Source: an uncultured Candidatus Saccharibacteria bacterium (GTDB lineage: Bacteria > Patescibacteriota > Minisyncoccia > UBA6257 > Colwellbacteraceae). From it: a stretch of 64,000 bases of DNA. The DNA lies in the NCBI GenBank assembly GCA_964643135.1, contig CAZXPC010000004.1:4716-68715 (forward strand), written 5' to 3'. Position numbers and translations under genes: made by a program. Positions 1-64,000 of the stretch are shown one piece after another. The notes below the pieces were generated by a model, which was not told where the DNA came from, searched no databases, and saw only the letters and a list, made by a program, of their open reading frames with translations. Within the stretch, counting starts at the first letter, position 1; each line of letters opens with the position of its first letter.

Positions 1-3
1 GTA

Positions 4-30
4 AAACGCCCCAGTTGTCGGGGCGTTTCT
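4..30 (-). terminator. Rho-independent terminator 3' of rplY
   Basis: Perfect hairpin aaaacgccccag-ttgt-cggggcgttt followed by a T-run on the minus strand directly after the L25 stop at 40. Confidence 0.6.
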
Positions 31-39
31 TGTCTGTTT

Positions 40-699
40 CTATTTTGCGGTCGCTTCGGCGGCGACCTTTTCAGCATCGCGCGCCGCTTTCTTCTCTTCG
101 CCTTCAACTTTGACTTCAGCGAGGTCCGGAGCAACAACCGGAGCGACTTCTTCTTCACGCTGTTCGGAGACGGTGACGATAACGTTACCTCCGTCCAGGA
201 GAATCTTGAACTTGTTATCAGTTGCCAAATCTTTAATGTAAACGCTCTGGTGGAGATTTTCGAGCTTCGAGAGGTCGATAGTGATTTCGGCCGGGATATT
301 CGCCGGCAAGGCCTTGATCTTAAGTTCGTTCAAAGATTTAACCAAGATGCCGCTGAAGTTCTTAACAGCCGGAGCTTCGCCCACAAATTTAACCGGCACG
401 GTGGTCGTGATTTCTTCGTTCATGTTGACCTGGTAAAAGTCGATCGATTGAATCTCGTCGGTTAGATTGTTCTTAGTCACATCGTGGATCAAAACCGGGC
501 GCGATTCGGTACCGATTTTAAGATTAACAATCTGGTTTTCACCGGCAGACTTGTAAGCGGTGCGGAAATCTTTCAGAGCCACTGCGAGGTGCAAGTTTTC
601 GATGTCGTGGCCATAAAGCTCAGCCGGAACAACGCCCTTCTTGCGAAGCGCCGCTGCCTGGCCGCCAAATTTATCTCGTTTCTCAACTTTTAAATCCAT
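40..699 (-). CDS. rplY: 50S ribosomal protein L25 / general stress protein Ctc (long form with acidic, Lys/Ala-rich C-terminus)
   Basis: 219-aa ORF; N-terminal L25/Ctc beta-barrel pattern (KRDKFGGQAAALRKKGVVPAELYG...IHDV...) plus C-terminal charged tail typical of Ctc-type L25. Confidence 0.8.
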   Translation of the reverse strand: MDLKVEKRDKFGGQAAALRKKGVVPAELYGHDIENLHLAVALKDFRTAYKSAGENQIVNLKIGTESRPVLIHDVTKNNLTDEIQSIDFYQVNMNEEITTTVPVKFVGEAPAVKNFSGILVKSLNELKIKALPANIPAEITIDLSKLENLHQSVYIKDLATDNKFKILLDGGNVIVTVSEQREEEVAPVVAPDLAEVKVEGEEKKAARDAEKVAAEATAK

Positions 700-761
700 G
701 TTTTTAGGTAGCCAATATACTATTATAAGCCCTTTAAAATGGCAAGGGCCTGGCGCGCTTA

Positions 762-2180
762 CTAGATCGACTTGATCGAGACATAGAACTGGCTGCCTTT
801 GCCTTCTCCAGCGCTTTCTGCCCAGACTTTTCCGCCGTGGTCTTCGATGATCTTCTTGGCGATGAAGAGGCCTAAGCCGGTGCCAAGTATCTTTTTGCCG
901 GTTTCGCCTTTGTCGCGGCTAAATTGCTGGAAAAGTTTCGGCAAAAGCTCGTCTGATATTCCTAGCCCGGAGTCAGTTACTGCAATCAGGATGTTGCCCG
1001 GAGTTTTAGCATCGTTATTAATCGTAACTTTAACCCATCCGGCGGGAGTGTATTTAATTGAGTTATCCACGAAGTTTAGAATAGTCTGCTTAAACTTCTG
1101 CGCATCAGCTTTGATCTTAGCGCTTTGAATCCGGACATCTAGTGATAGGTCGAGGCCTTTTTTAACGGCCAAACCATGCAGCTCGTCGACAATTTCTTTA
1201 GTCATCTTAATCAAATCAACATCTTCAAAAGTATAATTCATCTTCCCCTCTTCGGCTTTGCGCATGTCGAGCAGGTTATTAACCAAGTCAATCAGCCTGT
1301 TAGCTGAATTGATTATTTTCTCGGTCATTTCTTTAACTTTGTCCGGTATAGCACCCAACTGCCCGTCGCGGATAATTTCGGCGTAGCCTTTTACAACCGC
1401 CATCGGCGCTTTAACCTGGTGCGAGGCGAAAGAGAGGAATTCTGATTTCAATTTATCCAATTCTTTAAGTTTCTCATTGGCGACTTTGAGCTCCTGATAC
1501 AAGAAAGCCCGGTCGAGCGCCACGGCGACCACGTTTACAAAGCTCTCGATGGATTCTTTCTCAAATTTGCTCAAGGTCTCATACTCATGGTTCAGCGCCA
1601 TAATCAATACGCCAATTGTTTTCTTCTCGATCACGAGCGGGTAAATTATCGACGTTTTGATGTTCGCATCTGCCGAGACTTTCTTTAAAGTTTCTGTTGT
1701 AAAAACGTCTTGCCAAATCGGGGCCAGGCCGTTTACGACGCACATCGAGCGGTTCAGCATCACCGTTTCCAAGATCGGGTTCGGCAAAGGCCTCTGGATT
1801 TTCATCGCGTGGAAAGGAATGTCGGTTATCGCCTTTCTGGCCTCAGCCAGGCGTTCCGACCGCGCGAATTTGAGAGGCTTCAGCTCGTCGGTCGCCTCGT
1901 CAAAGGTGAGGATGCCGACCAGCTCGTAATTCAAATCATCGCGGATAGCCTGCGTAATATTGGTCGCGATCTGCTCGGGCTCAAAGTTCTGAATGCTGAA
2001 TTGGTAAAGTTTACGCAAAAGGGAGAGCGTTTTGTTGCGGTTCGCCAGCTCGGCATTCTGGCCATATAAAAGCTGGGCCACATCTTTCAGGTGCTTCTGC
2101 TCCTCGCTCATCGATTCCGCAGGTGGCGCAGCGGGCTGTTCTGTTTTCTCCAGTTTCTTTTTGCGACCCCAAATAGCCAT
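762..2180 (-). CDS. Sensor histidine kinase with GAF domain
   Basis: 472 aa; HisKA H-box (FLSFASHQVKAPMAVVKGYAEI) and HATPase_c G-boxes (GTGLGLFIAKKIIEDHGGKVW); central GAF-like region. Confidence 0.8.
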   Translation of the reverse strand: MAIWGRKKKLEKTEQPAAPPAESMSEEQKHLKDVAQLLYGQNAELANRNKTLSLLRKLYQFSIQNFEPEQIATNITQAIRDDLNYELVGILTFDEATDELKPLKFARSERLAEARKAITDIPFHAMKIQRPLPNPILETVMLNRSMCVVNGLAPIWQDVFTTETLKKVSADANIKTSIIYPLVIEKKTIGVLIMALNHEYETLSKFEKESIESFVNVVAVALDRAFLYQELKVANEKLKELDKLKSEFLSFASHQVKAPMAVVKGYAEIIRDGQLGAIPDKVKEMTEKIINSANRLIDLVNNLLDMRKAEEGKMNYTFEDVDLIKMTKEIVDELHGLAVKKGLDLSLDVRIQSAKIKADAQKFKQTILNFVDNSIKYTPAGWVKVTINNDAKTPGNILIAVTDSGLGISDELLPKLFQQFSRDKGETGKKILGTGLGLFIAKKIIEDHGGKVWAESAGEGKGSQFYVSIKSI

Positions 2181-2313
2181 GAGTTAATTATGGACTAATT
2201 GTAGCATGGGTTATATAATCAAATCACTTTCGGGATTATCCCGCGGCCCCGCTAGAAATAGCGGGGAATTCTCTTTATTTTTCCTTCATCTGCGAAGTTG
2301 TAGCATTGAAGTT

Positions 2314-2706
2314 ATGACTCATATAAAAGATTTTGATGGATGGAATGAGAATAAAAAGGAAATTCACAATCGCGTTGATGGGCCATTTTTCCATACTCGT
2401 GAAATATGGTGGTGCTCACTTGGTCTAAATATAGGCTTTGAGCAGGATGGATCAAGCGATGACTATTATCGCCCCGTACTCATATTGAAAGGCTTGGGAA
2501 GATGGACCTGTCTAGCTGTTCCACTGACTACTTCTGCAAGAGATCATAAGTTGCGCCCCTCCATCGGTGTTGTCGAAGGCAAGGAGGATCGTGCTCTTAT
2601 CTCGCAAATCAGAGTTATAGATGCGAAGCGTTTAGTAAGGAAAGTAGGCTATCTTGAAAGCAATATCTTTGAAATCATAAGAAAAACCGTCAAGGATATG
2701 ATCTGA
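2314..2706 (+). CDS. MazF/PemK-family endoribonuclease toxin with N-terminal extension
   Basis: REIWWCSLGLNIGFEQDG...RPVLILKG...QIRVIDAKRL aligns with B. subtilis EndoA/YdcE (GDVYFADLSPVVGSEQGG..RPVLVIQ..QIRTIDKQRL). Start taken at the internal Met at 2314; the ORF track extends to 2206 with no stop. Confidence 0.6.
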   Translation: MTHIKDFDGWNENKKEIHNRVDGPFFHTREIWWCSLGLNIGFEQDGSSDDYYRPVLILKGLGRWTCLAVPLTTSARDHKLRPSIGVVEGKEDRALISQIRVIDAKRLVRKVGYLESNIFEIIRKTVKDMI

Positions 2707-2718
2707 CGGTTTTTCTCG
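2684..2718 (+). terminator. Rho-independent terminator overlapping the MazF-like stop
   Basis: 11-bp perfect stem aaaaaccgtca/tgacggttttt with an 11-nt loop, followed by T-run. Confidence 0.65.
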
Positions 2719-2809
2719 ACTTACTTGATGTTTGCCTCTTGCGAGGCGAGGCCGAAGCCACTTGTACTTATATCTTATCACGACAAGATACTTAGTCAAA
2801 TGCTAATTG

Positions 2810-3091
2810 TTATCTCAGGCTTGCCGGCACTTCGGCGGCGGGCAGGTCGGCGATGAGGCTGATCGCGGCTTCGCGGCAGACTTCGTGGCTAGCGCGGCCG
2901 AACAACCGCTCATATTGAGCGACAAGCTTATCCAAAGTTTCTTTCGGGTCGCCGGCAATATCAACTTCCCCACTCTTTTGATCAGTGATCTTTAAGCCCT
3001 GCACTTTCCCCGCCTCATTCCAAGCTAAGGGGCCGATAACCAGCTCCTGCTCTTTAATGATTTTTGATGCAATTTGCGCGAAGATAGTCAT
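2810..3091 (-). CDS. Hypothetical small protein (93 aa)
   Basis: ORF with a coding-like amino-acid composition, immediately upstream of and co-directional with the 3095-3949 membrane protein gene; no recognisable motif. Confidence 0.4.
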   Translation of the reverse strand: MTIFAQIASKIIKEQELVIGPLAWNEAGKVQGLKITDQKSGEVDIAGDPKETLDKLVAQYERLFGRASHEVCREAAISLIADLPAAEVPASLR

Positions 3092-3094
3092 GGG

Positions 3095-3949
3095 CTAAGT
3101 ATTTGGATTTTTTTCTTCGGGCTGTCGTGGATCAAGCAAGACAATGCCCATGCTTAGCAAAGTCATTGTCATGGTAAACAACACATCGGCTAAGCTTCCG
3201 TTGTAGTAAGTTGTGAGCGTAGTGGTATATGAGAAAGTAAAATCAGCAAAATAGTTTGCTATGAAACCTGCCAAGACAATGTAAATAGCAGTCCTGTATA
3301 AACCTCCAAAATATTTAAACGACAAGCCGTAAATCAAAATTGATAAACTAAGAATCACTACATCGCCGATTGGATATGCGAGATCGAAGAATAATTTCAG
3401 CTGGTTCATAAACGGAGAAAGGGTGCTATCCGGCATAGTCAGAACTCCTCCCCTAGCCACAACGACGAGCAAATAATAAGATATCGCGATAATAACTGCA
3501 GGAATAACAAAAAGTAATATCTTGCCTTCCATTTTCCTAAGCTCAAACTTGGCGCCAGTCGCTCTAGATAGATTTATAATTCCTATCGCCCATAGGGGCC
3601 AGCTGATTACGAACGACGCATCAGCCCATGAAGGATACGGGACACTCACGCCTAAAATAATGTTGTAGTACAGCCAAATAACCATCCCGAAGCCCCAAGT
3701 TATCAGACCCAGAGATAGAAATGAGACTGCCCTGCCCACCGCGCTACTAAAACCGCCCCAACGCCTAGCCAATAGAAAACCGTAAATGCCTCCAATTAGT
3801 GGGATAATGCCGTACGTATTGCTATAAATGTTAGCCGGTCCGCCTGAGGTAGTTTGAGTAATGTAAAGATATAAAAACCAGCCCATATAAAAAACGAAAA
3901 GCGTCGCTAAGACAGTTAGGAATTTCTTTTGGATGCCTTTTGTGGACAT
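3095..3949 (-). CDS. Polytopic membrane protein, unknown function
   Basis: 284 aa with about 8 hydrophobic helices; no catalytic motif recognised. Confidence 0.5.
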   Translation of the reverse strand: MSTKGIQKKFLTVLATLFVFYMGWFLYLYITQTTSGGPANIYSNTYGIIPLIGGIYGFLLARRWGGFSSAVGRAVSFLSLGLITWGFGMVIWLYYNIILGVSVPYPSWADASFVISWPLWAIGIINLSRATGAKFELRKMEGKILLFVIPAVIIAISYYLLVVVARGGVLTMPDSTLSPFMNQLKLFFDLAYPIGDVVILSLSILIYGLSFKYFGGLYRTAIYIVLAGFIANYFADFTFSYTTTLTTYYNGSLADVLFTMTMTLLSMGIVLLDPRQPEEKNPNT

Positions 3950-3998
3950 ATTTATTGTCAGGTATATACTGAAAACAACTTAAATATTATACAAAAAT

Positions 3999-4385
3999 AT
4001 GGATAAAGACACAAAGCAGAAGTTTGGTTACAAAGGCGGTTACGGTTTGGAGTTAATATTAGATCTAAAGGGCTGTGATCTTTCAGACTTAACCCGCGAA
4101 AAGTTGAAGAGATTTTTTGTGGAATTATGCGATCGGATCAAGATGGTAAGGCATGGCGAACCTCTGTATTGGGAGGATACTTCCGATATTCCTCATCTCC
4201 GAGGCATTTCCGGATTTCAATTTATCGAAACAAGCAATGTTGTATGCCATCCAATCTCCATGCAAAATGCGGTATATCTCAACATATTCTCGTGTAAGGA
4301 ATTTGATACTGAAGATGCAGTAAAATACTGCGTCGAATTCTGGGGAGCAAAATCCGAGGTTCACACTGTTGTACCTCGCACATAA
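3999..4385 (+). CDS. S-adenosylmethionine decarboxylase-fold (SpeH-like, pyruvoyl-dependent) protein, possibly divergent
   Basis: GLELILDLKGCD and GISGFQFIETSNVVCHP...NIFSCK align with SpeH GRHLVAEFYECD and [20 protein letters not shown]...DLFTCG, including the E-S/T|S processing site; the H..WPE motif is altered. Confidence 0.55.
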   Translation: MDKDTKQKFGYKGGYGLELILDLKGCDLSDLTREKLKRFFVELCDRIKMVRHGEPLYWEDTSDIPHLRGISGFQFIETSNVVCHPISMQNAVYLNIFSCKEFDTEDAVKYCVEFWGAKSEVHTVVPRT

Positions 4386-4390
4386 AAACC

Positions 4391-4927
4391 ATGTCTTCTG
4401 ATAAGCAGGCGGCAAAGGAAACTATTCTGGAAACAGATAGTTTAGCGGTAACCTCTAGTAAATCGAAAGATCGCGGCTTAGGTGTTTTTGCAAAACATAG
4501 TTTCCGAGCTGGAGAGTTATTATTTGAAGTTAGAGGCCCAATAATGGCAAGAGGAACTAAATATTCATTATCTGTTGGCTTTGGCCAACACATTGAACCA
4601 AAAACAGAAGACGGCAAAGATGATTTCGGACATTACATGAACCACTCTTGTGATCCGAATGCATTTGTAAAAGTCGTAGCCTCATCTAAAACTCCCTACA
4701 TAGAGATCAGAGCGCGCAGGAATATCAAAAAGGGTGAAGAGTTAACATTTGATTACGCCTCATCAGAATATGAGGTAACAATAAATGGAGTTTCTTGCAG
4801 ATGCGACACAAAGCTGTGTAGGGGTAAAATTCATGGATTCAAAGATCTACCTAAAGATATTTTCGATCAGTATAAAAAAGAGGGAATAATTCCCGACCAC
4901 CTAACAAGTATTTCCAGTAATAATTAA
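4391..4927 (+). CDS. SET-domain protein (putative SAM-dependent lysine methyltransferase)
   Basis: NHSCDPN motif, ELTFDY motif and post-SET cysteine cluster CRCDTKLCRG; 5-bp gap to the upstream SpeH-like gene. Confidence 0.8.
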   Translation: MSSDKQAAKETILETDSLAVTSSKSKDRGLGVFAKHSFRAGELLFEVRGPIMARGTKYSLSVGFGQHIEPKTEDGKDDFGHYMNHSCDPNAFVKVVASSKTPYIEIRARRNIKKGEELTFDYASSEYEVTINGVSCRCDTKLCRGKIHGFKDLPKDIFDQYKKEGIIPDHLTSISSNN

Positions 4928-4947
4928 GGTAGCGCCTCTAGACGCGC

Positions 4948-5283
4948 TTATTTGCCTGGAGTAAAAACCATTAAAAAAATACCGATTAGAGCAAAGACTA
5001 TGCCAAGGTATTCCAAGCCGGTCATTTTGTCCCATTCATTAAACATAAACAAACCAACGGCTATCGTGCTCACGGTAAGAAGAGAATCCGCGATTCCCGA
5101 TCCAATCGCAACACCGACCTTGGAAGTGAGTAGCCCATAAGTTATGAACACAAAGGGAGAGACGAGGATGAGGGCGACAAGCCAAATAGAATAGCGGCTA
5201 TCCTGCCTAGCCCAAATCGCACCTATTGAGTTGGCCAGAAGAGCTACTCCAACAGCCATGACTATATAAAGAATATTTTTCAT
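4948..5283 (-). CDS. Small 4-TM membrane protein (SMR/DMT-like)
   Basis: 111 aa, four hydrophobic helices; size and topology of small multidrug-resistance-like proteins. Confidence 0.45.
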   Translation of the reverse strand: MKNILYIVMAVGVALLANSIGAIWARQDSRYSIWLVALILVSPFVFITYGLLTSKVGVAIGSGIADSLLTVSTIAVGLFMFNEWDKMTGLEYLGIVFALIGIFLMVFTPGK

Positions 5284-5413
5284 ATTGCTTAATTATAACA
5301 TTGCGGGCATTCCAGGAATGAAAAACAAAAAGAATAAATAAAAAAGCCGCATTGCCGAATGTGCATACATGGATAGTATGGATTCTAAGCAATGCGGACG
5401 TCGTCATGCGTGC

Positions 5414-6544
5414 TCACTCACCGAGGATCAGGGCGACGAGATCCGGGAAGACCTCGGTGAAGTCGCCGAAGATCTGGAAGTATGGGTCACCCGGCTCCAA
5501 CTTGTCCCAGGTGATCTTCTCCTTGCCTCCGGCTCCGGAGTAGGAACCCCCGCTCATGGGCGTGAGGTGGACCTCGACAAACCCAGCCCAGGCAGGCACG
5601 AGGGCTTCCTGGGTCTCCTGCGTCTCTTCCGCAAGGTAGTCCTTCTTCACATGCGGCACGCCGCAGATGACGAAGTCCGCCGCAATTCCGCCTCCGAGCT
5701 GGAGGAAGAAGATCCTCTTCTGCCTCGCTTCCTTCATGTAGAGCTCCGTGAAGCGGTGCATGTAGGCGTCAGGGGGCTGGATCACGGCGGGGTTGATGGG
5801 CTTCTCCTGCTTGTACTTCGCAAGGAACTCGTCGTTCCCGTTGTAGCAGTAGTAGCTGAAGATGTTCCCCATTGTGCTGTCTTCCCGGCCAGGGACGAAG
5901 ACCTGCACGCCGTGGATCATCGCCTGGTAGGCCCAACAGTCGTCGAGGTTCGCCGTGGGATCGAACGCGATCATCCCTCGGCGGACCGTCTCTTCGAAGT
6001 ACCAGTTCCAGAGATGGCTCTCGCCCTGCGCTTCGGCTTCGCGCCAGAGGCACTCCATCGGGCCGAGCATGACGCGGGTCGACTCGTCCTCCGGCATGGT
6101 CGTCGTAGTGATCCGCCGGTGGCCAGTCCGTCCGAGTTCCTTCTCCTGTGCGGGAGTGAGCTCCGGATACCTCGGGAGATAGGTGTAGTACGAGTGCGCG
6201 ATGGCTCGGTACCAGCTCTCCTCGTAGTTCGCGCCCGTACACGAGATCGCTGCGACCTTGCCCGCGCGGATCAGTCTCGAGAGCGCGATCCCGCCTTCGA
6301 ACGATGAGAAGGCGCCGGCTAGGGTGACAACGAATTTGCCGCCCTCTTCGCCGTGCCTCTTCATCGTCAGGCCGGCATCGACCATGGCGCCGCCGTTGCA
6401 GTGGCGCTTGTTCTTCACAAGATGGTTCGAAACGGGCGAGTTCGGGTTCGGCGTGTAGTCCCGGTCCACAGGCATGAAGAACGCCTGCAATTCGGGACTC
6501 AGCTGTGCCTTCTTCTCTTCGGGGCTGAGTATTTTTTGCGACAT
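5414..6544 (-). CDS. Deoxyhypusine synthase-like protein (DHS / homospermidine synthase family)
   Basis: Alignable along its length with human DHS: [40 protein letters not shown] vs [63 protein letters not shown] vs [33 protein letters not shown] vs IILGGGVVKHH. The gene is about 60% GC against a background of about 46%. Confidence 0.8.
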   Translation of the reverse strand: [376 protein letters not shown]

Positions 6545-6746
6545 CTGTAGACCTCCATCGATAGTGAGCTATGAAATTGTGAGAGAACTTATCCGCCAGA
6601 TCGGCGGATTTGTTCTATCTCGCCAACCATAGCGGTATCATCTAATCACGAGAGAGAGAGATGGTTGTCAATCTTCCGACAGCGTGGTCAAATCTAGCTG
6701 AGCACCGTTTTTAGCCTTATTTTGACTAATCCAATATAATTTAGGC

Positions 6747-7304
6747 ATGACCAAGACTGGAAAAGTAGTTTATCGTGGCATGGCGGCGGGCAAGCCGATT
6801 GTTATTCGCTATCCTAAAATGAGCGATGCGAAGGCGGCATTGGAATTTATCAATAAAATCTCTCGGGAAAAGAGCTTCCTTAACATACAAGGCAAGCAGT
6901 TGAACATGAAGGAAGAGCGAGCCTTCCTAAAAAAGAATATCTCTGGCATTAAGAAAAAAGTCTGCGTTCATCTCTTCGTCTTGGCTGGGGATCGAATTGT
7001 CGGTTCGGCAACTATGAATCGCGAGAGTATAGATGCTCAAAAACATAAAGCTGAGTTCGGTATAGTTATGGCCAAGGATATGAGAGGCTACGGGATCGGC
7101 AGACTTTTGATGTCGCTCGTTCTGAAAGAATCAGAGCGTAGTATGCAGGGCGTAAAAATGTTCACTCTGAAAGTTTTTGCTAATAACCCTCTCGCATTTA
7201 GAATGTACAGAAAGTTCGGCTTCAAACAGTTCGGCATCTTGCCCAAAGGAGTAACACACAAAGGCAAGCCCGTTGACGAAATATTCATGTATAAAGACCT
7301 ATAG
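6747..7304 (+). CDS. GNAT family N-acetyltransferase
   Basis: 185 aa; acetyl-CoA binding motif region RGYGIGRLLMSLVL and C-terminal FGF..G pattern. Confidence 0.7.
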   Translation: MTKTGKVVYRGMAAGKPIVIRYPKMSDAKAALEFINKISREKSFLNIQGKQLNMKEERAFLKKNISGIKKKVCVHLFVLAGDRIVGSATMNRESIDAQKHKAEFGIVMAKDMRGYGIGRLLMSLVLKESERSMQGVKMFTLKVFANNPLAFRMYRKFGFKQFGILPKGVTHKGKPVDEIFMYKDL

Positions 7305-7326
7305 AAAACAGGTTAACTTTTTAGAT

Positions 7327-7800
7327 ATGACGATAAAAATTAGAAAAGCTAAACGGGCGGATATTGATGCGATTGTTAAGCTTAATTCGGGGCTGACTGA
7401 CTATCACCACAAGATCGATCCGGACTATTGGAGCCCGAGCAGTAAAACGCGCGGACCTTTTAGGAAATTTATTAGCGGACAAATTGGGAAAAGAAACTCA
7501 CTAAGTCTGGTTGCGGAAGATGATGGCAAGGCTGTGGGATACTTTACGGGCAACATATTGGTACCTAAACCAGCAGTAAAGATTAGAAAGATCGGCCACC
7601 TGGGACATGGATTCTTACTGCCGGAGTATCGTAGCCAAGGTATCGCGAGAAAAGCCGGAGAAATGCTGGTTGAATGGTTTAAGAAAAAGGGCATCCGATT
7701 ACTAGAGCTTTCGGTTGACTCTAGGAATAATGTCGGCGTTCGAGCCTGGGAGGGATTGGGTTTTAAAGAGTTTATGAAAAAAATGAAATTGGAGATATAA
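7327..7800 (+). CDS. GNAT family N-acetyltransferase
   Basis: Internal Met start MTIKIRKAKRADIDAIVKLN; HGFLLPEYRSQGIARKAGEMLVEW motif A; GLGF C-terminal motif. Confidence 0.7.
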   Translation: MTIKIRKAKRADIDAIVKLNSGLTDYHHKIDPDYWSPSSKTRGPFRKFISGQIGKRNSLSLVAEDDGKAVGYFTGNILVPKPAVKIRKIGHLGHGFLLPEYRSQGIARKAGEMLVEWFKKKGIRLLELSVDSRNNVGVRAWEGLGFKEFMKKMKLEI

Positions 7801-7804
7801 AAAT

Positions 7805-7963
7805 ATGAAATCAAAATCAATTATTAAAAAGGTTGTTAAAGATAAAAATCAGGATCGCAGGATTTTTGATGCTTCGAGAGATAATAGAGGAGCTGGTGTA
7901 AGAACTCAGGATCTGATCAAAACTATTAAGAAAATCGAGGGAGACTTAACAAAGGATTTATGA
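7805..7963 (+). CDS. Possible small Lys-rich protein (52 aa)
   Basis: Short ORF (MKSKSIIKKVVKDKNQDRRIFDASRDNRGAGVRTQDLIKTIKKIEGDLTKDL) whose stop overlaps the ATG of the next gene (ATGA); below the 60-aa cut-off of the ORF track. Confidence 0.25.
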   Translation: MKSKSIIKKVVKDKNQDRRIFDASRDNRGAGVRTQDLIKTIKKIEGDLTKDL

Positions 7964-8517
7964 TTTACTATGTCACGGGAAGCGATATTAAATTTAAAAC
8001 CGCACAGGATTGTCTAAAAGAGCATGGCATTGATATTGTTCAGAAAACGCTGGATATTAAAGAAATCCAGAGCGAGTCGATCGAAGAGATAGCAATCGAT
8101 AAGGCTAAACGAGCTTTTGAGACAATCAAAGAACCCCTGTTCATTAATGATTCCGGCTGGTTTTTCGCAGGACTCAATGGCTTTCCCGGCGCCTATATGG
8201 CCTATATTAATAGATGGCTTACGGCTGACGATTTGATAAATCTCATGAAAGGAAAAGATAACCGGGAGGTAATTCTAAAACAAGTTGTCGTCTATATCGA
8301 TGAAAAAGGACATAAAATTTTAGAACATGATTCTATCGGCAAGATTTTAGAAAAACCAAGCATTAATATCGGACGACCGTCAGAAATGGTTTCGTCCTTC
8401 TCGGGTGATGATCTGGCCTTAACAGACCAAAGGGCTAAAGGAATTAAAAATATCGGGCCAGAGCAGGAACTCTGGAGTGAATTGGCAGATTGGCTAAGAG
8501 AAACTAAGAGACCCTAA
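7960..8517 (+). CDS. Ham1/ITPase-family non-canonical purine NTP pyrophosphatase paralog 1 (N-to-S variant in the TGN motif)
   Basis: YYVTGSDIKFKTA, LDIKEIQSESIEEIA and FINDSGWFFAGLNGFPGAYMAYI match ITPA motifs FVTGNAKK, IDLPEYQGEPDEIS and ALGGLPGPYIKWF. Confidence 0.7.
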   Translation: MIYYVTGSDIKFKTAQDCLKEHGIDIVQKTLDIKEIQSESIEEIAIDKAKRAFETIKEPLFINDSGWFFAGLNGFPGAYMAYINRWLTADDLINLMKGKDNREVILKQVVVYIDEKGHKILEHDSIGKILEKPSINIGRPSEMVSSFSGDDLALTDQRAKGIKNIGPEQELWSELADWLRETKRP

Positions 8518-8917
8518 CGCCTAAATCTTCGTAGAACCTCAAAAGATATCCATCGGGATCTTGGACAATGAATTGTCGGTTGCCGACCAATGAGTTGTCT
8601 TTGCGATACCACTTTTCATCGATGGGCAAGAAAACTTTGATGTTGTGCTTGCTAATTGTCGCGTAAAGGGCGTCGATCCTCTCAGTTTCGATCTGGAAAT
8701 TAACTCCCCGGCCGAAAGGTAGTTCGAGCTTACCGGTTTGCCACGCACTTTCCGAGGAGAGCTCTTCTAACATGATTTCGGCGTTGCCTTTTTTAATATA
8801 CGCGAACTGATCCTCAGGCCTCTGGTAGACAATAGTAAAGCCTAGTAACTCATAAAAATTGAGGCTTTGCTTGATATCAGAACAAAATAACTCCGGCACC
8901 AACCCGATCGGTTTCAT
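8504..8917 (-). CDS. VOC family protein (glyoxalase/bleomycin-resistance/dioxygenase superfamily)
   Basis: 137 aa; paired beta-alpha-beta-beta-beta module signature (LNFYELLGF..., ...DPDGYLLRFYE). Confidence 0.65.
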   Translation of the reverse strand: MKPIGLVPELFCSDIKQSLNFYELLGFTIVYQRPEDQFAYIKKGNAEIMLEELSSESAWQTGKLELPFGRGVNFQIETERIDALYATISKHNIKVFLPIDEKWYRKDNSLVGNRQFIVQDPDGYLLRFYEDLGVRVS

Positions 8918-8955
8918 GGCCTAAGAATACCATATTAAGATATAATGAATCGATC

Positions 8956-9522
8956 ATGAAAATATCTCAATTGACATATGTCACGGGGAATAATTTCAAA
9001 TTCGAAGTGGCGAAAAAGGCTTTTGCTGGCTCGGGTATTGAGATAACTCAAACCAAGATGGACTTGCCGGAAATACAAAGCGAGAGCGTGGAGGAAATAG
9101 CAGGTCACTCGGCCAAGATCGCAGCGCAAAAGTTGGGCATGCCGGTTTTGGTTGGTGACGTTGGCTATTCTGTTGAAGCGCTTAGTGGTTTTCCGGGACC
9201 GTTTATAAAATATATGAATAAATGGCTAACTGTGCAGGACTGGCTAAATTTAATGCAGGGAAAGGAAAATAGAAGCATGATAATTAAAGAAGCCCTCGCC
9301 TACTGCGAACCGAATTCTGAACCCACAGTTTTTACCGGATCTTTTAACGGACTGGTAGCGCTAAAAGCTGGTCCGCCGGGCAAAAACCCGGTCAACCAAG
9401 TTTGGATACCCGAGGGCTACAATAAAGTTGAAACTGAAATACCTGAAGGAGAGTTGGTTCAGGGCTGGATAAAAACTTCCGGCCATTGGGAGAAGTTAAT
9501 AAAATATTTGAAAACGAAATAA
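8956..9522 (+). CDS. Ham1/ITPase-family non-canonical purine NTP pyrophosphatase paralog 2
   Basis: LTYVTGNNFKFEVA, KMDLPEIQSESVEEIA and VLVGDVGYSVEALSGFPGPFIKYM closely match ITPA consensus motifs. Confidence 0.8.
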   Translation: MKISQLTYVTGNNFKFEVAKKAFAGSGIEITQTKMDLPEIQSESVEEIAGHSAKIAAQKLGMPVLVGDVGYSVEALSGFPGPFIKYMNKWLTVQDWLNLMQGKENRSMIIKEALAYCEPNSEPTVFTGSFNGLVALKAGPPGKNPVNQVWIPEGYNKVETEIPEGELVQGWIKTSGHWEKLIKYLKTK

Positions 9523-9525
9523 AGG

Positions 9526-10077
9526 TTATCTAGGGTTTTTATAGATCCTGTATTCGATAATTTTCCTGACTACTCCCCTAGAGTTAGCCTTGTCATATTC
9601 CTCATAAACTTTGGCCCCCATTGATTCTGGGATTTTTCGGCTCGCAATATTCTCAGGCATAACTGGATAGCGAAGATAATCATAATTTATGTTGGTATCC
9701 GCCCAATCTTTTAAGGCCGCCATCGTTTCCCGACCATATTTTTTACCGTGGGCTGATTTCTTGATCCAGATGCCGAGCTCCGGAGTTGGGGTATCAACAT
9801 CGTGCAACCCTCCGCAACCGATAAACTCACCCGTTTGTTTATCAGTGATAACTATTTGTAGGTCTTTGCCAGCCGCTAAATCTCTGAGGGAATTATTTAT
9901 AAAGTTATCAGTAACAGATATATCCCCTGAAGGCTGAGGGAACATGTGGGTTGCGATTTCCTCTGTAAATTCACGGAAAATATCCTCGCGATAGATCGGG
10001 GAAATCGGAGCCAAGAGCAAATTAGCGGTTTCGATCCTGGAATCTAATAAGTTGAGTTTTTCTTTCGGGGTTTCCAT
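9526..10077 (-). CDS. GNAT family N-acetyltransferase (RimJ/RimL-like)
   Basis: 183 aa; GNAT motif A region around GCGGLHDV...GIWIKKSAHGKKYGRETMAAL. Confidence 0.65.
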   Translation of the reverse strand: METPKEKLNLLDSRIETANLLLAPISPIYREDIFREFTEEIATHMFPQPSGDISVTDNFINNSLRDLAAGKDLQIVITDKQTGEFIGCGGLHDVDTPTPELGIWIKKSAHGKKYGRETMAALKDWADTNINYDYLRYPVMPENIASRKIPESMGAKVYEEYDKANSRGVVRKIIEYRIYKNPR

Positions 10078-10085
10078 ACATCAAC

Positions 10086-11387
10086 TTATCTTTTCAGAAT
10101 ACTCTTAGTTTCGCCTAATAAATCCTCTGCTGAGACTTCGATTTGGGTTTTGTGGACCATGTCTTTGATCTGAATTTTGCCGGATTTTATTTCTTTGGGG
10201 CCGATGATAACGACAACTGGGTATTCGTTTTTCACGGCATAAGCCAGCTGACCCTTAAAGGTATCTTCCTTGCCTAAATATATTTCGGTATTGATGTCTG
10301 CATTTCTTAATTGAGTCGCGGTTTGCTGCACAGTCGAAGCTGACGAGCCATCGAAATTCAAAATCAAAACATCGGCGATTTTGGCCTGCTTTTTCAGCTT
10401 GCCAAGCTTTTCCAGGGCCGCAAACAGCCGATCAACGCCGATTGAAGCGCCGACTGCCGGCAAATTTTCATTGCTAAACTTGCTGATTAGCCCATCGTAG
10501 CGGCCGCCGGAACAAATACTGCCAATCTCGGGGATGTCAGTTAAGATAGTTTCGAAAACCATACCGGTGTAGTACGCCAGCCCGCGGGCAATTGAGAGGT
10601 CGATCACATAATTTTCTTTCGGCACGCCAAGGTGCTCCAAGGCGTTCACGACTTGAAGCATTTCAGCTGAACTAGTCTCTGGGTCAGATATCAATTCTTT
10701 GATTTTGGCCGCTTGGGTTTTAGCCAGTCCTAGGCTTTCGAGGTCGGTAGTCACCTTAGCCCAGCCGAATTTGTCTAACTTGTCGATGACGCGAAAAATA
10801 TCGTCTAGGTCCGGGCTCTTAGCCTTTTCTGAACCGCTTTCAGCAATTAGTTTAGCTAAAACTCGGCGATCACCGATTCGGATCTTAAAATTATCAACGC
10901 CCAGGGCTTTGATGGCAGAATACATGAGCGCGATGATTTCGGCGTCGGCCATGAGACTCTCTGAGCCAACAATGTCGGCATCGCACTGGGTAAATTCTTT
11001 GTAGCGGCCCATCTGCGCGCGCTCGCCGCGGAAAACTTTGCCAATTTGATAACGCTTAAAGGGCCGGCCGAGGTCAGATAAGTTGGCGGCTACAACCCGG
11101 GCCAGGGGCACGGTTAAGTCGAACCGCAGGGCTAGGTCCGAGACATCGCCATCTTCCCCTCCTCCCCGCTTGGCCAACCTAAAAATCTGTTTATTAAATT
11201 CTGGGTCGCCGCCGGTTAGGATTTCTTCGCGTTCAACAATCGGCGTGTCGAGCGGCACAAAACCGAACCGCTCAAAAACTGCGCGAATCGTGTCGAGCAT
11301 CTTTTGCCGCGGAATCATTTCCCCGGGAAGATAGTCCCGGAAACCCGACGCTAAAACTGGTTCGATCCTTTTATTCTTATTGGCCAT
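10086..11387 (-). CDS. hisS: Histidine--tRNA ligase
   Basis: Class II aaRS motifs and HisRS-specific patterns (GFRDYLPGE, RYDGLISKF, GASIGVDRL); start placed at internal Met MANKNKR (11387), overlapping the upstream receiver gene stop by 11 nt. Confidence 0.9.
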   Translation of the reverse strand: MANKNKRIEPVLASGFRDYLPGEMIPRQKMLDTIRAVFERFGFVPLDTPIVEREEILTGGDPEFNKQIFRLAKRGGGEDGDVSDLALRFDLTVPLARVVAANLSDLGRPFKRYQIGKVFRGERAQMGRYKEFTQCDADIVGSESLMADAEIIALMYSAIKALGVDNFKIRIGDRRVLAKLIAESGSEKAKSPDLDDIFRVIDKLDKFGWAKVTTDLESLGLAKTQAAKIKELISDPETSSAEMLQVVNALEHLGVPKENYVIDLSIARGLAYYTGMVFETILTDIPEIGSICSGGRYDGLISKFSNENLPAVGASIGVDRLFAALEKLGKLKKQAKIADVLILNFDGSSASTVQQTATQLRNADINTEIYLGKEDTFKGQLAYAVKNEYPVVVIIGPKEIKSGKIQIKDMVHKTQIEVSAEDLLGETKSILKR

Positions 11388-11847
11388 TGCTTTCGTGATC
11401 TGGCTTGATCTTGCTGATCTCTGCGTTAATGCCGTCAATTAAGTCGCCCTTGTGGATTTCGGCTAGAATTTTCTTGGTTAATTCCGGCAAATTGTCCAGG
11501 TCTTTGGTCTTGTCTAGAAAAGTTACAGCGCCAAGCTCCTTCGCAAAACTTTCATTTTCGACCGAAACTCCCGGCCAGGGAATAGCGAGGCTTGTCAGAA
11601 ACGCGACGTGGATGTCTTTGAGATCGGGGTCGTTTTTATAATCGAGCAGGGCTTCGGTGCCGTTGATGCCGGGCATGCGGATATCCATCAAAACCAAATC
11701 CGGCTTTATTTTTCGAGCCTTGATAAAAGAAGTTTCGGCGTCGATTGCAGTTTCAACCTGAAAGCCGGCGGCCTCGAGGCGCATTTTGGAAATATCGAGC
11801 AAATCCGGCTCGTCATCAACGACGAGTATCAGCGGGGGCGTGTGCAT
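11377..11847 (-). CDS. Single-domain response regulator receiver (CheY-like)
   Basis: LILVVDDEPD...LVLMDIRMPGINGTE...K receiver signature; no output domain. Confidence 0.8.
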   Translation of the reverse strand: MHTPPLILVVDDEPDLLDISKMRLEAAGFQVETAIDAETSFIKARKIKPDLVLMDIRMPGINGTEALLDYKNDPDLKDIHVAFLTSLAIPWPGVSVENESFAKELGAVTFLDKTKDLDNLPELTKKILAEIHKGDLIDGINAEISKIKPDHESNGQ

Positions 11848-11870
11848 AAACTAATAATACCACAAGAAAC

Positions 11871-12272
11871 TTAGCTAAGCTCCTTCATCAGCCGGCCTAC
11901 GTGGTCGATAATTTTATCCATATCATCGGTTTTTCTAATGTAATCCACCGCGCCTATTTCTTCGGCAAATTTGTTGTCGAGCCAAGCTTGGTTTTCCTTA
12001 GCTTCTCCATAGCTGGTTAGGAAACAAACCTTAGTATCTTTGATATCCGGATCGGTTTTGATTGCGGTTACGGCTTCGACGCCGTTCATGCCCGGCATTT
12101 CCATATCTAAGAGCACCAGATCCGGTTTCTGGGATCTAATCATAGCAATGCCCTCTTCGCCGCCCGAAGCGGTGATAACTTTGTAGCCGGCCGCGCCGAG
12201 TTTCAAAGAAAAAATCTCCCGGAAATCGGCGGTGTCGTCTATGACTAAAATGGTTTTTTGTTGATCGGCCAT
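11871..12272 (-). CDS. Single-domain response regulator receiver (CheY-like)
   Basis: ILVIDDTADF...LVLLDMEMPGMNG...K; no output domain. Confidence 0.8.
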   Translation of the reverse strand: MADQQKTILVIDDTADFREIFSLKLGAAGYKVITASGGEEGIAMIRSQKPDLVLLDMEMPGMNGVEAVTAIKTDPDIKDTKVCFLTSYGEAKENQAWLDNKFAEEIGAVDYIRKTDDMDKIIDHVGRLMKELS

Positions 12273-12339
12273 AATGGAATTGAGTATACGATATATAGTA
12301 TATAGGAAAGTTTAATCAAAAAAAAGTGGAGCGGCGAGG

Positions 12340-12513
12340 GACCTGCTTCTCCCCGCCTCTCCCGCTCCCCGGCCCCTCTCCCTCAGGAACCAGGATAATC
12401 CCGCCTCCAAACTCTCTTCCGCCCCTCGGAACCAGGATATTTTTTCTACTGAAAAAATTCCCTACCGCTCGGCTACCCGCCTCCGCAGTTTCCTCAGAGC
12501 GAAACCGAGTTCT
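12340..12513. repeat. Dispersed intergenic repeat, module I (tandem partial copy plus a full 114-nt copy at 12400-12513)
   Basis: 12400-12513 is nearly identical to the reverse complement of 47757-47870 and related to 47572-47635; a shorter direct copy of the ggaaccaggata core lies at 12370-12399. Confidence 0.8.
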
Positions 12514-12569
12514 CGGCTCTGTAGAGGGAGCTTAGAGTAGTAGGAAGAACCTCCAAACTACTCTGAGGA

Positions 12570-12697
12570 GCCTCTCGGAGACGCGTAGGCGTCGAGAAGA
12601 AGAAAATCTAGCAAGATTTATCTGTGGTGACGAAGGGTAGTTTGGGGTTCTGACACGGGAGAGTGGCAAGAGGGATGATATAGCTGGGGGCGCAGAT
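12570..12697. repeat. Dispersed intergenic repeat, module IV
   Basis: Shares gcgtaggcg.cgag...gaagaaaat...gatgatatagctgggggcgc with 52250-52364; the 20-mer gatgatatagctgggggcgc is identical at 12674-12693 and 52345-52364. Confidence 0.65.
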
Positions 12698-14526
12698 CAG
12701 GCTAGCGGCAGAGAGAAGCTGAAGGTTGAGCCTTGGCCTTCAGCGGACTCCACGTAGATCGTGCCGTTCATTTTCTCGATGATTTGCTTCACGATAAAGA
12801 GGCCGAGGCCGGTGCCGCTGATATTGGCTGTGTCTTTGGTCGCGACTCGGTAGAATTTGGTGAAAAGCTTAGCCTGAGCATCCTTCGAGATTCCTAAGCC
12901 GTGATCTTTGATATGAGTCACGAGATTCTTTTCGGTCGTTTCGTGGCTAATCTCAATCGAACCATTACCGACCGTGTACTTAATAGCGTTGCCGATTAAA
13001 TTGACGAGCACTTCGCGGACGCGGCCATTGTCGGCCATGACAGCCGGGGTGGGCGTAAGCGGTGTGTAGACCATCTTGATCCCCTTCTCATCGGCCAAAG
13101 GTTTCAGCTCGCTCAATGTTTCATTTACAACCGGGACAATATCGGTTTTAACCACATCCACTTTGATTTTCCCGGCATCTGACCGGGCCACTTCGAGCAA
13201 ATCTTCAACAAGCCTGATGAGGCGCGCGTTGGCATTCAAAACTTTGGTGATGAATCCTTTGACTTGGTCGGAGACCGGTCCGGCCAGGCCGTCGTTGATG
13301 ATAGACAAGTAGCCCTTAATCGCCGCAACTGGAGTTTTAAGCTCGTGCGCAGCGATGAAAACGAATTCGTCTTTCAAGGCCTGCAATTGCTTGAGGCCCT
13401 CGGTCATTTTGTTGAAGGCGAGCCCCAAGTCTTCGATTTCGTCCCCGGTTTTGATAGTAACCGGCTCATCGAACTTGCCTTTAGCAACGGCTTCGGTGCC
13501 GGCTTCGAGCTGCTGGATCGGACCGACAATTTTATTGGTCAGTAAAACGCTTAAAAGCAAAACGAGAACAAAAACGATCAAAGAAAATATTATGATCTGC
13601 ACTTCCAGCGCAACCAACACTGAATCGGCGTCGGCGCTCGGCCATTCGGCCACTATGCCCCAACCCAAGCCGGTGATATTTGTGCCGGCGGCGATAACCG
13701 GGAGGCCGTTCAAGCTGACATATCTTTGAGTGCGCGCCGTCGAGAGGGATCCCCGGCCGGAGAGAATGTCTTGCGTGATCGGCGAACTACTCAAATTGTC
13801 CGGCAAGTCGCCGGCCCTCAGGCCTTTGCCGATCACGCGGCCGCTTTGATCAAAAATATAAACATAGCCTGTTTTGCCGAGGGCGGCGCTCTGCGCAATT
13901 CGATTCACGGCGGTTAAATTCAATTCAGCGCTCAAAATAGAAATGGCGCAATTGGCTGCGTTCCGGACCGGAGCCGCAATCGTGACCGCGGGGCCGCTGG
14001 CGTTAAAATAGACCGGCCCGATGTAGTCATAATTTTGATTGCCGGCTTCGCTCTTGCAGTTATCCGCACCTGCAAGCGCGGCGGAAACTTTTTTAAAACT
14101 TTCTAAGTTGCTTTCATCGCGCAACTCGGGAGTTTGGCCCAACTTTTGATAGGCCCGGCTGACTCGCGAGATTTCGCGGCCGGTATTAATGTCTATAAAA
14201 GAGGCTTCCTCGATGGCAGAATTGGCATCGATAAGTTGATTCAAGAGAATGCCTCTGGTTTCAGCGGTGAATTCTTTGTCCAGGTCGCTCACGGTCACGA
14301 CGAGTTCGAGATTGCGTTTGGTCTCATCGATGAACCGGTTCACCTCCTGTATTTTCTCGCTGATTAAGTTACTTTCGATCGAGGCGACGCTCTCGTTGTG
14401 CGACTGAGTCACAAAATAAAGGGCGAACAAGCCAGCCAAGATAACGGGCAAGACGCCTATGCCGAGCATCATTAAGAGGATTTTTTTGTGCAACCGGCCG
14501 CCTAACTTGAAAGACTTTTTATCCAT
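12697..14526 (-). CDS. Sensor histidine kinase with periplasmic sensor domain and HAMP
   Basis: 609 aa; N-terminal TM, large extracytoplasmic domain, second TM, HAMP (NKIVGPIQQLEAGTEAVAKGKFD), HisKA (AAHELKTPVAAIKGY), HATPase_c (GTGLGLFIVKQIIEKMNGTIYVES). Confidence 0.85.
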   Translation of the reverse strand: MDKKSFKLGGRLHKKILLMMLGIGVLPVILAGLFALYFVTQSHNESVASIESNLISEKIQEVNRFIDETKRNLELVVTVSDLDKEFTAETRGILLNQLIDANSAIEEASFIDINTGREISRVSRAYQKLGQTPELRDESNLESFKKVSAALAGADNCKSEAGNQNYDYIGPVYFNASGPAVTIAAPVRNAANCAISILSAELNLTAVNRIAQSAALGKTGYVYIFDQSGRVIGKGLRAGDLPDNLSSSPITQDILSGRGSLSTARTQRYVSLNGLPVIAAGTNITGLGWGIVAEWPSADADSVLVALEVQIIIFSLIVFVLVLLLSVLLTNKIVGPIQQLEAGTEAVAKGKFDEPVTIKTGDEIEDLGLAFNKMTEGLKQLQALKDEFVFIAAHELKTPVAAIKGYLSIINDGLAGPVSDQVKGFITKVLNANARLIRLVEDLLEVARSDAGKIKVDVVKTDIVPVVNETLSELKPLADEKGIKMVYTPLTPTPAVMADNGRVREVLVNLIGNAIKYTVGNGSIEISHETTEKNLVTHIKDHGLGISKDAQAKLFTKFYRVATKDTANISGTGLGLFIVKQIIEKMNGTIYVESAEGQGSTFSFSLPLA

Positions 14527-14533
14527 AGACTAA

Positions 14534-15274
14534 TTAAAAAACTCCCATTAGCTTCAGCGACTTCTGGTCGATATAGTTAGTACTAAGCGGTTCGCGGCGG
14601 CCCGAGCCCATGATGTCGTTAGTATAAGGAGCGTTGGTTAAGATGTCGTAACCCTCCGGCAGGCCCATCGAGTGGCCGAATTCGTGGTAAAAGAGCGCGG
14701 ACCGGTTGAGCGCATATTCATCGCGCGTAATAAAATCTCGCGAGAGCAGGAGGCTGCCTTCGGTACCCGCTGCGCCGACTCCCTCATAAATTATCGCGAT
14801 GTCGCGGAAGGCGGCCGGGCCGGTTGAAGCGGCGAAAGTTGGGTCGTAAAGATCGCCATCGGGGTTAAAAGCGCGAGATTCTAATTCCAAAGTGCCTGAA
14901 ACAAGCGCGTGCGGGTTGCCGCGGGCGGTGTCGGCGGTGTCATAAAATGAATCGGCTTCTCTAAGGATAACCGGACGGTCAAAAATTTTGGCGTGGATCA
15001 GCGACCGGCCCAGGAATTGAGTATTGTGAAAATCACTGACTTCTTGAAGCGTCTTTTCCAAGTTTGATTGAATAACCGCAAAATCTGACGGCGCCTGATT
15101 CTTGGGCACGGCATAAAAAACATAAAGATCGATGTCGGCGAGGCTGGTCTGGGGATTGTTATAGACATGCGCCGAGGCCGAAGTAACTTTCGGCGGCCAC
15201 AACAAAGTCGGCAAAATCAATATCACGGCCAGAGCGACGATCGCGGCAGCCAACCAAACATAGGTCTTATTCAT
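14534..15274 (-). CDS. Membrane-anchored zinc metalloprotease-like protein (HExxHxxGxxE)
   Basis: N-terminal TM helix; HEFGHSMGLPEGYD zinc-binding motif. Confidence 0.5.
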   Translation of the reverse strand: MNKTYVWLAAAIVALAVILILPTLLWPPKVTSASAHVYNNPQTSLADIDLYVFYAVPKNQAPSDFAVIQSNLEKTLQEVSDFHNTQFLGRSLIHAKIFDRPVILREADSFYDTADTARGNPHALVSGTLELESRAFNPDGDLYDPTFAASTGPAAFRDIAIIYEGVGAAGTEGSLLLSRDFITRDEYALNRSALFYHEFGHSMGLPEGYDILTNAPYTNDIMGSGRREPLSTNYIDQKSLKLMGVF

Positions 15275-15286
15275 AACCGGCCAAAT

Positions 15287-17902
15287 TTAGAGAGAATATT
15301 GGGCTTTGAGCTGGATCAGTTTGCGGCGGGTGTAGGAACCAATGAATCCGGAGCCTTGAGAAAGATTGGCCGGCGTCAAAACTTCGGCGCGGTATTTCTC
15401 TTGGAGCTTTATTGCGGCGGCTTGGGTCAGTCTGCCGAAATAGCCGCTCACCAAACCCTCGGGGTAATCACCATCTTTAATCAAGATCTGCTGGAGTAAT
15501 TTAACGTCTGACCCTGAGGCGCCGAGCGACAAGTTTCGGCCGAAAGTCCCGGCGATCGCGGCCGCGCTTCCGGAAGTTAGGCTGACTTGAGCGGTGTTAG
15601 TCGATTCATTACCGGCCGGGTCCACGGCGCGCACCAAGTAATAATAAACAGAACCTGGCGGGACAGCAGTGTCGGTCGCTGTGTTAACGGTAATTTGCGG
15701 GAAGATAACGCTGCCGGTCATGCCGGAAACGGAACTGCGGTAAACCTTGGCGTGCCTAAAATCATTTTTAGGATTAACCCAGGCGAGCAAGATGCTAGAG
15801 CCTACTCGGGTCGCGGTAACGGCGGTTGGCGCATCCGGCGGAGTAACGTCAGCCGCGCCGATTAAAGCAAACCTGGTCAAGTGATCGACGTGAGCAACAA
15901 TCTGCTTATTGGCCGTGTCCAGAGTGAAATTGGTAATCTTGACCCAGACGTTCGCTGTGTCGCTGAAATAGCTGGGGGTAAGATTCTGGGGAGTAAGATT
16001 GAGGCTCGCGAGGGTGGCATCGTCGTATGGGAAAGTGATGTCAATAGTTTTCGAAAGAGCATGAATTTCCGCGCCGGCCTGATCTTTAAGAGTCACGTCA
16101 TAAGCTAAACCGACAACTTGAGAAGTTGAGGTCTTCGGCGCTTCAACGGTTGGCTGGACATTCAGAGTAGCGCTGGCGGTCGAAGTAACAGCGGCCGGCG
16201 GAACATCAACTTTGGCGCCGTTCGATAAAGAAACATTGGTTTCCTGAGCGGCTGATGTTTGCACGCTCTTAGCTGCCGGGAGTTCGGCTGATATGCGCTG
16301 CAAGTCGAGCTCGATATTAGAGACTGTCGCGTTGCTCACCCTAACCTCGATCTCGTTTGAACGATAACCAATAAGATTCACAGTTTTGCCGGCGTTGAGG
16401 TGCCAGGTGGAGTTGCCGTGGATCTGGAAAGAGAAACTGCCGTCCGCGCCGGTTTGAGTTTTGCCCGCTGAATTATCCGATGACCAAATGTATATCAAGG
16501 CGAAGGGTGCGGGCGAACCATCGGGGTAGACAACTCGGCCCTGCAAAAGGACTTGAGTTGTTTCGGTCGGCTGAGTCGAAGGTTGAGTCGAGGGCTGAGT
16601 GCTTGGTTCGGTGCTTGGCTGGGTGCTCGGAGGCGGAGGCGGCGTGGTTGAGCTGGTAGAAATGGTGACGGTGAAATTTACTGTAGAGGTTTGAGAGGTG
16701 TTACCGGAGAAACTGACATTCTGGGCACCTGAAACATTAGATACTGACCAGGTGGCTGTAGAAATCGGACTGGCGCTAACTTGCCAGCTACCATTTGTAA
16801 CAGTTAATGAATAGCTTCCGTCTGCGCCAGTTCGCGCGGTTACTGCGCCGGAAGCGGAATTATAGGCTCGGACTTCGGCGTCTGTTACGGCGGCCCCGTT
16901 AGAGAAAGCTACCCGGCCGTAGATAGTGTTAGTGACTGCCGCCGCGTCGAGGGTGGTAGCGGAAGCTGAGACTGTTGATGATGTACCGGCGGAATTAGTC
17001 GCTGATACATAATATGCATAAGCTGTGCTCGCTTGTAAATTATTATCTGTGTAGTCAGTGCTCGTTATCGAATTAGAAAGTAATTGAGTACCTCGGTATA
17101 GGTTATATGTAACTGATGAACCTGACGAAGGAGGATTCCAGGATAAATGAATTGATGTGGAGGATGTAGCTCCTGCTGCAAAGTTTTGCGGTACCGACGG
17201 AACAGTCGGACTAGGATTCGTATTGGTGCCATTATTTATAGCATTGGAGACAGAAACATGCACTTCTGACGAGTTTGTATTCCCAGACGAATCTCTCGCA
17301 ACAGCAGTTACGGTATGAGATCCATTAATAGTTGTTGTAGTATCCCAGGAGGTTTGATAAGGAGAAGTAGTATCTTCTGCTCCGAAATTAATTCCATCGA
17401 TCTTAAACTGGACACCGGCCACGCCAGCATTGTCGCTAGCATTTGCTGATAAAGTCACTGTGCCTGAAATTGTACTGCTATCACTTGGAGAGGTAATAGA
17501 GATTGTCGGCGGCGTTGTATCAGCTTGACCGCCAGTACTTATGGTGCCACCTGTGTTAAAGTGATTGGACCCATAGCCAGTTTCGTTATTTGTGGCTGTA
17601 GATGAAGCCGTAAAATCGTATCTTGTCGACGCTGTTAAACCAGCCAGATCGATACAGTGTTGGAGAACATTTGTTTGCGTTCCAGTTATATCACAACGGA
17701 CGTTGGTGCCTTGTTGAGGGCTTAAAGTAATCGAAGAATTTGATGCCACATCGGTATCCCAAGTGACCCTAGCTGATGTACCAGTAATATTGGTGACTTG
17801 GATATTGCTGATGTTCGGTCCAGCCGCAAGCGCTTCCCTGATCAGAAAAAACACTGACAGCACTGTTAATAAAAACGCAAAAGGCTTTTTAATATAAGGC
17901 AT
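15287..17902 (-). CDS. Large secreted surface protein: Fn3/Ig-like repeats, carboxypeptidase-regulatory-like domains, Thr/Pro/Ser/Gln linker, C-terminal PG_binding_1 domain
   Basis: Signal peptide; TTPPPPPSTQPSTEPSTQPSTQPSTQPTETTQ linker; C-terminal GSDVKLLQQILIKDGDYPEGLVSGYFGRLTQAAAIKLQ, typical of putative peptidoglycan-binding domains. Confidence 0.7.
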   Translation of the reverse strand: MPYIKKPFAFLLTVLSVFFLIREALAAGPNISNIQVTNITGTSARVTWDTDVASNSSITLSPQQGTNVRCDITGTQTNVLQHCIDLAGLTASTRYDFTASSTATNNETGYGSNHFNTGGTISTGGQADTTPPTISITSPSDSSTISGTVTLSANASDNAGVAGVQFKIDGINFGAEDTTSPYQTSWDTTTTINGSHTVTAVARDSSGNTNSSEVHVSVSNAINNGTNTNPSPTVPSVPQNFAAGATSSTSIHLSWNPPSSGSSVTYNLYRGTQLLSNSITSTDYTDNNLQASTAYAYYVSATNSAGTSSTVSASATTLDAAAVTNTIYGRVAFSNGAAVTDAEVRAYNSASGAVTARTGADGSYSLTVTNGSWQVSASPISTATWSVSNVSGAQNVSFSGNTSQTSTVNFTVTISTSSTTPPPPPSTQPSTEPSTQPSTQPSTQPTETTQVLLQGRVVYPDGSPAPFALIYIWSSDNSAGKTQTGADGSFSFQIHGNSTWHLNAGKTVNLIGYRSNEIEVRVSNATVSNIELDLQRISAELPAAKSVQTSAAQETNVSLSNGAKVDVPPAAVTSTASATLNVQPTVEAPKTSTSQVVGLAYDVTLKDQAGAEIHALSKTIDITFPYDDATLASLNLTPQNLTPSYFSDTANVWVKITNFTLDTANKQIVAHVDHLTRFALIGAADVTPPDAPTAVTATRVGSSILLAWVNPKNDFRHAKVYRSSVSGMTGSVIFPQITVNTATDTAVPPGSVYYYLVRAVDPAGNESTNTAQVSLTSGSAAAIAGTFGRNLSLGASGSDVKLLQQILIKDGDYPEGLVSGYFGRLTQAAAIKLQEKYRAEVLTPANLSQGSGFIGSYTRRKLIQLKAQYSL

Positions 17903-17909
17903 GCTTATA

Positions 17910-19352
17910 TTATATACGAGGTGTAAGAGGAGGTATAGTCGGGTTAATCAACATGGTATAGATATCGAGCCTACCGCCGCTTAGAAACTTTCCCAAAAGA
18001 TTCTGATTTTTGTCAGAATAATTTAGTAGAACGTTTTTTACGTCGATAGCTGATTGATTGACGTAATTCGGCTGAGACCAATACAGTGATATCGCACCAG
18101 AAACGTACGCAGCCGAATAAGATGTGCCCGTTCCATTGTTTATATAGCACCCATTTAAAACATCAGAGCAGCTGCTCATAATGTTGGTTGTTTCAATTCC
18201 TATGCCTGCGGCACCTATATCAACCGAGGTCGGACCATAATTTGAAAACGCCGTTAATTGATCTCTCTGATCTGTCGCTGCCACAGAAATAATACTGTTT
18301 AAAGGATAAGATGCCGGATAAAAAGGGGTTAGGTCGTTATTATTATCGACTCCGTTGTTCACAATGCCGAATCCGTTACCTGCGGCTGCAATAAATAAAG
18401 TATTCGGATTAGCGATAAGAACAGCCTGCATCATCTGCAAAAGAGTATTGGAATAATCCCTGCTCCCCCAGCTTAAATTAACAACTTTGATATTCTTGTT
18501 CCCGGCATAGGCGATGGCCTCCGTTATATCAACAATGTTCCCACCATCTGGACCCGACCAGACATCATTACTTGAGAATGCCTTAATGGGAACAATCTTC
18601 GCCCTCCAATTCACGCCAGCAATTCCCTTTCCATTGTTAGCAAGTGCTCCGATTACTCCCGCCATTTGGGTGCCATGACCATTAACATCTGACGTATCAG
18701 TATTACCAGTCGCGAGGGTGTTGCTGCCGACAAGATTAATTCCTGAAAGCATGTTCCCCGCTAAATCAGGATGAGTCTTGTCTACACCCGAGTCTATCAA
18801 ACCGACCTCGATGCTGTTATAAGCATTGTTTGGACCAAATCCAGAATTCCACACATCCAGGAATCGGACATCTGGACTGTATCCAGTCTGGGTGACCTGT
18901 CCCCAATAGGTAACCCCACTCTTAAGCGCCCACTGATTACCCAATAAAGAATCGCTTGGGTCAGACTGCAAACGATAAATATAATTTGGTTCAGAATATT
19001 CTATATAAATTTCTGATTTAATGCTTTGAACAAGCGAAATTATATCAGCCGATGTGTTTTTTGTTAATAATACATAGGTTCGATCTAGGCCAATCGAAGT
19101 AATCGCTGATTGCAACTTAGAGTTAAATTTAAATTGACCCAAAATCTTATCCGCCGAGGCCAAACTATATTTCTTCAAAAAATCTGCAGTTGGAGAATAA
19201 CCCACCTTGAATTTTGCGATTACTTGGCCGGGCATGAAACTCGGCTGAGTTAGAGTTTGGGCCGAAGCTGTGGCAACCGGCGAAGCAACGGCCAAATTGC
19301 TGATATAAAACAACAAAGAAACTAAAGTTAGTATATTTAGTACTTTTTTCAT
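17910..19352 (-). CDS. Secreted S8 family serine peptidase (subtilisin-like)
   Basis: Catalytic triad contexts: GLIDSGVDKTHPDL (Asp), HGTQMAGVIGA (His), GTSYSAAYVSGA (Ser); N-terminal signal peptide. Confidence 0.85.
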   Translation of the reverse strand: MKKVLNILTLVSLLFYISNLAVASPVATASAQTLTQPSFMPGQVIAKFKVGYSPTADFLKKYSLASADKILGQFKFNSKLQSAITSIGLDRTYVLLTKNTSADIISLVQSIKSEIYIEYSEPNYIYRLQSDPSDSLLGNQWALKSGVTYWGQVTQTGYSPDVRFLDVWNSGFGPNNAYNSIEVGLIDSGVDKTHPDLAGNMLSGINLVGSNTLATGNTDTSDVNGHGTQMAGVIGALANNGKGIAGVNWRAKIVPIKAFSSNDVWSGPDGGNIVDITEAIAYAGNKNIKVVNLSWGSRDYSNTLLQMMQAVLIANPNTLFIAAAGNGFGIVNNGVDNNNDLTPFYPASYPLNSIISVAATDQRDQLTAFSNYGPTSVDIGAAGIGIETTNIMSSCSDVLNGCYINNGTGTSYSAAYVSGAISLYWSQPNYVNQSAIDVKNVLLNYSDKNQNLLGKFLSGGRLDIYTMLINPTIPPLTPRI

Positions 19353-19471
19353 GCGCTAGATTTATTAGTTACTAAAACTAGTGATCTCCTCTTGTCATAC
19401 TTCTATTGTATCACAAGTATTGCTTGGGTGCCACCTAAGGACTTCCTTTCTTGTATCCTTGGGCCTGGAGG

Positions 19472-20326
19472 CTAGAGCAGGTTAAAAATCTTCAGCTTTT
19501 CCAGGACTATTCGGTGGACTTCGGCTTCGGAACCGGCGAGGAGTTTATAAGGCGTCGTCTCGTCGGGGTTGTTCTTCAGTGCGTTTTCCATCCCCCTCTT
19601 CCAACCCAAACGGATTTCGGTATTGATATGGATCATGCTGATGCCGGCTTTAATTGCAGCCTGCAAATCTTCTTTGGTGTTGCCTGAGGCGCCGTGAAGA
19701 ACGAGCGGAATTTTGACGGCTTTTTTGATCGCAGTAATGCGGGCAATGTCTAAATTCGGTTCAGGCTGATTTTTGAGCATGCCGTGAATGTTGCCAACCG
19801 CAGGAGCAAATAGGTCGATTTTGGTTTCGGTTACAAACTGGAGCGCCTCTTCGGGAGTCGTCATATGCAAGCCGGCGCCTTCGGGGATGGCATCTAAAAC
19901 TTTCGAGGACTGGCCGATATAGCCGAGCTCGGCTTCGACCAATATAGATGGATCAATTGATTTAACATATTCGACGACTTCTTTGGTGCGGGCGACATTT
20001 TCTTCGAAGGGCAATTTGGCGCCGTCAAAAATAACTGAATCATAGCCGGCCGCGACAACTTCTTTTATCTTTTCCAAGGAATAGGTATGATCGGCGTTTA
20101 GGAAAATGGGATAATTAAATATTTCTCGCAGATTTTGCACGAGTGCTTTAGCCGTGTGGACGCCGATAAATTCTCGTTCGCCTTCTGAAACACCGATATA
20201 AATCGGCACAGCTAATTCTTGCGCGGCATTAAAGATGCCCTTGAGGCCGGCCAGGTCAGAAATATTAAAATGGCCGACTGCGACACCTTTCTCTCCAGCA
20301 GATTTTAGATAATCAATGGCTTTCAT
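19472..20326 (-). CDS. fba: Class II fructose-bisphosphate aldolase
   Basis: 284 aa; VAVGHFNISDL, LNADHTYS, HGASG zinc/phosphate-binding patterns of FBA class II / tagatose-bisphosphate aldolase family. Confidence 0.85.
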   Translation of the reverse strand: MKAIDYLKSAGEKGVAVGHFNISDLAGLKGIFNAAQELAVPIYIGVSEGEREFIGVHTAKALVQNLREIFNYPIFLNADHTYSLEKIKEVVAAGYDSVIFDGAKLPFEENVARTKEVVEYVKSIDPSILVEAELGYIGQSSKVLDAIPEGAGLHMTTPEEALQFVTETKIDLFAPAVGNIHGMLKNQPEPNLDIARITAIKKAVKIPLVLHGASGNTKEDLQAAIKAGISMIHINTEIRLGWKRGMENALKNNPDETTPYKLLAGSEAEVHRIVLEKLKIFNLL

Positions 20327-20358
20327 ATTAAGATATGGATTCCATTATACCAGAGATG

Positions 20359-21591
20359 CTACTTAGTAGCATTATAAATTGCCGCGATTTCGGACGCTAA
20401 CAAAGCGCGGCTGTAAATACGAACATCGTCGATACTTCCTTTGTAGAATCTTGGGCTTGGGTTCCCGCCAGTGCACCAACATCCGATTTGGAGATCTGAT
20501 GTGTTGGTATTGAGCGCCCCGCTCGCGTTAACCGAACTGTTGCTTGCTAGTCCGTTGATATATACTTGAGTTTTCGACCCATCATAAGTATAGACGACAT
20601 AAGTCCAAGTGTCGGCGCTGATAACGTTATTAGCAGACAAAGTGAGAACTCCTGAGACGCCGCCGATTGTATAGACAGCCTTAACATTATTGGGGCCTCC
20701 CTCATTAAGGATCATCCTCATAACATCCCAGCTTGTTTTCGCCATAAAATCTAAAAATGGAGTTTGCGGCTTAATCCAAGCCGATATAGTAATCGGTCCA
20801 GTAATATTTAGTTTTGTATTGTGCGGGATATCGACGTAATCATCTACTCCATCGAAACTGACACAAGCGCCGATCTTACAGTTGGCCCAAGCAGCTCCGC
20901 CGTTCAAAGTACCACCGATGGCGGTCGCATACCCACTTGTATCGCTAGTTGTCGTTCCACTGCCTTCGTCCATTGGCCAATAGCCAACTAGACCAGAGGC
21001 GGCGGCCCATAGTTTTTTGTCCGAACCTTGCTCATAGCGAGCGGGGTCGATGCCGCCGTCAGTTAAACCAGTGCTCTTGGTCAGCTTGGATGATTCGAGG
21101 TGGGCGGTCAGGTTCCAGGAGCCCTCGATGAATGTATAGTAGTTCTGATTAGCTGCTGAGTTAACCGGGTCAATAGGAAGAGCTGCCAAGGAAAGGCCGG
21201 CAGTTGCGCTAAAAGCGATCGGTATCCAGCCCGAACCGGTAGTCGATCTGAGGTTGGCCGAAAGGACACATTTGTACCTCCAGCCAGAGGGCAAAACCGG
21301 CAGGGCAAGTTCATCGCAATCATCGTTTATAAGATTGCCGTCGTCGTCTGTGCCGTTGTCCGGCAGAGAAATATAAACAGTATTAGAAGCAACAAGCAAT
21401 CCCGCTTGTGATTGGTAGAGATTAAGAGAGGCATTAAGAGTGTTGAGGTCGTTGATTCTTTTGGTATCTCGAGCCTGGGCAAGTAGTTCTGCGGGGTTGA
21501 GAACTAGGGCCGTGATAGTAGCAAGAACGGCAAGCATGCCTATTACGACTAGAATTTCGATTAGGGTGAAACCGCGTCTCAATCTATGCAT
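20359..21591 (-). CDS. Type IV pilin-like protein with C-terminal LamG/concanavalin-like domain
   Basis: Prepilin N-methylation/cleavage motif RRGFTLIEILVVIGMLAVLA; C-terminal LamG signature (GSIDDVRIYSRALLASEIAAIYN). Confidence 0.75.
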   Translation of the reverse strand: MHRLRRGFTLIEILVVIGMLAVLATITALVLNPAELLAQARDTKRINDLNTLNASLNLYQSQAGLLVASNTVYISLPDNGTDDDGNLINDDCDELALPVLPSGWRYKCVLSANLRSTTGSGWIPIAFSATAGLSLAALPIDPVNSAANQNYYTFIEGSWNLTAHLESSKLTKSTGLTDGGIDPARYEQGSDKKLWAAASGLVGYWPMDEGSGTTTSDTSGYATAIGGTLNGGAAWANCKIGACVSFDGVDDYVDIPHNTKLNITGPITISAWIKPQTPFLDFMAKTSWDVMRMILNEGGPNNVKAVYTIGGVSGVLTLSANNVISADTWTYVVYTYDGSKTQVYINGLASNSSVNASGALNTNTSDLQIGCWCTGGNPSPRFYKGSIDDVRIYSRALLASEIAAIYNATK

Positions 21592-21601
21592 ACCTAATAT
21601 T

Positions 21602-22873
21602 TTACACCTCGAACCAGCCTTTCACGATGTTCTCCTGAGTTAATTCGAGAAGTTTAGCTTCGCCGAAATAGGCTGAGAAAATTTTGTTCCACAGCGCCTC
21701 TTGGTGGTGGTAAAGATATTTAGTGGCTTGCATCTCATCGGCCAAGCTCATAATGGTGTCGACGAGGTTAAAACTAACTAACACATCAATAGAGCTGTCG
21801 GTATCGAAGTAATCGCCTACCCAATCCAAGCCGCTCCAGAAACTTAGGCTGCCCTTGAAATCAGGAAAGGCTTTGGAAATGCCCACAATGCCCTCTTCGG
21901 CCTTGGACCAATGGAGAGCTTCCGGGTTAACGTGCGGCACAAAGAGACGCCAGTCGTTTTCATCACCCTTAGCGAGATATCTTTGCACAACGAGGAATCG
22001 CGCGCTTTGGGTAACCGCGCCGGGCGTTAGAAGGGTCCTGTTCTCGGCCACATCCCCTCGCAAAAGTGAAATCAGATTCGTAGCGAAATATTTAGGGAAA
22101 GGTCTAAATTTCTCGAAGAGATTGGAATAATATTTAACTTCGTTTAAATAGTGCATAGTGAGACTGATCACGCGCAGAGTCTCGCCGGGGCGGTCCATAA
22201 AAATCGGAATCACAAAAACAAAACCGAGCTCCTTCAAGTGGCTTACCGTATGGTGTTTTTTATAGGCAAATTTTCTGGCGGCGTCGGCCCACTTTTGGCT
22301 AAGCGCCCGCACCTCAATCATCCTCTCTTCAAAATCATCAACGGTTAAGGCTTCGTACTGCTTAAAGAAAACATTATTGAGCCATTGGGCATCTTCCAAA
22401 AACCTGAGAGCGCTAAAAATCTCGAGCAGGTCTTCTTTCTGGAGCATGGCCTCGACAGAATCGTAGCCAAGATTGGCCATGATCTTTTGGGGCGGAACCT
22501 TGAGCAAGAATTCCTTGGCTTTCTCTTTCTTCAGGAACCAGCCCTTTTGCGGCGGCAGGGCTTTGACCGTAAAAGCGACTATTTTTTTAGCCGCGTCGGC
22601 CCCCATCGCTTTTTCGATGCCGATGTAATTAAAAAGCTTGGTGTCGTCTTCTTTAACCTTAGCGATCAACGAATCGAACATGGTCCGGGCAGAGCTTTTG
22701 ATGTTCAGGTTGAACTCTTTGAGTTTTTCGGTAATAACGTATTCGTTCTCCTCGCAAATTCCTTGCATTGTGCCCGCGCGGCCGACGCGCTTATCAAGAA
22801 CGGCTTCGAGATCAGCAAAAGTGGCCTTGTCGGTTCTTAAAATTCGGGCTAGTTTGTCGCTGTATTGGGACAT
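21602..22873 (-). CDS. Hypothetical protein (423 aa)
   Basis: Long ORF, 11 nt downstream of and co-directional with the pilin-like gene; no recognisable motif. Confidence 0.5.
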   Translation of the reverse strand: MSQYSDKLARILRTDKATFADLEAVLDKRVGRAGTMQGICEENEYVITEKLKEFNLNIKSSARTMFDSLIAKVKEDDTKLFNYIGIEKAMGADAAKKIVAFTVKALPPQKGWFLKKEKAKEFLLKVPPQKIMANLGYDSVEAMLQKEDLLEIFSALRFLEDAQWLNNVFFKQYEALTVDDFEERMIEVRALSQKWADAARKFAYKKHHTVSHLKELGFVFVIPIFMDRPGETLRVISLTMHYLNEVKYYSNLFEKFRPFPKYFATNLISLLRGDVAENRTLLTPGAVTQSARFLVVQRYLAKGDENDWRLFVPHVNPEALHWSKAEEGIVGISKAFPDFKGSLSFWSGLDWVGDYFDTDSSIDVLVSFNLVDTIMSLADEMQATKYLYHHQEALWNKIFSAYFGEAKLLELTQENIVKGWFEV

Positions 22874-22909
22874 GGTTTTAACTAATAACTTATAACAAAT
22901 AACTCATAA

Positions 22910-23923
22910 CTAAACTTCTTTGACCTTTATCTCGAAATCGCGCCAGCGCGGATCGGTTTCGAATTGTTTTTTTGAGAGCAATCCTTCAGTCGCGCCAATA
23001 TATTCTACATTAGAAGTGGCATTAGCTGAAGCCAGCCTAATAGCGTATCGGATTTTATCAGGGTTGCATTTGCCTTTGAGACACTCTTCCTTCTGACTGA
23101 CTAAGCCAGAGACGAAGCCGCTGCCGAAGGCATCCCCCGCCCCGGTCCGATCAACGATCTCTTTTTCTTTAAAGGTGCCTGCTTCGTAAATATGAGCTCC
23201 GTCAGAAACTTTAACGCCATTCGGCCCATCGGTTACGACCGCAATGCCAGGAGTCATCAGGTCGAGCTTGGCAAATACTTTCTCCGGCTCTTTGAAATCG
23301 ATACCGGTTAAAGTGGCTGCCTCGCTTTCGTTTAAAACCAGAACCGAAAGATCTTTGAGGTGCCTGATCAAGTCCTCCCGCCCTTCGGACAAGTGCTTGC
23401 CCCCGGGGTTTAACGCTACTTTGATTTTATTTTTTTTAGCATGTGCCAAGAGTTTATCGAAAAGTTTGTAGGAATTGCCGGGCAAAGAAACATAAAGCCA
23501 TTTTGATTTTAGCTTCTTCCAATCAATATCATCCAAGGAAAATTCGTTGACGGCGCCGCGATAGCTTAGAATTGTTCTCTCTCCTTCGCCGAGCAGGATA
23601 ATGCCGTGAGCGGTCAGAGATTTTGAGAGGTGAACAAAGTCAGTGTTAACTTTTTTGTTTCTTAACTTGGATATTATTTCATGTCCGGCCGCGTCGTGGC
23701 CGATCAGCGTAAAAACAGCGGTCTTGAGGTTCTGGTTGGCGAAAGTTACCGAGGCGTTGGCCGCATTGCCGCCCATAGTAAAATAGGCGTAATCAATCGG
23801 GAATTTTTCTCCCAGTGGAATGGCGTAAGCCTTCTTGGAAGGAGTGTCCCAATCGATGGTTTTAAAATTAACCTTCAAAAAAGAATCGTAAGTGGTGGAG
23901 CCGATTGTAATCACATCGAGCAT
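22910..23923 (-). CDS. PfkB-family carbohydrate kinase (ribokinase-like)
   Basis: PfkB signature 2 DRTGAGDAFGSGFVSGL and N-terminal GG motif (TMGGNAANAS). Confidence 0.8.
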   Translation of the reverse strand: MLDVITIGSTTYDSFLKVNFKTIDWDTPSKKAYAIPLGEKFPIDYAYFTMGGNAANASVTFANQNLKTAVFTLIGHDAAGHEIISKLRNKKVNTDFVHLSKSLTAHGIILLGEGERTILSYRGAVNEFSLDDIDWKKLKSKWLYVSLPGNSYKLFDKLLAHAKKNKIKVALNPGGKHLSEGREDLIRHLKDLSVLVLNESEAATLTGIDFKEPEKVFAKLDLMTPGIAVVTDGPNGVKVSDGAHIYEAGTFKEKEIVDRTGAGDAFGSGFVSGLVSQKEECLKGKCNPDKIRYAIRLASANATSNVEYIGATEGLLSKKQFETDPRWRDFEIKVKEV

Positions 23924-23927
23924 AGCT

Positions 23928-24920
23928 TTATTTCCTTTTAATTACTTTTTTCACAGCATCTTTAATACTTTCGACTCCCATGCCGTATTTCTCGATCAAT
24001 TGTTTGGGTTCGCCGGATTCGCCGAAAACATTTTGCATTCCTATAAATTCCTGCGGCACCGGATAATTGCGGGCCAGAACTTCGGCCACCGCGCCGCCCA
24101 GGCCGCCGGATACTTGATGTTCTTCAACTGTCACCACCGCGCCGCATTTCTTGGCTACTTCGATTATTTTTTTCTCATCCATCGGCTTAATAGTATGATT
24201 GTTGACCACAATTGTGCCGATGCCCTCTTTTTCAAGTTCGCGGGCGGCCAAAAGAGCATTATGCAAAAGCGCGCCGCAGCCGATAATAGCGCATTGAGGA
24301 TTCTTCTTGGACTCCCAAAATATTTTAGCTTTACCCGGAACAAATGGTGTTTCGTCGGTCGTAAAAACCGGGCTCTTTTCGCGGGCGAATCGTAGATAAA
24401 CCGGGCCCCAAACTTTGCCGGCGGCGATGGTAGCTTTGCGGGCTTCGATGGCATCACAGGGCACAATTACGCGCATATTAGCCATAACGCGCATGGTCGC
24501 GATATCCTCAACCGCCTGGTGAGTGGCGCCGTCCGGACCAACGGAGATGCCCGCGTGGTGGCCGGCGATCTTAACATTAGAATCGTTATAAGAAATGGTG
24601 GTTCTGATCTGTTCCCAATTACGGCCGGGCGAAAAGGTCGCGTAAGATGAAATGAAGGGAATCTTACCGGAAATGCCGAGGCCGGCGGCGACGGTCGCCA
24701 TATTTTGTTCGGCCACGCCCATCTCAAAAAACCGGTCGGGATATTTCTCGGCAAACTTGTCGGCGCGGGTCGATTCGGTGAGGTCGGCGGAGAGAGCCAC
24801 AACGTTGGGATCTTTAGCGCCCAAAATCAATAAGCCCTCGCCATAGCCGTCGCGGGTCGGCGCTTCCTTGATATCAACAGAAAATATTTTTGGATTTAAC
24901 TTGGCTGTCTTGCTGATCAT
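23928..24920 (-). CDS. Transketolase C-terminal subunit (pyrimidine-binding plus C-terminal domains)
   Basis: 330 aa; transketolase Pyr-domain patterns (FFEMGVAEQNM, ATFSPGRNWEQIR) and C-terminal domain. Confidence 0.85.
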   Translation of the reverse strand: MISKTAKLNPKIFSVDIKEAPTRDGYGEGLLILGAKDPNVVALSADLTESTRADKFAEKYPDRFFEMGVAEQNMATVAAGLGISGKIPFISSYATFSPGRNWEQIRTTISYNDSNVKIAGHHAGISVGPDGATHQAVEDIATMRVMANMRVIVPCDAIEARKATIAAGKVWGPVYLRFAREKSPVFTTDETPFVPGKAKIFWESKKNPQCAIIGCGALLHNALLAARELEKEGIGTIVVNNHTIKPMDEKKIIEVAKKCGAVVTVEEHQVSGGLGGAVAEVLARNYPVPQEFIGMQNVFGESGEPKQLIEKYGMGVESIKDAVKKVIKRK

Positions 24921-24926
24921 TTTGAT

Positions 24927-25211
24927 TTAAGCGTTGATATAGAACAATAATTTAAGAACTATGACGATGACGGGCAAAAGCGTGGTAACAGCGAGAAAGA
25001 GGCTCTTGCTGTCGGCAGGGTTATCGACATATTTAAAGACGTAATAAGAAAAAGCGAGAATCAGAAGGTAGTTTAAGGAAACAACTCCGATAAAAAGCAG
25101 GGCGTCATTGCCGGTTTTGCCAAGCGGAGAAGCCACCATCAATAAAGTATTAACAAAAACCATCACGAGCGTGAGTATCCCGACCATTATCCTCTTATTT
25201 TGTTTGACCAT
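24927..25211 (-). CDS. Small membrane protein between the transketolase halves
   Basis: 94 aa, three hydrophobic helices. Confidence 0.4.
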   Translation of the reverse strand: MVKQNKRIMVGILTLVMVFVNTLLMVASPLGKTGNDALLFIGVVSLNYLLILAFSYYVFKYVDNPADSKSLFLAVTTLLPVIVIVLKLLFYINA

Positions 25212-25224
25212 AATTGTTTATTTT

Positions 25225-26079
25225 TTATTGATGTTCGCTTCTAATCTGTCCGCCCAGAGTTCGCAGCTCATGGAGGGCTTTTTTAGCTTCGTCGGGTTTG
25301 GGGGGCTTGCCGTGCCAGAGGTAGTCGTTTTCCATAAAGCTGACTCCCTTGCCGGGAATGGTGTGAGCGATAATCATAGTCGGTTTCTCATAGATCGCCT
25401 TGGCTTCATTAACGGCATCGATAATTTCAGTAAAATTATGGCCGTCGATTTCCAAAACGTGCCAGCCGAAGGCTTCGTATTTATCTTTGATGGGTTCGAG
25501 CGGCATGATTTTTTCAGTTGGGCCGTCGATTTGGATATTATTGCGGTCCATCAGGGCTGTGACGTTGTTAAGCTTATTCTTGCCGGCAAACATCACCGCC
25601 TCCCAAATATTGCCCTCATCGTGTTCGCCGTCGGAAGTAAAGCAATAGACGCGGTACTTTTTATTATCAAGCTTGGCCGCTAAAGCCACTCCAATCGCCT
25701 GGCTGAGGCCGGATCCGAGCGGGCCGGAAGTGGTTTCAACGCCCGGCAAAGATGTGCGGTGCGGGTGTCCTTGCAAACGCGAGTTTAATTTTCTAAGCGT
25801 CATCAATTCCCTCTTTGGGAAATAGCCCGCTTCGGCCATAGTGACATAACGAACCGGGCAAATGTGGCCGTTTGATAAAATTAACCGGTCGCGATCTTCC
25901 CAGTTCGGCTTCTTAGGGTTGTGTTTCAAGATGTGGAAATAGAAGGCGGTAAAAACATCCGCCATGCCGAGCGGCCCGGCGGAGTGCCCACTCTTGGCCT
26001 CAACCAGAGTCGTAATAATATCCTCCCGGATAGTGTTGGCTTTTTCTTCCAGGAATTTTATCTTTTTGTCGTCGAGCAT
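25225..26079 (-). CDS. Transketolase N-terminal subunit (TPP-binding)
   Basis: GHSAGPLGMADV, LILSNGHICP, TSDGEHDEGN TPP-binding patterns; start at internal Met MLDDKKIKFLEEKANTIR (26079) rather than the ORF-track start 26178. Confidence 0.8.
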   Translation of the reverse strand: MLDDKKIKFLEEKANTIREDIITTLVEAKSGHSAGPLGMADVFTAFYFHILKHNPKKPNWEDRDRLILSNGHICPVRYVTMAEAGYFPKRELMTLRKLNSRLQGHPHRTSLPGVETTSGPLGSGLSQAIGVALAAKLDNKKYRVYCFTSDGEHDEGNIWEAVMFAGKNKLNNVTALMDRNNIQIDGPTEKIMPLEPIKDKYEAFGWHVLEIDGHNFTEIIDAVNEAKAIYEKPTMIIAHTIPGKGVSFMENDYLWHGKPPKPDEAKKALHELRTLGGQIRSEHQ

Positions 26080-26101
26080 TTTGTATTTCTTGCGGTCTTT
26101 T

Positions 26102-26755
26102 TTAAACTTGGGCCAACTCTTGATAGGCCTGAGACGGATTTTTGCTCCTAAAAATATATGAAGCGGACACAATGGCATCAGCGCCGGCCGATTTCACGAG
26201 CGTGGCGGTTTCAGGATTAATGCCGCCGTCTACCTCTATTCTAGCACTGGGATAAGCCGCCCGCAAAAATTTTATTTTCTCCAGGGCTTTCTCATTAAAA
26301 CCCTGGCCGGCAAAGCCAGGAGGGACGGCCAGAACCAAAAAGTAACTGAAGACCATACCGTGTTTTGTGATTTCGCTTTCCGGAGTGCTGACATCAACTC
26401 CGAGAACAACACTGCCTTTATATTTTTCAGCCAGATCAATAAGCCTTTGGCTGTCTTTAATTTTTTCGATATGTACTACCACTCTTTTGACCCCCGCCGC
26501 GAACCACGCTTCGACCGCTGGTTCGGGATCTTCAACCATAAGATGGACTTCGAAATCTACGTTTTGTCCTCGTCTCCAACTTTCAACGATGGGGTTTATT
26601 TTGCGGATATCGGCCGGCGTTCCCCAAGTTACCGCCTTGGTATATTTGCCGTCGCAGATATCTAAATGGATTGAGCCGCTAAATTCGGCCGCGATTTTCA
26701 TCTGATCTTCCGCCTCAGCATAATTTCGGGCGTTAATAGCCGGGATAACTATCAT
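26102..26755 (-). CDS. rpe: Ribulose-phosphate 3-epimerase
   Basis: HLDICDGKY, VHLMV, VDGGI catalytic and metal-binding patterns; start chosen at MIVIPAINAR (26755). An alternative start at 26782 is possible, and the ORF-track extension to 26971 lacks coding character. Confidence 0.75.
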   Translation of the reverse strand: MIVIPAINARNYAEAEDQMKIAAEFSGSIHLDICDGKYTKAVTWGTPADIRKINPIVESWRRGQNVDFEVHLMVEDPEPAVEAWFAAGVKRVVVHIEKIKDSQRLIDLAEKYKGSVVLGVDVSTPESEITKHGMVFSYFLVLAVPPGFAGQGFNEKALEKIKFLRAAYPSARIEVDGGINPETATLVKSAGADAIVSASYIFRSKNPSQAYQELAQV

Positions 26756-26784
26756 GTGAATATTATAACCGAATCCGCTCATAA

Positions 26785-27006
26785 TTAATAAAAAGAAAAA
26801 GGCCGCAGCAACTCTCGTGAGCTGCGCGGACCGTTGGCGGAAAACTTCATTTCCCCTTGTCCTTCTCTGCATGTTCGTAGGGCTGGTGGAGGCGCGGTCT
26901 TTTCCCATGCCGGGGCGGCAAGTTCTGGACCATTGACGTTTCCCATCCTGTCGCCTGATTTTGGCAACCACTAATAGATACTCCTCGGACCGGTTCTCGT
27001 CAAGGA
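26785..27006 (-). promoter_or_regulatory. GC-rich (about 58%) roughly 220-nt leader between rpiB and rpe ending in a terminator-like hairpin; candidate attenuator or cis-regulatory RNA
   Basis: Non-coding stretch in a compact operon; on the minus strand it ends with ccgcgcagc-tcacgagagtt-gctgcgg followed by tttttcttttt about 25 nt before the rpe start. Confidence 0.35.
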
Positions 27007-27474
27007 TTAGGAATTCTCTTCCTGATTCTTCGATTCGATCTCAGTGATTTCGGCAATTCTGCGTTTGTGTCGGCTTTCTTTCGAGAAACTGGTCTGGAGC
27101 CAAGCGCTGACGGTCTGCTTGGCGGTTCTTTCATCCATATAATCGGCGGCGATAGCGAGGACGTTGGTATCGTCATCGTTTTTAGAAGCCACCGCGTGGT
27201 CGGGCGAGATGGCGAGAACAGAACGGACATTTTTGAATTTGTTGGCCACGATGTCGACGCCGGCCCCCGAGCCGCAAATCAAAATCCCTCTAGCGCTTTC
27301 ATATTCCAAAGATATTTTTTGAGCCACGGCGGCGGCATAGACCGGATAGTCATCGGTTGGGTCGTATATTTCGGCCCCCAAGTCGACGATTTGATAGCCG
27401 CTATCTTTGACGAGATTTTTGATAACTTCCTTTAGCTTGAAGCCGCGATGATCGGCGGCAATGTAGATTAACAT
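27007..27474 (-). CDS. rpiB: Ribose-5-phosphate isomerase B
   Basis: 155 aa; RpiB/LacAB family pattern (IYIAADHRGFKLK, ILICGSGAGV). Confidence 0.85.
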   Translation of the reverse strand: MLIYIAADHRGFKLKEVIKNLVKDSGYQIVDLGAEIYDPTDDYPVYAAAVAQKISLEYESARGILICGSGAGVDIVANKFKNVRSVLAISPDHAVASKNDDDTNVLAIAADYMDERTAKQTVSAWLQTSFSKESRHKRRIAEITEIESKNQEENS

Positions 27475-27491
27475 TTGCTAATAGCCAAGAC

Positions 27492-28502
27492 TTAGGCGAG
27501 CTTTTCGATGTGTTTGATCAGGGTCGAAACGTAGCCGTATTCGTTGTCGTACCAGGAAAGGACGTTGACCAAATCGCCGTCGATAACTTTGGTCATCTTG
27601 AGATCAACGACCGCGCCGTAAGGCAAGCCAATCACGTCGGACGAGACGATTTGATCTTCGGTCACCATTAAGATCCCCTGCCAACGCGGTTCGAGGGCGG
27701 CTTTCTTTAAAATGTTATTAACTTCTTCGACAGTAGTTTTCCGTTTAGCGAGCAGAGTTATGTTAGCGGCGGAACCGGTGATGACCGGGTTTCTAAAAGC
27801 GATGCCGTCGAACTTGCCAGCGAGTTCCGGCAAGGCGCGAGTGACGGCGATGGCAGCTCCGGTCGTAGAGGGCGAAACGTTCTGCGCGCCGGCCCGGCCA
27901 CGGCGGTAGTCGGTGCCCTTCACGGGCCCATCAACCAGGTTTTGGGTGGCGGTGTAAGCGTGAACGGTGTTTAAGAGCGCTTTTTGGATGCCGATCGTCT
28001 CCGCGAGAATAGCCATGACGGGCGAAGCGGAGTTGGTGGTGCAAGATGCATTGGATGAGATTTTGCAGGTTTTGACGTCCTGGTCGTTCAAACCCATCAG
28101 CACAGTTTTGCCGTAGTCATTGTCCTCGTCTTTGGCCGGAGCGGTTAAGAGCACGTGCTTAGCGCCGGCGTCTAAATGCACCTTGGCTTTCTCATAACTT
28201 TCGAAAACGCCGGTTGATTCGACAACAACATCGATATCCATATCTTTCCAGGGCAAAGTGGGTGCGTCTTTGATCTGTAAAAACTTAATGGTTTGGCCGC
28301 CCACAACTAAGTTACCGTCTTTGACCTCGATCGGTTTATCGTAGCGACGGTAAACGGTATCATACTGCAATAGATAGGCGAGGTTGTTAACATCACCCAG
28401 GTCGTTCACAGCCACGACTTCAAAATTTTTATTATTGGTGGCTAAAAGCTGCCTCAAGAAAAGCCTGCCGATTCTGCCAAAACCATTAATTGCGATTTTC
28501 AT
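27492..28502 (-). CDS. gap: Glyceraldehyde-3-phosphate dehydrogenase
   Basis: NGFGRIGR Rossmann motif; SNASCTTNSASP active-site Cys region. Confidence 0.9.
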   Translation of the reverse strand: MKIAINGFGRIGRLFLRQLLATNNKNFEVVAVNDLGDVNNLAYLLQYDTVYRRYDKPIEVKDGNLVVGGQTIKFLQIKDAPTLPWKDMDIDVVVESTGVFESYEKAKVHLDAGAKHVLLTAPAKDEDNDYGKTVLMGLNDQDVKTCKISSNASCTTNSASPVMAILAETIGIQKALLNTVHAYTATQNLVDGPVKGTDYRRGRAGAQNVSPSTTGAAIAVTRALPELAGKFDGIAFRNPVITGSAANITLLAKRKTTVEEVNNILKKAALEPRWQGILMVTEDQIVSSDVIGLPYGAVVDLKMTKVIDGDLVNVLSWYDNEYGYVSTLIKHIEKLA

Positions 28503-28533
28503 GTTTTTATATGATCTTATACGGACTACAAGA

Positions 28534-29781
28534 TTATATTATATTCTTGTCAGGATGGCGATTCCAGAAACCGTTCCAGTAAAGAAAGAGGACGAGGCCA
28601 AAAATCATCATGACGGCTCCGTATGTAAAAGCGGCTGATTCACCGAACCACGTCCAGATACTTCCGCCAACGAGACCCGCCAAAAGGGAAGAAACTCCTA
28701 AAGCCGCGGAGAGAAAACCCTCGCCCTGAGCCAGGACCTCAGCATTCACGAGTTTGCTCGCCTTGGCGCGCAAGATGCCGTCTGTCATCGCTGAGTAAAT
28801 GCCAAATAGTATGAACCCGGCATAAACTGAGGCCAAACTGGAATAATTGGCGAGTATAAGATATGAGGATATAGCGACCAAAAATCCGCCGGCGATCACC
28901 TTGCGCTTGCCGACCAAGTCGGAAATCTTGCCGAAAGGAATTGCAAAAATGGCGAAAGAAAGATTGTAGACGAAATAAATTATCGGAACGTAGGCAGCGC
29001 CAAACGGCTTGACCTTGAGAAGCATCAGAAGTATCGGCATCGCGCCCAGCCCAAAGATGAAGACTGCTAATATGAACACTTTGAAATATTGGGGGAAACC
29101 CTTCACCGAGAAACTCAGGTGGTGCGGTATAGACTTACCCTCCAGGCCGCCCCTGATCTCCTTAACAAAGAGGAAGCTTAAAACCGCGAGAGTGCCGATC
29201 AAAAAAGATACGAAAAACAATCCGCGATAATTCTCCGAGGACCCGAATATGTAAATGGCAACGAGCGAACCGAAAACTCCGCCTAAGGTATCCATCGCCC
29301 GCTGATAACCGAAAGATTTGCCGACCTCATGATAGCTAACCGATTCGGCCAAAAGGGCGTCGCGCGCGCCCTCACGCGTTCCTTTGCCAATCCGGTCCAC
29401 CATTCTAATGGTAAAGACTTGCCAGACATTGGTTACAAAAAGCAAGAATAATCGGGCAGAGACCGAAAGCGAGTAACCGGAAACGGCAATGGGCTTGCGG
29501 CGGTGGATGCGGTCGGAAAACCAGCCGGAAATTATCTTCCAAAAACTCGCCAAGGCGTCGGCAAACCCATCCATCAGGCCCAAAAAGATGGGCGGCGCGC
29601 CGAGAACAGTTAGAAAAGCCGGCAAAACGGAGATAACCATTTCAGCCGAAAAATCGTTGAAAAGACTGACCAAGCCGAGGAAAAATATATTTTTGTTCAG
29701 TCCGAATATTTTTTTATCGTTTTCGATCATTCTATCTAGTATATCAGAGGCCAGAGGCCAGGGAATAGACTGCGATCCCAA
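28534..29781 (-). CDS. MFS transporter
   Basis: 415 aa, 12 predicted TM helices, MFS-like loop motif (GWFSDRIHRRKP). Confidence 0.7.
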   Translation of the reverse strand: MGSQSIPWPLASDILDRMIENDKKIFGLNKNIFFLGLVSLFNDFSAEMVISVLPAFLTVLGAPPIFLGLMDGFADALASFWKIISGWFSDRIHRRKPIAVSGYSLSVSARLFLLFVTNVWQVFTIRMVDRIGKGTREGARDALLAESVSYHEVGKSFGYQRAMDTLGGVFGSLVAIYIFGSSENYRGLFFVSFLIGTLAVLSFLFVKEIRGGLEGKSIPHHLSFSVKGFPQYFKVFILAVFIFGLGAMPILLMLLKVKPFGAAYVPIIYFVYNLSFAIFAIPFGKISDLVGKRKVIAGGFLVAISSYLILANYSSLASVYAGFILFGIYSAMTDGILRAKASKLVNAEVLAQGEGFLSAALGVSSLLAGLVGGSIWTWFGESAAFTYGAVMMIFGLVLFLYWNGFWNRHPDKNII

Positions 29782-30214
29782 AAGCCACCGAAACGTTAAG
29801 TGACTCTTTCTGGCCCAGCATCGGGATTTCTAAAATTTGGTCACACTTTTTTAGGACCGCCGGCGACAAACCCTTCACCTCGTTGCCTACTATTAGAGCT
29901 TTTAGCTTAGAGCGGTTAGCTTTGAGGGAGAAATATGGAACAGATCTTTTGTCTTGCTCGATAGCTAAAATTTGGTAGCCGTCTTTTTTCAGCCTCATAA
30001 TAACTTGACTGATGTCCTTGATCTTTTCCCATTCGACATAGTCCTCAGCGTCTAACGATACTTTGGCGAACTGAGTAATTTTTTCTCCAAATTTATCCAA
30101 AGGAGACGGCGTGTAGCCGGTTAAATAAATCTTTTTAACACCGGCGCCGTCGGCCGTGCGGAAAATCGAACCGACGTTATGAAGGCTCCTGACATTATGG
30201 ACTATGACAACCAT
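29744..30214 (-). CDS. SpoU/TrmH-family RNA 2'-O-methyltransferase
   Basis: VHNVRSLHNVGSIFRTADGAGV and LGNEVKGLS motifs of SPOUT MTases; overlaps the MFS gene by 38 nt. Confidence 0.7.
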   Translation of the reverse strand: MVVIVHNVRSLHNVGSIFRTADGAGVKKIYLTGYTPSPLDKFGEKITQFAKVSLDAEDYVEWEKIKDISQVIMRLKKDGYQILAIEQDKRSVPYFSLKANRSKLKALIVGNEVKGLSPAVLKKCDQILEIPMLGQKESLNVSVAFGIAVYSLASGL

Positions 30215-30218
30215 CTCC

Positions 30219-33200
30219 CTATTCTAGCAGAACCGAGAGAGTTATCGCAGGCGAACGGTTCCCCCAATCGTCAAAAGCGCGAAAGACCAGCTCGTGGGCG
30301 CCGGGCGGCGCGCCAAACCGGCCGTAGATCTTAGACTGGTCGGCGTTCTCGGCTCTGAGCAAATTGGCGAACGCTGAGCCATCGATGCTGTATTCGTAAC
30401 CTAGAGAGGCATCGAAGGTGTCGGGGTCAGTCGCGGGCTCTAAAGAGACCGTCGTAGCAGACGTAGCGGCGTCGTAAGAAACTAGAGCGGCATCGGTCGG
30501 AGCAGTCGGAGAAGATTGCGCCGGAGGTGCGTCCTGGAAGTAATATCTGGTTGCGTCAGCGGCGGCAAACTCGAACCGTGCCGGAAACCAGCCCAAAGAC
30601 AACAGATCGTAATATGCCACCGTCACATAATCGGCTGACGTAAATCCGGCGGGGTCTACTGAGAATGCTTTGGCCGAAAAATTGCCATCTTCCCAGTTCA
30701 TGCGGGCCGTACCGCCGTTGATGCTGCCGGGAACACACATTGAAGGCAGGGTGACCATCGAAAAAGAATATCTCTCGTCCGATCTGCCATCACAGCGATA
30801 ATAGTCAACTTTGAGGACTTTGTCTTTCACGAGCGGCTCCTCGCGATTGTCATCGGTGATTACATCTTCATGCTCCGCCGAAGCATCGCTATTAATATAA
30901 AAGATCATCAGCTGATAACTGTCGGGGCTAAAATAGTAAATCTGGGGAACAATCGGCTTACTCACATCAAAACGGCCCTCGATTGTAAATGCGCCGGCGG
31001 TTCGGGGGTCCCGGTAGAAATTAAAACTAGAGAGTAAGTTGGGGATAGAAATGGTTCGCTCGATTACTTCAGAACCCAGGCCGCCCGAGTCGAAAGCTTG
31101 GAATGAAAATTTATAATCCCGGCCGGTTTGGGTAATGGTTTGGGTGGCGCTGGTAGAGCTGGTTGAAATTAATGGCAAAGGCGCCGGGAAACCGTCCGAA
31201 ATATCTTTGATAACGTAGCTGACGCCGGCCGAACCGCCGGAATAATCGGCCGAGGGCGACCAGGCGAACGAGAGAGTTAACTTACCTCGGTCGTATGAAA
31301 TTAAATCGCCCCCGGGAAGCGGAGCGATAGAAGTCGGCGAGCTCCGCGGCTCCGGCAGATTCGCCGAGTTGCGCGGCGAAGGAGCTTCGTCAATTACAAA
31401 ATCGTCGGCATTATTATCGGTGTCGCAGCCGTTGCCTAGAAGCGAGCTCTCAACCGGTGAACCGCAATTTCCATCAGCCCAATATTTGCGCATCAAGCTC
31501 TGGTGGGCGCCGGGATTGGCACCCGACACCGCGGTTTCGACAAAAATATTTTGCGCGGTCCCCCAACCAACGCTATCAATAATGGCGCCGGTATCATTGG
31601 GGCCCTGCCTAATGGCTATGCCGTTATTGTCGGCGATGCTTTCGGAAGTTGCGACATCCGGTGCGGCGGAAATATCAGTAAAACCGCTATTAGCCCAAAG
31701 ATAATATCCGTGCGCAGGTATAAAAGCGTCTGCGCTCCAGGACTTTAGAAGGGTGTCGCTTGCTCCTGTCGCGGTACGCTTCACTAATCGATACCCCTTT
31801 AGATTTACTTGCGTTTCGGTCGGGTTATAGAGTTCGATAAAATCGTTAGTGGTTTTGCCGGCACCGCCGGTTGTTTGGACCTGGCTTATCAATATGTGCG
31901 TTGAGGCCGGAACGGCAGGTGGCGCAGGTGGAGGCGGGGGCGGAACCGGCTCGGGCGAAGGAGCGGGAGTGGGCGAGGGAGTTGGTTCGGGCGCCGGAGC
32001 GGGGCTTGGTGGCGGGGGTGGCGGGCTTGGGTCAGGGGCTGGCGAGGGTTCCGGAGATGGCAGTGGAGCGGGGCTGGGTGACGGCGCCGGGCTGGGCACG
32101 GAAGCGAGCTGGGTCGGATCGACAATGTTAATAGTGCCCGAAAACACCTGGTCGCTCGCGGTTCCGCCGCTTTTCCTTATTTTTATCAAAATATTCGCGC
32201 TGCCTCTGAAGTTTTGCTTGCTGTCCTGAATCATCAGGCGGAATTCTTTGGCCGAAACAGCCGGGCCGGTAATCGCGCTCGTTAAGTAAAAGTTTGATGA
32301 CCCCCAGTCACCGTTCGCATAGATGTTAGATAATACGCCTCCCGACTCGATTGAAATTTTGACGTCATAAGCGACAGCGTCTAGGTTAGCGGCTGAAAGA
32401 GAAACATTGATCTCTTGATTGACCGGGCTGGCCGAAGGAAATAGTAAACTAACATTTGGGGCTGGAGCTGGCGGCGGAGACGAAGACGAGGACGAAGGCG
32501 TTACTACGGGCGCGGGGGCGACATGAGTTGCTGGAACAGGCGCCGGTGCTGGCGGCGGAGACGATTTGGGCGAGGGCGACACATAATTTGAAGAGGAATT
32601 TGTCCTTGAATTGCTAGATTGTATCCGCGCAATTTCAGCCTGAACACTATTAATTTGGCTCCGGATGTCTATGGCCAAGGTGTCGGCATTGACCGGAGCT
32701 GGATCATTTGCGGCGTCATTGGAGATTTGAATAGAATCAGAAATTGAAGAAGCTGATGATTCGGCAACCTTAGATGGGCTCGTGGGTGTGGCGCCGGAGA
32801 GCGCGCTAAGGAAATCACCGATCGCGGCCACTATCGAAGAGCTGACAAAATAAGCGCTTTGGATAACTCCCCCAACGCCGTTGATCCCGGCGCTCACCAC
32901 AGGATCAGCTACCGAGAGAACTGCGCCTTCGGCCCGGTGAGCCAGGCTAGCCGGCGGAGCGATGAGGCAGGGCTTCTCCGGATCTTGAGTGCTGTTGGCT
33001 GAAAGGCCATCGAGAGATGACATAACGTCAGCCACAATTTTGTCGCCCTTATATTTCAGATAGACATCGGTAAAGCTGTGGCCCCAAAAATCATCACCGG
33101 TTTGTAAATCAATATGCGTGTTGGGTTGTAGTGTATTCATGAAAGGGACGCGGCTCACCACCCCAGCTATAACTTTATCGGTGTCGGAAGTGGTCCACTT

Positions 33201-33716
33201 GCCGCCGCCGGCAACGCGCGCCGAGGGGGTAGCAACGCTATACACGCCCAGTGACGCCGCCGGAACGCCGCCAGTTTTGCCGGCAATAGCATCGTAAAGA
33301 CTGTTGGTATAAAAATTGCCCTGCGAATAACCAACCAAAAGGACTTTCTGGGTGGCAATTTGCTCGCTCGCCGATCTCTGCATCTCGATTAAGTCATAAT
33401 CATCAACCTCTCCCGAATCGAGAGTTTTTTGAACAATCGAATCTGACAAGTCAGCCAACCCACCCCAGTGCGACGGGTTGAAGAGATATTGATAATCTAT
33501 TGCTTGATTGTCAAAGATGTCTCCAACTCGCGCCTCAAGCCATCGTTGATTTGTCTCAGCTCCTTTTCTGTCAGTAAAAATACCGTTTATGGCAGAAATA
33601 GTGTATCCGACCTGAGCACATCTTATTGGTGAGTTGGCAGCAAGAACTAATTTGGTTGAAAAAATAATCAGTACTACGATCCAAATAAAAACAATTTTTA
33701 ATTTATGTATAACCAT
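30219..33716 (-). CDS. Large secreted protein: alpha/beta-hydrolase (lipase-like GYSQG) domain, Pro-rich linkers, lamin-tail domain (LTD)
   Basis: Signal peptide; GxSxG motif LLVGYSQGNFY; long PAPAP/PSPEP linkers; LTD signature QVQTTGGAGKTTNDFIELYNPTETQVNLKGYRL. Confidence 0.7.
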   Translation of the reverse strand: MVIHKLKIVFIWIVVLIIFSTKLVLAANSPIRCAQVGYTISAINGIFTDRKGAETNQRWLEARVGDIFDNQAIDYQYLFNPSHWGGLADLSDSIVQKTLDSGEVDDYDLIEMQRSASEQIATQKVLLVGYSQGNFYTNSLYDAIAGKTGGVPAASLGVYSVATPSARVAGGGKWTTSDTDKVIAGVVSRVPFMNTLQPNTHIDLQTGDDFWGHSFTDVYLKYKGDKIVADVMSSLDGLSANSTQDPEKPCLIAPPASLAHRAEGAVLSVADPVVSAGINGVGGVIQSAYFVSSSIVAAIGDFLSALSGATPTSPSKVAESSASSISDSIQISNDAANDPAPVNADTLAIDIRSQINSVQAEIARIQSSNSRTNSSSNYVSPSPKSSPPPAPAPVPATHVAPAPVVTPSSSSSSPPPAPAPNVSLLFPSASPVNQEINVSLSAANLDAVAYDVKISIESGGVLSNIYANGDWGSSNFYLTSAITGPAVSAKEFRLMIQDSKQNFRGSANILIKIRKSGGTASDQVFSGTINIVDPTQLASVPSPAPSPSPAPLPSPEPSPAPDPSPPPPPPSPAPAPEPTPSPTPAPSPEPVPPPPPPAPPAVPASTHILISQVQTTGGAGKTTNDFIELYNPTETQVNLKGYRLVKRTATGASDTLLKSWSADAFIPAHGYYLWANSGFTDISAAPDVATSESIADNNGIAIRQGPNDTGAIIDSVGWGTAQNIFVETAVSGANPGAHQSLMRKYWADGNCGSPVESSLLGNGCDTDNNADDFVIDEAPSPRNSANLPEPRSSPTSIAPLPGGDLISYDRGKLTLSFAWSPSADYSGGSAGVSYVIKDISDGFPAPLPLISTSSTSATQTITQTGRDYKFSFQAFDSGGLGSEVIERTISIPNLLSSFNFYRDPRTAGAFTIEGRFDVSKPIVPQIYYFSPDSYQLMIFYINSDASAEHEDVITDDNREEPLVKDKVLKVDYYRCDGRSDERYSFSMVTLPSMCVPGSINGGTARMNWEDGNFSAKAFSVDPAGFTSADYVTVAYYDLLSLGWFPARFEFAAADATRYYFQDAPPAQSSPTAPTDAALVSYDAATSATTVSLEPATDPDTFDASLGYEYSIDGSAFANLLRAENADQSKIYGRFGAPPGAHELVFRAFDDWGNRSPAITLSVLLE

Positions 33717-34340
33717 TTAATTAGCAAATGAATTTAAATCGATATCACAGGATGTTTTGCCTATCGAACCGCTTTCAAGATGTTCATAGAAGTTATGACT
33801 TGTAGTTTTTCTCTCCTGTGTATTTGTTTGAAGATTTGCCAAGAACTTGTCATATTTATCAATCGCCGTTAGAGACGCGCTCTCGTCGACCCCCTTTGGA
33901 CCAGAGATAAGCCTGGCAACGCAAAAGAAAGCTGCATCTTCTTTGTTTGCAACGGCACCTACCGTCCCACTATTCACAATCGGCTGGGTGAATTCCATCT
34001 GAAGCGCCAGTGCGTATTGCAAAAGAGCGGCTCGGGTTTTGGCGGAGTTCGGGTATTTGTTAAAAATGGCCAGCTCAACATCGTCGCGGATGCCGTTTTG
34101 ATTGGCATCAACACCCTCAATGGTCTTATCAGCCTCCGCGCCTGGGTCCGGCGGCAGGTTTTTGCCCAGCACATCGTCCAGCGTTAACTTAGTGGCATGA
34201 ATTTTAGCCACCGCCTCGGCCGTCTTCTGGGCTTCAAGCACATAGGGCACGCGGGCGATAAGCAAAACCACAAATGCGGCGGCTAATATGCCCAAGCCCC
34301 ATAAAATTTTTCTGACCATAATGCCGGTTATCATAACCAA
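33717..34340 (-). CDS. Membrane-anchored hypothetical protein
   Basis: 207 aa, N-terminal TM; start abuts the stop of the upstream giant gene (translational coupling). Confidence 0.5.
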   Translation of the reverse strand: MVMITGIMVRKILWGLGILAAAFVVLLIARVPYVLEAQKTAEAVAKIHATKLTLDDVLGKNLPPDPGAEADKTIEGVDANQNGIRDDVELAIFNKYPNSAKTRAALLQYALALQMEFTQPIVNSGTVGAVANKEDAAFFCVARLISGPKGVDESASLTAIDKYDKFLANLQTNTQERKTTSHNFYEHLESGSIGKTSCDIDLNSFAN

Positions 34341-34406
34341 ACCGGCATGAAGAAAAACTAAAAAACTTCCAAAGAAATCTTCATGTCTAAATCCCCGCCC
34401 TCGATA

Positions 34407-35426
34407 CTATTTGCCGAAAGTCTGATCTATATAATCGTAAACTGCCTTAGAAATGTCTTTGATGCTTGAAGCCAGGCTATTATAATCTTGGCCCTTAGTC
34501 ATGACGCACAGTATGTAGCGGTTCTTGGGGAAATAAACCACGCCGCAATCGTGAAGTTCTTTTTCGCTATTCGGGTCATGCGCATCGCCGAAAGCCCTTT
34601 CCCCGAATTTATGAGCCACCACTATGCCGTTCGGCACGCCGGCCACAATGCCGTTCGTGAATGTCGTCTGGCTCAAGAGGCTCAGAGCTTTTTCGGACAT
34701 ATCGCGGCTCAAATACGTGGAATTATAGAGAATCCTAAAGAAATTGGCGTAGGTTTTGACGGAAACAAAGTCAGACTGGGAATCTTTTTGATCCGCCGGC
34801 GTCTTAACTCCGAAGTCAGCCGAAACCGAGCTAATGTCGGCTCCGGTTATGTTATTAGACAGCGGCAAAAGAGCGTTATTATCGGAATACTTGATCATTC
34901 TTCCGATCAAATCTTCGATGGTATAAACACTGCCGGGCACCAAGGCATTTTTAGTCTTGAAAAATTCATCTTGATTCAGGTCGGTTGTACCATTATATGA
35001 AACTTCTTTGCTCAGTAATGAGGGGTTGGTTTCCGCCGATTTCAAGAAAGAAACCATCAGGGGAACTTTCATCAGACTAGCCGGAGAATATGGCACTTCG
35101 TCGTTGATGCCGAACCATTTGCCATTGCGTCTATCAAAATAAATTGATATTTGCTCAGCCGACTTGCTCTTGATAGCCTGGTTAACCAGGCTTACCAGGT
35201 TATCCTTTAACGGTTTAAAGGTTGTTGTGTCTTCGGCGGTATCAACCAAGAGCAGCGGGTTGATAAATTGGTAAGTGTTGGTCGAGAGAGTCGATTGGCG
35301 AACTTGTTTGATGCTTTCTGTTGCGGGCGGTTGGTTACTGAACCGGCCGATGCCAAAACCGGCGGCAAAAATAAGCAGAGCAACAACTAATGGCAAGACA
35401 ACTTGCTTTCTGAGCTTCATTGGCAA
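34407..35426 (-). CDS. Class A beta-lactamase-like / PBP-like serine hydrolase
   Basis: SxxK (SLMK), SDN (YSDNNA) and KxG-like (HKFGE) motifs in correct order; N-terminal TM anchor. Confidence 0.6.
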   Translation of the reverse strand: MPMKLRKQVVLPLVVALLIFAAGFGIGRFSNQPPATESIKQVRQSTLSTNTYQFINPLLLVDTAEDTTTFKPLKDNLVSLVNQAIKSKSAEQISIYFDRRNGKWFGINDEVPYSPASLMKVPLMVSFLKSAETNPSLLSKEVSYNGTTDLNQDEFFKTKNALVPGSVYTIEDLIGRMIKYSDNNALLPLSNNITGADISSVSADFGVKTPADQKDSQSDFVSVKTYANFFRILYNSTYLSRDMSEKALSLLSQTTFTNGIVAGVPNGIVVAHKFGERAFGDAHDPNSEKELHDCGVVYFPKNRYILCVMTKGQDYNSLASSIKDISKAVYDYIDQTFGK

Positions 35427-35493
35427 AATTGTAATGGAAAAATCGCTATAAGTCCATGATATAGTAGATATAAAATTGATATACGGTTGATAA

Positions 35494-35862
35494 TTATTTG
35501 GTGCCGAGCTTTTTGGTTGAAGATATAAAATTGTTTAATTTAACTCCTAGGTTTTGCATCTCAAGATACAATTGCGAATAAGCTGGATCTTTTACGAAGC
35601 CACGGTCTTTGAGTGTCTCGAGCCAGTGCATAGCCTCGATCAATGAACCACGAGCATTGTAATTGAATTTATTGCGATCCAGATAATGAAAACGGCCGAA
35701 TCCTTCGGCTATGTTAGCCCCGACAGAATCGACGGATCTTATAAATTGATCACCTATTATGCTTTTCGTTTTATAGTCAAACACTGTATAGATCTTCCAG
35801 CTTTTTGCCGAAACACCGCAGGCTAGCTGATAAACCTCTAAATCTTTTAAATCCATAATCAT
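35494..35862 (-). CDS. Four-helix-bundle protein (TIGR02436; 23S rRNA intervening-sequence protein family)
   Basis: DLEVYQLA...DQFIRSVDSVGANIAEGFGRFHY...GSLIEAMHWLE matches the family consensus. Confidence 0.75.
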   Translation of the reverse strand: MIMDLKDLEVYQLACGVSAKSWKIYTVFDYKTKSIIGDQFIRSVDSVGANIAEGFGRFHYLDRNKFNYNARGSLIEAMHWLETLKDRGFVKDPAYSQLYLEMQNLGVKLNNFISSTKKLGTK

Positions 35863-35901
35863 ATTCTACACGTCGGACATGAAGAAAATATGAATATCAG
35901 A

Positions 35902-35927
35902 AAAACCAGCGTTAAGCTGGTTTTTCT
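35902..35927. terminator. Bidirectional intrinsic terminator
   Basis: aaaaaccagc-gttaa-gctggttttt perfect hairpin flanked by A/T runs, between convergent or tandem genes. Confidence 0.6.
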
Positions 35928-35962
35928 TAATATCAATAGTTATCTATTGGCTATCTCTTCTT

Positions 35963-37063
35963 CTACATCATTGAGTTAATCTTCGCGCGGGTCTTTGGGC
36001 CAACTACGCCGTAACCTGGAAGGCCTGGGCCAGAGATTCCCATTCTGACTTGGAAGTGCTTAACAGCGGCCAAAGTCAATTGACCGAAGAAACCGGTGAT
36101 TCCGTCAGTGAAATCGCCCTGGGCCTTGAGGAAGTTCTGAAGAACTATGACCTCGTTGCCCTTGGAACCGATATTCAAAGCCTTGGTCAAAATTCCCGGA
36201 GGAATGTGGCCAGAATTACCAACCGTCAATGCATTGATCTGCGCGATCAAAGCGTTAATTTGCGCCTGAAGGTTAGCGATTATTTCAGCCTGAGTCGGGG
36301 TTGTGGAAGGGGGTGGTGGTGGAACAACCGCAACAGTAGTGTCGAGAGTGATCGTGTCTGAGACAGCCGCCGAGACGTTACCTACCGTGTCCCTAAACTT
36401 CGCGTAAACGGTTTTGAGGCCGTTGCCGGAGGTTAGAGTCCAGTTTTTGGTAGTAGCGTAGTTTTCCCAGATAGCTCCGGTGAAATTTACATCGTTAGAT
36501 ACAGACATGTTCGATACTCCAGATGAATCAGCGGCACCCAAGCTCAAAGTAACACTGGTTGTGTTAGTAGTTGCCGCGCCGGCGTTAATGGTCACGAAAC
36601 CATTGATCGGAGCAGTCGTGTCGGACGGAGTGGAAGATCCTCCCCCGCCGCCACCGCCTGATCCGCCGCTACCGCCAGTAGGACACTGAGAACCGGTAGG
36701 CGTAAAAGTCATTGTTCCTGTATCATTGGTACCGCCTTCGGTAATAATCACAGTAGAAATTCCAGCACTGCAGCCGGCATTTGAAAGAGTGTTGCCGGTA
36801 CCGACAGTACCGGACACTGAAATAGTGCCGGTAGACGTGACAGTGAACGTAGCGTTCAAGCCATCAGCAGAAGACATAACTACATCCATGCTCGAAGCAT
36901 CAACGACCAGAGACTTAGCCACTGATCCTGACTTGATGGTCATGCCAGCAGTTATGTCTGTATCAGCGCTCCAAGATAAGTTGGAAGCTAAAGCCGCATT
37001 GACTCCGGCAATCAAAGCCATGAGTCCGATCGCTAAACCTAGTTTAAATTTATTTTTAATCAT
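35963..37063 (-). CDS. Secreted Gly/Thr-rich surface protein with C-terminal PG_binding_1 domain
   Basis: Signal peptide; GGSGGSGGGGGGGSS linker; C-terminal GSKGNEVIVLQNFLKAQGDFTDGITGFFGQLTLAAVKHFQ. Confidence 0.6.
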   Translation of the reverse strand: MIKNKFKLGLAIGLMALIAGVNAALASNLSWSADTDITAGMTIKSGSVAKSLVVDASSMDVVMSSADGLNATFTVTSTGTISVSGTVGTGNTLSNAGCSAGISTVIITEGGTNDTGTMTFTPTGSQCPTGGSGGSGGGGGGGSSTPSDTTAPINGFVTINAGAATTNTTSVTLSLGAADSSGVSNMSVSNDVNFTGAIWENYATTKNWTLTSGNGLKTVYAKFRDTVGNVSAAVSDTITLDTTVAVVPPPPPSTTPTQAEIIANLQAQINALIAQINALTVGNSGHIPPGILTKALNIGSKGNEVIVLQNFLKAQGDFTDGITGFFGQLTLAAVKHFQVRMGISGPGLPGYGVVGPKTRAKINSMM

Positions 37064-37136
37064 TATTGATGTGTGTTTAATCGCAGATTCGACCTTAAGG
37101 AGATTAAGACCTGCGACCTAGACAACTAGGTTTGTG

Positions 37137-38432
37137 TTAGATGTTGTGGATCATGCAACCAAGGATCGTCCCAGCACCCGGGTCGGCAGAGAAGGTAGCT
37201 GTTAAGGTGTCTGCAGTTGGTACAACCTTGTTCAAGCTGACAGAGTTAGCTGAGGCGTCTAGTGAACAGGCCACTACTGCCGTTGACCTTAAACCAGTCA
37301 TAGTGAACGCGTTTGAAGTGGCGCCACCGCCGTAAGTCGTGCTGCGGATCATTGCAAACTGGTTCTGAATCAATGAAGTGGTAGCTGGAGGGGAAGTCGG
37401 GGTAAGAACAAGGGCTCCTGTACCGTACTGGATTGTTGTTTTAGATGTAGTGTTAGATGAACCAAGAACGATTGTCTGAACAGCTGCGCCAGTACCGATC
37501 TGGATACCGTGGGCAGTTGCGCCGTTACCGATCAAGATAGCGCCAGCTGCAGTACCACCTTCTAAGGTAAGCGTTGAGCTTGCGTGAGCAGAACCAACGG
37601 CAACAAGGTCAGCGCCGGTTGCGTCAGCGCCAACGTTGATAGTTGTTGTTTTTGCAACAGCATCGTTACCAACGTTCAAGTTTCCTGTACCAGCGTTGAT
37701 GGTGGTAGCAGAAGTTGAATTGGTTGAGCCGAGAACAACAGTGTTTACGGCTGCGCCAGTACCGATCTGGATACCGTGGGCAGTTGCGCCGTTACCGATC
37801 AAGATAGCGCCAGCTGCAGTACCACCTTCTAAGGTAAGCGTTGAGCTTGCGTGAGCAGAACCAACGGCAACAAGGTCAGCGCCGGTTGCGTCAGCGCCAA
37901 CGTTGATAGTTGTTGTTTTTGCAACAGCATCGTTACCAACGTTCAAGTTTCCTGTACCAGCGTTGATGGTGGTAGCAGAAGTTGAATTGGTTGAGCCGAG
38001 AACAACAGTGTTTACGGCTGCGCCTGAACCAATGCTTATTGTTTTTGCAGTAGCACCGTTACCGATCGAGATACCGCCAGTGTTTGCGGCACCGATTGAA
38101 ATGGTTGATGATGTTGCGTTGTCGAACAATGTGTTAGCGCCCCCGGTGACTGCGCCGTTGTAGGTAGTGGCACCGGTTGCGGTAGCGTTACCAAGCGTTA
38201 ATGTGCCCGTGGTCAAAGCGCCGCCCATCAAGATGTTCGATGCGGCTGCGGCTTCGAGGGTTAAGGCTCCGCTGCTGGTTGCTGTTAATGCGCCAAAAGT
38301 CAAAGTTGCTGAAGCTCCGTTGACTCCGACTACTCCGACCATCAAGGACAGTACGCCCAAGATGAGTCCTAATTTTGTTAATTTGTTTTTAATCATTTTT
38401 GTAAAATTTGTAATTGTTTTTTGGGGAATCAA
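37137..38432 (-). CDS. Secreted Ala/Thr/Gly-rich repeat protein (adhesin-like) containing a perfect tandem duplication
   Basis: Signal peptide; an 89-aa unit (…GSTNSTSATTINAGTGNLNVGNDAVAKTTTINVGADATGADLVAVGSAHASSTLTLEGGTAAGAILIGNGATAHGIQIGTGAAV…) occurs twice identically, then a third diverged copy. Confidence 0.7.
   Translation of the reverse strand: MIPQKTITNFTKMIKNKLTKLGLILGVLSLMVGVVGVNGASATLTFGALTATSSGALTLEAAAASNILMGGALTTGTLTLGNATATGATTYNGAVTGGANTLFDNATSSTISIGAANTGGISIGNGATAKTISIGSGAAVNTVVLGSTNSTSATTINAGTGNLNVGNDAVAKTTTINVGADATGADLVAVGSAHASSTLTLEGGTAAGAILIGNGATAHGIQIGTGAAVNTVVLGSTNSTSATTINAGTGNLNVGNDAVAKTTTINVGADATGADLVAVGSAHASSTLTLEGGTAAGAILIGNGATAHGIQIGTGAAVQTIVLGSSNTTSKTTIQYGTGALVLTPTSPPATTSLIQNQFAMIRSTTYGGGATSNAFTMTGLRSTAVVACSLDASANSVSLNKVVPTADTLTATFSADPGAGTILGCMIHNI
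37483..38016. repeat. Perfect 267-bp direct tandem duplication (2 copies) inside the adhesin-like gene
   Basis: Identical antisense ORFs at 37636 and 37903 are offset by exactly 267 nt; the sequence is nucleotide-identical across both units. Confidence 0.85.
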
Positions 38433-38684
38433 ATTCTTATATCTTCGATTTTTGTTTTTTGGAGTAAACCGACCTTAAGATGTTTTACTCTAAAAAAACA
38501 AATGTTTAATCGAGTCTAAAAATTTGAGGTTTATAATTTTATACTTTTCCTTCTTATGATTATCACGAGCTTCTAGACGGCTCACGAGAATCTGCGACCT
38601 TTCCATAAACCGCATTTTGCGGATTGCAATTATTATAACATAGCAAGGCTTCGGGTGCTGAAAGATCAAACTGTGGATATCTTC

Positions 38685-38820
38685 CCGCCTCCGAAATCCG
38701 ATCTACCCTTCAGGGCACAGCATAAATCTCTGCTGAGATTTTGCTTTCCGCTCACCCGCCTACGCGGGCTTCCGCGAATCCCTTCAGAATAGATTCGGAT
38801 TTCTCGGCTATGCTAAGGAG
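38685..38820. repeat. Dispersed intergenic repeat, module II (hairpin/TIR element) containing module III
   Basis: Termini cccgcctccgaaatccgatctaccc ... agattcggatttctcggctatgctaaggag are mutually inverted and homologous to the termini of 52031-52223; interior 38731-38787 is homologous to 47668-47727. Confidence 0.75.
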
Positions 38821-38889
38821 TGTGTTGTGAAAATTGCAATCGACGCAAAGGGTCACAATATAAAACGTCTCTTCGGGTAGAAAATTACA

Positions 38890-38917
38890 AACGGCAACCG
38901 TGTGGTGTTGCCGTTTG
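38890..38917. terminator. Intrinsic terminator 3' of the 38941 gene
   Basis: aaacggcaac-cgtgtggt-gttgccgttt perfect 10-bp stem flanked by A/T. Confidence 0.6.
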
Positions 38918-38940
38918 AAGTTGCCGATTAAGATTGCTGT

Positions 38941-40011
38941 TTAAATCAGGTCGTTGACCTTGGCGCGGGTTAGCGGGCCAAAGTTGCCATAGCCCGGCGA
39001 ATTAATACTCGTAACAATGCCATACTTTATCTGGAACCGGCCGACGGCGGCTCTGGTACGGAGGCCGAAGTAGCCTGTAACCAAGCCTTCGGGGTAAATA
39101 TCTTTGCCCTGGTTCTTGAGGAACATTTGGAGCCGGCTGACCTCGATGCCGGTTGAACCGAGCGATAGTGACTTCAAGAAAAGGATGCCGACCATGATAT
39201 TGCCGCTTGGATTTCCACTCGTATCAATACTGCTACTCAACCCGGGCGGGATCGGCATAGGTGACGGCATTGACGTCGGAGCCGGGGTAGGGCTTGGAGC
39301 GGCTGGCGGAACATATGAATAGTCGAGCGTAACTGTCGCTGAAGCTAACGGGGAAAGATTGTGGGCGGCGTCCCTAAATTGAGCGTAGACAGTTTTCGAA
39401 CCGCTGCCGGAAGAAAGAACCCAATTTCTGGTCGAAGCGAAAGACTCCCAAGACATACCGTAGAAATCCGGAGCGGAGCCAATAATCATTTCGGTCGCGC
39501 CGGTTGCGGCAAGACCGAGAGTAACACTGGTAGAGTTTACCACTGTCGCTCCGTTATTAATCGAGACAGAAACATTGGTCGGGGCATATTGATCAACCGG
39601 ACTGGTACTGTAAGAAGTGCTTTTTATCGGCGCGGTATAAAAGCTCCATGAATAGGGCAGGCCGGAAAGGGCTACTCCTTCGGCGGAGTTCGCCGCAGAA
39701 ATGGTCGCCATATATTGGGCGCTCAGATGGCTGTAGCTACTATGAGCCAAGCTAACTGTTTTGGAATCGGTCCAAGTGGCGGTGTAATTTTCTGGAGGAT
39801 TGGTCGAGAAAACCAAGGAAGATGGATTCATAATCTCGGAAAAGGTTATGACGATCGGATCGAGAGTATTCTGATGAGTTGAATTATTGGCCGGGTAGAC
39901 GCTCACAACATATGGCGTGTTAGCTGCTTTGACCGACGAAGAGCCGATAACTAAAAAGGAGGCCACTGCAAACACTCCAGTGAAATGCTTTATAATATTA
40001 AGTTTTGTCAT
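38941..40011 (-). CDS. Secreted surface protein with C-terminal PG_binding_1 domain
   Basis: Signal peptide after MTKLNIIKHF (start chosen at 40011; ORF track extends to 40053); Pro-rich PAAPSPTPAPTSMPSPMP linker; C-terminal GSTGIEVSRLQMFLKNQGKDIYPEGLVTGYFGLRTRAAVGRFQ. Confidence 0.6.
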   Translation of the reverse strand: MTKLNIIKHFTGVFAVASFLVIGSSSVKAANTPYVVSVYPANNSTHQNTLDPIVITFSEIMNPSSLVFSTNPPENYTATWTDSKTVSLAHSSYSHLSAQYMATISAANSAEGVALSGLPYSWSFYTAPIKSTSYSTSPVDQYAPTNVSVSINNGATVVNSTSVTLGLAATGATEMIIGSAPDFYGMSWESFASTRNWVLSSGSGSKTVYAQFRDAAHNLSPLASATVTLDYSYVPPAAPSPTPAPTSMPSPMPIPPGLSSSIDTSGNPSGNIMVGILFLKSLSLGSTGIEVSRLQMFLKNQGKDIYPEGLVTGYFGLRTRAAVGRFQIKYGIVTSINSPGYGNFGPLTRAKVNDLI

Positions 40012-40119
40012 AATGTAGAAAATTATATCACATTCGCGCAAAACAAAAACCACCCGTTTTTAGGCGGGTGGAATTTGTTTGATTTAGAAAGTCTCAAGTC
40101 AATCTAAACCAGTATCTGC

Positions 40120-43100
40120 TTAGTGCTGGAGGTTCTCTGAGTCCAACGGCAAGTTCTTCACTAAGAAGTCGTTGTTCCAGTCAGTTGTGCCAACAGTGTG
40201 GCCGCTAGCTGAAACGTCGGACCAGATGAAGCTTGGGTAGGTTGAACCGCTGTTTGCGCCCTGGATAGTTAAGCCAGAGTCAGAGTCGGTCGTGGTGGCA
40301 GCAACAGTCGAACCGGCAGCATAGGTGCTGGTTACAAGAGTAATGGTTGTTACCTGTACGCCTGCGTTAGCAGAGACAGCGGTAACGTTCAATACTACCT
40401 GGTTGTCAGTACCGTTAGTACACTTGATCGACAAGATGCTTGCAACAGTGGTGGTAGTGTTACCAGTTCCGTTAATAGCATCGTAGGCGTTACAAGTGAA
40501 GCCATCGGTCGTAACCAAAGTACCGGTGATGTTGCCAATTGTGTTGGTGGCAGCGCCAGTTTCGGTCAAGATGATGGTTCGGCCAGTCGTAATGGTACCG
40601 AATGATCGGACCTCGTTGGTGCCGCTTCCTGATCCACCCAATTCTTCAACCTCTCCAGTGTTGGTTTGGCTGTAGGTGTCATCCGAAACAGAAGTCATGA
40701 TCGTGTAGCGCTTGTCGCTAGCAGTCACGGTACCTGAGTTATCAACATCCTGGTAAGCAAAACCAGTGGTCGGCGCGTTGTGAGCCGTGGTCGGCGCAGC
40801 AACTGAAGTCGAGATACTGCTGGTTGAGCCGTTGTCTGAAGCGATAGTTGCCTTAAGAGCGTAGTTAACCGAAGCGCCGCCGCTAACTTGCTGTTCCACG
40901 TTAAGTGTGCCAGCAGCGTTAGTCGGAACGAAGATGAATCGGCAAACCAAGGCAGTTGCATCACAGACCGCGTCAGAGTTAGTGACGTCGAGGATTGTGA
41001 AGACACCGGTGATCTGCTGGCTTGAATCAGAGTTCCAAAGAGCCGGAGCAGTAATAACTACTTCCGAAGTCTTGTTAACGGTGAAGACAAGCTTGTTCCA
41101 GCCGACAGTGCCGCCGTTGGCTGCGATGTTCAATTTGTCCAAAGTGATGCCGGTACCGTTCGAGATAACTGTGGAAGGTAGGGCAACGTTGGTAAGCATC
41201 GGGGTGGAAGCGTAAGCGTACATAGCGTTAGCTGGTGAGCTTACGGTCGTTGTAGCGTTAGTACCGGTTGAGCTGGTGGTCTTGTACTGGGTCAAGGTAG
41301 CTGTGATAGCTTCACCTGAAGTACCAGCGTTGAAACCAACTGTTCCCAAGACTGCGTCAACGTGAAGCACCTTGGTAACAGAGGTAACTGGGATAGACAA
41401 GCCGGTGAAGGCTACTGTGGTCGACCCTGGCATGGTGGCTAAGACGTTGTTAGACGAGTCCTTCAATTGAACTGACGAGACTGAAGTTGCCGCAGCAAGG
41501 GTTACAGTTACGTCGGTCAAAGTGTAGGTGTCGTTCGTCGCTGTCCACTTCCAGGCGCCGATCGTGTTCGTTGAATTGTCGAACAAGTTCTTAGCCAAAG
41601 GAGTAGAAGCGTCCAAACCGCTAGCAATCGTGCCGGTGGCGGCAGTAATGATCTGGCCCGAGAAGACTGCTAAGTCAGTGCTGGTGGAGCTGCTCGTACC
41701 GTCAGCTTTGGTGTACAAAGATGTCGATGAGGAAGCAGTCACGCCGACAACATCCATCTTAGTGATGATGGCATCGCCAGTTGTAATCGAAGTACCGATA
41801 TCTGCGTAGACATCAATCTGGGCTGTTCCGTTGATCGGAAGAGTGTGAGAGATGGACCAAGTGTTAGCGCCGGCGGTCGTGCTGACAGTCGGTTTAACAT
41901 TGGCTTCGGCAGTACCGTTGTAAACGATCTTGACGTTGGTCAAGTCATCAGCAGTGAAGGTCGTGCCAGTAGATGTAGCGAAGTCAACGCCAATTGTGTT
42001 GAGGTTGATTGCTTCGGTAGAGCTGCCAGTTAACTGGAACGAAGCCATCTTGTAGTTAGTCTGAGGAATAACCGTAGTCTGGTTCGTGTAGTTAGATGTC
42101 TTGGCGATAGTCAAAGTTCCGGCCTTAACGGTAACAGTGTTAGCTGAAACCGCGGCAGGAGGAACAGTTGAAAGCACGCCGGAGACTGAACCCTGCGCGT
42201 TGTTAGCCGTACCTGCGTTCAGCCTGGCCTGTAAGGTGTCGGTTGAAGCGAGGGTAGGAGTACCATCGGCGTCGTAGACGTCAGCCCGGATTTCAACAGT
42301 GTTAACACCGACTGGCAACGTTGTGTTGACAGTGTAGTTTGTCGAACCGCTGGTTGAAATGTTCTGAGTGCTGCCGTACTGAGCGCCGTTGATTACGATT
42401 CGGCCGTTGCGGAGTGAACCGACAGCTGAACCGCCAACTGCAGTGTAAACAACCTGGGCATTCAATGAGTCCAACTTAACTGGTTCGCCGTAAACGGTAA
42501 AGTTAAATTTACCAAGAGATACGTCCGAAGCGTTAAGAGTAACGTTGCCTGATGGAGAATCAGATGCCTTTTGGACAGTGATGCTGCCAGGGGTAACGGT
42601 TTGCGTGCCGCCGGTTGGCTTAGTACCAGTGATGGTAAGACCAACGCCGTACTGAACATCGATCAAACCGATGTCAGCCACAGAGCGCAAGTTGAAGGCG
42701 AAGGTTCGGTTAGAACCGCCGACAACGTCAGCTACAACTTTGAATGTCCTTGAACCAGCTAAAAGCTTAACTGGAGCAGCGGAAAGGTCAAAGGTAACGT
42801 AACCGTTAGAATCAAGCGATGGGACTGCTGAACCAACCAAAGCTCCATCTACGTAGAGACGGAAGTTTCGGATGTCAGAGTAAGCGATTGATCCAACTTC
42901 GTGAAGCGCTAACCATTTTAGCCAAACATCTTTGCTAACGCTCAAGGTGTAGGTACCCCATACGGTGATATCTACGCCAGGGTTAAGAGAAGTGTTGGTT
43001 GAAGGGTTGTTGCTTGCACCGTCGGTAAAGCTAACAGCTGAAAGGTTCGCTGAAGTTGCAACGGTCATCAAGTTGCCAGACAAGCTGGTTGGGGTGACGG

Positions 43101-43941
43101 TACCGTTTGCAGTGAATCCAGTCATTCTGATGCCGATCGTTGAACCGGCTGAAGCGTTGCCGATGTCGGCTTTAACAGAAATGACCTTTGAGCCATTAAC
43201 TGTGAACAAGCCGCCGGCGTTGGTGAAGTTGATAGCACCGCCGCTCGTTACTGAAGCGCCGTCGGTAAGACGCATTGCGCCATCGTAAAGATAGACGTTC
43301 GCTAAATCAGAGTCAGCAGAGATACCAAACCTCTGAAGGTTGACTGCTGTAACTACGCCAGAACCGGTAAAGGTGACGTGTAGGAAGTCAGCGCCTGCCT
43401 CTCCAAGGTTAGAAACCGTGCTAACTACAACAGTTCTAGAAGCTGGGGTGTCAGACGATAGGAATGCTGACACGCCTGAAGCTGGAACTGGAGTTGGGGT
43501 CGGAGTTGGGGTCGGAGTTGGGGTCACAACAACGCCACCGAGACTGGCGATCTTAGCCCTAGTGATAGGACCGAAGAAGCCGGTTGCTGGTACGCCGTGT
43601 AATTCCTGCCATCCCATTAAAGCTGCTTTGGTTTTTAAGCCAAAGTAGGTGGTCTCAAAACCAGGGCGTCCTGCGCCGTCCGATGAAGGAGCAACGAGTG
43701 AGCCGTGGGTGTTGAGGTAGATTTGCAATTGGCGAACATCTTCTCCGACAGATCCGACTGTGAGGTTTCGGGTCCATACGTAGGTAGATGAGGAGCCTTG
43801 CAAAGCTGCTAACTGAGCTTGTAAGGCTGCTAACTGAGCTTGCAAGTCAGAAACAGTAGCCGCGTGAGCAGCGCCTGAACCAACAAGAAGAGTTACAGCC
43901 AAAAGAGCGACAGTCGCAATCTTTTTAAATGCGATACTCAT
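40120..43941 (-). CDS. Giant (1273 aa) secreted surface protein with N-proximal PG_binding_1 domain and long beta-rich Thr/Ser/Gly/Ala-rich body (candidate S-layer/adhesin)
   Basis: Signal peptide; LQAQLAALQAQLAALQG heptad; VGEDVRQLQIYLNTHG...GFETTYFGLKTKAALMGWQ PG-binding motif; TPTPTPTPTPTPVP linker. Confidence 0.7.
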   Translation of the reverse strand: MSIAFKKIATVALLAVTLLVGSGAAHAATVSDLQAQLAALQAQLAALQGSSSTYVWTRNLTVGSVGEDVRQLQIYLNTHGSLVAPSSDGAGRPGFETTYFGLKTKAALMGWQELHGVPATGFFGPITRAKIASLGGVVVTPTPTPTPTPTPVPASGVSAFLSSDTPASRTVVVSTVSNLGEAGADFLHVTFTGSGVVTAVNLQRFGISADSDLANVYLYDGAMRLTDGASVTSGGAINFTNAGGLFTVNGSKVISVKADIGNASAGSTIGIRMTGFTANGTVTPTSLSGNLMTVATSANLSAVSFTDGASNNPSTNTSLNPGVDITVWGTYTLSVSKDVWLKWLALHEVGSIAYSDIRNFRLYVDGALVGSAVPSLDSNGYVTFDLSAAPVKLLAGSRTFKVVADVVGGSNRTFAFNLRSVADIGLIDVQYGVGLTITGTKPTGGTQTVTPGSITVQKASDSPSGNVTLNASDVSLGKFNFTVYGEPVKLDSLNAQVVYTAVGGSAVGSLRNGRIVINGAQYGSTQNISTSGSTNYTVNTTLPVGVNTVEIRADVYDADGTPTLASTDTLQARLNAGTANNAQGSVSGVLSTVPPAAVSANTVTVKAGTLTIAKTSNYTNQTTVIPQTNYKMASFQLTGSSTEAINLNTIGVDFATSTGTTFTADDLTNVKIVYNGTAEANVKPTVSTTAGANTWSISHTLPINGTAQIDVYADIGTSITTGDAIITKMDVVGVTASSSTSLYTKADGTSSSTSTDLAVFSGQIITAATGTIASGLDASTPLAKNLFDNSTNTIGAWKWTATNDTYTLTDVTVTLAAATSVSSVQLKDSSNNVLATMPGSTTVAFTGLSIPVTSVTKVLHVDAVLGTVGFNAGTSGEAITATLTQYKTTSSTGTNATTTVSSPANAMYAYASTPMLTNVALPSTVISNGTGITLDKLNIAANGGTVGWNKLVFTVNKTSEVVITAPALWNSDSSQQITGVFTILDVTNSDAVCDATALVCRFIFVPTNAAGTLNVEQQVSGGASVNYALKATIASDNGSTSSISTSVAAPTTAHNAPTTGFAYQDVDNSGTVTASDKRYTIMTSVSDDTYSQTNTGEVEELGGSGSGTNEVRSFGTITTGRTIILTETGAATNTIGNITGTLVTTDGFTCNAYDAINGTGNTTTTVASILSIKCTNGTDNQVVLNVTAVSANAGVQVTTITLVTSTYAAGSTVAATTTDSDSGLTIQGANSGSTYPSFIWSDVSASGHTVGTTDWNNDFLVKNLPLDSENLQH

Positions 43942-44370
43942 TTTGTAAATTAATTCGTAAAATCTTTTTGTATTATTTGGATGATACCTTGCAAGTTACC
44001 ATCATCGACCAGCTGCTCTACACATGTGAGGTTTGTGCCTTTCCCACCTCGGCCCCTCAGCCCACTTGTGAGGTGAGGGGCTAAGGCGAGGTATAAAGCG
44101 GCGAGCTGATGTTTGCAAAGATCCTAGTAACAATTTCGGACGGGGCAGATCTTAAAAAAGAAATGACCTCGAGTGAGGCGATGACGTGAACGAAACAGGT
44201 ACGAAGGATTCACCTCGGAAACGAGGAGACGCCTTGCGCCTGTAAAAATATTTGCTTAGGTAGGCCTCACTTCCTGCCTAAATCAATATTTACTTAATGC
44301 TAGCACGTGAGATCACATGCTTGCAATAGGGTAAAACGCGGCGTCAACCGCAACGTTACATGGCAGGTTC

Positions 44371-44392
44371 GACAGCTTGCGCGCCAACTCGG
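44371..44392. repeat. Dispersed intergenic repeat, module V (22-mer shared with 52146-52167)
   Basis: gacagcttgcgcgccaactcgg identical at both sites, within a 460-nt structured non-coding spacer. Confidence 0.6.
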
Positions 44393-44403
44393 ACAAGCTA
44401 AGT

Positions 44404-45090
44404 TTACCGGGTGATTGCCGTTTGGGTAGGAAGGGAGACTTCGAGGGACTCGAAGTAGCTGTTGGGGCCTCCCCCGCCGATACGCTTAACTAGCTGTTTT
44501 TCGATCAGGTTTTGGATGTCGTTCCGGATGGTTCTTTCGCTCACTTCAGGCATGGCTTCCAAGATGTTTCTTAAACGGCAAAATGGAATTTCCCGGACGT
44601 GGCGGAGAATTGATCTTTGGCGATCTGTTATCGAATCCCGCTCTGAAGATGCGCTGACAGACCTAAGCTTTATCTCTATTGGCGCGATAGATTTTTTGGA
44701 CTCGATCAGTTTATTCGGCAAAGTTGAAGCGGCAAACATTCCTGAGATATCGAGGTCGTTGCCGGTTGAAGCCAACTTGATGGAAGCCTGGTGCGCTTGA
44801 ATTGCCGTTTGGAGATTGCCCAGCTCCCGCCTCAAGACCATGGCATTCACAGTTTTCATCTCTTCCACAGACTCGGCAAGGGAGATCAGGCGTTCTAACT
44901 TATCCACAGGGCTCGCAAAAATATCTGACATTTGATCTTTAATATTTGACAGCGCCGGCAAATTGGCGAGGAAATCAACCGCGGCATTTTCAATTTCTTT
45001 CCGCAATTCGGCATTGGTCATAACGGCGGCGCAGCGAAAAACGGCATAAGAGATGTCGTGGCACTTTTGGCTGATCGGGCTGAGAGACAT
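44404..45090 (-). CDS. Hypothetical protein with C-terminal winged-helix DNA-binding domain (DeoR-like HTH)
   Basis: C-terminal RQRSILRHVRE...RLRNILEAMPEVSERTIRNDIQNLIEKQLVKRIG resembles a wHTH; true start possibly the internal Met at 45021. Confidence 0.4.
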   Translation of the reverse strand: MSLSPISQKCHDISYAVFRCAAVMTNAELRKEIENAAVDFLANLPALSNIKDQMSDIFASPVDKLERLISLAESVEEMKTVNAMVLRRELGNLQTAIQAHQASIKLASTGNDLDISGMFAASTLPNKLIESKKSIAPIEIKLRSVSASSERDSITDRQRSILRHVREIPFCRLRNILEAMPEVSERTIRNDIQNLIEKQLVKRIGGGGPNSYFESLEVSLPTQTAITR

Positions 45091-45174
45091 AATGTGGAAA
45101 ATTGTAATATGGAAACGGCAAGTTAGTCAAAGGACTCCTCGAAACAAATTGGTTTCTTCGCTATACTATTTATT

Positions 45175-46785
45175 ATGGCAAAGCGAACTGTGGTGATGGT
45201 GGTGATGGATGGATGGGGGGTCGGTAAAAGGGATGACACCAATCCGATTTATATTAAAAATCCTCCGACGATTAATTTTATTAAGCACAATTATAAGGCC
45301 GGGGTTTTGCAGGCTTCGGGCATTGCGGTCGGCTTGCCTTGGGATGAGGAAGGTAATTCGGAAGTTGGCCACTTAACGCTGGGGTCGGGGCGAGTTTTGT
45401 ACCAGCACTACCCGCGCATAACTTTGGCGATACGGAGCGGAGCTTTTTTCAGCAACGAAGTTTTGCTCGCGGCGATTAACAAGGCTAAGGCGGCGAAAAA
45501 GAATGTCAACATAATAGGCGTCTTGTCCGAGGGCAATGTCCACGCCTCGCTTGATCACCTGCATGCCCTAATCGAGCTGGCTAAAAGAGAAGCAGTAACG
45601 CAGATCAACCTGCATCTTTTTACAGACGGCAAAGACGGACCGTCGAAACACGGGGCGCAGCTTTTACGGGGCATCGGGAAAAAGGCTGAAGAGATAGCCG
45701 GACAGGGCCAAGGTGCTTTGCAAGTTAAACTGGGCAGCGTCGGCGGCCGGTACTATGGAATGGACCGTGATGGACATACGGACAGGACCGAGAAAGCGTA
45801 TATGGCGATATTTGGGCAAGGTGAAGGCGCCACCTCTGCTAACGCCGGGGAAACACCTCCAGGCGATTGGTTTGAGAAAGCGGCGGAGTATGTTGAGAGC
45901 CAATATAAAGCAGGTATTACTGATGAGTATATTACGCCAACGGCGGTTGACTCAACCGGTGCGGTTAAAGATGGCGACAGCGTTATATTTTTCGATTTCA
46001 GGGAAGACAGCATGAGGCAGATCACCGAAATGTTTCTAAATGACCCGAGGCAGAAGACGGAAGACCGGAAGCTAAATATTGTTACGTTTACAAATTACAA
46101 TGACAAATATGATTTGCCGGTGGCCTTTCCGCCTGAAGATGTAAAAAATCCCCTGGGGAAAGTTATATCGGACAGCGGCCGAACGCAATTAAGAATCGCC
46201 GAGTCGAATAAATACGCTCACGTAACCTATTTCTTCAACGGGTTTCAGGAGGTGCCGTTTAAGAATGAATATCGGGCGCTGGTCCCCTCTCAAAACGTGG
46301 CGCGGCACGACGAACACCCGGAAATGATGGCGCAGGAAATTACCGAACGGGCGCTGGCGGCTATTGCCGAAGGTATTTATGATTTTATTCTGATTAACTA
46401 TGCCAACGCCGATATTGTGGCTCATACCGGCAATTACAACGCGACTTTAAAGGCGGTCGAGGTAGTTGACGAACAGATTAAGAGGCTAACCGAAGCGGTG
46501 CTGAAGGCCGGCGGAGTGATGCTCATTACCGCAGACCACGGCAATGCCGAGAAGCTGATCGAACCGGATACGGGCCTGCCGGAGACTAAACACGATAAAT
46601 CGCCGGTACCGGTATATATCATCGGCCGGGAGTTTGCGGCGCCAAAGGACGACTTTGTGGTAGCCCAAACAGAAAACGAGAGCGCCGGGCTGATTTCGGA
46701 CGTGGCGCCGACAATCTTGGAAATAATGGGGCTGAAGGCGCCGGAAGAAATGACGGGGATATCGCTCCTGCGGATTTTGCAGTAG
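45175..46785 (+). CDS. gpmI: 2,3-bisphosphoglycerate-independent phosphoglycerate mutase
   Basis: VVMVVMDGWG, SEVGHLTLGSGR, ADHGNAE metal-binding motifs of iPGM. Confidence 0.9.
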   Translation: MAKRTVVMVVMDGWGVGKRDDTNPIYIKNPPTINFIKHNYKAGVLQASGIAVGLPWDEEGNSEVGHLTLGSGRVLYQHYPRITLAIRSGAFFSNEVLLAAINKAKAAKKNVNIIGVLSEGNVHASLDHLHALIELAKREAVTQINLHLFTDGKDGPSKHGAQLLRGIGKKAEEIAGQGQGALQVKLGSVGGRYYGMDRDGHTDRTEKAYMAIFGQGEGATSANAGETPPGDWFEKAAEYVESQYKAGITDEYITPTAVDSTGAVKDGDSVIFFDFREDSMRQITEMFLNDPRQKTEDRKLNIVTFTNYNDKYDLPVAFPPEDVKNPLGKVISDSGRTQLRIAESNKYAHVTYFFNGFQEVPFKNEYRALVPSQNVARHDEHPEMMAQEITERALAAIAEGIYDFILINYANADIVAHTGNYNATLKAVEVVDEQIKRLTEAVLKAGGVMLITADHGNAEKLIEPDTGLPETKHDKSPVPVYIIGREFAAPKDDFVVAQTENESAGLISDVAPTILEIMGLKAPEEMTGISLLRILQ

Positions 46786-46794
46786 AATGTAATT

Positions 46795-47163
46795 ATGAAA
46801 GGGATTCTAAATTTACTCGCGGCGTGGGTGGGAAACGGCATAGCTTTGTGGCTCGCCGGGCATTACATTCCGGGTATCAATGTTTCAACCGATATTAAGG
46901 AGATCGCCATCGCGGCGGGAATATTGGCCCTAATCAATCTTTTTATCAAACCTTTGTTGAAGCTGGTCTTAAGCCCGATTATCTTAATAACGCTGGGGCT
47001 GGCCGTGATCGCTATTAATGCCTTTACGATTTACGTTATGATCCAGTTGGTGCCTCAGATTGTGTCGATACCGGCCCTGGCTTCGGGCGCTGGACTTTTG
47101 ACGCTGCTTTACGTTACGATACTCGTCAGCGTAATTAACATTATTACGCGGAAGATTATCTAA
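46795..47163 (+). CDS. Phage-holin-4_2 / DUF360 family membrane protein
   Basis: LLAAWVGNGIALWLAGHYIPGINV...LINLFIKPLL... matches the DUF360 consensus (W..N..AL..A....PGI.V). Confidence 0.6.
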   Translation: MKGILNLLAAWVGNGIALWLAGHYIPGINVSTDIKEIAIAAGILALINLFIKPLLKLVLSPIILITLGLAVIAINAFTIYVMIQLVPQIVSIPALASGAGLLTLLYVTILVSVINIITRKII

Positions 47164-47178
47164 TAGCATCATATAAAA

Positions 47179-47568
47179 ATGAACTACATCAATATCGGTA
47201 TCCTTATTACAGCCATTTTGTCGACAGTTTTTGTGCTGATTCAGGACCGCGGTTCGGAAGGCGGGGCATTTACCTCCGGCGACATGGGCGGCTTTTACCA
47301 GAAAAGGCGCGGTATGGAAAAGACTATTTTCATTATGACCGTCTTATCGATTGCCTCTTTTGCCGGTTTCTCGCTTCTCAGAATCACTCACTTGGGCAAC
47401 GTTGCACCGGCGCCAATCAGCGCCAACCCGATCGAGATTAAGACTGATAACCCGAATGTTAAGGTCACGACGACTCCTGTTCCGCCCGGAACAACTGCGC
47501 CCGCCCCTGCGCCAACAACTCCAACACCAGCTCCGGCACCGGCCCCTGCTCCAGCGCCTGCTAAATAA
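47179..47568 (+). CDS. secG: Preprotein translocase subunit SecG with Pro/Ala/Thr-rich C-terminal tail
   Basis: VLIQDRGSEGGAFTSGDMGGFYQKRRGMEKTIFIMT matches the SecG core (LLQ.GKG....G.......RRG.E..L); second TM; tail APAPAPTTPTPAPAPAPAPAPAK. Confidence 0.65.
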   Translation: MNYINIGILITAILSTVFVLIQDRGSEGGAFTSGDMGGFYQKRRGMEKTIFIMTVLSIASFAGFSLLRITHLGNVAPAPISANPIEIKTDNPNVKVTTTPVPPGTTAPAPAPTTPTPAPAPAPAPAPAK

Positions 47569-47571
47569 ACC

Positions 47572-47870
47572 CCCGCCTCCGAATCTGCCTCTGCCCCTCG
47601 GAACCACAGGTGATCTCTACTGAAACTCGCCCTCCCTCATCCCACTCCGGGAAACACAATAATTTCTTGCTAGAAATTTTGTTTTTGCTCACCCGTCTTC
47701 ACGGGCTTGCGCAGATTCCCTTCATGGAACAAGGTCGGGCTAGTCTACATAGCCAAAGAACTCGGTTTCGCTCTGAGGAAACTGCGGAGGCGGGTAGCCG
47801 AGCGGTAGGGAATTTTTTCAGTAGAAAAAATATCCTGGTTCCGAGGGGCGGAAGCGAGTTCGGAGGCGGG
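47572..47870. repeat. MITE-like element: 37-nt terminal inverted repeats (module I) flanking an internal module III
   Basis: 47572-47608 (cccgcctccgaatctgcctctgcccctcggaacca) vs reverse complement of 47834-47870 (cccgcctccgaactcgcttccgcccctcggaaccagg); 47757-47870 is about 95% identical to reverse complement of 12400-12513; interior 47668-47727 homologous to 38731-38787. Confidence 0.8.
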
Positions 47871-47905
47871 TTCTCTAAATAAGAACTTTGAGATAAAATA
47901 CTATA

Positions 47906-49504
47906 ATGCGGATCAAAAAAATCTTTACTTCTCTAAACAAAACCGAGGCAATGGTCCTGATAGGAGCCTTCCTCATCTTTGTCCTCTCGGCATCTATTAA
48001 AGTGGCTTTATATGTTGAGTCGAATACCAGGATTGTTCCCGCTAAGGGCGGCGAGCTGAGGGAGGGAATGCTCGGCCAGCCGGTTTTTATCAGCCCGGTT
48101 ATCCCGACGACCAACACCGACCGGGAACTATCGAAGCTCGTTTTCGGAACGCTTGACGACATTGCTGACAGCATCACGCATTCCGGCGATGCGGCTGACG
48201 GAAAGACCTGGAACGTCAGAATTAAGCAGGGAGTTCTTTGGCAAGACGGCAAACCGGTAACTTCCGACGACGTGATTTTCACGCTCGGAGTAATCCAAGA
48301 CAAAGCCAACAACTCGCCTCTTTTTAGTTCGTTCCAGGGAATCACAGCAGAAAGGGTGAGTGAACTCGAGGTCAAGTTCACCCTACAGTCGGCCTACGCC
48401 CTTTTCGACGAGGAGAACCTGAAGAGCCTCGGCCTTATTCCCCAGCACCTCTTTTCCGACTCGGAGATCCAAAATGCGATTAAGCTTTCGGTCTATGGAC
48501 TGAAGCCGATCGGATTCGGACCATACCAGGTAGACTCGTATGACAAGGATGACCGCGGTTTTATCAGCGCTTTGTATTTGAGCTCAAACTCAACTTACTT
48601 TAGGGGCGAGCCGAATATTTCAAAATTTACAGTTAAATTTTATAAGAACGACGCCGATTTGATTAATGCTTATAAGAGAGCGCAGATCGATGCTTTCGGG
48701 TTGGGAAACGCTGCCCCGCTTTTGACGAACCGAGACGGCGGCCTTAAAGACAGCTTGGACATCAGGCATAATCTTTATAACTTAAAGTATTCTGGCTACT
48801 ATGCTCTCTTTATCAACCAAATTTACGACGATAAGAATATTCAGAACATTAAAGTGCGCGAGGCGCTGGCTAAGTCTTTGGACGTTAATAAGATTACGCG
48901 AGATATCTTGGGCGACTACGCGACTCCCCTCTATGGCCCGGTAAGCTCAACTCTGAAAGACCCGGCTACCTTCGACGCCAGCATATTGAGCGGCTTGAAA
49001 GTGACTATAACCTTGCCTGATCAGGACTTTTTGGTAAAAACGGCCGGTGAAATCAAAGCGGCCTGGGAAGCCGCCGGAGTTGAAGTTACTCTTAATACTC
49101 TGCCGCTCGATAAAATCCAAGACGCCATTAAGAAAACCGACTACGAAATAATTCTATTCGGCAACGTGACCGGCCCGTCCGGAGACTTGTTTTCGTTCTG
49201 GCATTCATCGCAAAGATTTTACCCGGGCAACAATTTATCTCTCTATCAAAATAAGAAAGTGGATAATTTGATCGAATCTTTCGGCAAGGATTTTGATGCC
49301 GATAGCCGGACCGCTGACTTGAAGCAAATAAGCGACATAATCGCGGCTGACTACCCGGCGATTTTCCTGTATTCTCCGCAATATATTTACGTGGCCGCGC
49401 CGAGCCTGCGCGGAATCGACCCGAACCTGACTGTCAGTAACTCATACGACCGTTTCCTTAATGTTGAGAAGTGGTACCTCAGGACGAGCCGGGTGTTTAG
49501 ATAG
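47906..49504 (+). CDS. ABC transporter substrate-binding protein (peptide/nickel family 5)
   Basis: 532 aa; N-terminal TM/signal anchor; size and motifs of the SBP_bac_5 family. Confidence 0.65.
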   Translation: MRIKKIFTSLNKTEAMVLIGAFLIFVLSASIKVALYVESNTRIVPAKGGELREGMLGQPVFISPVIPTTNTDRELSKLVFGTLDDIADSITHSGDAADGKTWNVRIKQGVLWQDGKPVTSDDVIFTLGVIQDKANNSPLFSSFQGITAERVSELEVKFTLQSAYALFDEENLKSLGLIPQHLFSDSEIQNAIKLSVYGLKPIGFGPYQVDSYDKDDRGFISALYLSSNSTYFRGEPNISKFTVKFYKNDADLINAYKRAQIDAFGLGNAAPLLTNRDGGLKDSLDIRHNLYNLKYSGYYALFINQIYDDKNIQNIKVREALAKSLDVNKITRDILGDYATPLYGPVSSTLKDPATFDASILSGLKVTITLPDQDFLVKTAGEIKAAWEAAGVEVTLNTLPLDKIQDAIKKTDYEIILFGNVTGPSGDLFSFWHSSQRFYPGNNLSLYQNKKVDNLIESFGKDFDADSRTADLKQISDIIAADYPAIFLYSPQYIYVAAPSLRGIDPNLTVSNSYDRFLNVEKWYLRTSRVFR

Positions 49505-49556
49505 AATTTGGGCGGGTGAAACCTTCTAGCCGCCGAAGTGTTATACATAATAGAGG

Positions 49557-49745
49557 ATGGTGCACCAAATGCCCGAAGACATCCACGTGACTGCGGAAGG
49601 CCACTGTGAGCAGTGCGGAGAGGAGAAGGAACTCCAGAATGGGCAGCTGGTCTGTCCGAGCCTCAACGACGGGAAGCATGCGATTTCTCTGGGGATCAAT
49701 TTCATCCACAACACCCTAGAGAAGGCCCGCAAACACCACCACTGA
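49557..49745 (+). CDS. Possible small zinc-ribbon protein (62 aa)
   Basis: CEQCG...18 aa...CPS Cys pairs; locally elevated GC (about 57%); ends in HHH. Confidence 0.3.
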   Translation: MVHQMPEDIHVTAEGHCEQCGEEKELQNGQLVCPSLNDGKHAISLGINFIHNTLEKARKHHH

Positions 49746-49959
49746 CTAGCACAAAAGTCGGGGGTGGCATTTTTCAAGCCAAAAATGCAAAATTGACATT
49801 AAAAGCCGTTGAGGCTAGAATATAATCAATTACTAAGCTTAAGTTTATAGATATTGTTGCCTCTCCCTAACCCCCTTCGTTACCACGTATTTGAATTTTT
49901 TTTGAATTTTAACGAATAGCTCGCCTCTCTTTATTAGTAATCAGGCCCATTTGCGATAA

Positions 49960-50041
49960 GGGCGGATGGTGGAACTGGCATACACCTGCGTCTCAGAAGC
50001 GCAGTCCGCAAGGATTGAGGGTTCAAATCCCTCTCCGCCCA
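49960..50041 (+). tRNA. tRNA-Leu (anticodon CAG), class II with long variable arm
   Basis: Manual fold: acceptor GGGCGGA/TCCGCCC; U8; 3-bp D-stem GTG/CAC with 11-nt D-loop GAACTGGCATA (compare E. coli tRNA-Leu GAAUUGGUAGA); anticodon stem TGCGT/GCGCA with loop CTCAGAA (U33, anticodon CAG); 13-nt variable arm; T-arm GAGGG-TTCAAAT-CCCTC; discriminator A73; CCA not encoded. Confidence 0.85.
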
Positions 50042-50086
50042 CAATAGTTATAAAAATAATTAGAAAAATAATATTAATTAATAGGT

Positions 50087-52027
50087 ATGTTAAATACTAA
50101 CACTGGTGCAGCAAGCGACCTTACAGCTAGCCCTTCCACGGCGGAAGGCCAAAAAGCCGAAATAAAAAGCAGCGAGACAAAAAGCAGAGAGTCGAGGCCA
50201 AGAACCGGCGGCCGAGGACCCGGACGATCGGGGGGGCACGGCGGACATAAGTCCGGCGGGCATTCCCATTCCGGCGGCGGACATTCTGGTGGACCTGGCC
50301 ATGTTTCCAAAATAACCTCACCCTTAAAGGCTAAGGTTATTAAAACTGTTAAGCATGAGGGAGCGGCTGATTCAACCCGGCTCGTCCCGCTTGGAGGCTT
50401 GGAAGAAATCGGCCGCAATATGTCTTATGTCGAACACAAGGACGAAATTGTGATTATCGACATGGGCATTCAATTCCCAGAGGAAGAAACGCCCGGCGTG
50501 GATTTTATTATCCCCAACATTGATTCATTGGTGCCGAAACGGGCCAATATCCGCGGCGTGGTTTTGACGCATGCTCACTTTGACCACATCGGCGCCGTCC
50601 CCTACCTAATCGGCCGCTTGGGCAACCCGACAATTTATACGACCAAGCTGACCAAGGCGATTATCGAAAAACGCCAGGAGGAGTTTGTAAACGCGCCGAA
50701 ATTGAACATTGTAGTCGTGGACAGCGGCGACAAGGTTAAGATCGGCAAACAGTTGGAGTTAGAATTCTTCGGCGTGGATCACACGATTCCCGACACGGTC
50801 GGTGTAGTCGTCAAAACGCCTCAGGCTAATATCGTCCACTTTGCCGATTTCAGGCTCGATTATAACGATGCCGACGAACCGCAGCGCTTGGATGAATTTA
50901 AACGGATCGGCGAGCTTGGCATCCACACCTTTATGGTGGACTCGACTAACGCCGACAAGGCCGGACACTCGCTGTCTGAAAAGGTGGTGAAGAAAAACTT
51001 GGAAATCATTATCAATAAGGCGGGCGGGCGCATCATTCTCTCGACCTTCTCATCGATGTTGACGCGTATCGCCGAAATTATTGCGATCTGCGAGAAATCG
51101 AAGCGGAAGGTTTTCTTAAACGGCCGCTCGATGAAAGATGTGGTGCAGATCGCGCAGACTTTGGGCTATGTTAAGTTCGGCAAAGATTCGGTTCTGCCGA
51201 TGGAAGAAATGCACAAGTACAAAGATCATGAGATTATGATCATTACAACCGGCGCGCAGGGCCAAGAAAACGCCGGCCTCATGAAAATTGTGAACGGCGA
51301 GCACAAACACGTAACAATTAAGCAGGGAGATACGATGATCTTCTCATCGTCGGTTATTCCGGGCAACGAGCGGTCAGTGCAGAACCTTAAGGACAACCTC
51401 TGCCGCCAGGGCGCCAAGGTTTACAACACTGATATTATCGACATCCATGCCTCCGGCCACGCGCCCAAGGAAGACTTGGAAATAGTGATCAAGCTGATTA
51501 AGCCTAAATTCCTGATGCCGGTTCACGGCCACTACTTTAAGCGCCACGCGAATGGCGAAAACGGCGTGGAGGCGGGCATGAAGAAAGAAAACATTAAGCT
51601 GTTAGACAACGGCCGAGTTGCACTCTTAACCAACAGCACATTCACAGTTACTGAAGAGGAGGTGCCAGCGCACTACGTGATGGTGGACGGCCTAGGCGTC
51701 GGTGACGTCGGCGAAGTTGTCTTGCGCGACCGGAAGATACTCTCGCAGGAAGGCATGGTGGTCATTATTACGACAATCGACCGCAAGACCGGCAAGGTTT
51801 TAAAGAACCCTGACATAATTTCGCGTGGATTTATCTACCTTAAGGAAAATCAGGAGATCTTGAACGATATTCGAAAGAAAATTCGCATCATTACGGGTAA
51901 GATTCGCGTGGGCGATGCGCTGGACGCAGACTACTTGAAAAACATGATGCGCGACCAGATTGGGCAATACCTCTACAACAAGACTTATCGCCGACCGATG
52001 GTGCTGCCGGTTATTATTGAGATTTAG
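50087..52027 (+). CDS. rnj: Ribonuclease J (metallo-beta-lactamase/beta-CASP) with Gly/His/Arg-rich N-terminal extension
   Basis: HAHFDHIGAVPYL (HxHxDH), beta-CASP motifs and C-terminal domain; first roughly 80 aa low-complexity (GGRGPGRSGGHGGHKSGGHSHSGGGHSGGPGH). Confidence 0.85.
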   Translation: MLNTNTGAASDLTASPSTAEGQKAEIKSSETKSRESRPRTGGRGPGRSGGHGGHKSGGHSHSGGGHSGGPGHVSKITSPLKAKVIKTVKHEGAADSTRLVPLGGLEEIGRNMSYVEHKDEIVIIDMGIQFPEEETPGVDFIIPNIDSLVPKRANIRGVVLTHAHFDHIGAVPYLIGRLGNPTIYTTKLTKAIIEKRQEEFVNAPKLNIVVVDSGDKVKIGKQLELEFFGVDHTIPDTVGVVVKTPQANIVHFADFRLDYNDADEPQRLDEFKRIGELGIHTFMVDSTNADKAGHSLSEKVVKKNLEIIINKAGGRIILSTFSSMLTRIAEIIAICEKSKRKVFLNGRSMKDVVQIAQTLGYVKFGKDSVLPMEEMHKYKDHEIMIITTGAQGQENAGLMKIVNGEHKHVTIKQGDTMIFSSSVIPGNERSVQNLKDNLCRQGAKVYNTDIIDIHASGHAPKEDLEIVIKLIKPKFLMPVHGHYFKRHANGENGVEAGMKKENIKLLDNGRVALLTNSTFTVTEEEVPAHYVMVDGLGVGDVGEVVLRDRKILSQEGMVVIITTIDRKTGKVLKNPDIISRGFIYLKENQEILNDIRKKIRIITGKIRVGDALDADYLKNMMRDQIGQYLYNKTYRRPMVLPVIIEI

Positions 52028-52030
52028 TCA

Positions 52031-52223
52031 TCCGCCTTCGAAATCCGAATCTACCTTTCGCTTAGCTCTCTCCTCGTCGAGGTGCTTCCAAGCTGTCTCG
52101 GGAGACCGCTCACGGCCGCTTGGCCTAGGGGTTTAGTCTCCCTGCGACAGCTTGCGCGCCAACTCGGGGGAGCTAGAGCTCAGGATAGATTTCGGATTTC
52201 TCTCGGCTATGTAGAGCTAAGAG
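52031..52223. repeat. Dispersed intergenic repeat, module II (hairpin/TIR element) containing module V
   Basis: Termini tccgccttcgaaatccgaatctacc ... gatagatttcggatttctctcggctatgtagagctaagag are mutually inverted and homologous to 38685-38820; contains the 22-mer at 52146-52167 shared with 44371-44392. Confidence 0.75.
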
Positions 52224-52249
52224 CCGTAAACCATAGCCCCGCAGGGAAC

Positions 52250-52364
52250 ATCGCGCAGGAGCGTAGGCGACGAGCGCGAAGAAAATTTTGAGCACAAAAT
52301 TATTCTGTTTCCCGAGGAGGCTGTGGTTGGAGGCTCGGGGTGGAGATGATATAGCTGGGGGCGC
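52250..52364. repeat. Dispersed intergenic repeat, module IV
   Basis: Homologous to 12570-12697 including the identical 20-mer gatgatatagctgggggcgc. Confidence 0.65.
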
Positions 52365-52431
52365 GGAGCTCATCACCCGAAAAAGAAAAAGGCCCGCTGA
52401 GAGATGTGAATCTATCGTCGGGTTTTGTCGT

Positions 52432-52653
52432 TTAGAGCCACCAGGCTGGCCAGTCGTCTTTGAAATAGAGCAGTGAGCCCATCATGAATTCGAAGATTGC
52501 CACACTCATGACGCTGAGCCATTCGTCGGCCCAGACTGGGTGAAAAACGACCTGCTCGACGGTTCCGATGAGGAACACGACCATGATGAAGACGATCACG
52601 CCGACGAGCATCCGGATAGAAAGCCGAGTACTCCAGTGCAGATTACTATCCAT
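52432..52653 (-). CDS. Possible small membrane protein (73 aa)
   Basis: Two hydrophobic helices; GC somewhat above background; weak support. Confidence 0.3.
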   Translation of the reverse strand: MDSNLHWSTRLSIRMLVGVIVFIMVVFLIGTVEQVVFHPVWADEWLSVMSVAIFEFMMGSLLYFKDDWPAWWL

Positions 52654-52699
52654 CCCATCACTACATCTTAGTTATAGCCCTCAGAATTGATCCGGTCAA

Positions 52700-53683
52700 T
52701 TAAATCAACCCAACCTTTTCGCGGACTTCGGCCATGGTTTTTTGGGCGATCTTTTGGGCGGTTTTAGCGCCGGCGGCTAGAACTTTGTTAACCTTGGATT
52801 TGTTCTTGAGGATTTTGGCGCGGTTTTGCTGAATCGGTTTCAGTGCTTTAATAATCAAGTCGGCTAATTCTGACTTAAACTCGGAATATTTTTTATTAGC
52901 TGAGCGCAAGACAATATCTTCCACCGGTAGGCCGGAAAATTCGCTATAGAGCATTACGAGATTCGAAATGCCGGGGCGGTTGACGGGGTCGTAGTCGACG
53001 TTGGACATGGAGTCGGTCACAGCCGACATAACTTTCTTTTTGATAACTTCCGGCGAATCGTGCACAAAGATACAACCCAGCGGCTGAGACTTGGACATTT
53101 TTTTCGACGGATCTTGCAGGCTCATCACGCGCGGCGTTTTGGTCACAACTGCTTTGGGATCTTTAAATGTTTGTCCGAAGCGCGTATTGAAAGATCGGGC
53201 GATGTCGCGAGTAAGTTCGATGTGCTGGCGCTGATCGTCCCCTACTGGAATAGCTTCGGCGTGGTAGAGCAAAATGTCGGCGGCCATTAAAACCGGGTAC
53301 TCAAAGAGGCCGACGTTGGGCACTTGGCCCTCGGCGACTTTTTCTTTGTATTCCACCATGCGTTCCAGCTGGGAAACGGTGATGACGGTGTTAAAAATCC
53401 ACTGTAAATTGGCGTGCTCGGGAACGTCAGACTGAACGAAAAGGACAGACTTTTTTGGATCCAATCCGGCGGCTAGAAGATCAACAGCCAGATCGAAAAC
53501 CCGAGTTTTCATTTCTTCGCGGGTAAACTTCTGGGTCATGGCGTGCAAATCAGCAATGAAGTAAAAACAGCGATATTGGTTCGAGTTCTGCAGATCAACG
53601 GCTTGGCGGAGCATGCCGAGATAGTTGCCGATGTGGAGGTCGCCGGTCGGCTTCACACCGCTTACGATTATGGGTTTGGTCAT
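52700..53683 (-). CDS. trpS: Tryptophan--tRNA ligase
   Basis: TGDLHIGNYLG (HIGH-type) and KMSKS motifs, TrpRS-like overall; start at internal Met MTKPIIVSG (53683), 7 nt after the ileS stop. Confidence 0.85.
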   Translation of the reverse strand: MTKPIIVSGVKPTGDLHIGNYLGMLRQAVDLQNSNQYRCFYFIADLHAMTQKFTREEMKTRVFDLAVDLLAAGLDPKKSVLFVQSDVPEHANLQWIFNTVITVSQLERMVEYKEKVAEGQVPNVGLFEYPVLMAADILLYHAEAIPVGDDQRQHIELTRDIARSFNTRFGQTFKDPKAVVTKTPRVMSLQDPSKKMSKSQPLGCIFVHDSPEVIKKKVMSAVTDSMSNVDYDPVNRPGISNLVMLYSEFSGLPVEDIVLRSANKKYSEFKSELADLIIKALKPIQQNRAKILKNKSKVNKVLAAGAKTAQKIAQKTMAEVREKVGLI

Positions 53684-53690
53684 ATTTAAA

Positions 53691-56600
53691 TTATAGCTTT
53701 TTGAGGCCGATCCAAACGTCTTCGCCGCTGATTTTGGTTTCGGAAAGGGCGGTGAATTTGTCGGTTTTCTTGTAATGGATGGCAGCGGTGCCGGTGTTGC
53801 TCTTAAGAGCATCGAGGTGGGCTTCGATCGCGGCTTGGATATTTTCGGAAGCCTCGATATAAAGCTCGATCTTGTCGCTCGGCTTCAGATCGGCATCTTG
53901 GCGGAGGGCTTGGACGGCGCGGTTAAGTTCGCGCATGGCGCCTTCGCGTTTTAGATCTTCGGTCAGGTTGGTGTCTAAAATAATTTCTTCCTTAGCGCCT
54001 TTGTCGAAGATCACTTTCTTAACATTAATCTCATCGGACAAGACTTCCAGCAGTTCGCCATCAAGGTTTAGGGGGTTATTTCTAATGGTGAGGCTGGCTA
54101 ACGGCTGACGAACTTTGATATTAGCTTCGGCCCGCTTGGCCAAACCGGCGGCGGCCAGGCGGCGAACTTCTTCCATCTTTTTATTTAGATCTTTGTCGAT
54201 AAATTTGGCGTGAACTTCGGGCCAATTGTCGAGGTGGACGGATTTATCGCCCGCGGCCATGGATTTGTAGAGCGCATCGGCAAAAAAGGGCGCGAAGGGA
54301 GCAATCATTTTCGAGATTTCGAAAATCACAAAAAGCAGAGTTTTAACCATGTCGTTGCGATCGCGGCTGCGGCGGATATACCAGCGCGAGAGGTCGTCGA
54401 CCAGGCTTTCCAGCGAGCGGGCGGCGAGGCCGATTTCATACTTATCCAGGCTATCGGTAGCAAATTGGACGGTTTCGCTGAGGCGGGACAAAATCCACTT
54501 ATCTAAAACGTGGTTAGGGTGCGGGTGCTCGGGCACGGGGTTGGGCGTGTGTTCAAGCGTTTCGGAAAAGAGATATGAGTTGTAGAGAATGCCGAAAAAC
54601 CTACGTGAAACTTTGCCGAGATCGGCTTCGTCAAAATCTTTATTCTCACCGGGCGGATTAACAGTATAGAAATACCAGCGGATGACGTCGGCGCCGTATT
54701 TATTGATCATTTCCCACGGATCGACGATATTGCCCTTTGATTTAGACATTTTTTGGCCGAATTTATCGTGGATTAGGCCAAGCGAGATCACGTTTTTGTA
54801 AACTTCTTTCCGGCCGAGAATGACACCCACCGCGAGCAGAGTGTAGAACCAGCCGCGGGTTTGATCCATGCCTTCGCTGATATAATCCGCCGGGAAACCG
54901 ACGCCGATCTTGTCGATCAGATCTTTATTTTCGAACGGATAGTGGACCGAGGCAAAAGGCATGGCGCCGGAATCAAACCAGACATCAGCCACGTCGGGGA
55001 TGCGCTCCATGCGTACCATTTTCCTAGAGTTCTTTTTGCCTTTATTCTTTGGTATACATTTCTCGCACTTCAAATGGACCCGGTCAATATAGGGGCGGTG
55101 AAGGTCAACTTTGCCGACCTTGTTGTATGAAATATTTTTGAAAATGATCTCGCGCCACTCGCCCGGCTGGAGCGGAACCACTGCCATGGAATCTTCGTTA
55201 GAAAGATTCTTCACGGCGGCCTCGAGCATCCAGAGAGGATCGCCGTGGCTTACAATCAAAATAGTTTTGCCTTCATGGGCTGAATCTACTTCATCCAAGA
55301 ATTGGAAAACCCTCTCTTTTACTTGGGTCAGAGTTTCCCCGCCTGAAGGGGCCTTAAGGAATTTCTCGGTAACGTTGTCGAAAAAGCTGTTATATTCTTT
55401 GGAAGTTTTCCAGTTGAAAATACCGGCATTGATTTCGCCCAAACGCTTGTCCTCGATAACCTTGGCGCTGATAGTTTTGCTCAATATTTTGACCGTCTCT
55501 TTAGCGCGAGCGAAAGGCGAAACGTAGATGAGGTCGATTTTTTCTTTTTTGAGGGCTTTCGCGGCAGCATCGGCGGCAGCCTTGCCTTCTTTGGTTAAGT
55601 GAGAAATTTTGCCCTTGGTTTCGGGGCCGGAAGCCATAACATCTTTAACATTATGTTCGGCTCCGCCGTGGCGCATCAGAATAAAGCGGTTGTTTTGAAC
55701 GGCGCTGGACTCAAGGTCGGCCAGGCTTTCTACAACCTTCACGTGGCCTTCTTTACACTGCCAGATCGGCAGAGGGGTGGCCCAATATCTTTCGCGCGAG
55801 ATAGCCCAATCTTTAGCTTCTTTGATCCATTCGCCGAACCGGCCGGTTTTGATTGAAGCGGGAATCCAGTTGACCTTATTATTAGCGGCCATCAATTTGT
55901 CACGCAAAGTCGACATAGCGATAAACCACGAATCCATGGCGTAATAAAGAAGCGGGGTCGAACAGCGCCAGCAAAAAGGATATTCGTGGGTATAAGGTTC
56001 GGTTTTGACTAGGAAATTTTCTTTGTCGAGATGATCGAAGATGCGCGATTCGGTGTCTTTCGCTTTGGCGTAAAAACCGCCGAGCTTGGGCACGTCTTTA
56101 ATGAAGAGGCCGGACTTCTCAACGGTGTGATGCTGAGGAAGCCCTAGCTTTTTGCCTAAGTTGTAGTCGTCTTCACCATACATGACGGCCGTGTGGACCA
56201 CTCCGGTGCCGTCGGTTGTCGTTACAAAATCAGCCGGGTAGACATGATAAGCTTTTTTGGCTGTTTGGCTTTTTTGCTGGAAGGGCTTAATGTCCCAAAG
56301 CGGCTCGTAAGCCAGGCCAACCAAATCTTTGCCTGTTAAAACGCCTATTTCTTTGCCTTTGGTGGTCTTAGCAAGAGGCATGTCGTGGAAATAGACGCCC
56401 TCTTTGTCGTGGATATCCTTGGCGATAATCCAATATTCCGGCTCGCCCGACCGACTGGCACCGCCGACTTTGTGTTCGATCGTGACATATTTGATCTTCT
56501 CCCCAACCGCCAAAGCCACGTTGCCCGGCAAGGTCCAAGGAGTTGTAGTCCACGAGAGAATATAAACATTACCGTTGGCTTTTAAATCTTTAGAAATTTT

Positions 56601-57263
56601 CTGACCTTTTTTGACGCGAAATTTGATATAGACCGAGGCGTCGGTTGTCTCTTTATAACCCTGGGCGATTTCGTGAGAAGAAAGCGCGGTACCGCAGCGC
56701 GTACACCAAGGCACAATTTTGTGGCCTTTATAGAGCAGTTTCTTTTGCCAAGCCTGGGCTAAGATCCACCAAAGCGATTCGATATATGTTTTTTTATAAG
56801 TAACGTAAGGATTTTTAAGATCAACCCAGTAGCCGGTGCGCTCGGTCATCCGCTCCCACTCGTCTTTATACTGCCAAACCGATTCTTTGCAGCGCTGATT
56901 GAATTCGGCAATGCCGTATTTTTCGATATCTTTTTTAGACTTGAAGCCGAGCGCTTTTTCAACTGCTATTTCCACCGGCAGGCCGTGAGTATCCCAGCCG
57001 GCTTTGCGGGGCACGTAATAACCCTTCATCGATTTATAACGGGGAATGATGTCTTTATAGCTTCGGGAGAGCATGTGGTGAAGGCCAGGCGAACCGTTGG
57101 CAGTCGGCGGGCCTTCCCAAAAGTTAAATATCTTAGGCGCTTCCTCCCCCTTCATCTGCCTTCGTTGGGCGAGAGATTTTTCGAAAATATTATATTTTTT
57201 CCAAAAGTCGAGAACTTTTTCTTCGAGATTGGGGAGATTGAATTCTTTTATGTTCTTCAGCAT
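53691..57263 (-). CDS. ileS: Isoleucine--tRNA ligase carrying an inserted histidine-phosphatase (PGAM-like) domain
   Basis: Class I motifs PPTANGSPGLHHMLS (HIGH) and KMSKSKGN; editing domain; zinc-knuckle CWRC/CEKC. Residues about 526-700 (nt about 55164-55688) contain RHGGAEHN ... LIVSHGDPLWML, the two catalytic-His motifs of the phosphoglycerate-mutase / histidine-phosphatase superfamily, inserted between IWQCKEGH and DLHRPYID. Confidence 0.85.
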   Translation of the reverse strand: MLKNIKEFNLPNLEEKVLDFWKKYNIFEKSLAQRRQMKGEEAPKIFNFWEGPPTANGSPGLHHMLSRSYKDIIPRYKSMKGYYVPRKAGWDTHGLPVEIAVEKALGFKSKKDIEKYGIAEFNQRCKESVWQYKDEWERMTERTGYWVDLKNPYVTYKKTYIESLWWILAQAWQKKLLYKGHKIVPWCTRCGTALSSHEIAQGYKETTDASVYIKFRVKKGQKISKDLKANGNVYILSWTTTPWTLPGNVALAVGEKIKYVTIEHKVGGASRSGEPEYWIIAKDIHDKEGVYFHDMPLAKTTKGKEIGVLTGKDLVGLAYEPLWDIKPFQQKSQTAKKAYHVYPADFVTTTDGTGVVHTAVMYGEDDYNLGKKLGLPQHHTVEKSGLFIKDVPKLGGFYAKAKDTESRIFDHLDKENFLVKTEPYTHEYPFCWRCSTPLLYYAMDSWFIAMSTLRDKLMAANNKVNWIPASIKTGRFGEWIKEAKDWAISRERYWATPLPIWQCKEGHVKVVESLADLESSAVQNNRFILMRHGGAEHNVKDVMASGPETKGKISHLTKEGKAAADAAAKALKKEKIDLIYVSPFARAKETVKILSKTISAKVIEDKRLGEINAGIFNWKTSKEYNSFFDNVTEKFLKAPSGGETLTQVKERVFQFLDEVDSAHEGKTILIVSHGDPLWMLEAAVKNLSNEDSMAVVPLQPGEWREIIFKNISYNKVGKVDLHRPYIDRVHLKCEKCIPKNKGKKNSRKMVRMERIPDVADVWFDSGAMPFASVHYPFENKDLIDKIGVGFPADYISEGMDQTRGWFYTLLAVGVILGRKEVYKNVISLGLIHDKFGQKMSKSKGNIVDPWEMINKYGADVIRWYFYTVNPPGENKDFDEADLGKVSRRFFGILYNSYLFSETLEHTPNPVPEHPHPNHVLDKWILSRLSETVQFATDSLDKYEIGLAARSLESLVDDLSRWYIRRSRDRNDMVKTLLFVIFEISKMIAPFAPFFADALYKSMAAGDKSVHLDNWPEVHAKFIDKDLNKKMEEVRRLAAAGLAKRAEANIKVRQPLASLTIRNNPLNLDGELLEVLSDEINVKKVIFDKGAKEEIILDTNLTEDLKREGAMRELNRAVQALRQDADLKPSDKIELYIEASENIQAAIEAHLDALKSNTGTAAIHYKKTDKFTALSETKISGEDVWIGLKKL

Positions 57264-57334
57264 GAGCTAAATTCTATCAAAATCAGCCTAGTTTTACTAG
57301 AATTTGACACGATTTTGGCGAGTGTCAAAGGCTC

Positions 57335-57476
57335 ACAAACCCTCCCCTCAGGAACCGGGATAAATCTCTTCCAGCGAGAGATTTTCCCTCAGCGCTCAGC
57401 CAGTGGTCGCCGTAATATAAAACGGCGCACCTAGCTCCACTGGCTTCCGCGATGTTCCTTCAGAAAGGGTTTGTTC
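57335..57476. repeat. Dispersed intergenic repeat (related to module I core ggaacc.ggata) with inverted termini, in the ileS 5' leader
   Basis: cacaaaccctcccctcaggaaccgggataaatc ... gaaagggtttgttcg; termini acaaaccct / agggtttgt inverted; several internal hairpins (gccagtgg...ccactggc). Confidence 0.55.
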
Positions 57477-57490
57477 GTTATGGAAACCAC

Positions 57491-57523
57491 AAAAAAGCCC
57501 CCGGCTAAGAAAATGCGGGGGCG
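57491..57523 (-). terminator. Intrinsic terminator 3' of the 57530 gene
   Basis: Minus strand: cgcccccgcattttcttagccgggggc followed by tttttt. Confidence 0.6.
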
Positions 57524-57529
57524 ATCGGC

Positions 57530-58537
57530 TTAACCGAGCCTGTTACGGACGGCGACGCAGACGAAGTCGCCCGAGACAAACTCTTCGACGGTGATCGTAT
57601 CGAGGTGGAGAACCTCGCCGTGGAAGGTTGCCTTGACTAGGGAGTCTCGGCCGTTCGCGCGGACTTCTTCGATCGCGCTTACGTAGGGCTTGCCTTCTTC
57701 AACCAGGCCGGCTTGCTTGGCCTCTCGGAGGATCACTCCAAAGGCCACGATGCGGGCCGGCTTCTGCTTCAAGAGCTCCATTCTCTTCATCACATCTCCG
57801 GGCAATTGCCCCTTGGAAGAGAGAGTGATGTTGCCCACGATGTCCGTTTTCAACGGGCCGCCGAGCCGGTCGAGGAGGTGGCGCACGATCGGCTCTGCGG
57901 TAACTAGGCCGCCGAACATTTCGCCGAGCTTGAGGCTCCCGCCGGGAATGGTGACCAAGATCTCGGTCGGAACCTGGACCCGGTTCGGGTTGGCGTGATG
58001 CTCCACCATCTTCGGCGCGTTGCCGTTCGGCTCGTTCCGCTTGTTCCAATCCAGCCAGTTGCCATGCTGACGTCCGGTTCCGATACCAACAGCCGGATCG
58101 TCTGAGATGGGCGGAACTTTCGGACCGGTCTTCTTCACAGGCGGGAAAGATGCGATCCTCCTGCCCCTCGGAGGAGGTGGCGGGGGCCTGAGAGATCTCG
58201 CGTCGACGTGGCTCTCATCCCAGAGACGCTCCGATACGATGGGCGATAGCCCAGGATCAGGCGGCTTAGGCTCCACGACCGGCGCGGACTCAGGTTCCGG
58301 AGCCGGCGGCAGAGGGGGCGGTTCCGCCTCCACTGCGACAGCTTTCGGTTCTGGCGGGATCGCGGCCGGCTTCGGGACAACGGGCTTCAGAGGAGACGGC
58401 TTCGCGAGGCCCTTCTCGATCAATGCATCGAGGGCCTTGTTCACTTCGGGACATGAGATCCTCTCTTCGCTCATCAAGCGGCCGAGTGTGTACATCTTGT
58501 CGAAGTATTCTCGTTGCTTAACTATGTCGAACGTCAA
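57530..58537 (-). CDS. Pro-rich hypothetical protein, GC-rich (about 60%)
   Basis: 335 aa; central PPxP-rich region; strong third-position G/C bias unlike its neighbours. Confidence 0.5.
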   Translation of the reverse strand: MTFDIVKQREYFDKMYTLGRLMSEERISCPEVNKALDALIEKGLAKPSPLKPVVPKPAAIPPEPKAVAVEAEPPPLPPAPEPESAPVVEPKPPDPGLSPIVSERLWDESHVDARSLRPPPPPPRGRRIASFPPVKKTGPKVPPISDDPAVGIGTGRQHGNWLDWNKRNEPNGNAPKMVEHHANPNRVQVPTEILVTIPGGSLKLGEMFGGLVTAEPIVRHLLDRLGGPLKTDIVGNITLSSKGQLPGDVMKRMELLKQKPARIVAFGVILREAKQAGLVEEGKPYVSAIEEVRANGRDSLVKATFHGEVLHLDTITVEEFVSGDFVCVAVRNRLG

Positions 58538-58559
58538 GGTAATTCCCTAACTGATCGTC

Positions 58560-60296
58560 CTACATTTTCTCAAGAGTGTCAACGCCAAGAAGGTTGAGGC
58601 CGGTTTTGAGGATTTTGGCGGCGGTGGAGATGAGGGCGAGGCGGGCGTTTTTGGTTGGAGCATCAGCCTTCAAAACCGGCTCGACTTGGTAGAAATGATT
58701 GATTGATTTCGCTAGATCATATAAGTAGTTGGCTAACTCATTCGGGTAGTATTCCTTAGCGACTCGCTCCAAGACCTCGGGGAAACGGTCGAGTTTTTGG
58801 ATAATTTCCAGCTCAAGTTCAGTGCTCAAGTATTTAACTTCTATTTTGCTGGTTGCTTTGCTTTTTCGCAAAATACTTTTAAGTCGAGCGTATGAATACT
58901 GCAAGTACGGACCGGAGTCTCCTTCAAATGAGAGCATCTTATCCCAATCAAAGGTGATGTTGGATAGCCGGTTTTGTGAAAGGTCGTTATATTTCAAGGC
59001 ACCGATCGCCACAACTTTGGCGATTTTATCATTTTCGCCTGCTGAGAGACCACGGTCCTTTTCGGCGATGATCTTCGATGTCTTTTCGATGGCCTCAGCA
59101 ATGACGTCTTCCATGAAAATGGTTTTACCGGCTCGGGTGGAGAGCTTTTTGCCGTCTTCTCCCAAAACAAGGCCGTGGGCAACGTGGACCAATTCGGTTT
59201 CTTTGGCTTTTGTTAGTTCCGGCAGAAAATCATTTTTAGCAATTGCGAAAAGTTGTTTAAAGTGAAGTTCTTGTTCGTTACCGATCTCATAAATAATCTT
59301 GGCCGGGTGGTATTTTTTAATTCGATAAATAATATTGGCGATATCGCGGGTTAAGTAAAGCGTTGCGCCGTCAGATTTTTCGATCATGGCCGGGGGCAAA
59401 CCCAAATCGTCTAGCGGGATTATCAACGCACCTTCGCTGCGAACCGCGATTTCTTCGTGAACCAGATATTCGATGATTTTCTTTAAATCTTTTTCATAAA
59501 AACTTTCGCCGATTTCCAGCTCAAACTTAACGCCGAGTGTTTTGTACATCTTATTGAATTCCCTAACCGCTTCGGCGCGGAAATTTTGCCACAGCTTGCG
59601 GTTGGCTTCGTCCCCTGCCTCGAGTTTCCTAAATTCTTCTTGGCCTTTTTTCTCCAACTCGGGATTGGTTTTGGCTTCAGCCGTGAAACGGACATAAAGC
59701 TCGAGCAAGTGCTTGATTGGTTCGGTTTTGAGCTTCTTTTCATCGCCCCACATATTGTAAGCCGCCGTTAGCTTGCCGAACTGCACTCCCCAATCACCCA
59801 GATAATTCCAGCGAATTGTTTTATAGCCTAAGAATTGATGAATATTAGCGATGGCGTCACCAATAATGGTCGAGCGGAAGTGGCCAACATGCATGGGTTT
59901 GCCTATATTGGGCGAGGAATACTCGACGATGACCTTGGTATTCTTGCCCACATTAACTTTTCCCCAATTTTTTGTTCGGGAGATGTTTAGAAATTCTTTT
60001 TGGATGGCTGCTCTGGTAAACCAGATATTAATAAACCCCGGTGCGGCGATATCGATTTTTTCGATCAAGTTTTTTGGCGCGGCGTGGACTAGAAATTCCT
60101 TAACATAATTAGCGGCCTGCATCGGACTCATTTTCTTTTGCTGATTCTCCTTGGCCACCACAAAAGCGATATTGGTCGCCAAGTGGCCGTGAGTTTTTAT
60201 TTCCGGCGGGGCCAATTTATACGAAAGATTAGGAAACCCGCTATTTAAAAGTTTTTTTATCCGGGCGCCAAGCATGATACAATTCAAGAATAACAT
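58560..60296 (-). CDS. argS: Arginine--tRNA ligase
   Basis: SSPNIGKPMHVGHFRSTIIGDAIANI (HIGH region), ArgRS N-terminal and DALR anticodon-binding domains; start could alternatively be the Met at 60275. Confidence 0.9.
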   Translation of the reverse strand: MLFLNCIMLGARIKKLLNSGFPNLSYKLAPPEIKTHGHLATNIAFVVAKENQQKKMSPMQAANYVKEFLVHAAPKNLIEKIDIAAPGFINIWFTRAAIQKEFLNISRTKNWGKVNVGKNTKVIVEYSSPNIGKPMHVGHFRSTIIGDAIANIHQFLGYKTIRWNYLGDWGVQFGKLTAAYNMWGDEKKLKTEPIKHLLELYVRFTAEAKTNPELEKKGQEEFRKLEAGDEANRKLWQNFRAEAVREFNKMYKTLGVKFELEIGESFYEKDLKKIIEYLVHEEIAVRSEGALIIPLDDLGLPPAMIEKSDGATLYLTRDIANIIYRIKKYHPAKIIYEIGNEQELHFKQLFAIAKNDFLPELTKAKETELVHVAHGLVLGEDGKKLSTRAGKTIFMEDVIAEAIEKTSKIIAEKDRGLSAGENDKIAKVVAIGALKYNDLSQNRLSNITFDWDKMLSFEGDSGPYLQYSYARLKSILRKSKATSKIEVKYLSTELELEIIQKLDRFPEVLERVAKEYYPNELANYLYDLAKSINHFYQVEPVLKADAPTKNARLALISTAAKILKTGLNLLGVDTLEKM

Positions 60297-60309
60297 AAAT
60301 TCACAACAA

Positions 60310-61425
60310 ATGGTCGTCTACAACCAAATCAATCTGCCGTTGGAGCGCAAGAAGATCTTGAAAAAGACAGTGGTTATGCTTTTGTCATTGAAGGGGGTGA
60401 CCAGCATTCTTTTCTATACTGTAATGATTTATTTCCTGGCTTTCATGACAGGCTCATTTTGGTTCTCTTATTTTGAAAAATCCGGTCAATCAAGCTCATC
60501 TATTTGGGAGCACCTTTCGATCTACATTATAGTAATTGGATTGGTAACCGTAACTTTGATCCGCGGAATTATTGCTTATATCTATCAATCTTATTATTAC
60601 AAATCCTATAAATACGAGTTCCGGGATGACGGCGCCTCAATAACCAAGGGGGTTGTCTCTCGGTCAACAGGAAATGTGCGCTACGAAAAACTCCAGAATG
60701 TTTATGTCGACCAGGATATTCTTGATCGGGTCTTCGGGCTTTATGACGTCCACTACGAAACTGCCGGCGAAATTTCCGAACCCTATTATCACGTCGATGG
60801 TTTAAATCAAGAAAATGCGGGTAAGTTGATAGCGTTTCTAAATGCCGAGTCGAAAGGCCATTCTAATATAACGGCGCCCGCGGCGGTAGAGATTCAGCAA
60901 TCAGCATTTGTCCCAGAAGATAGAACCGCGCTTTTGAGCTCGGAGAATATCAAACCAACCAATCCGATTTTAGCGCGCGCGCTAATCTTGACCATGGTCA
61001 TGATGATAATCATGCCAGTCGTCTTTTTCATTTTATCTATCCCCCTTTCTAAAGTTCTTGTGCAGATAATGAGCCTGAAACAGTTCCTTGTTTTGTCAGA
61101 GGTAGCGGCCATAGCGTTTAGCATATACGCGATTATTTATAGCTATTTCTACTATAAGAATTATTATTTCGACTTCGGTCCAGAAAAAGGGGAAATAATT
61201 ACGAGGGTTATCGGAACGAGAACTACTTATATTTATTATGACCGCATTCAGGATATAAACATTATTCAAAGCGCCGTTGACAGATTGCTCGGCTTATACA
61301 ATATCTACATATCAACGGCATCAGGCGAAACTATTAGGATGTTGAGCTTCCATAAAGATGAGGCTGGAAAAATAAGAGACTTCTTGCTCAAAAAGGCTAA
61401 AACTTATCGCGGGGGCGGATTGTAG
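60310..61425 (+). CDS. Membrane protein with two bacterial PH (bPH_2 / YdbT-like) domains
   Basis: Two TM hairpins each followed by a bPH_2-like segment (YEFRDDGASITKGVVSRSTGNVRYEKLQNVYVDQDILDRVFGLYDVHYETAG; YYFDFGPEKGEIITRVIGTRTTYIYYDRIQDINIIQSAVDRLLGLYNIYISTASG). Start uncertain (ORF-track start 60274 would overlap the argS start). Confidence 0.6.
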   Translation: MVVYNQINLPLERKKILKKTVVMLLSLKGVTSILFYTVMIYFLAFMTGSFWFSYFEKSGQSSSSIWEHLSIYIIVIGLVTVTLIRGIIAYIYQSYYYKSYKYEFRDDGASITKGVVSRSTGNVRYEKLQNVYVDQDILDRVFGLYDVHYETAGEISEPYYHVDGLNQENAGKLIAFLNAESKGHSNITAPAAVEIQQSAFVPEDRTALLSSENIKPTNPILARALILTMVMMIIMPVVFFILSIPLSKVLVQIMSLKQFLVLSEVAAIAFSIYAIIYSYFYYKNYYFDFGPEKGEIITRVIGTRTTYIYYDRIQDINIIQSAVDRLLGLYNIYISTASGETIRMLSFHKDEAGKIRDFLLKKAKTYRGGGL

Positions 61426-61497
61426 CCACGCCGAAGATTAAAGCCATTTTATAAAAATTGATTTTGAATCGGAGCGGGGGTAGGCTGAAATTAGCAT

Positions 61498-62136
61498 ATG
61501 AAGGCGGTTATATTCGATATTGATGGTACGCTCACGCCGGAAATCTCGTGGCTATTTTTGACCGAAGCTCTGGGCGCGTCTAAAAGCGAGCATTTAGAGA
61601 TATTTAACAGCATGAAAGCCGGTGAAATTGACCTGCCCCTGGCAACCAGCCAGTTACTTCGACTATGGCAAGCGAGCGGACAGGCTAATTTGGGAAAACT
61701 TAGAGAAATTTTTGACAAAGTAAGTCTGCGTGAAGGAGCGCTCGAAATCGTGAATTACCTGCGAAGCGAAAATTATAAACTCTGCCTCATCTCCGGTTCG
61801 ATGGGCTTATACGCCGAGACGATTGCTAAAAAGTTAGGGGTTGAAGCGTATTTCAGCAACACCGAGCTGATTTTTGATAAGGCCGGCCAATTAATCAATT
61901 TTAAATATCAGCCGGACCAGGGCGCGATCAAACTAAAACAGCTTATGGAATTTTGCGCGCGCGAAAATATAACGCTCAAGGATTGCGCGGTGATCGGCGA
62001 CAGCGGAAACGATTTGGAAATTTTTAAAGCAACCGGACACGGCATTATTTTGAAGGGCGGCACACCGGAGCCCACCCTCGGGGACGCTGCTTGGAAAAAA
62101 ATAGAGGATTTGGGGGAAATTAAAGCCATTTTATAA
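61498..62136 (+). CDS. HAD-superfamily hydrolase (phosphoserine-phosphatase-like)
   Basis: Motif I FDIDGTLT, motif II ISGS, C-terminal GDSGNDLE. Confidence 0.75.
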   Translation: MKAVIFDIDGTLTPEISWLFLTEALGASKSEHLEIFNSMKAGEIDLPLATSQLLRLWQASGQANLGKLREIFDKVSLREGALEIVNYLRSENYKLCLISGSMGLYAETIAKKLGVEAYFSNTELIFDKAGQLINFKYQPDQGAIKLKQLMEFCARENITLKDCAVIGDSGNDLEIFKATGHGIILKGGTPEPTLGDAAWKKIEDLGEIKAIL

Positions 62137-62192
62137 AAATTGATTTTGGTTCTGCCCGGTAGTACGCTGAAATTAGGATTCGAGGGTTTGAC

Positions 62193-62762
62193 ATGGAAAT
62201 CATCAAGCCGATTGAAGAAGAGCAAGCGAAGCGGCCCACGCCCGAGCAATTGGGAGAGCTCGTTTCGAACCTTGAGGAACTACTCAAGACCGAACCGGTC
62301 ATCCACTACGCGGAACCGGTTCCGCTTGATACAATCGCCGAGGCTTTCCGCGTTCCACCATCAAGGCTGAACAGAAAAAACCTCGGCAAAAGTTCGCCGT
62401 ACCCGATCTCCAAGCCTGGAAGGATCCCGCCAGAACTCTTGGGAGAGACGCTCGCCGAGATCGAATTCTATAAGTACGACGAGTCTGAGTTCGAAGGGGA
62501 GATCCAGGTCTTCGAGTCGACCATGCTCATCGACCCGGATGGCATGACCTTCGTTTGGGACAACGAGTGCCACGGCGAAGAGTGCCACCAAGCTAACGCC
62601 AAAGCCCGGGGACTTCTCCTCGAAGCCGGCTTCCGAGAAGTCTCAACGGATGACTACGGCGAAAAGCCGAAGTCTGTGGAGATCAAACTCGAACCGACCG
62701 GAACAACCGTGGAGGCTCCCGACGGCGAAGACAAAGGCCAGGACCCAACGGCGATCGAATAA
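62193..62762 (+). CDS. Acidic hypothetical protein, GC-rich (about 60%)
   Basis: 189 aa; CHGEECH pair; strong third-position G/C bias. Confidence 0.45.
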   Translation: MEIIKPIEEEQAKRPTPEQLGELVSNLEELLKTEPVIHYAEPVPLDTIAEAFRVPPSRLNRKNLGKSSPYPISKPGRIPPELLGETLAEIEFYKYDESEFEGEIQVFESTMLIDPDGMTFVWDNECHGEECHQANAKARGLLLEAGFREVSTDDYGEKPKSVEIKLEPTGTTVEAPDGEDKGQDPTAIE

Positions 62763-62871
62763 CTCCTGGCTCTCACAACGCACCACACCGGCAAAGTGGT
62801 GCTGTTTTTTAATGATTTTGTTGCTTGACACAATTGGCTTAATATTCTAAACTCGCCCCGAGGCTGTTTGC

Positions 62872-63627
62872 TTGTTCTACTGGAAAAATCTGACTCAGGC
62901 GAAGCGAAACGTGAATTACCTCACGCTCGCGGCGATCGGGTTCATCTTCATTCTGGCTACGAAAGTGTTCATCCCTGGGGCAATCCCATTCGACACTTTC
63001 CAAGTCTGGGAGGCGAAAGGAACCTTCTGGGAAGTCTTCCAGACGTCTTGGTTCGCCTTCGCATGGGCTGGCGCCGTCACAACCTTCGTGTGCGCTGTCA
63101 CCCGAAACGACTGGTTCAAGAATCTCAATGCAGAGGCGTATCTAGAACGAGGCCTCTTGATCAGCATCATCGCAGGAGTTACGGAGGAGATCTCCTTCAG
63201 GTGGATCTTCTTCTACTCATCGATCGCGCTGGTCCAGGGGCTCAACTGGATTCTCTTCGGATGGACGGGCCACGGGCTTCTGGAGTGGCTCTTCGTCAAT
63301 GTACTGGGACGGGGGGCAAACGTTCTCACTTTCCATGGTCTATCCTTCTATCTGGTAGGCGGAGCGGCGTGGTCGGTGGGAGCTGGAATCCTGGCTGCGA
63401 ACGGATTCTTCCAGAACGGCCACCGCTATCTCGGCACATTCGGCTACGTCAATTCCTGGTTCGTCGGCATGCTCTTCTTTAGAATCATGCTGCTGCACGG
63501 AATTGTGGCCGCGATCGCAGTCCATTTCCTCTACGACATGCTCATCTTTGTTATCCAATACATCGATGCGCGGATCGAGAGGCGGCAAGGCTACGCAATA
63601 CCGAGTCGCTCTTTGTTCCTACGATAG
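62872..63627 (+). CDS. CPBP-family intramembrane metalloprotease (CAAX protease / Abi family), GC-rich
   Basis: Motif 1 GVTEEISFRW (EExxxR), motif 2 FHGLSFY, motif 3 HFLYDM, in multi-TM context. Confidence 0.7.
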   Translation: MFYWKNLTQAKRNVNYLTLAAIGFIFILATKVFIPGAIPFDTFQVWEAKGTFWEVFQTSWFAFAWAGAVTTFVCAVTRNDWFKNLNAEAYLERGLLISIIAGVTEEISFRWIFFYSSIALVQGLNWILFGWTGHGLLEWLFVNVLGRGANVLTFHGLSFYLVGGAAWSVGAGILAANGFFQNGHRYLGTFGYVNSWFVGMLFFRIMLLHGIVAAIAVHFLYDMLIFVIQYIDARIERRQGYAIPSRSLFLR

Positions 63628-63632
63628 AACCA

Positions 63633-63670
63633 GCTCGCACGAGGACTCGGTCCAAAGGCGAGCGTTTTTT
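63633..63670 (+). terminator. Putative terminator after the CPBP gene
   Basis: gctcgc...gcgagc stem followed by tttttt; loop is long, so tentative. Confidence 0.35.
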
Positions 63671-63700
63671 ATTTATCCTTAGCCGCTATATACTAAACTC

Positions 63701-64000
63701 ATGGCAGACTTAGCGGTAAATAAACGTGCGCGGTTTGATTATGAAATACTCGAAACCTTTGAAGCAGGCATCGAGCTATTTGGGTTTGAAGTAAAGGCGA
63801 TCCGCGCCGGGCGGCTAAATTTAAGCGGCAGCTATGTTATTATCCGCGGCGAGGAAGCGTATTTAATTAATGCCGATCTGCCGGCATATCAACCGCTCAA
63901 CACACCAGCCGATTATGACCCGAAGCGCTCGCGGCGGCTGTTGCTTCGCAAAAACGAAATAAAAGAACTGATGGGTCGAGTTAAAGAATCCGGCTTGACA
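63701..64000 (+). CDS. smpB: SsrA-binding protein SmpB (5' part; runs off the window)
   Basis: MADLAVNKRARFDYEILETFEAGIELFGFEVKAIRAGRLNLSGSYV matches the SmpB N-terminus (NKKARHDY.I.E..EAGI.L.G.EVKS.R.G...L). Confidence 0.85.
   Translation, partial: MADLAVNKRARFDYEILETFEAGIELFGFEVKAIRAGRLNLSGSYVIIRGEEAYLINADLPAYQPLNTPADYDPKRSRRLLLRKNEIKELMGRVKESGLT

Follow-up and report, generated by a model that had tools for sequence, protein, structure and literature searches.

A compact histidine phosphatase of branch 1 (~185 amino acids) is inserted into the second-zinc-knuckle loop of a type-2 isoleucyl-tRNA synthetase (IleRS) from a Parcubacteria-type bacterium (Patescibacteria/CPR). We put the probability that this is an ancient and genuine insertion at about 0.9; the estimate holds jointly with the view that the domain belongs to a CPR-specific subfamily with the signature ILIVSHGDPLW, whose separate-gene form lies just upstream of an ileS lacking the insert, to which it is translationally coupled. 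Taken whole, i.e. with identity, mechanism and a guess at the role combined, our explanation stands at even odds. Few enzymes are as conserved as the aminoacyl-tRNA synthetases, and it is very rare for a new catalytic domain to lie within their catalytic body, the editing domain being the classic case.

The gene lies in the window, i.e. the whole stretch of 64,000 nucleotides that was analysed. Its reading frame is single and unbroken, as an earlier note on this DNA had stated. In a profile search the protein scores 820.7 bits with TIGR00392 (ileS; cutoff 621.4), and Pfam returns a split PF00133, PF08264 (aa 921-1055) and PF19302 (DUF5915, aa 1022-1189), the latter in keeping with a type-2 C-terminal organisation. 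The best matches among solved structures are P. megaterium IleRS2 (8C8W/8C8V, TM 0.78-0.81) and T. thermophilus IleRS (1ILE). The gene and its parts are as follows.

53691-57263, minus strand: ileS, complete type-2 IleRS with insert, 1190 aa plus stop (open-reading-frame list)
55701-57263, minus strand: N-terminal part of IleRS, aa 1-521, with the catalytic fold's first half, aligning with T. thermophilus IleRS 1-480
55107-55700, minus strand: whole insert, phosphatase domain plus linkers, aa 522-719 (phmmer alignment to 1ILE)
53691-55106, minus strand: C-terminal part of IleRS, aa 720-1190, of which aa 720-1047 align with T. thermophilus IleRS 489-819
55755-55757, minus strand: C503, the ligand that survives in the first half of zinc knuckle two (116/120 relatives)
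55056-55067, minus strand: C733-E-K-C736, by motif position the other half of that knuckle (C733 and C736 in 116/120)

The N-terminal part holds the HIGH-like GLHH (aa 60-63), the Zn1 knuckle (C187/C190 and C431/C434), WAISRERYWATPLPIW and the CP1 editing domain with WTTTPWT (aa 238-244) and GTGVVH (aa 352-357). DLHRPYID (aa 720-727), CEKC (aa 733-736), DVWFDSG (aa 760-766), QTRGWF, KMSKS (aa 838-842, 54738-54752), the anticodon-binding domain and the C-terminal domain of type 2 (DUF5915) follow in the C-terminal part. Among fused relatives H62/H63 and K838-M-S-K-S842 are invariant, as are the editing residues W238, T239, T240, G352, G354, V356, D365 and D366 (117 sequences). With the HIGH-like, KMSKS, Zn1 and editing motifs invariant in 117-120 relatives, the earlier claim that the flanking IleRS motifs are intact holds. 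The protein stays below the cutoffs of the MupA/MupB resistance IleRS models (NF000257/8; 732.8 and 727.6 vs 1900) and of ileS_w_GNAT (NF040702; 292.8 vs 1999), and has no GNAT match in Pfam. Judged by these motifs, the window IleRS is intact and predicted to be functional, and the phosphatase is likewise intact.

In the alignment to 1ILE, 198 residues stand for 8 residues of the T. thermophilus second zinc knuckle. Orthologs lacking the insert have at this site a zinc-knuckle loop of ~35 aa (WxCxxC...GSIxELxxL...DLHRPYID...CxxC) and nothing more, which disposes of the possibility raised earlier that the segment is a known connective-peptide element. The earlier length of about 175 residues (55164-55688, aa 526-700) describes the fold core well; the full insert with its linkers is longer, about 190-198 aa. 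The quoted motifs are all present in the order given, PLPIWQCKEGH (aa 497-507) being followed by RHGGAEHN (aa 531-538, 55650-55673) and LIVSHGDPLWML (aa 669-680, 55224-55259). In the first half of the knuckle the window protein reads CKEGH where most relatives have CxxC (family consensus WxCxxCG). The GC content of the insert (0.474) is close to that of the rest of the gene (0.490), GC3 matches likewise, and the flanks of the insert show a single chance 12-mer and no terminal repeats of a mobile cassette.

We dropped the idea that the insertion site equals the editing-domain site of bacterial LeuRS, going by the motif order of the E. coli enzyme. In E. coli LeuRS the editing domain precedes the SRQRYWGAPIP segment; the site in the window IleRS we take to be a ZN2-like element instead.

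The insert matches PF00300 (His_Phos_1) at aa 528-691 with E=3.4e-33 and 115.4 bits (cutoff 21.7), covering profile positions 2-165 of 194, and the match is nested within the split PF00133. This is further supported by the AlphaFold (AF2) model of the protein (pLDDT 91, pTM 0.85), in which the insert forms a separate, discrete alpha/beta domain with the three-layer fold of branch-1 histidine phosphatases. Both results agree with the earlier proposal of a phosphoglycerate-mutase-like histidine-phosphatase domain between PLPIW and DLHRPYID of an intact IleRS. The fold core and the predicted catalytic residues map as follows.

55146-55688, minus strand: histidine-phosphatase fold core, aa 526-706 (from beta1, aa 526-531, to the last strand, aa 703-706)
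55665-55673, minus strand: RHG motif with R531, H532 (predicted phospho-acceptor) and G533, assigned by conservation
55506-55508, minus strand: R586, second phosphate-binding arginine (SPFARAKET), 120/120
55434-55436, minus strand: E610, predicted general acid/base, 112/120, role by family homology
55242-55250, minus strand: S672-H673-G674 with the second catalytic histidine, in the signature ILIVSHGDPLW; H673 120/120

R531 and H532 are found in 120/120 fused relatives and G533 in 114/120. Free-standing homologs carry RH[G/T/A] in 58/58 and the second histidine in 54/58 cases. The catalytic core of the PF00300 superfamily (RHG histidine, second arginine, glutamate and second histidine) is thus present by sequence, and the insert is a complete, apparently active phosphatase. 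Conservation of catalytic and IleRS motifs alike points to purifying selection on both activities. The insert shows 42% identity vs 60% for the rest of the protein, i.e. it evolves faster.

The best structural neighbours of the domain are PhoE, PspA and GpgP, with identities of 29% to PhoE and 27% to PspA, and a cap segment (aa ~611-650) is present as in small-molecule enzymes. Scores with the curated models for PspA (NF045917, 71.9 vs 350) and CobC (TIGR03162, 72.3 vs 162.9) are below cutoff, so that these enzymes are structural neighbours only, and the GpmB model is missed by far. We rejected the glycolytic dPGM of the cell as an identity. The dPGM models remain under cutoff (TIGR01258, 37.9 vs 81.7; NF038349, 73.8 vs 225; NF002339, 39.5 vs 316), the domain has ~185 aa vs ~230-250 for dPGM, and the window has an iPGM gene of its own at 45175-46785. 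A Pnkp-type RNA end-healing enzyme is not indicated either, as Pfam finds no kinase domain in the window protein.

The insertion is lineage-wide and conserved. PF00300 is carried by 120/120 of the closest full-length relatives (50-81% identity, from many independent Patescibacteria assemblies), and a relative is present in at least 541 of the GTDB species representatives. Among the 80 best genome loci the phosphatase is embedded in 69, in the nested order N-IleRS / phosphatase / C-IleRS; it lies immediately upstream of ileS in 9, and 2 are special cases still in ileS.

The subfamily also occurs as a free-standing gene of ~190 aa directly upstream of an insert-less ileS. Such homologs adjoin ileS in 16/17 cases, several of them at a distance of -4 to +9 nt, and the top 150 subfamily representatives comprise 76 with IleRS segments and 69 free-standing proteins. 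In the L003 pair, for instance, the phosphatase gene occupies 8001-8579 and the insert-less ileS 8581-11451. One free-standing copy (L092) is flanked by argS and recO instead of adjoining ileS, and at another locus the second reading frame is a degenerate paralog with RPG in place of RHG (L046 ORF2). In a neighbour-joining (NJ) tree the upstream-type IleRS do not group as one clade (0/100 bootstraps) and nested pairs have 88-99% support. This points to a minimum of 3 switches between the inserted and the upstream-gene state; in such simple NJ trees, however, some of them could be an appearance created by recombination or by the transfer of ileS alleles. The tree of the phosphatase domain itself, with ~170 columns, is too short for the direction of events.

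In Gracilibacteria/Peregrinibacteria the IleRS contain one to four phosphatase copies at three sites, i.e. the Zn2 loop, after DVWFDSG and after KMSKS, and nearly all of these copies keep the RHG and second-histidine motifs. GNAT, P-loop (PNK/Zeta-like) kinase and alpha/beta hydrolase domains are found in some of these proteins as well, the combination of GNAT with His_Phos in many. In one IleRS (P0365) a HAD phosphatase occupies the site taken by His_Phos in others. Since the embedded, upstream-gene and multi-site forms are all tied to IleRS, the phosphatase is very probably a dedicated IleRS partner, inside ileS or as a coupled gene.

Two further observations concern the inserts in general. 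A gene homologous to the HAD domain lies directly downstream of a fused ileS at one locus (L001), the only one surveyed where HAD and Ser-hydrolase neighbours are homologous to inserted domains. Clearly selfish in-frame inserts, namely a DUF559 endonuclease and an IS200-type transposase, are also tolerated by CPR IleRS, so that some insertions may be passengers.

The genes around ileS encode two further synthetases.

58560-60296, minus strand: argS (context; Pfam on the window reading frame), the gene most often found upstream of the ileS/phosphatase unit
52700-53812, minus strand: trpS reading frame (context), with the TrpRS motifs GDLHIGNY and KMSKS

The true start of trpS is probably an internal Met near 53683, a few nucleotides after the ileS stop. 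Upstream, argS is found in ~24-27 of 72 loci, and a tRNA-synt_1b gene is located downstream in 10/70. Among the neighbouring genes surveyed, 72 of them upstream and 70 downstream, only argS, recO and trpS recur, and no conserved extra pathway partner was seen.

Members of the histidine-phosphatase superfamily are phosphomonoesterases or mutases; of the activities suggested in the earlier note, that on 2',3'-cyclic phosphates would be untypical of them. The domain would act as a phosphomonoesterase, with H532 as the transient phospho-acceptor, E610 as acid/base and the phosphate bound by R531, R586 and H673, and its place would be at the edge of the catalytic fold's second half. As to its role, we offer a guess that we regard as tentative and somewhat on the doubtful side: the phosphatase could strip the phosphate off a nucleotide-type species linked to aminoacylation, be it a derivative of an adenine nucleotide or a tRNA-Ile with a phosphorylated 3' end, and so keep IleRS unblocked. 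The nearest solved structures are small-metabolite phosphatases (for phosphoserine, glucosyl-3-phosphoglycerate and alpha-ribazole-P), none of which acts on RNA. Moreover, a general function on tRNA ends or nucleotides needs no obvious tie to IleRS alone, which speaks against this guess.

Among the alternatives, the one that fares best sees in the domain a passenger, i.e. an ordinary small-metabolite phosphatase (e.g. specific for phosphoserine or a sugar phosphate) that rides on an essential, constitutive gene for co-expression or stability and has no link to aminoacylation. We consider it rather unlikely. It would fit the metabolite phosphatases, CobC included, that are the nearest structures, the faster evolution of the insert, the many unrelated inserts accepted by CPR IleRS and the single free-standing copy away from ileS. 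Co-expression, however, would be given by any operon or terminal fusion, whereas members of this subfamily, as many as four per protein, have gone into no fewer than three loops within the catalytic body and are otherwise found directly upstream of ileS. The unrelated HAD fold at the His_Phos site of another IleRS and the curated metabolite-specific models, all of them below cutoff, also argue against a mere passenger.

In a bolder version of the role guess, which we hold to be unlikely, the CPR IleRS is a platform for accessory enzymes whose targets are the acceptor end of tRNA-Ile or adenylate-like ligands at the synthetic site. The phosphatase would free tRNA-Ile or a bound nucleotide of a 2'/3'-phosphate that blocks it, and the PNK-like kinase, GNAT, Nudix and hydrolase domains of sister lineages would join in. 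If this were true, repair or detoxification resident on the synthetase would be a third quality control beside aminoacylation and editing.

Regulation is a further, still less probable option. As a sensor of a phospho-metabolite or as a protein phosphatase for phospho-His/Ser/Tyr, the domain could tune IleRS or a signalling partner and tie translation to the energy or phosphate status in cells where global regulators are few. The cap segment and the best matches, however, are those of small-molecule enzymes and not of SixA, which aligns with the domain over 131 residues only, and the window protein has no kinase.

The extra domains of sister IleRS also bring to mind a conflict or repair module, in which the IleRS platform would undo hostile modification of tRNA-Ile or IleRS or disable adenylate-mimic inhibitors, and the phosphatase would remove a phosphate that is added by a toxin or derives from cleavage. 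We rate this as improbable. His_Phos or HAD is joined there with PNK/Zeta-like kinase, GNAT and alpha/beta hydrolase domains, and in SR1 with Nudix (PMC3812714). Such activities are typical of end-healing and detoxification enzymes, and NCBI has a curated 'ileS_w_GNAT' family. Against this, neither the window IleRS nor a free-standing homolog (P0012) matches the defence-system models of PADLOC, the trait spans the clade and is old, with no patchy distribution, and the window protein has the phosphatase alone. We know of no toxin specific to tRNA-Ile 3' ends, which also counts against it. The idea overlaps with our guess at the role.

Very improbable is a dead structural filler or selfish in-frame cassette that replaces or decorates the zinc knuckle. 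The window knuckle is short of one cysteine, selfish in-frame domains are known in related IleRS and the RPG paralog is degenerate; the five catalytic residues, however, are conserved across 120 fused and 58 free-standing proteins, C503, C733 and C736 are retained, and the insert lacks flanking repeats and has the composition of its host gene. A chimeric assembly or a frameshift joining a phosphatase gene to ileS, the sequencing error against which the earlier note had cautioned, is refuted by more than 120 independent full-length relatives, the 69/80 loci with the same nested order, the unbroken frame, an identical protein on an independent public contig of 71.9 kb and the coherent AF2 model, even if some database relatives, seen as short PF00133+PF00300 matches, are frameshift fragments from error-prone, low-coverage assemblies (L002 at 1.97x; L001).

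The preferred reading thus remains that of an ancient insertion with a function linked to IleRS. A second, apparently active enzyme is kept on IleRS over a large part of the Candidate Phyla Radiation, in minimal, host-dependent bacteria, and phosphatase activity has been repeatedly kept attached by selection, physically or genetically. The modes of attachment comprise insertion at several sites, tandem multiplication and tight operon coupling, and once an unrelated phosphatase fold is used instead. This pattern argues for a real, unrecognised functional requirement linking dephosphorylation to isoleucyl-tRNA synthesis. The identity of the substrate could reveal a new quality-control step for tRNA or nucleotides, a new input that regulates translation or a means of defence against some inhibitor. 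Experiments on the system are feasible, since a single polypeptide is involved, H532A is a clean point mutant, nature supplies a split form for comparison and the loop that would have to be put back is precisely defined. Were the domain a passenger after all, the repeated switches between insert and upstream gene would provide a natural example of how domain insertions arise.

With the solved type-2 IleRS (8C8V/8C8W; 1ILE) the window protein shares the fold, the domain order, the HIGH-like and KMSKS motifs, CP1 editing, two zinc knuckles and the type-2 C-terminal domains; it differs in the 198 residues that take the place of an 8-residue turn, where no solved IleRS has a domain. PhoE (1H2E), PspA/iPSP1 (4IJ5), GpgP Rv2419c (4QIH/6S2Q) and CobC (6E4B) are free-standing metabolic enzymes, whereas the window subfamily has the signature SHGDPLW and is associated with IleRS. 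T4 Pnkp and PFK-2/FBPase-2 combine kinase and phosphatase, in contrast to the kinase-less window protein, and the phosphatase of T4 Pnkp is a HAD-type enzyme. NF040702 ('isoleucine--tRNA ligase, N-acetyltransferase domain-containing') is a curated family of IleRS with an extra enzymatic domain, in that case the GNAT domain which the window protein lacks. Mycobacterial MutT1 (Nudix + RHG; 3FJY, 9CXX) is a terminal fusion rather than an insertion and involves no aminoacyl-tRNA synthetase. Its RHG domain is described as of unknown activity (PMC11784022); we therefore dropped MutT1 as a precedent for the substrate and keep it as an architectural parallel only.

The closest precedent is the IleRS of SR1, whose sequence is broken up by phosphoglycerate mutase domains, two in number, and a Nudix domain (Kantor et al. 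2013, mBio, PMC3812714). That report devotes one descriptive sentence to it, leaving aside site mapping, conservation, the operon form and function. The earlier note's view that no phosphatase within an aminoacyl-tRNA synthetase is known therefore overstated the novelty, the more so as annotation pipelines (JGI, NCBI) already label many phosphatase-bearing IleRS. A literature search on IleRS with histidine phosphatase, Patescibacteria and fusion found no functional study. The insert is not mentioned in the main text of a 2026 preprint on IleRS domain evolution. Both the SR1 and the window protein are CPR IleRS interrupted in-frame by PGM-family (PF00300) domains, and a search from a Gracilibacteria-type relative shows that multi-insert IleRS are common and carry the same phosphatase subfamily. 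The window protein differs in belonging to the Parcubacteria side and in having a single domain, located in the Zn2 loop, and no Nudix. Insert-bearing IleRS are thus not wholly new; what is new here is the upstream-gene form, the switches between the two states and the copies at multiple sites.

The ileS gene of the window is a single uninterrupted open reading frame, and a motif check of its translation recovered every motif cited in the earlier note at the position assigned to it:

53691-57263, minus strand: ileS, uninterrupted open reading frame of 1190 aa
aa 497-507 (window 55743-55775), minus strand: PLPIWQCKEGH
aa 531-538, minus strand: RHGGAEHN
aa 669-680, minus strand: LIVSHGDPLWML
aa 720-727, minus strand: DLHRPYID
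aa 733-736, minus strand: CEKC
aa 838-842, minus strand: KMSKS

The inserted segment that had been read as a histidine phosphatase (55164-55688, i.e. aa 526-700) is matched by PF00300 (His_Phos_1; E=3.4e-33) over aa 528-691. A split PF00133 encloses this domain and is followed by Anticodon_1 and DUF5915 in the Pfam analysis; the NCBIfam equivalog model for ileS, whose cutoff is 621.4 bits, gives the protein 820.7. In a phmmer alignment with the T. thermophilus IleRS (1ILE), residues 1-480 correspond to aa 1-521 and residues 489-819 to aa 720-1047; 8 residues of 1ILE are thus represented by 198 residues in the window protein (window 55107-55700). The insertion point lies within the second zinc knuckle (Zn2), between its CQAC and CAC ligands. 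GC and GC3 of the insert resemble those of the remainder of ileS, and a search for repeats flanking the insert found none. Zn2 of the window protein reads CKEGH (in aa 497-507) compared to CxxC in most fused relatives and all insert-less partners; C503, C733 and C736 are retained, so that one ligand is missing or replaced, with H507 as candidate substitute.

The earlier note had named a sequencing error as a possible source of an artificial fusion. We reject this explanation, since the frame is uninterrupted, an identical protein is present on an independent public contig of 71.9 kb and all 120 best full-length matches (50-81% identity, 1141-1373 aa) also contain PF00300. Named sources of these matches comprise Colwell-, Jorgensen- and Liptonbacteria, Paceibacterota, Minisyncoccia and Parcubacteria; short two-domain matches are frameshift fragments from poor assemblies. 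In the 120 fused relatives the phosphatase residues R531, H532, R586 and H673 never vary and E610 is kept in 112; on the IleRS side there is no exception for the HIGH-like HH, for KMSKS, for the first zinc knuckle or for the editing motifs (WTT, GTGxVH, DD). Taken over its whole length, the insert changes faster than the synthetase, with mean identities to the window protein of 42% and 60%, respectively. Pfam and NCBIfam profiles, the 1ILE alignment and conservation in relatives thus bear out the domain-level reading: one polypeptide combines an intact IleRS with an intact histidine-phosphatase active site, and judged by their motifs both predicted active sites look alive.

Curated models for dPGM, PspA, CobC and GpmB all score far under cutoff, and the window separately encodes a cofactor-independent PGM:

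45175-46785: cofactor-independent PGM

The domain is therefore a superfamily member that has none of the characterised specificities.

The closest non-embedded relatives are proteins of about 190 aa with about 40% identity that likewise carry the ILIVSHGDPLW signature defining this subfamily of CPR (Patescibacteria) phosphatases, and free-standing members retain the catalytic pair too. Four independent contigs each place such a gene directly ahead of, and on one strand with, an ileS of 954-993 aa that lacks the insert. The spacing is a 1 nt gap, a 4-nt overlap and a 4 nt gap in three of them; in the fourth (L009, 871-2881) a three-ORF block of about 2 kb separates the two genes, and one of its ORFs has a weak Eco57I (restriction-modification) match. 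The insert-less partners keep the canonical knuckle WxCxxC...GSIxELxxL...DLHRPYID...CxxC, relative to which the insert sits just ahead of DLHRP.

A scan of GTDB species representatives found a relative in at least 541 genomes. In 69 of the 80 best loci the phosphatase is embedded in ileS, and in 9 it lies immediately upstream of an insert-less ileS; of the other two, one has a fused ileS broken by a frameshift and one a fused ileS with a second fused paralog behind it. Three of four further free-standing genes adjoin ileS, which brings the free-standing genes with this neighbour to 16 of 17. An exhaustive subfamily profile search gave 300 clusters at E<=1e-30, and among the best 150 representatives, which were classified, IleRS segments are present in 76, with 69 being free-standing proteins. 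The phosphatase is thus a partner of IleRS, whether inserted or separate, and the association has been strongly and repeatedly selected.

The sole exception (locus L092, 5001-5567) stands between the two genes that usually flank ileS, overlapping the argS end and with recO next in line, as though ileS had dropped out of the cluster or moved. A small NUDIX gene lies about 4-7 kb upstream of the phosphatase at L092, L091 and L003/L004/L005, and the conserved gene order of the split-type lineages runs NUDIX ... L20/L35/IF3, SmpB, argS, phosphatase, ileS. This may be coincidence, yet it is notable given the Nudix domain reported in the SR1 IleRS.

In a neighbour-joining tree built from the 930-column alignment of the IleRS core, with the insert taken out, upstream-type IleRS were monophyletic in none of 100 bootstraps; one deep upstream-type clade has 100% support and others are nested, at 99% and 88%, in fused clades. 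At least three switches of state, or else an exchange of alleles, are implied. The alignment of the phosphatase domain was too short for an informative tree.

Across 72 loci, the only neighbours of the ileS/phosphatase unit that recur are argS on its upstream side and recO or trpS on its downstream side. The window order is argS, unknown ORF, ileS, trpS; since argS directly precedes the unit in many related loci, the unknown ORF looks like an insertion between argS and ileS. It lies in a GC-rich island (GC 0.60-0.67 vs about 0.48 in the flanks) with long overlapping ORFs on both strands. Other window features are listed with it:

57530-58537, minus strand: proline-rich ORF of 335 aa between argS and ileS, no Pfam match
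15287-17902, 30219-33716 and 40120-43941: three very large probable surface proteins (871-1273 aa) with Big_7/fn3, Lamin-tail and PG_binding_1 domains
49960-50042: single tRNA-Leu(CAG), just upstream of RNase J

The phosphatase-in-IleRS arrangement is a clade-wide CPR trait and not peculiar to the window. Matches of the subfamily profile also include IleRS proteins with 2-4 phosphatase domains, and a search with one of these, P0255, found PF00300 in nearly all IleRS of 1200-1860 aa from Gracilibacteria, Peregrinibacteria and Peribacteria. Insertions recur at three sites of the catalytic body:

Site A: the Zn2 loop, as in the window IleRS
Site B: just past DVWFDSG
Site C: past KMSKS, ahead of the anticodon-binding domain

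Nearly all copies in these multi-insert proteins keep the RHG/RHA and second-His motifs. Other inserted domains are GNAT, for which NCBIfam curates an 'ileS_w_GNAT' model, an AAA_33/Zeta-type P-loop kinase, an alpha/beta Ser-hydrolase, DUF559 (endonuclease-like) and an IS200-type Y1 transposase; in P0365 a HAD phosphatase occupies site B, which holds His_Phos in other IleRS (e.g. P0304). IleRS appears to be a domain-insertion hotspot in CPR. Six Gracilibacteria/Peregrinibacteria-type proteins of 1370-1790 aa (P0304, P0317, P0355, P0365, P0382, P0388) carry in-frame extra domains at the three sites and inside the editing domain CP1.

At locus L001 a fused ileS has a HAD gene (8242-8847) as its immediate downstream neighbour and a Ser-hydrolase gene (2948-3523) about 3 kb upstream; the two are homologous to the domains inserted in P0365 and P0355 (E=2e-13 and E=1e-28, respectively). 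At this one locus HAD and Ser-hydrolase, like the histidine phosphatase, occur as neighbour gene or inserted domain. At L046 (8128-11157) a divergent 1009-aa paralog directly follows a normal fused ileS, with counterparts in P0213/P0303. The paralog lacks the entire editing domain (aa 200-428 of the window protein), its HIGH, DVWFDSG, QTRGWF and KMSKS motifs are degenerate and RPG replaces RHG in its phosphatase, with the zinc-knuckle cysteines kept; it is predicted to be a doubly inactive pseudo-synthetase and pseudo-phosphatase that recurs in other samples. Many loci whose IleRS cluster with Harrisonbacteria or Parcubacteria (L011, L012, L014, L045, L085 and others) are titled 'uncultured Candidatus Saccharibacteria', and two records are titled Acutalibacteraceae and Candidatus Binatia. 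Generic labelling or mis-binning of contigs probably accounts for such titles, and taxonomic spread should therefore not be inferred from them.

By the chemistry of the family, H532 would attack a phosphomonoester to form a phospho-enzyme, E610 would protonate the leaving group and water would then free the phosphate. Our leading reading, tentatively held at a probability of about 0.35-0.45, is that the phosphatase is active and serves the chemistry of IleRS, with a nucleotide-type species or the 3' end of tRNA-Ile as substrate; a version in which it repairs or detoxifies is counted in. It is favoured because the recurrent insertions lie in loops surrounding the catalytic fold's second half and not at the termini, because the phosphatase domain has multiplied and recruitment has extended to a second phosphatase fold, and because kinase, GNAT and Nudix domains are added in sister lineages. 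A passenger metabolic phosphatase ranks second and is rather unlikely; in its favour, the domain has metabolite phosphatases as structural neighbours, and other inserts are tolerated by IleRS. Third, and more doubtful still, comes a regulatory sensor or protein phosphatase. Dead filler, a selfish cassette or an artefact is unlikely.

The earlier note knew of no phosphatase embedded in an aminoacyl-tRNA synthetase. A literature search found no published analysis or test of the arrangement, and phosphatase and Patescibacteria are absent from the main text of a 2026 preprint on domain architectures of 96,219 IleRS sequences. Most relatives are named 'class I tRNA ligase family protein' at NCBI, and some carry the JGI label 'isoleucyl-tRNA synthetase/phosphohistidine phosphatase SixA/...GNAT'. 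An SR1 IleRS interrupted by two phosphoglycerate mutase domains and a Nudix domain was mentioned by Kantor et al. 2013 (PMC3812714). The arrangement is unusual, but its novelty is tempered by this mention and the database annotations, in which the architecture was recorded without explanation. Compared with these records, four things are, as far as can be told, new: the Parcubacteria form with a single domain at the Zn2 loop, the form split within an operon, the multiplicity of insertion sites and the alternative HAD fold.
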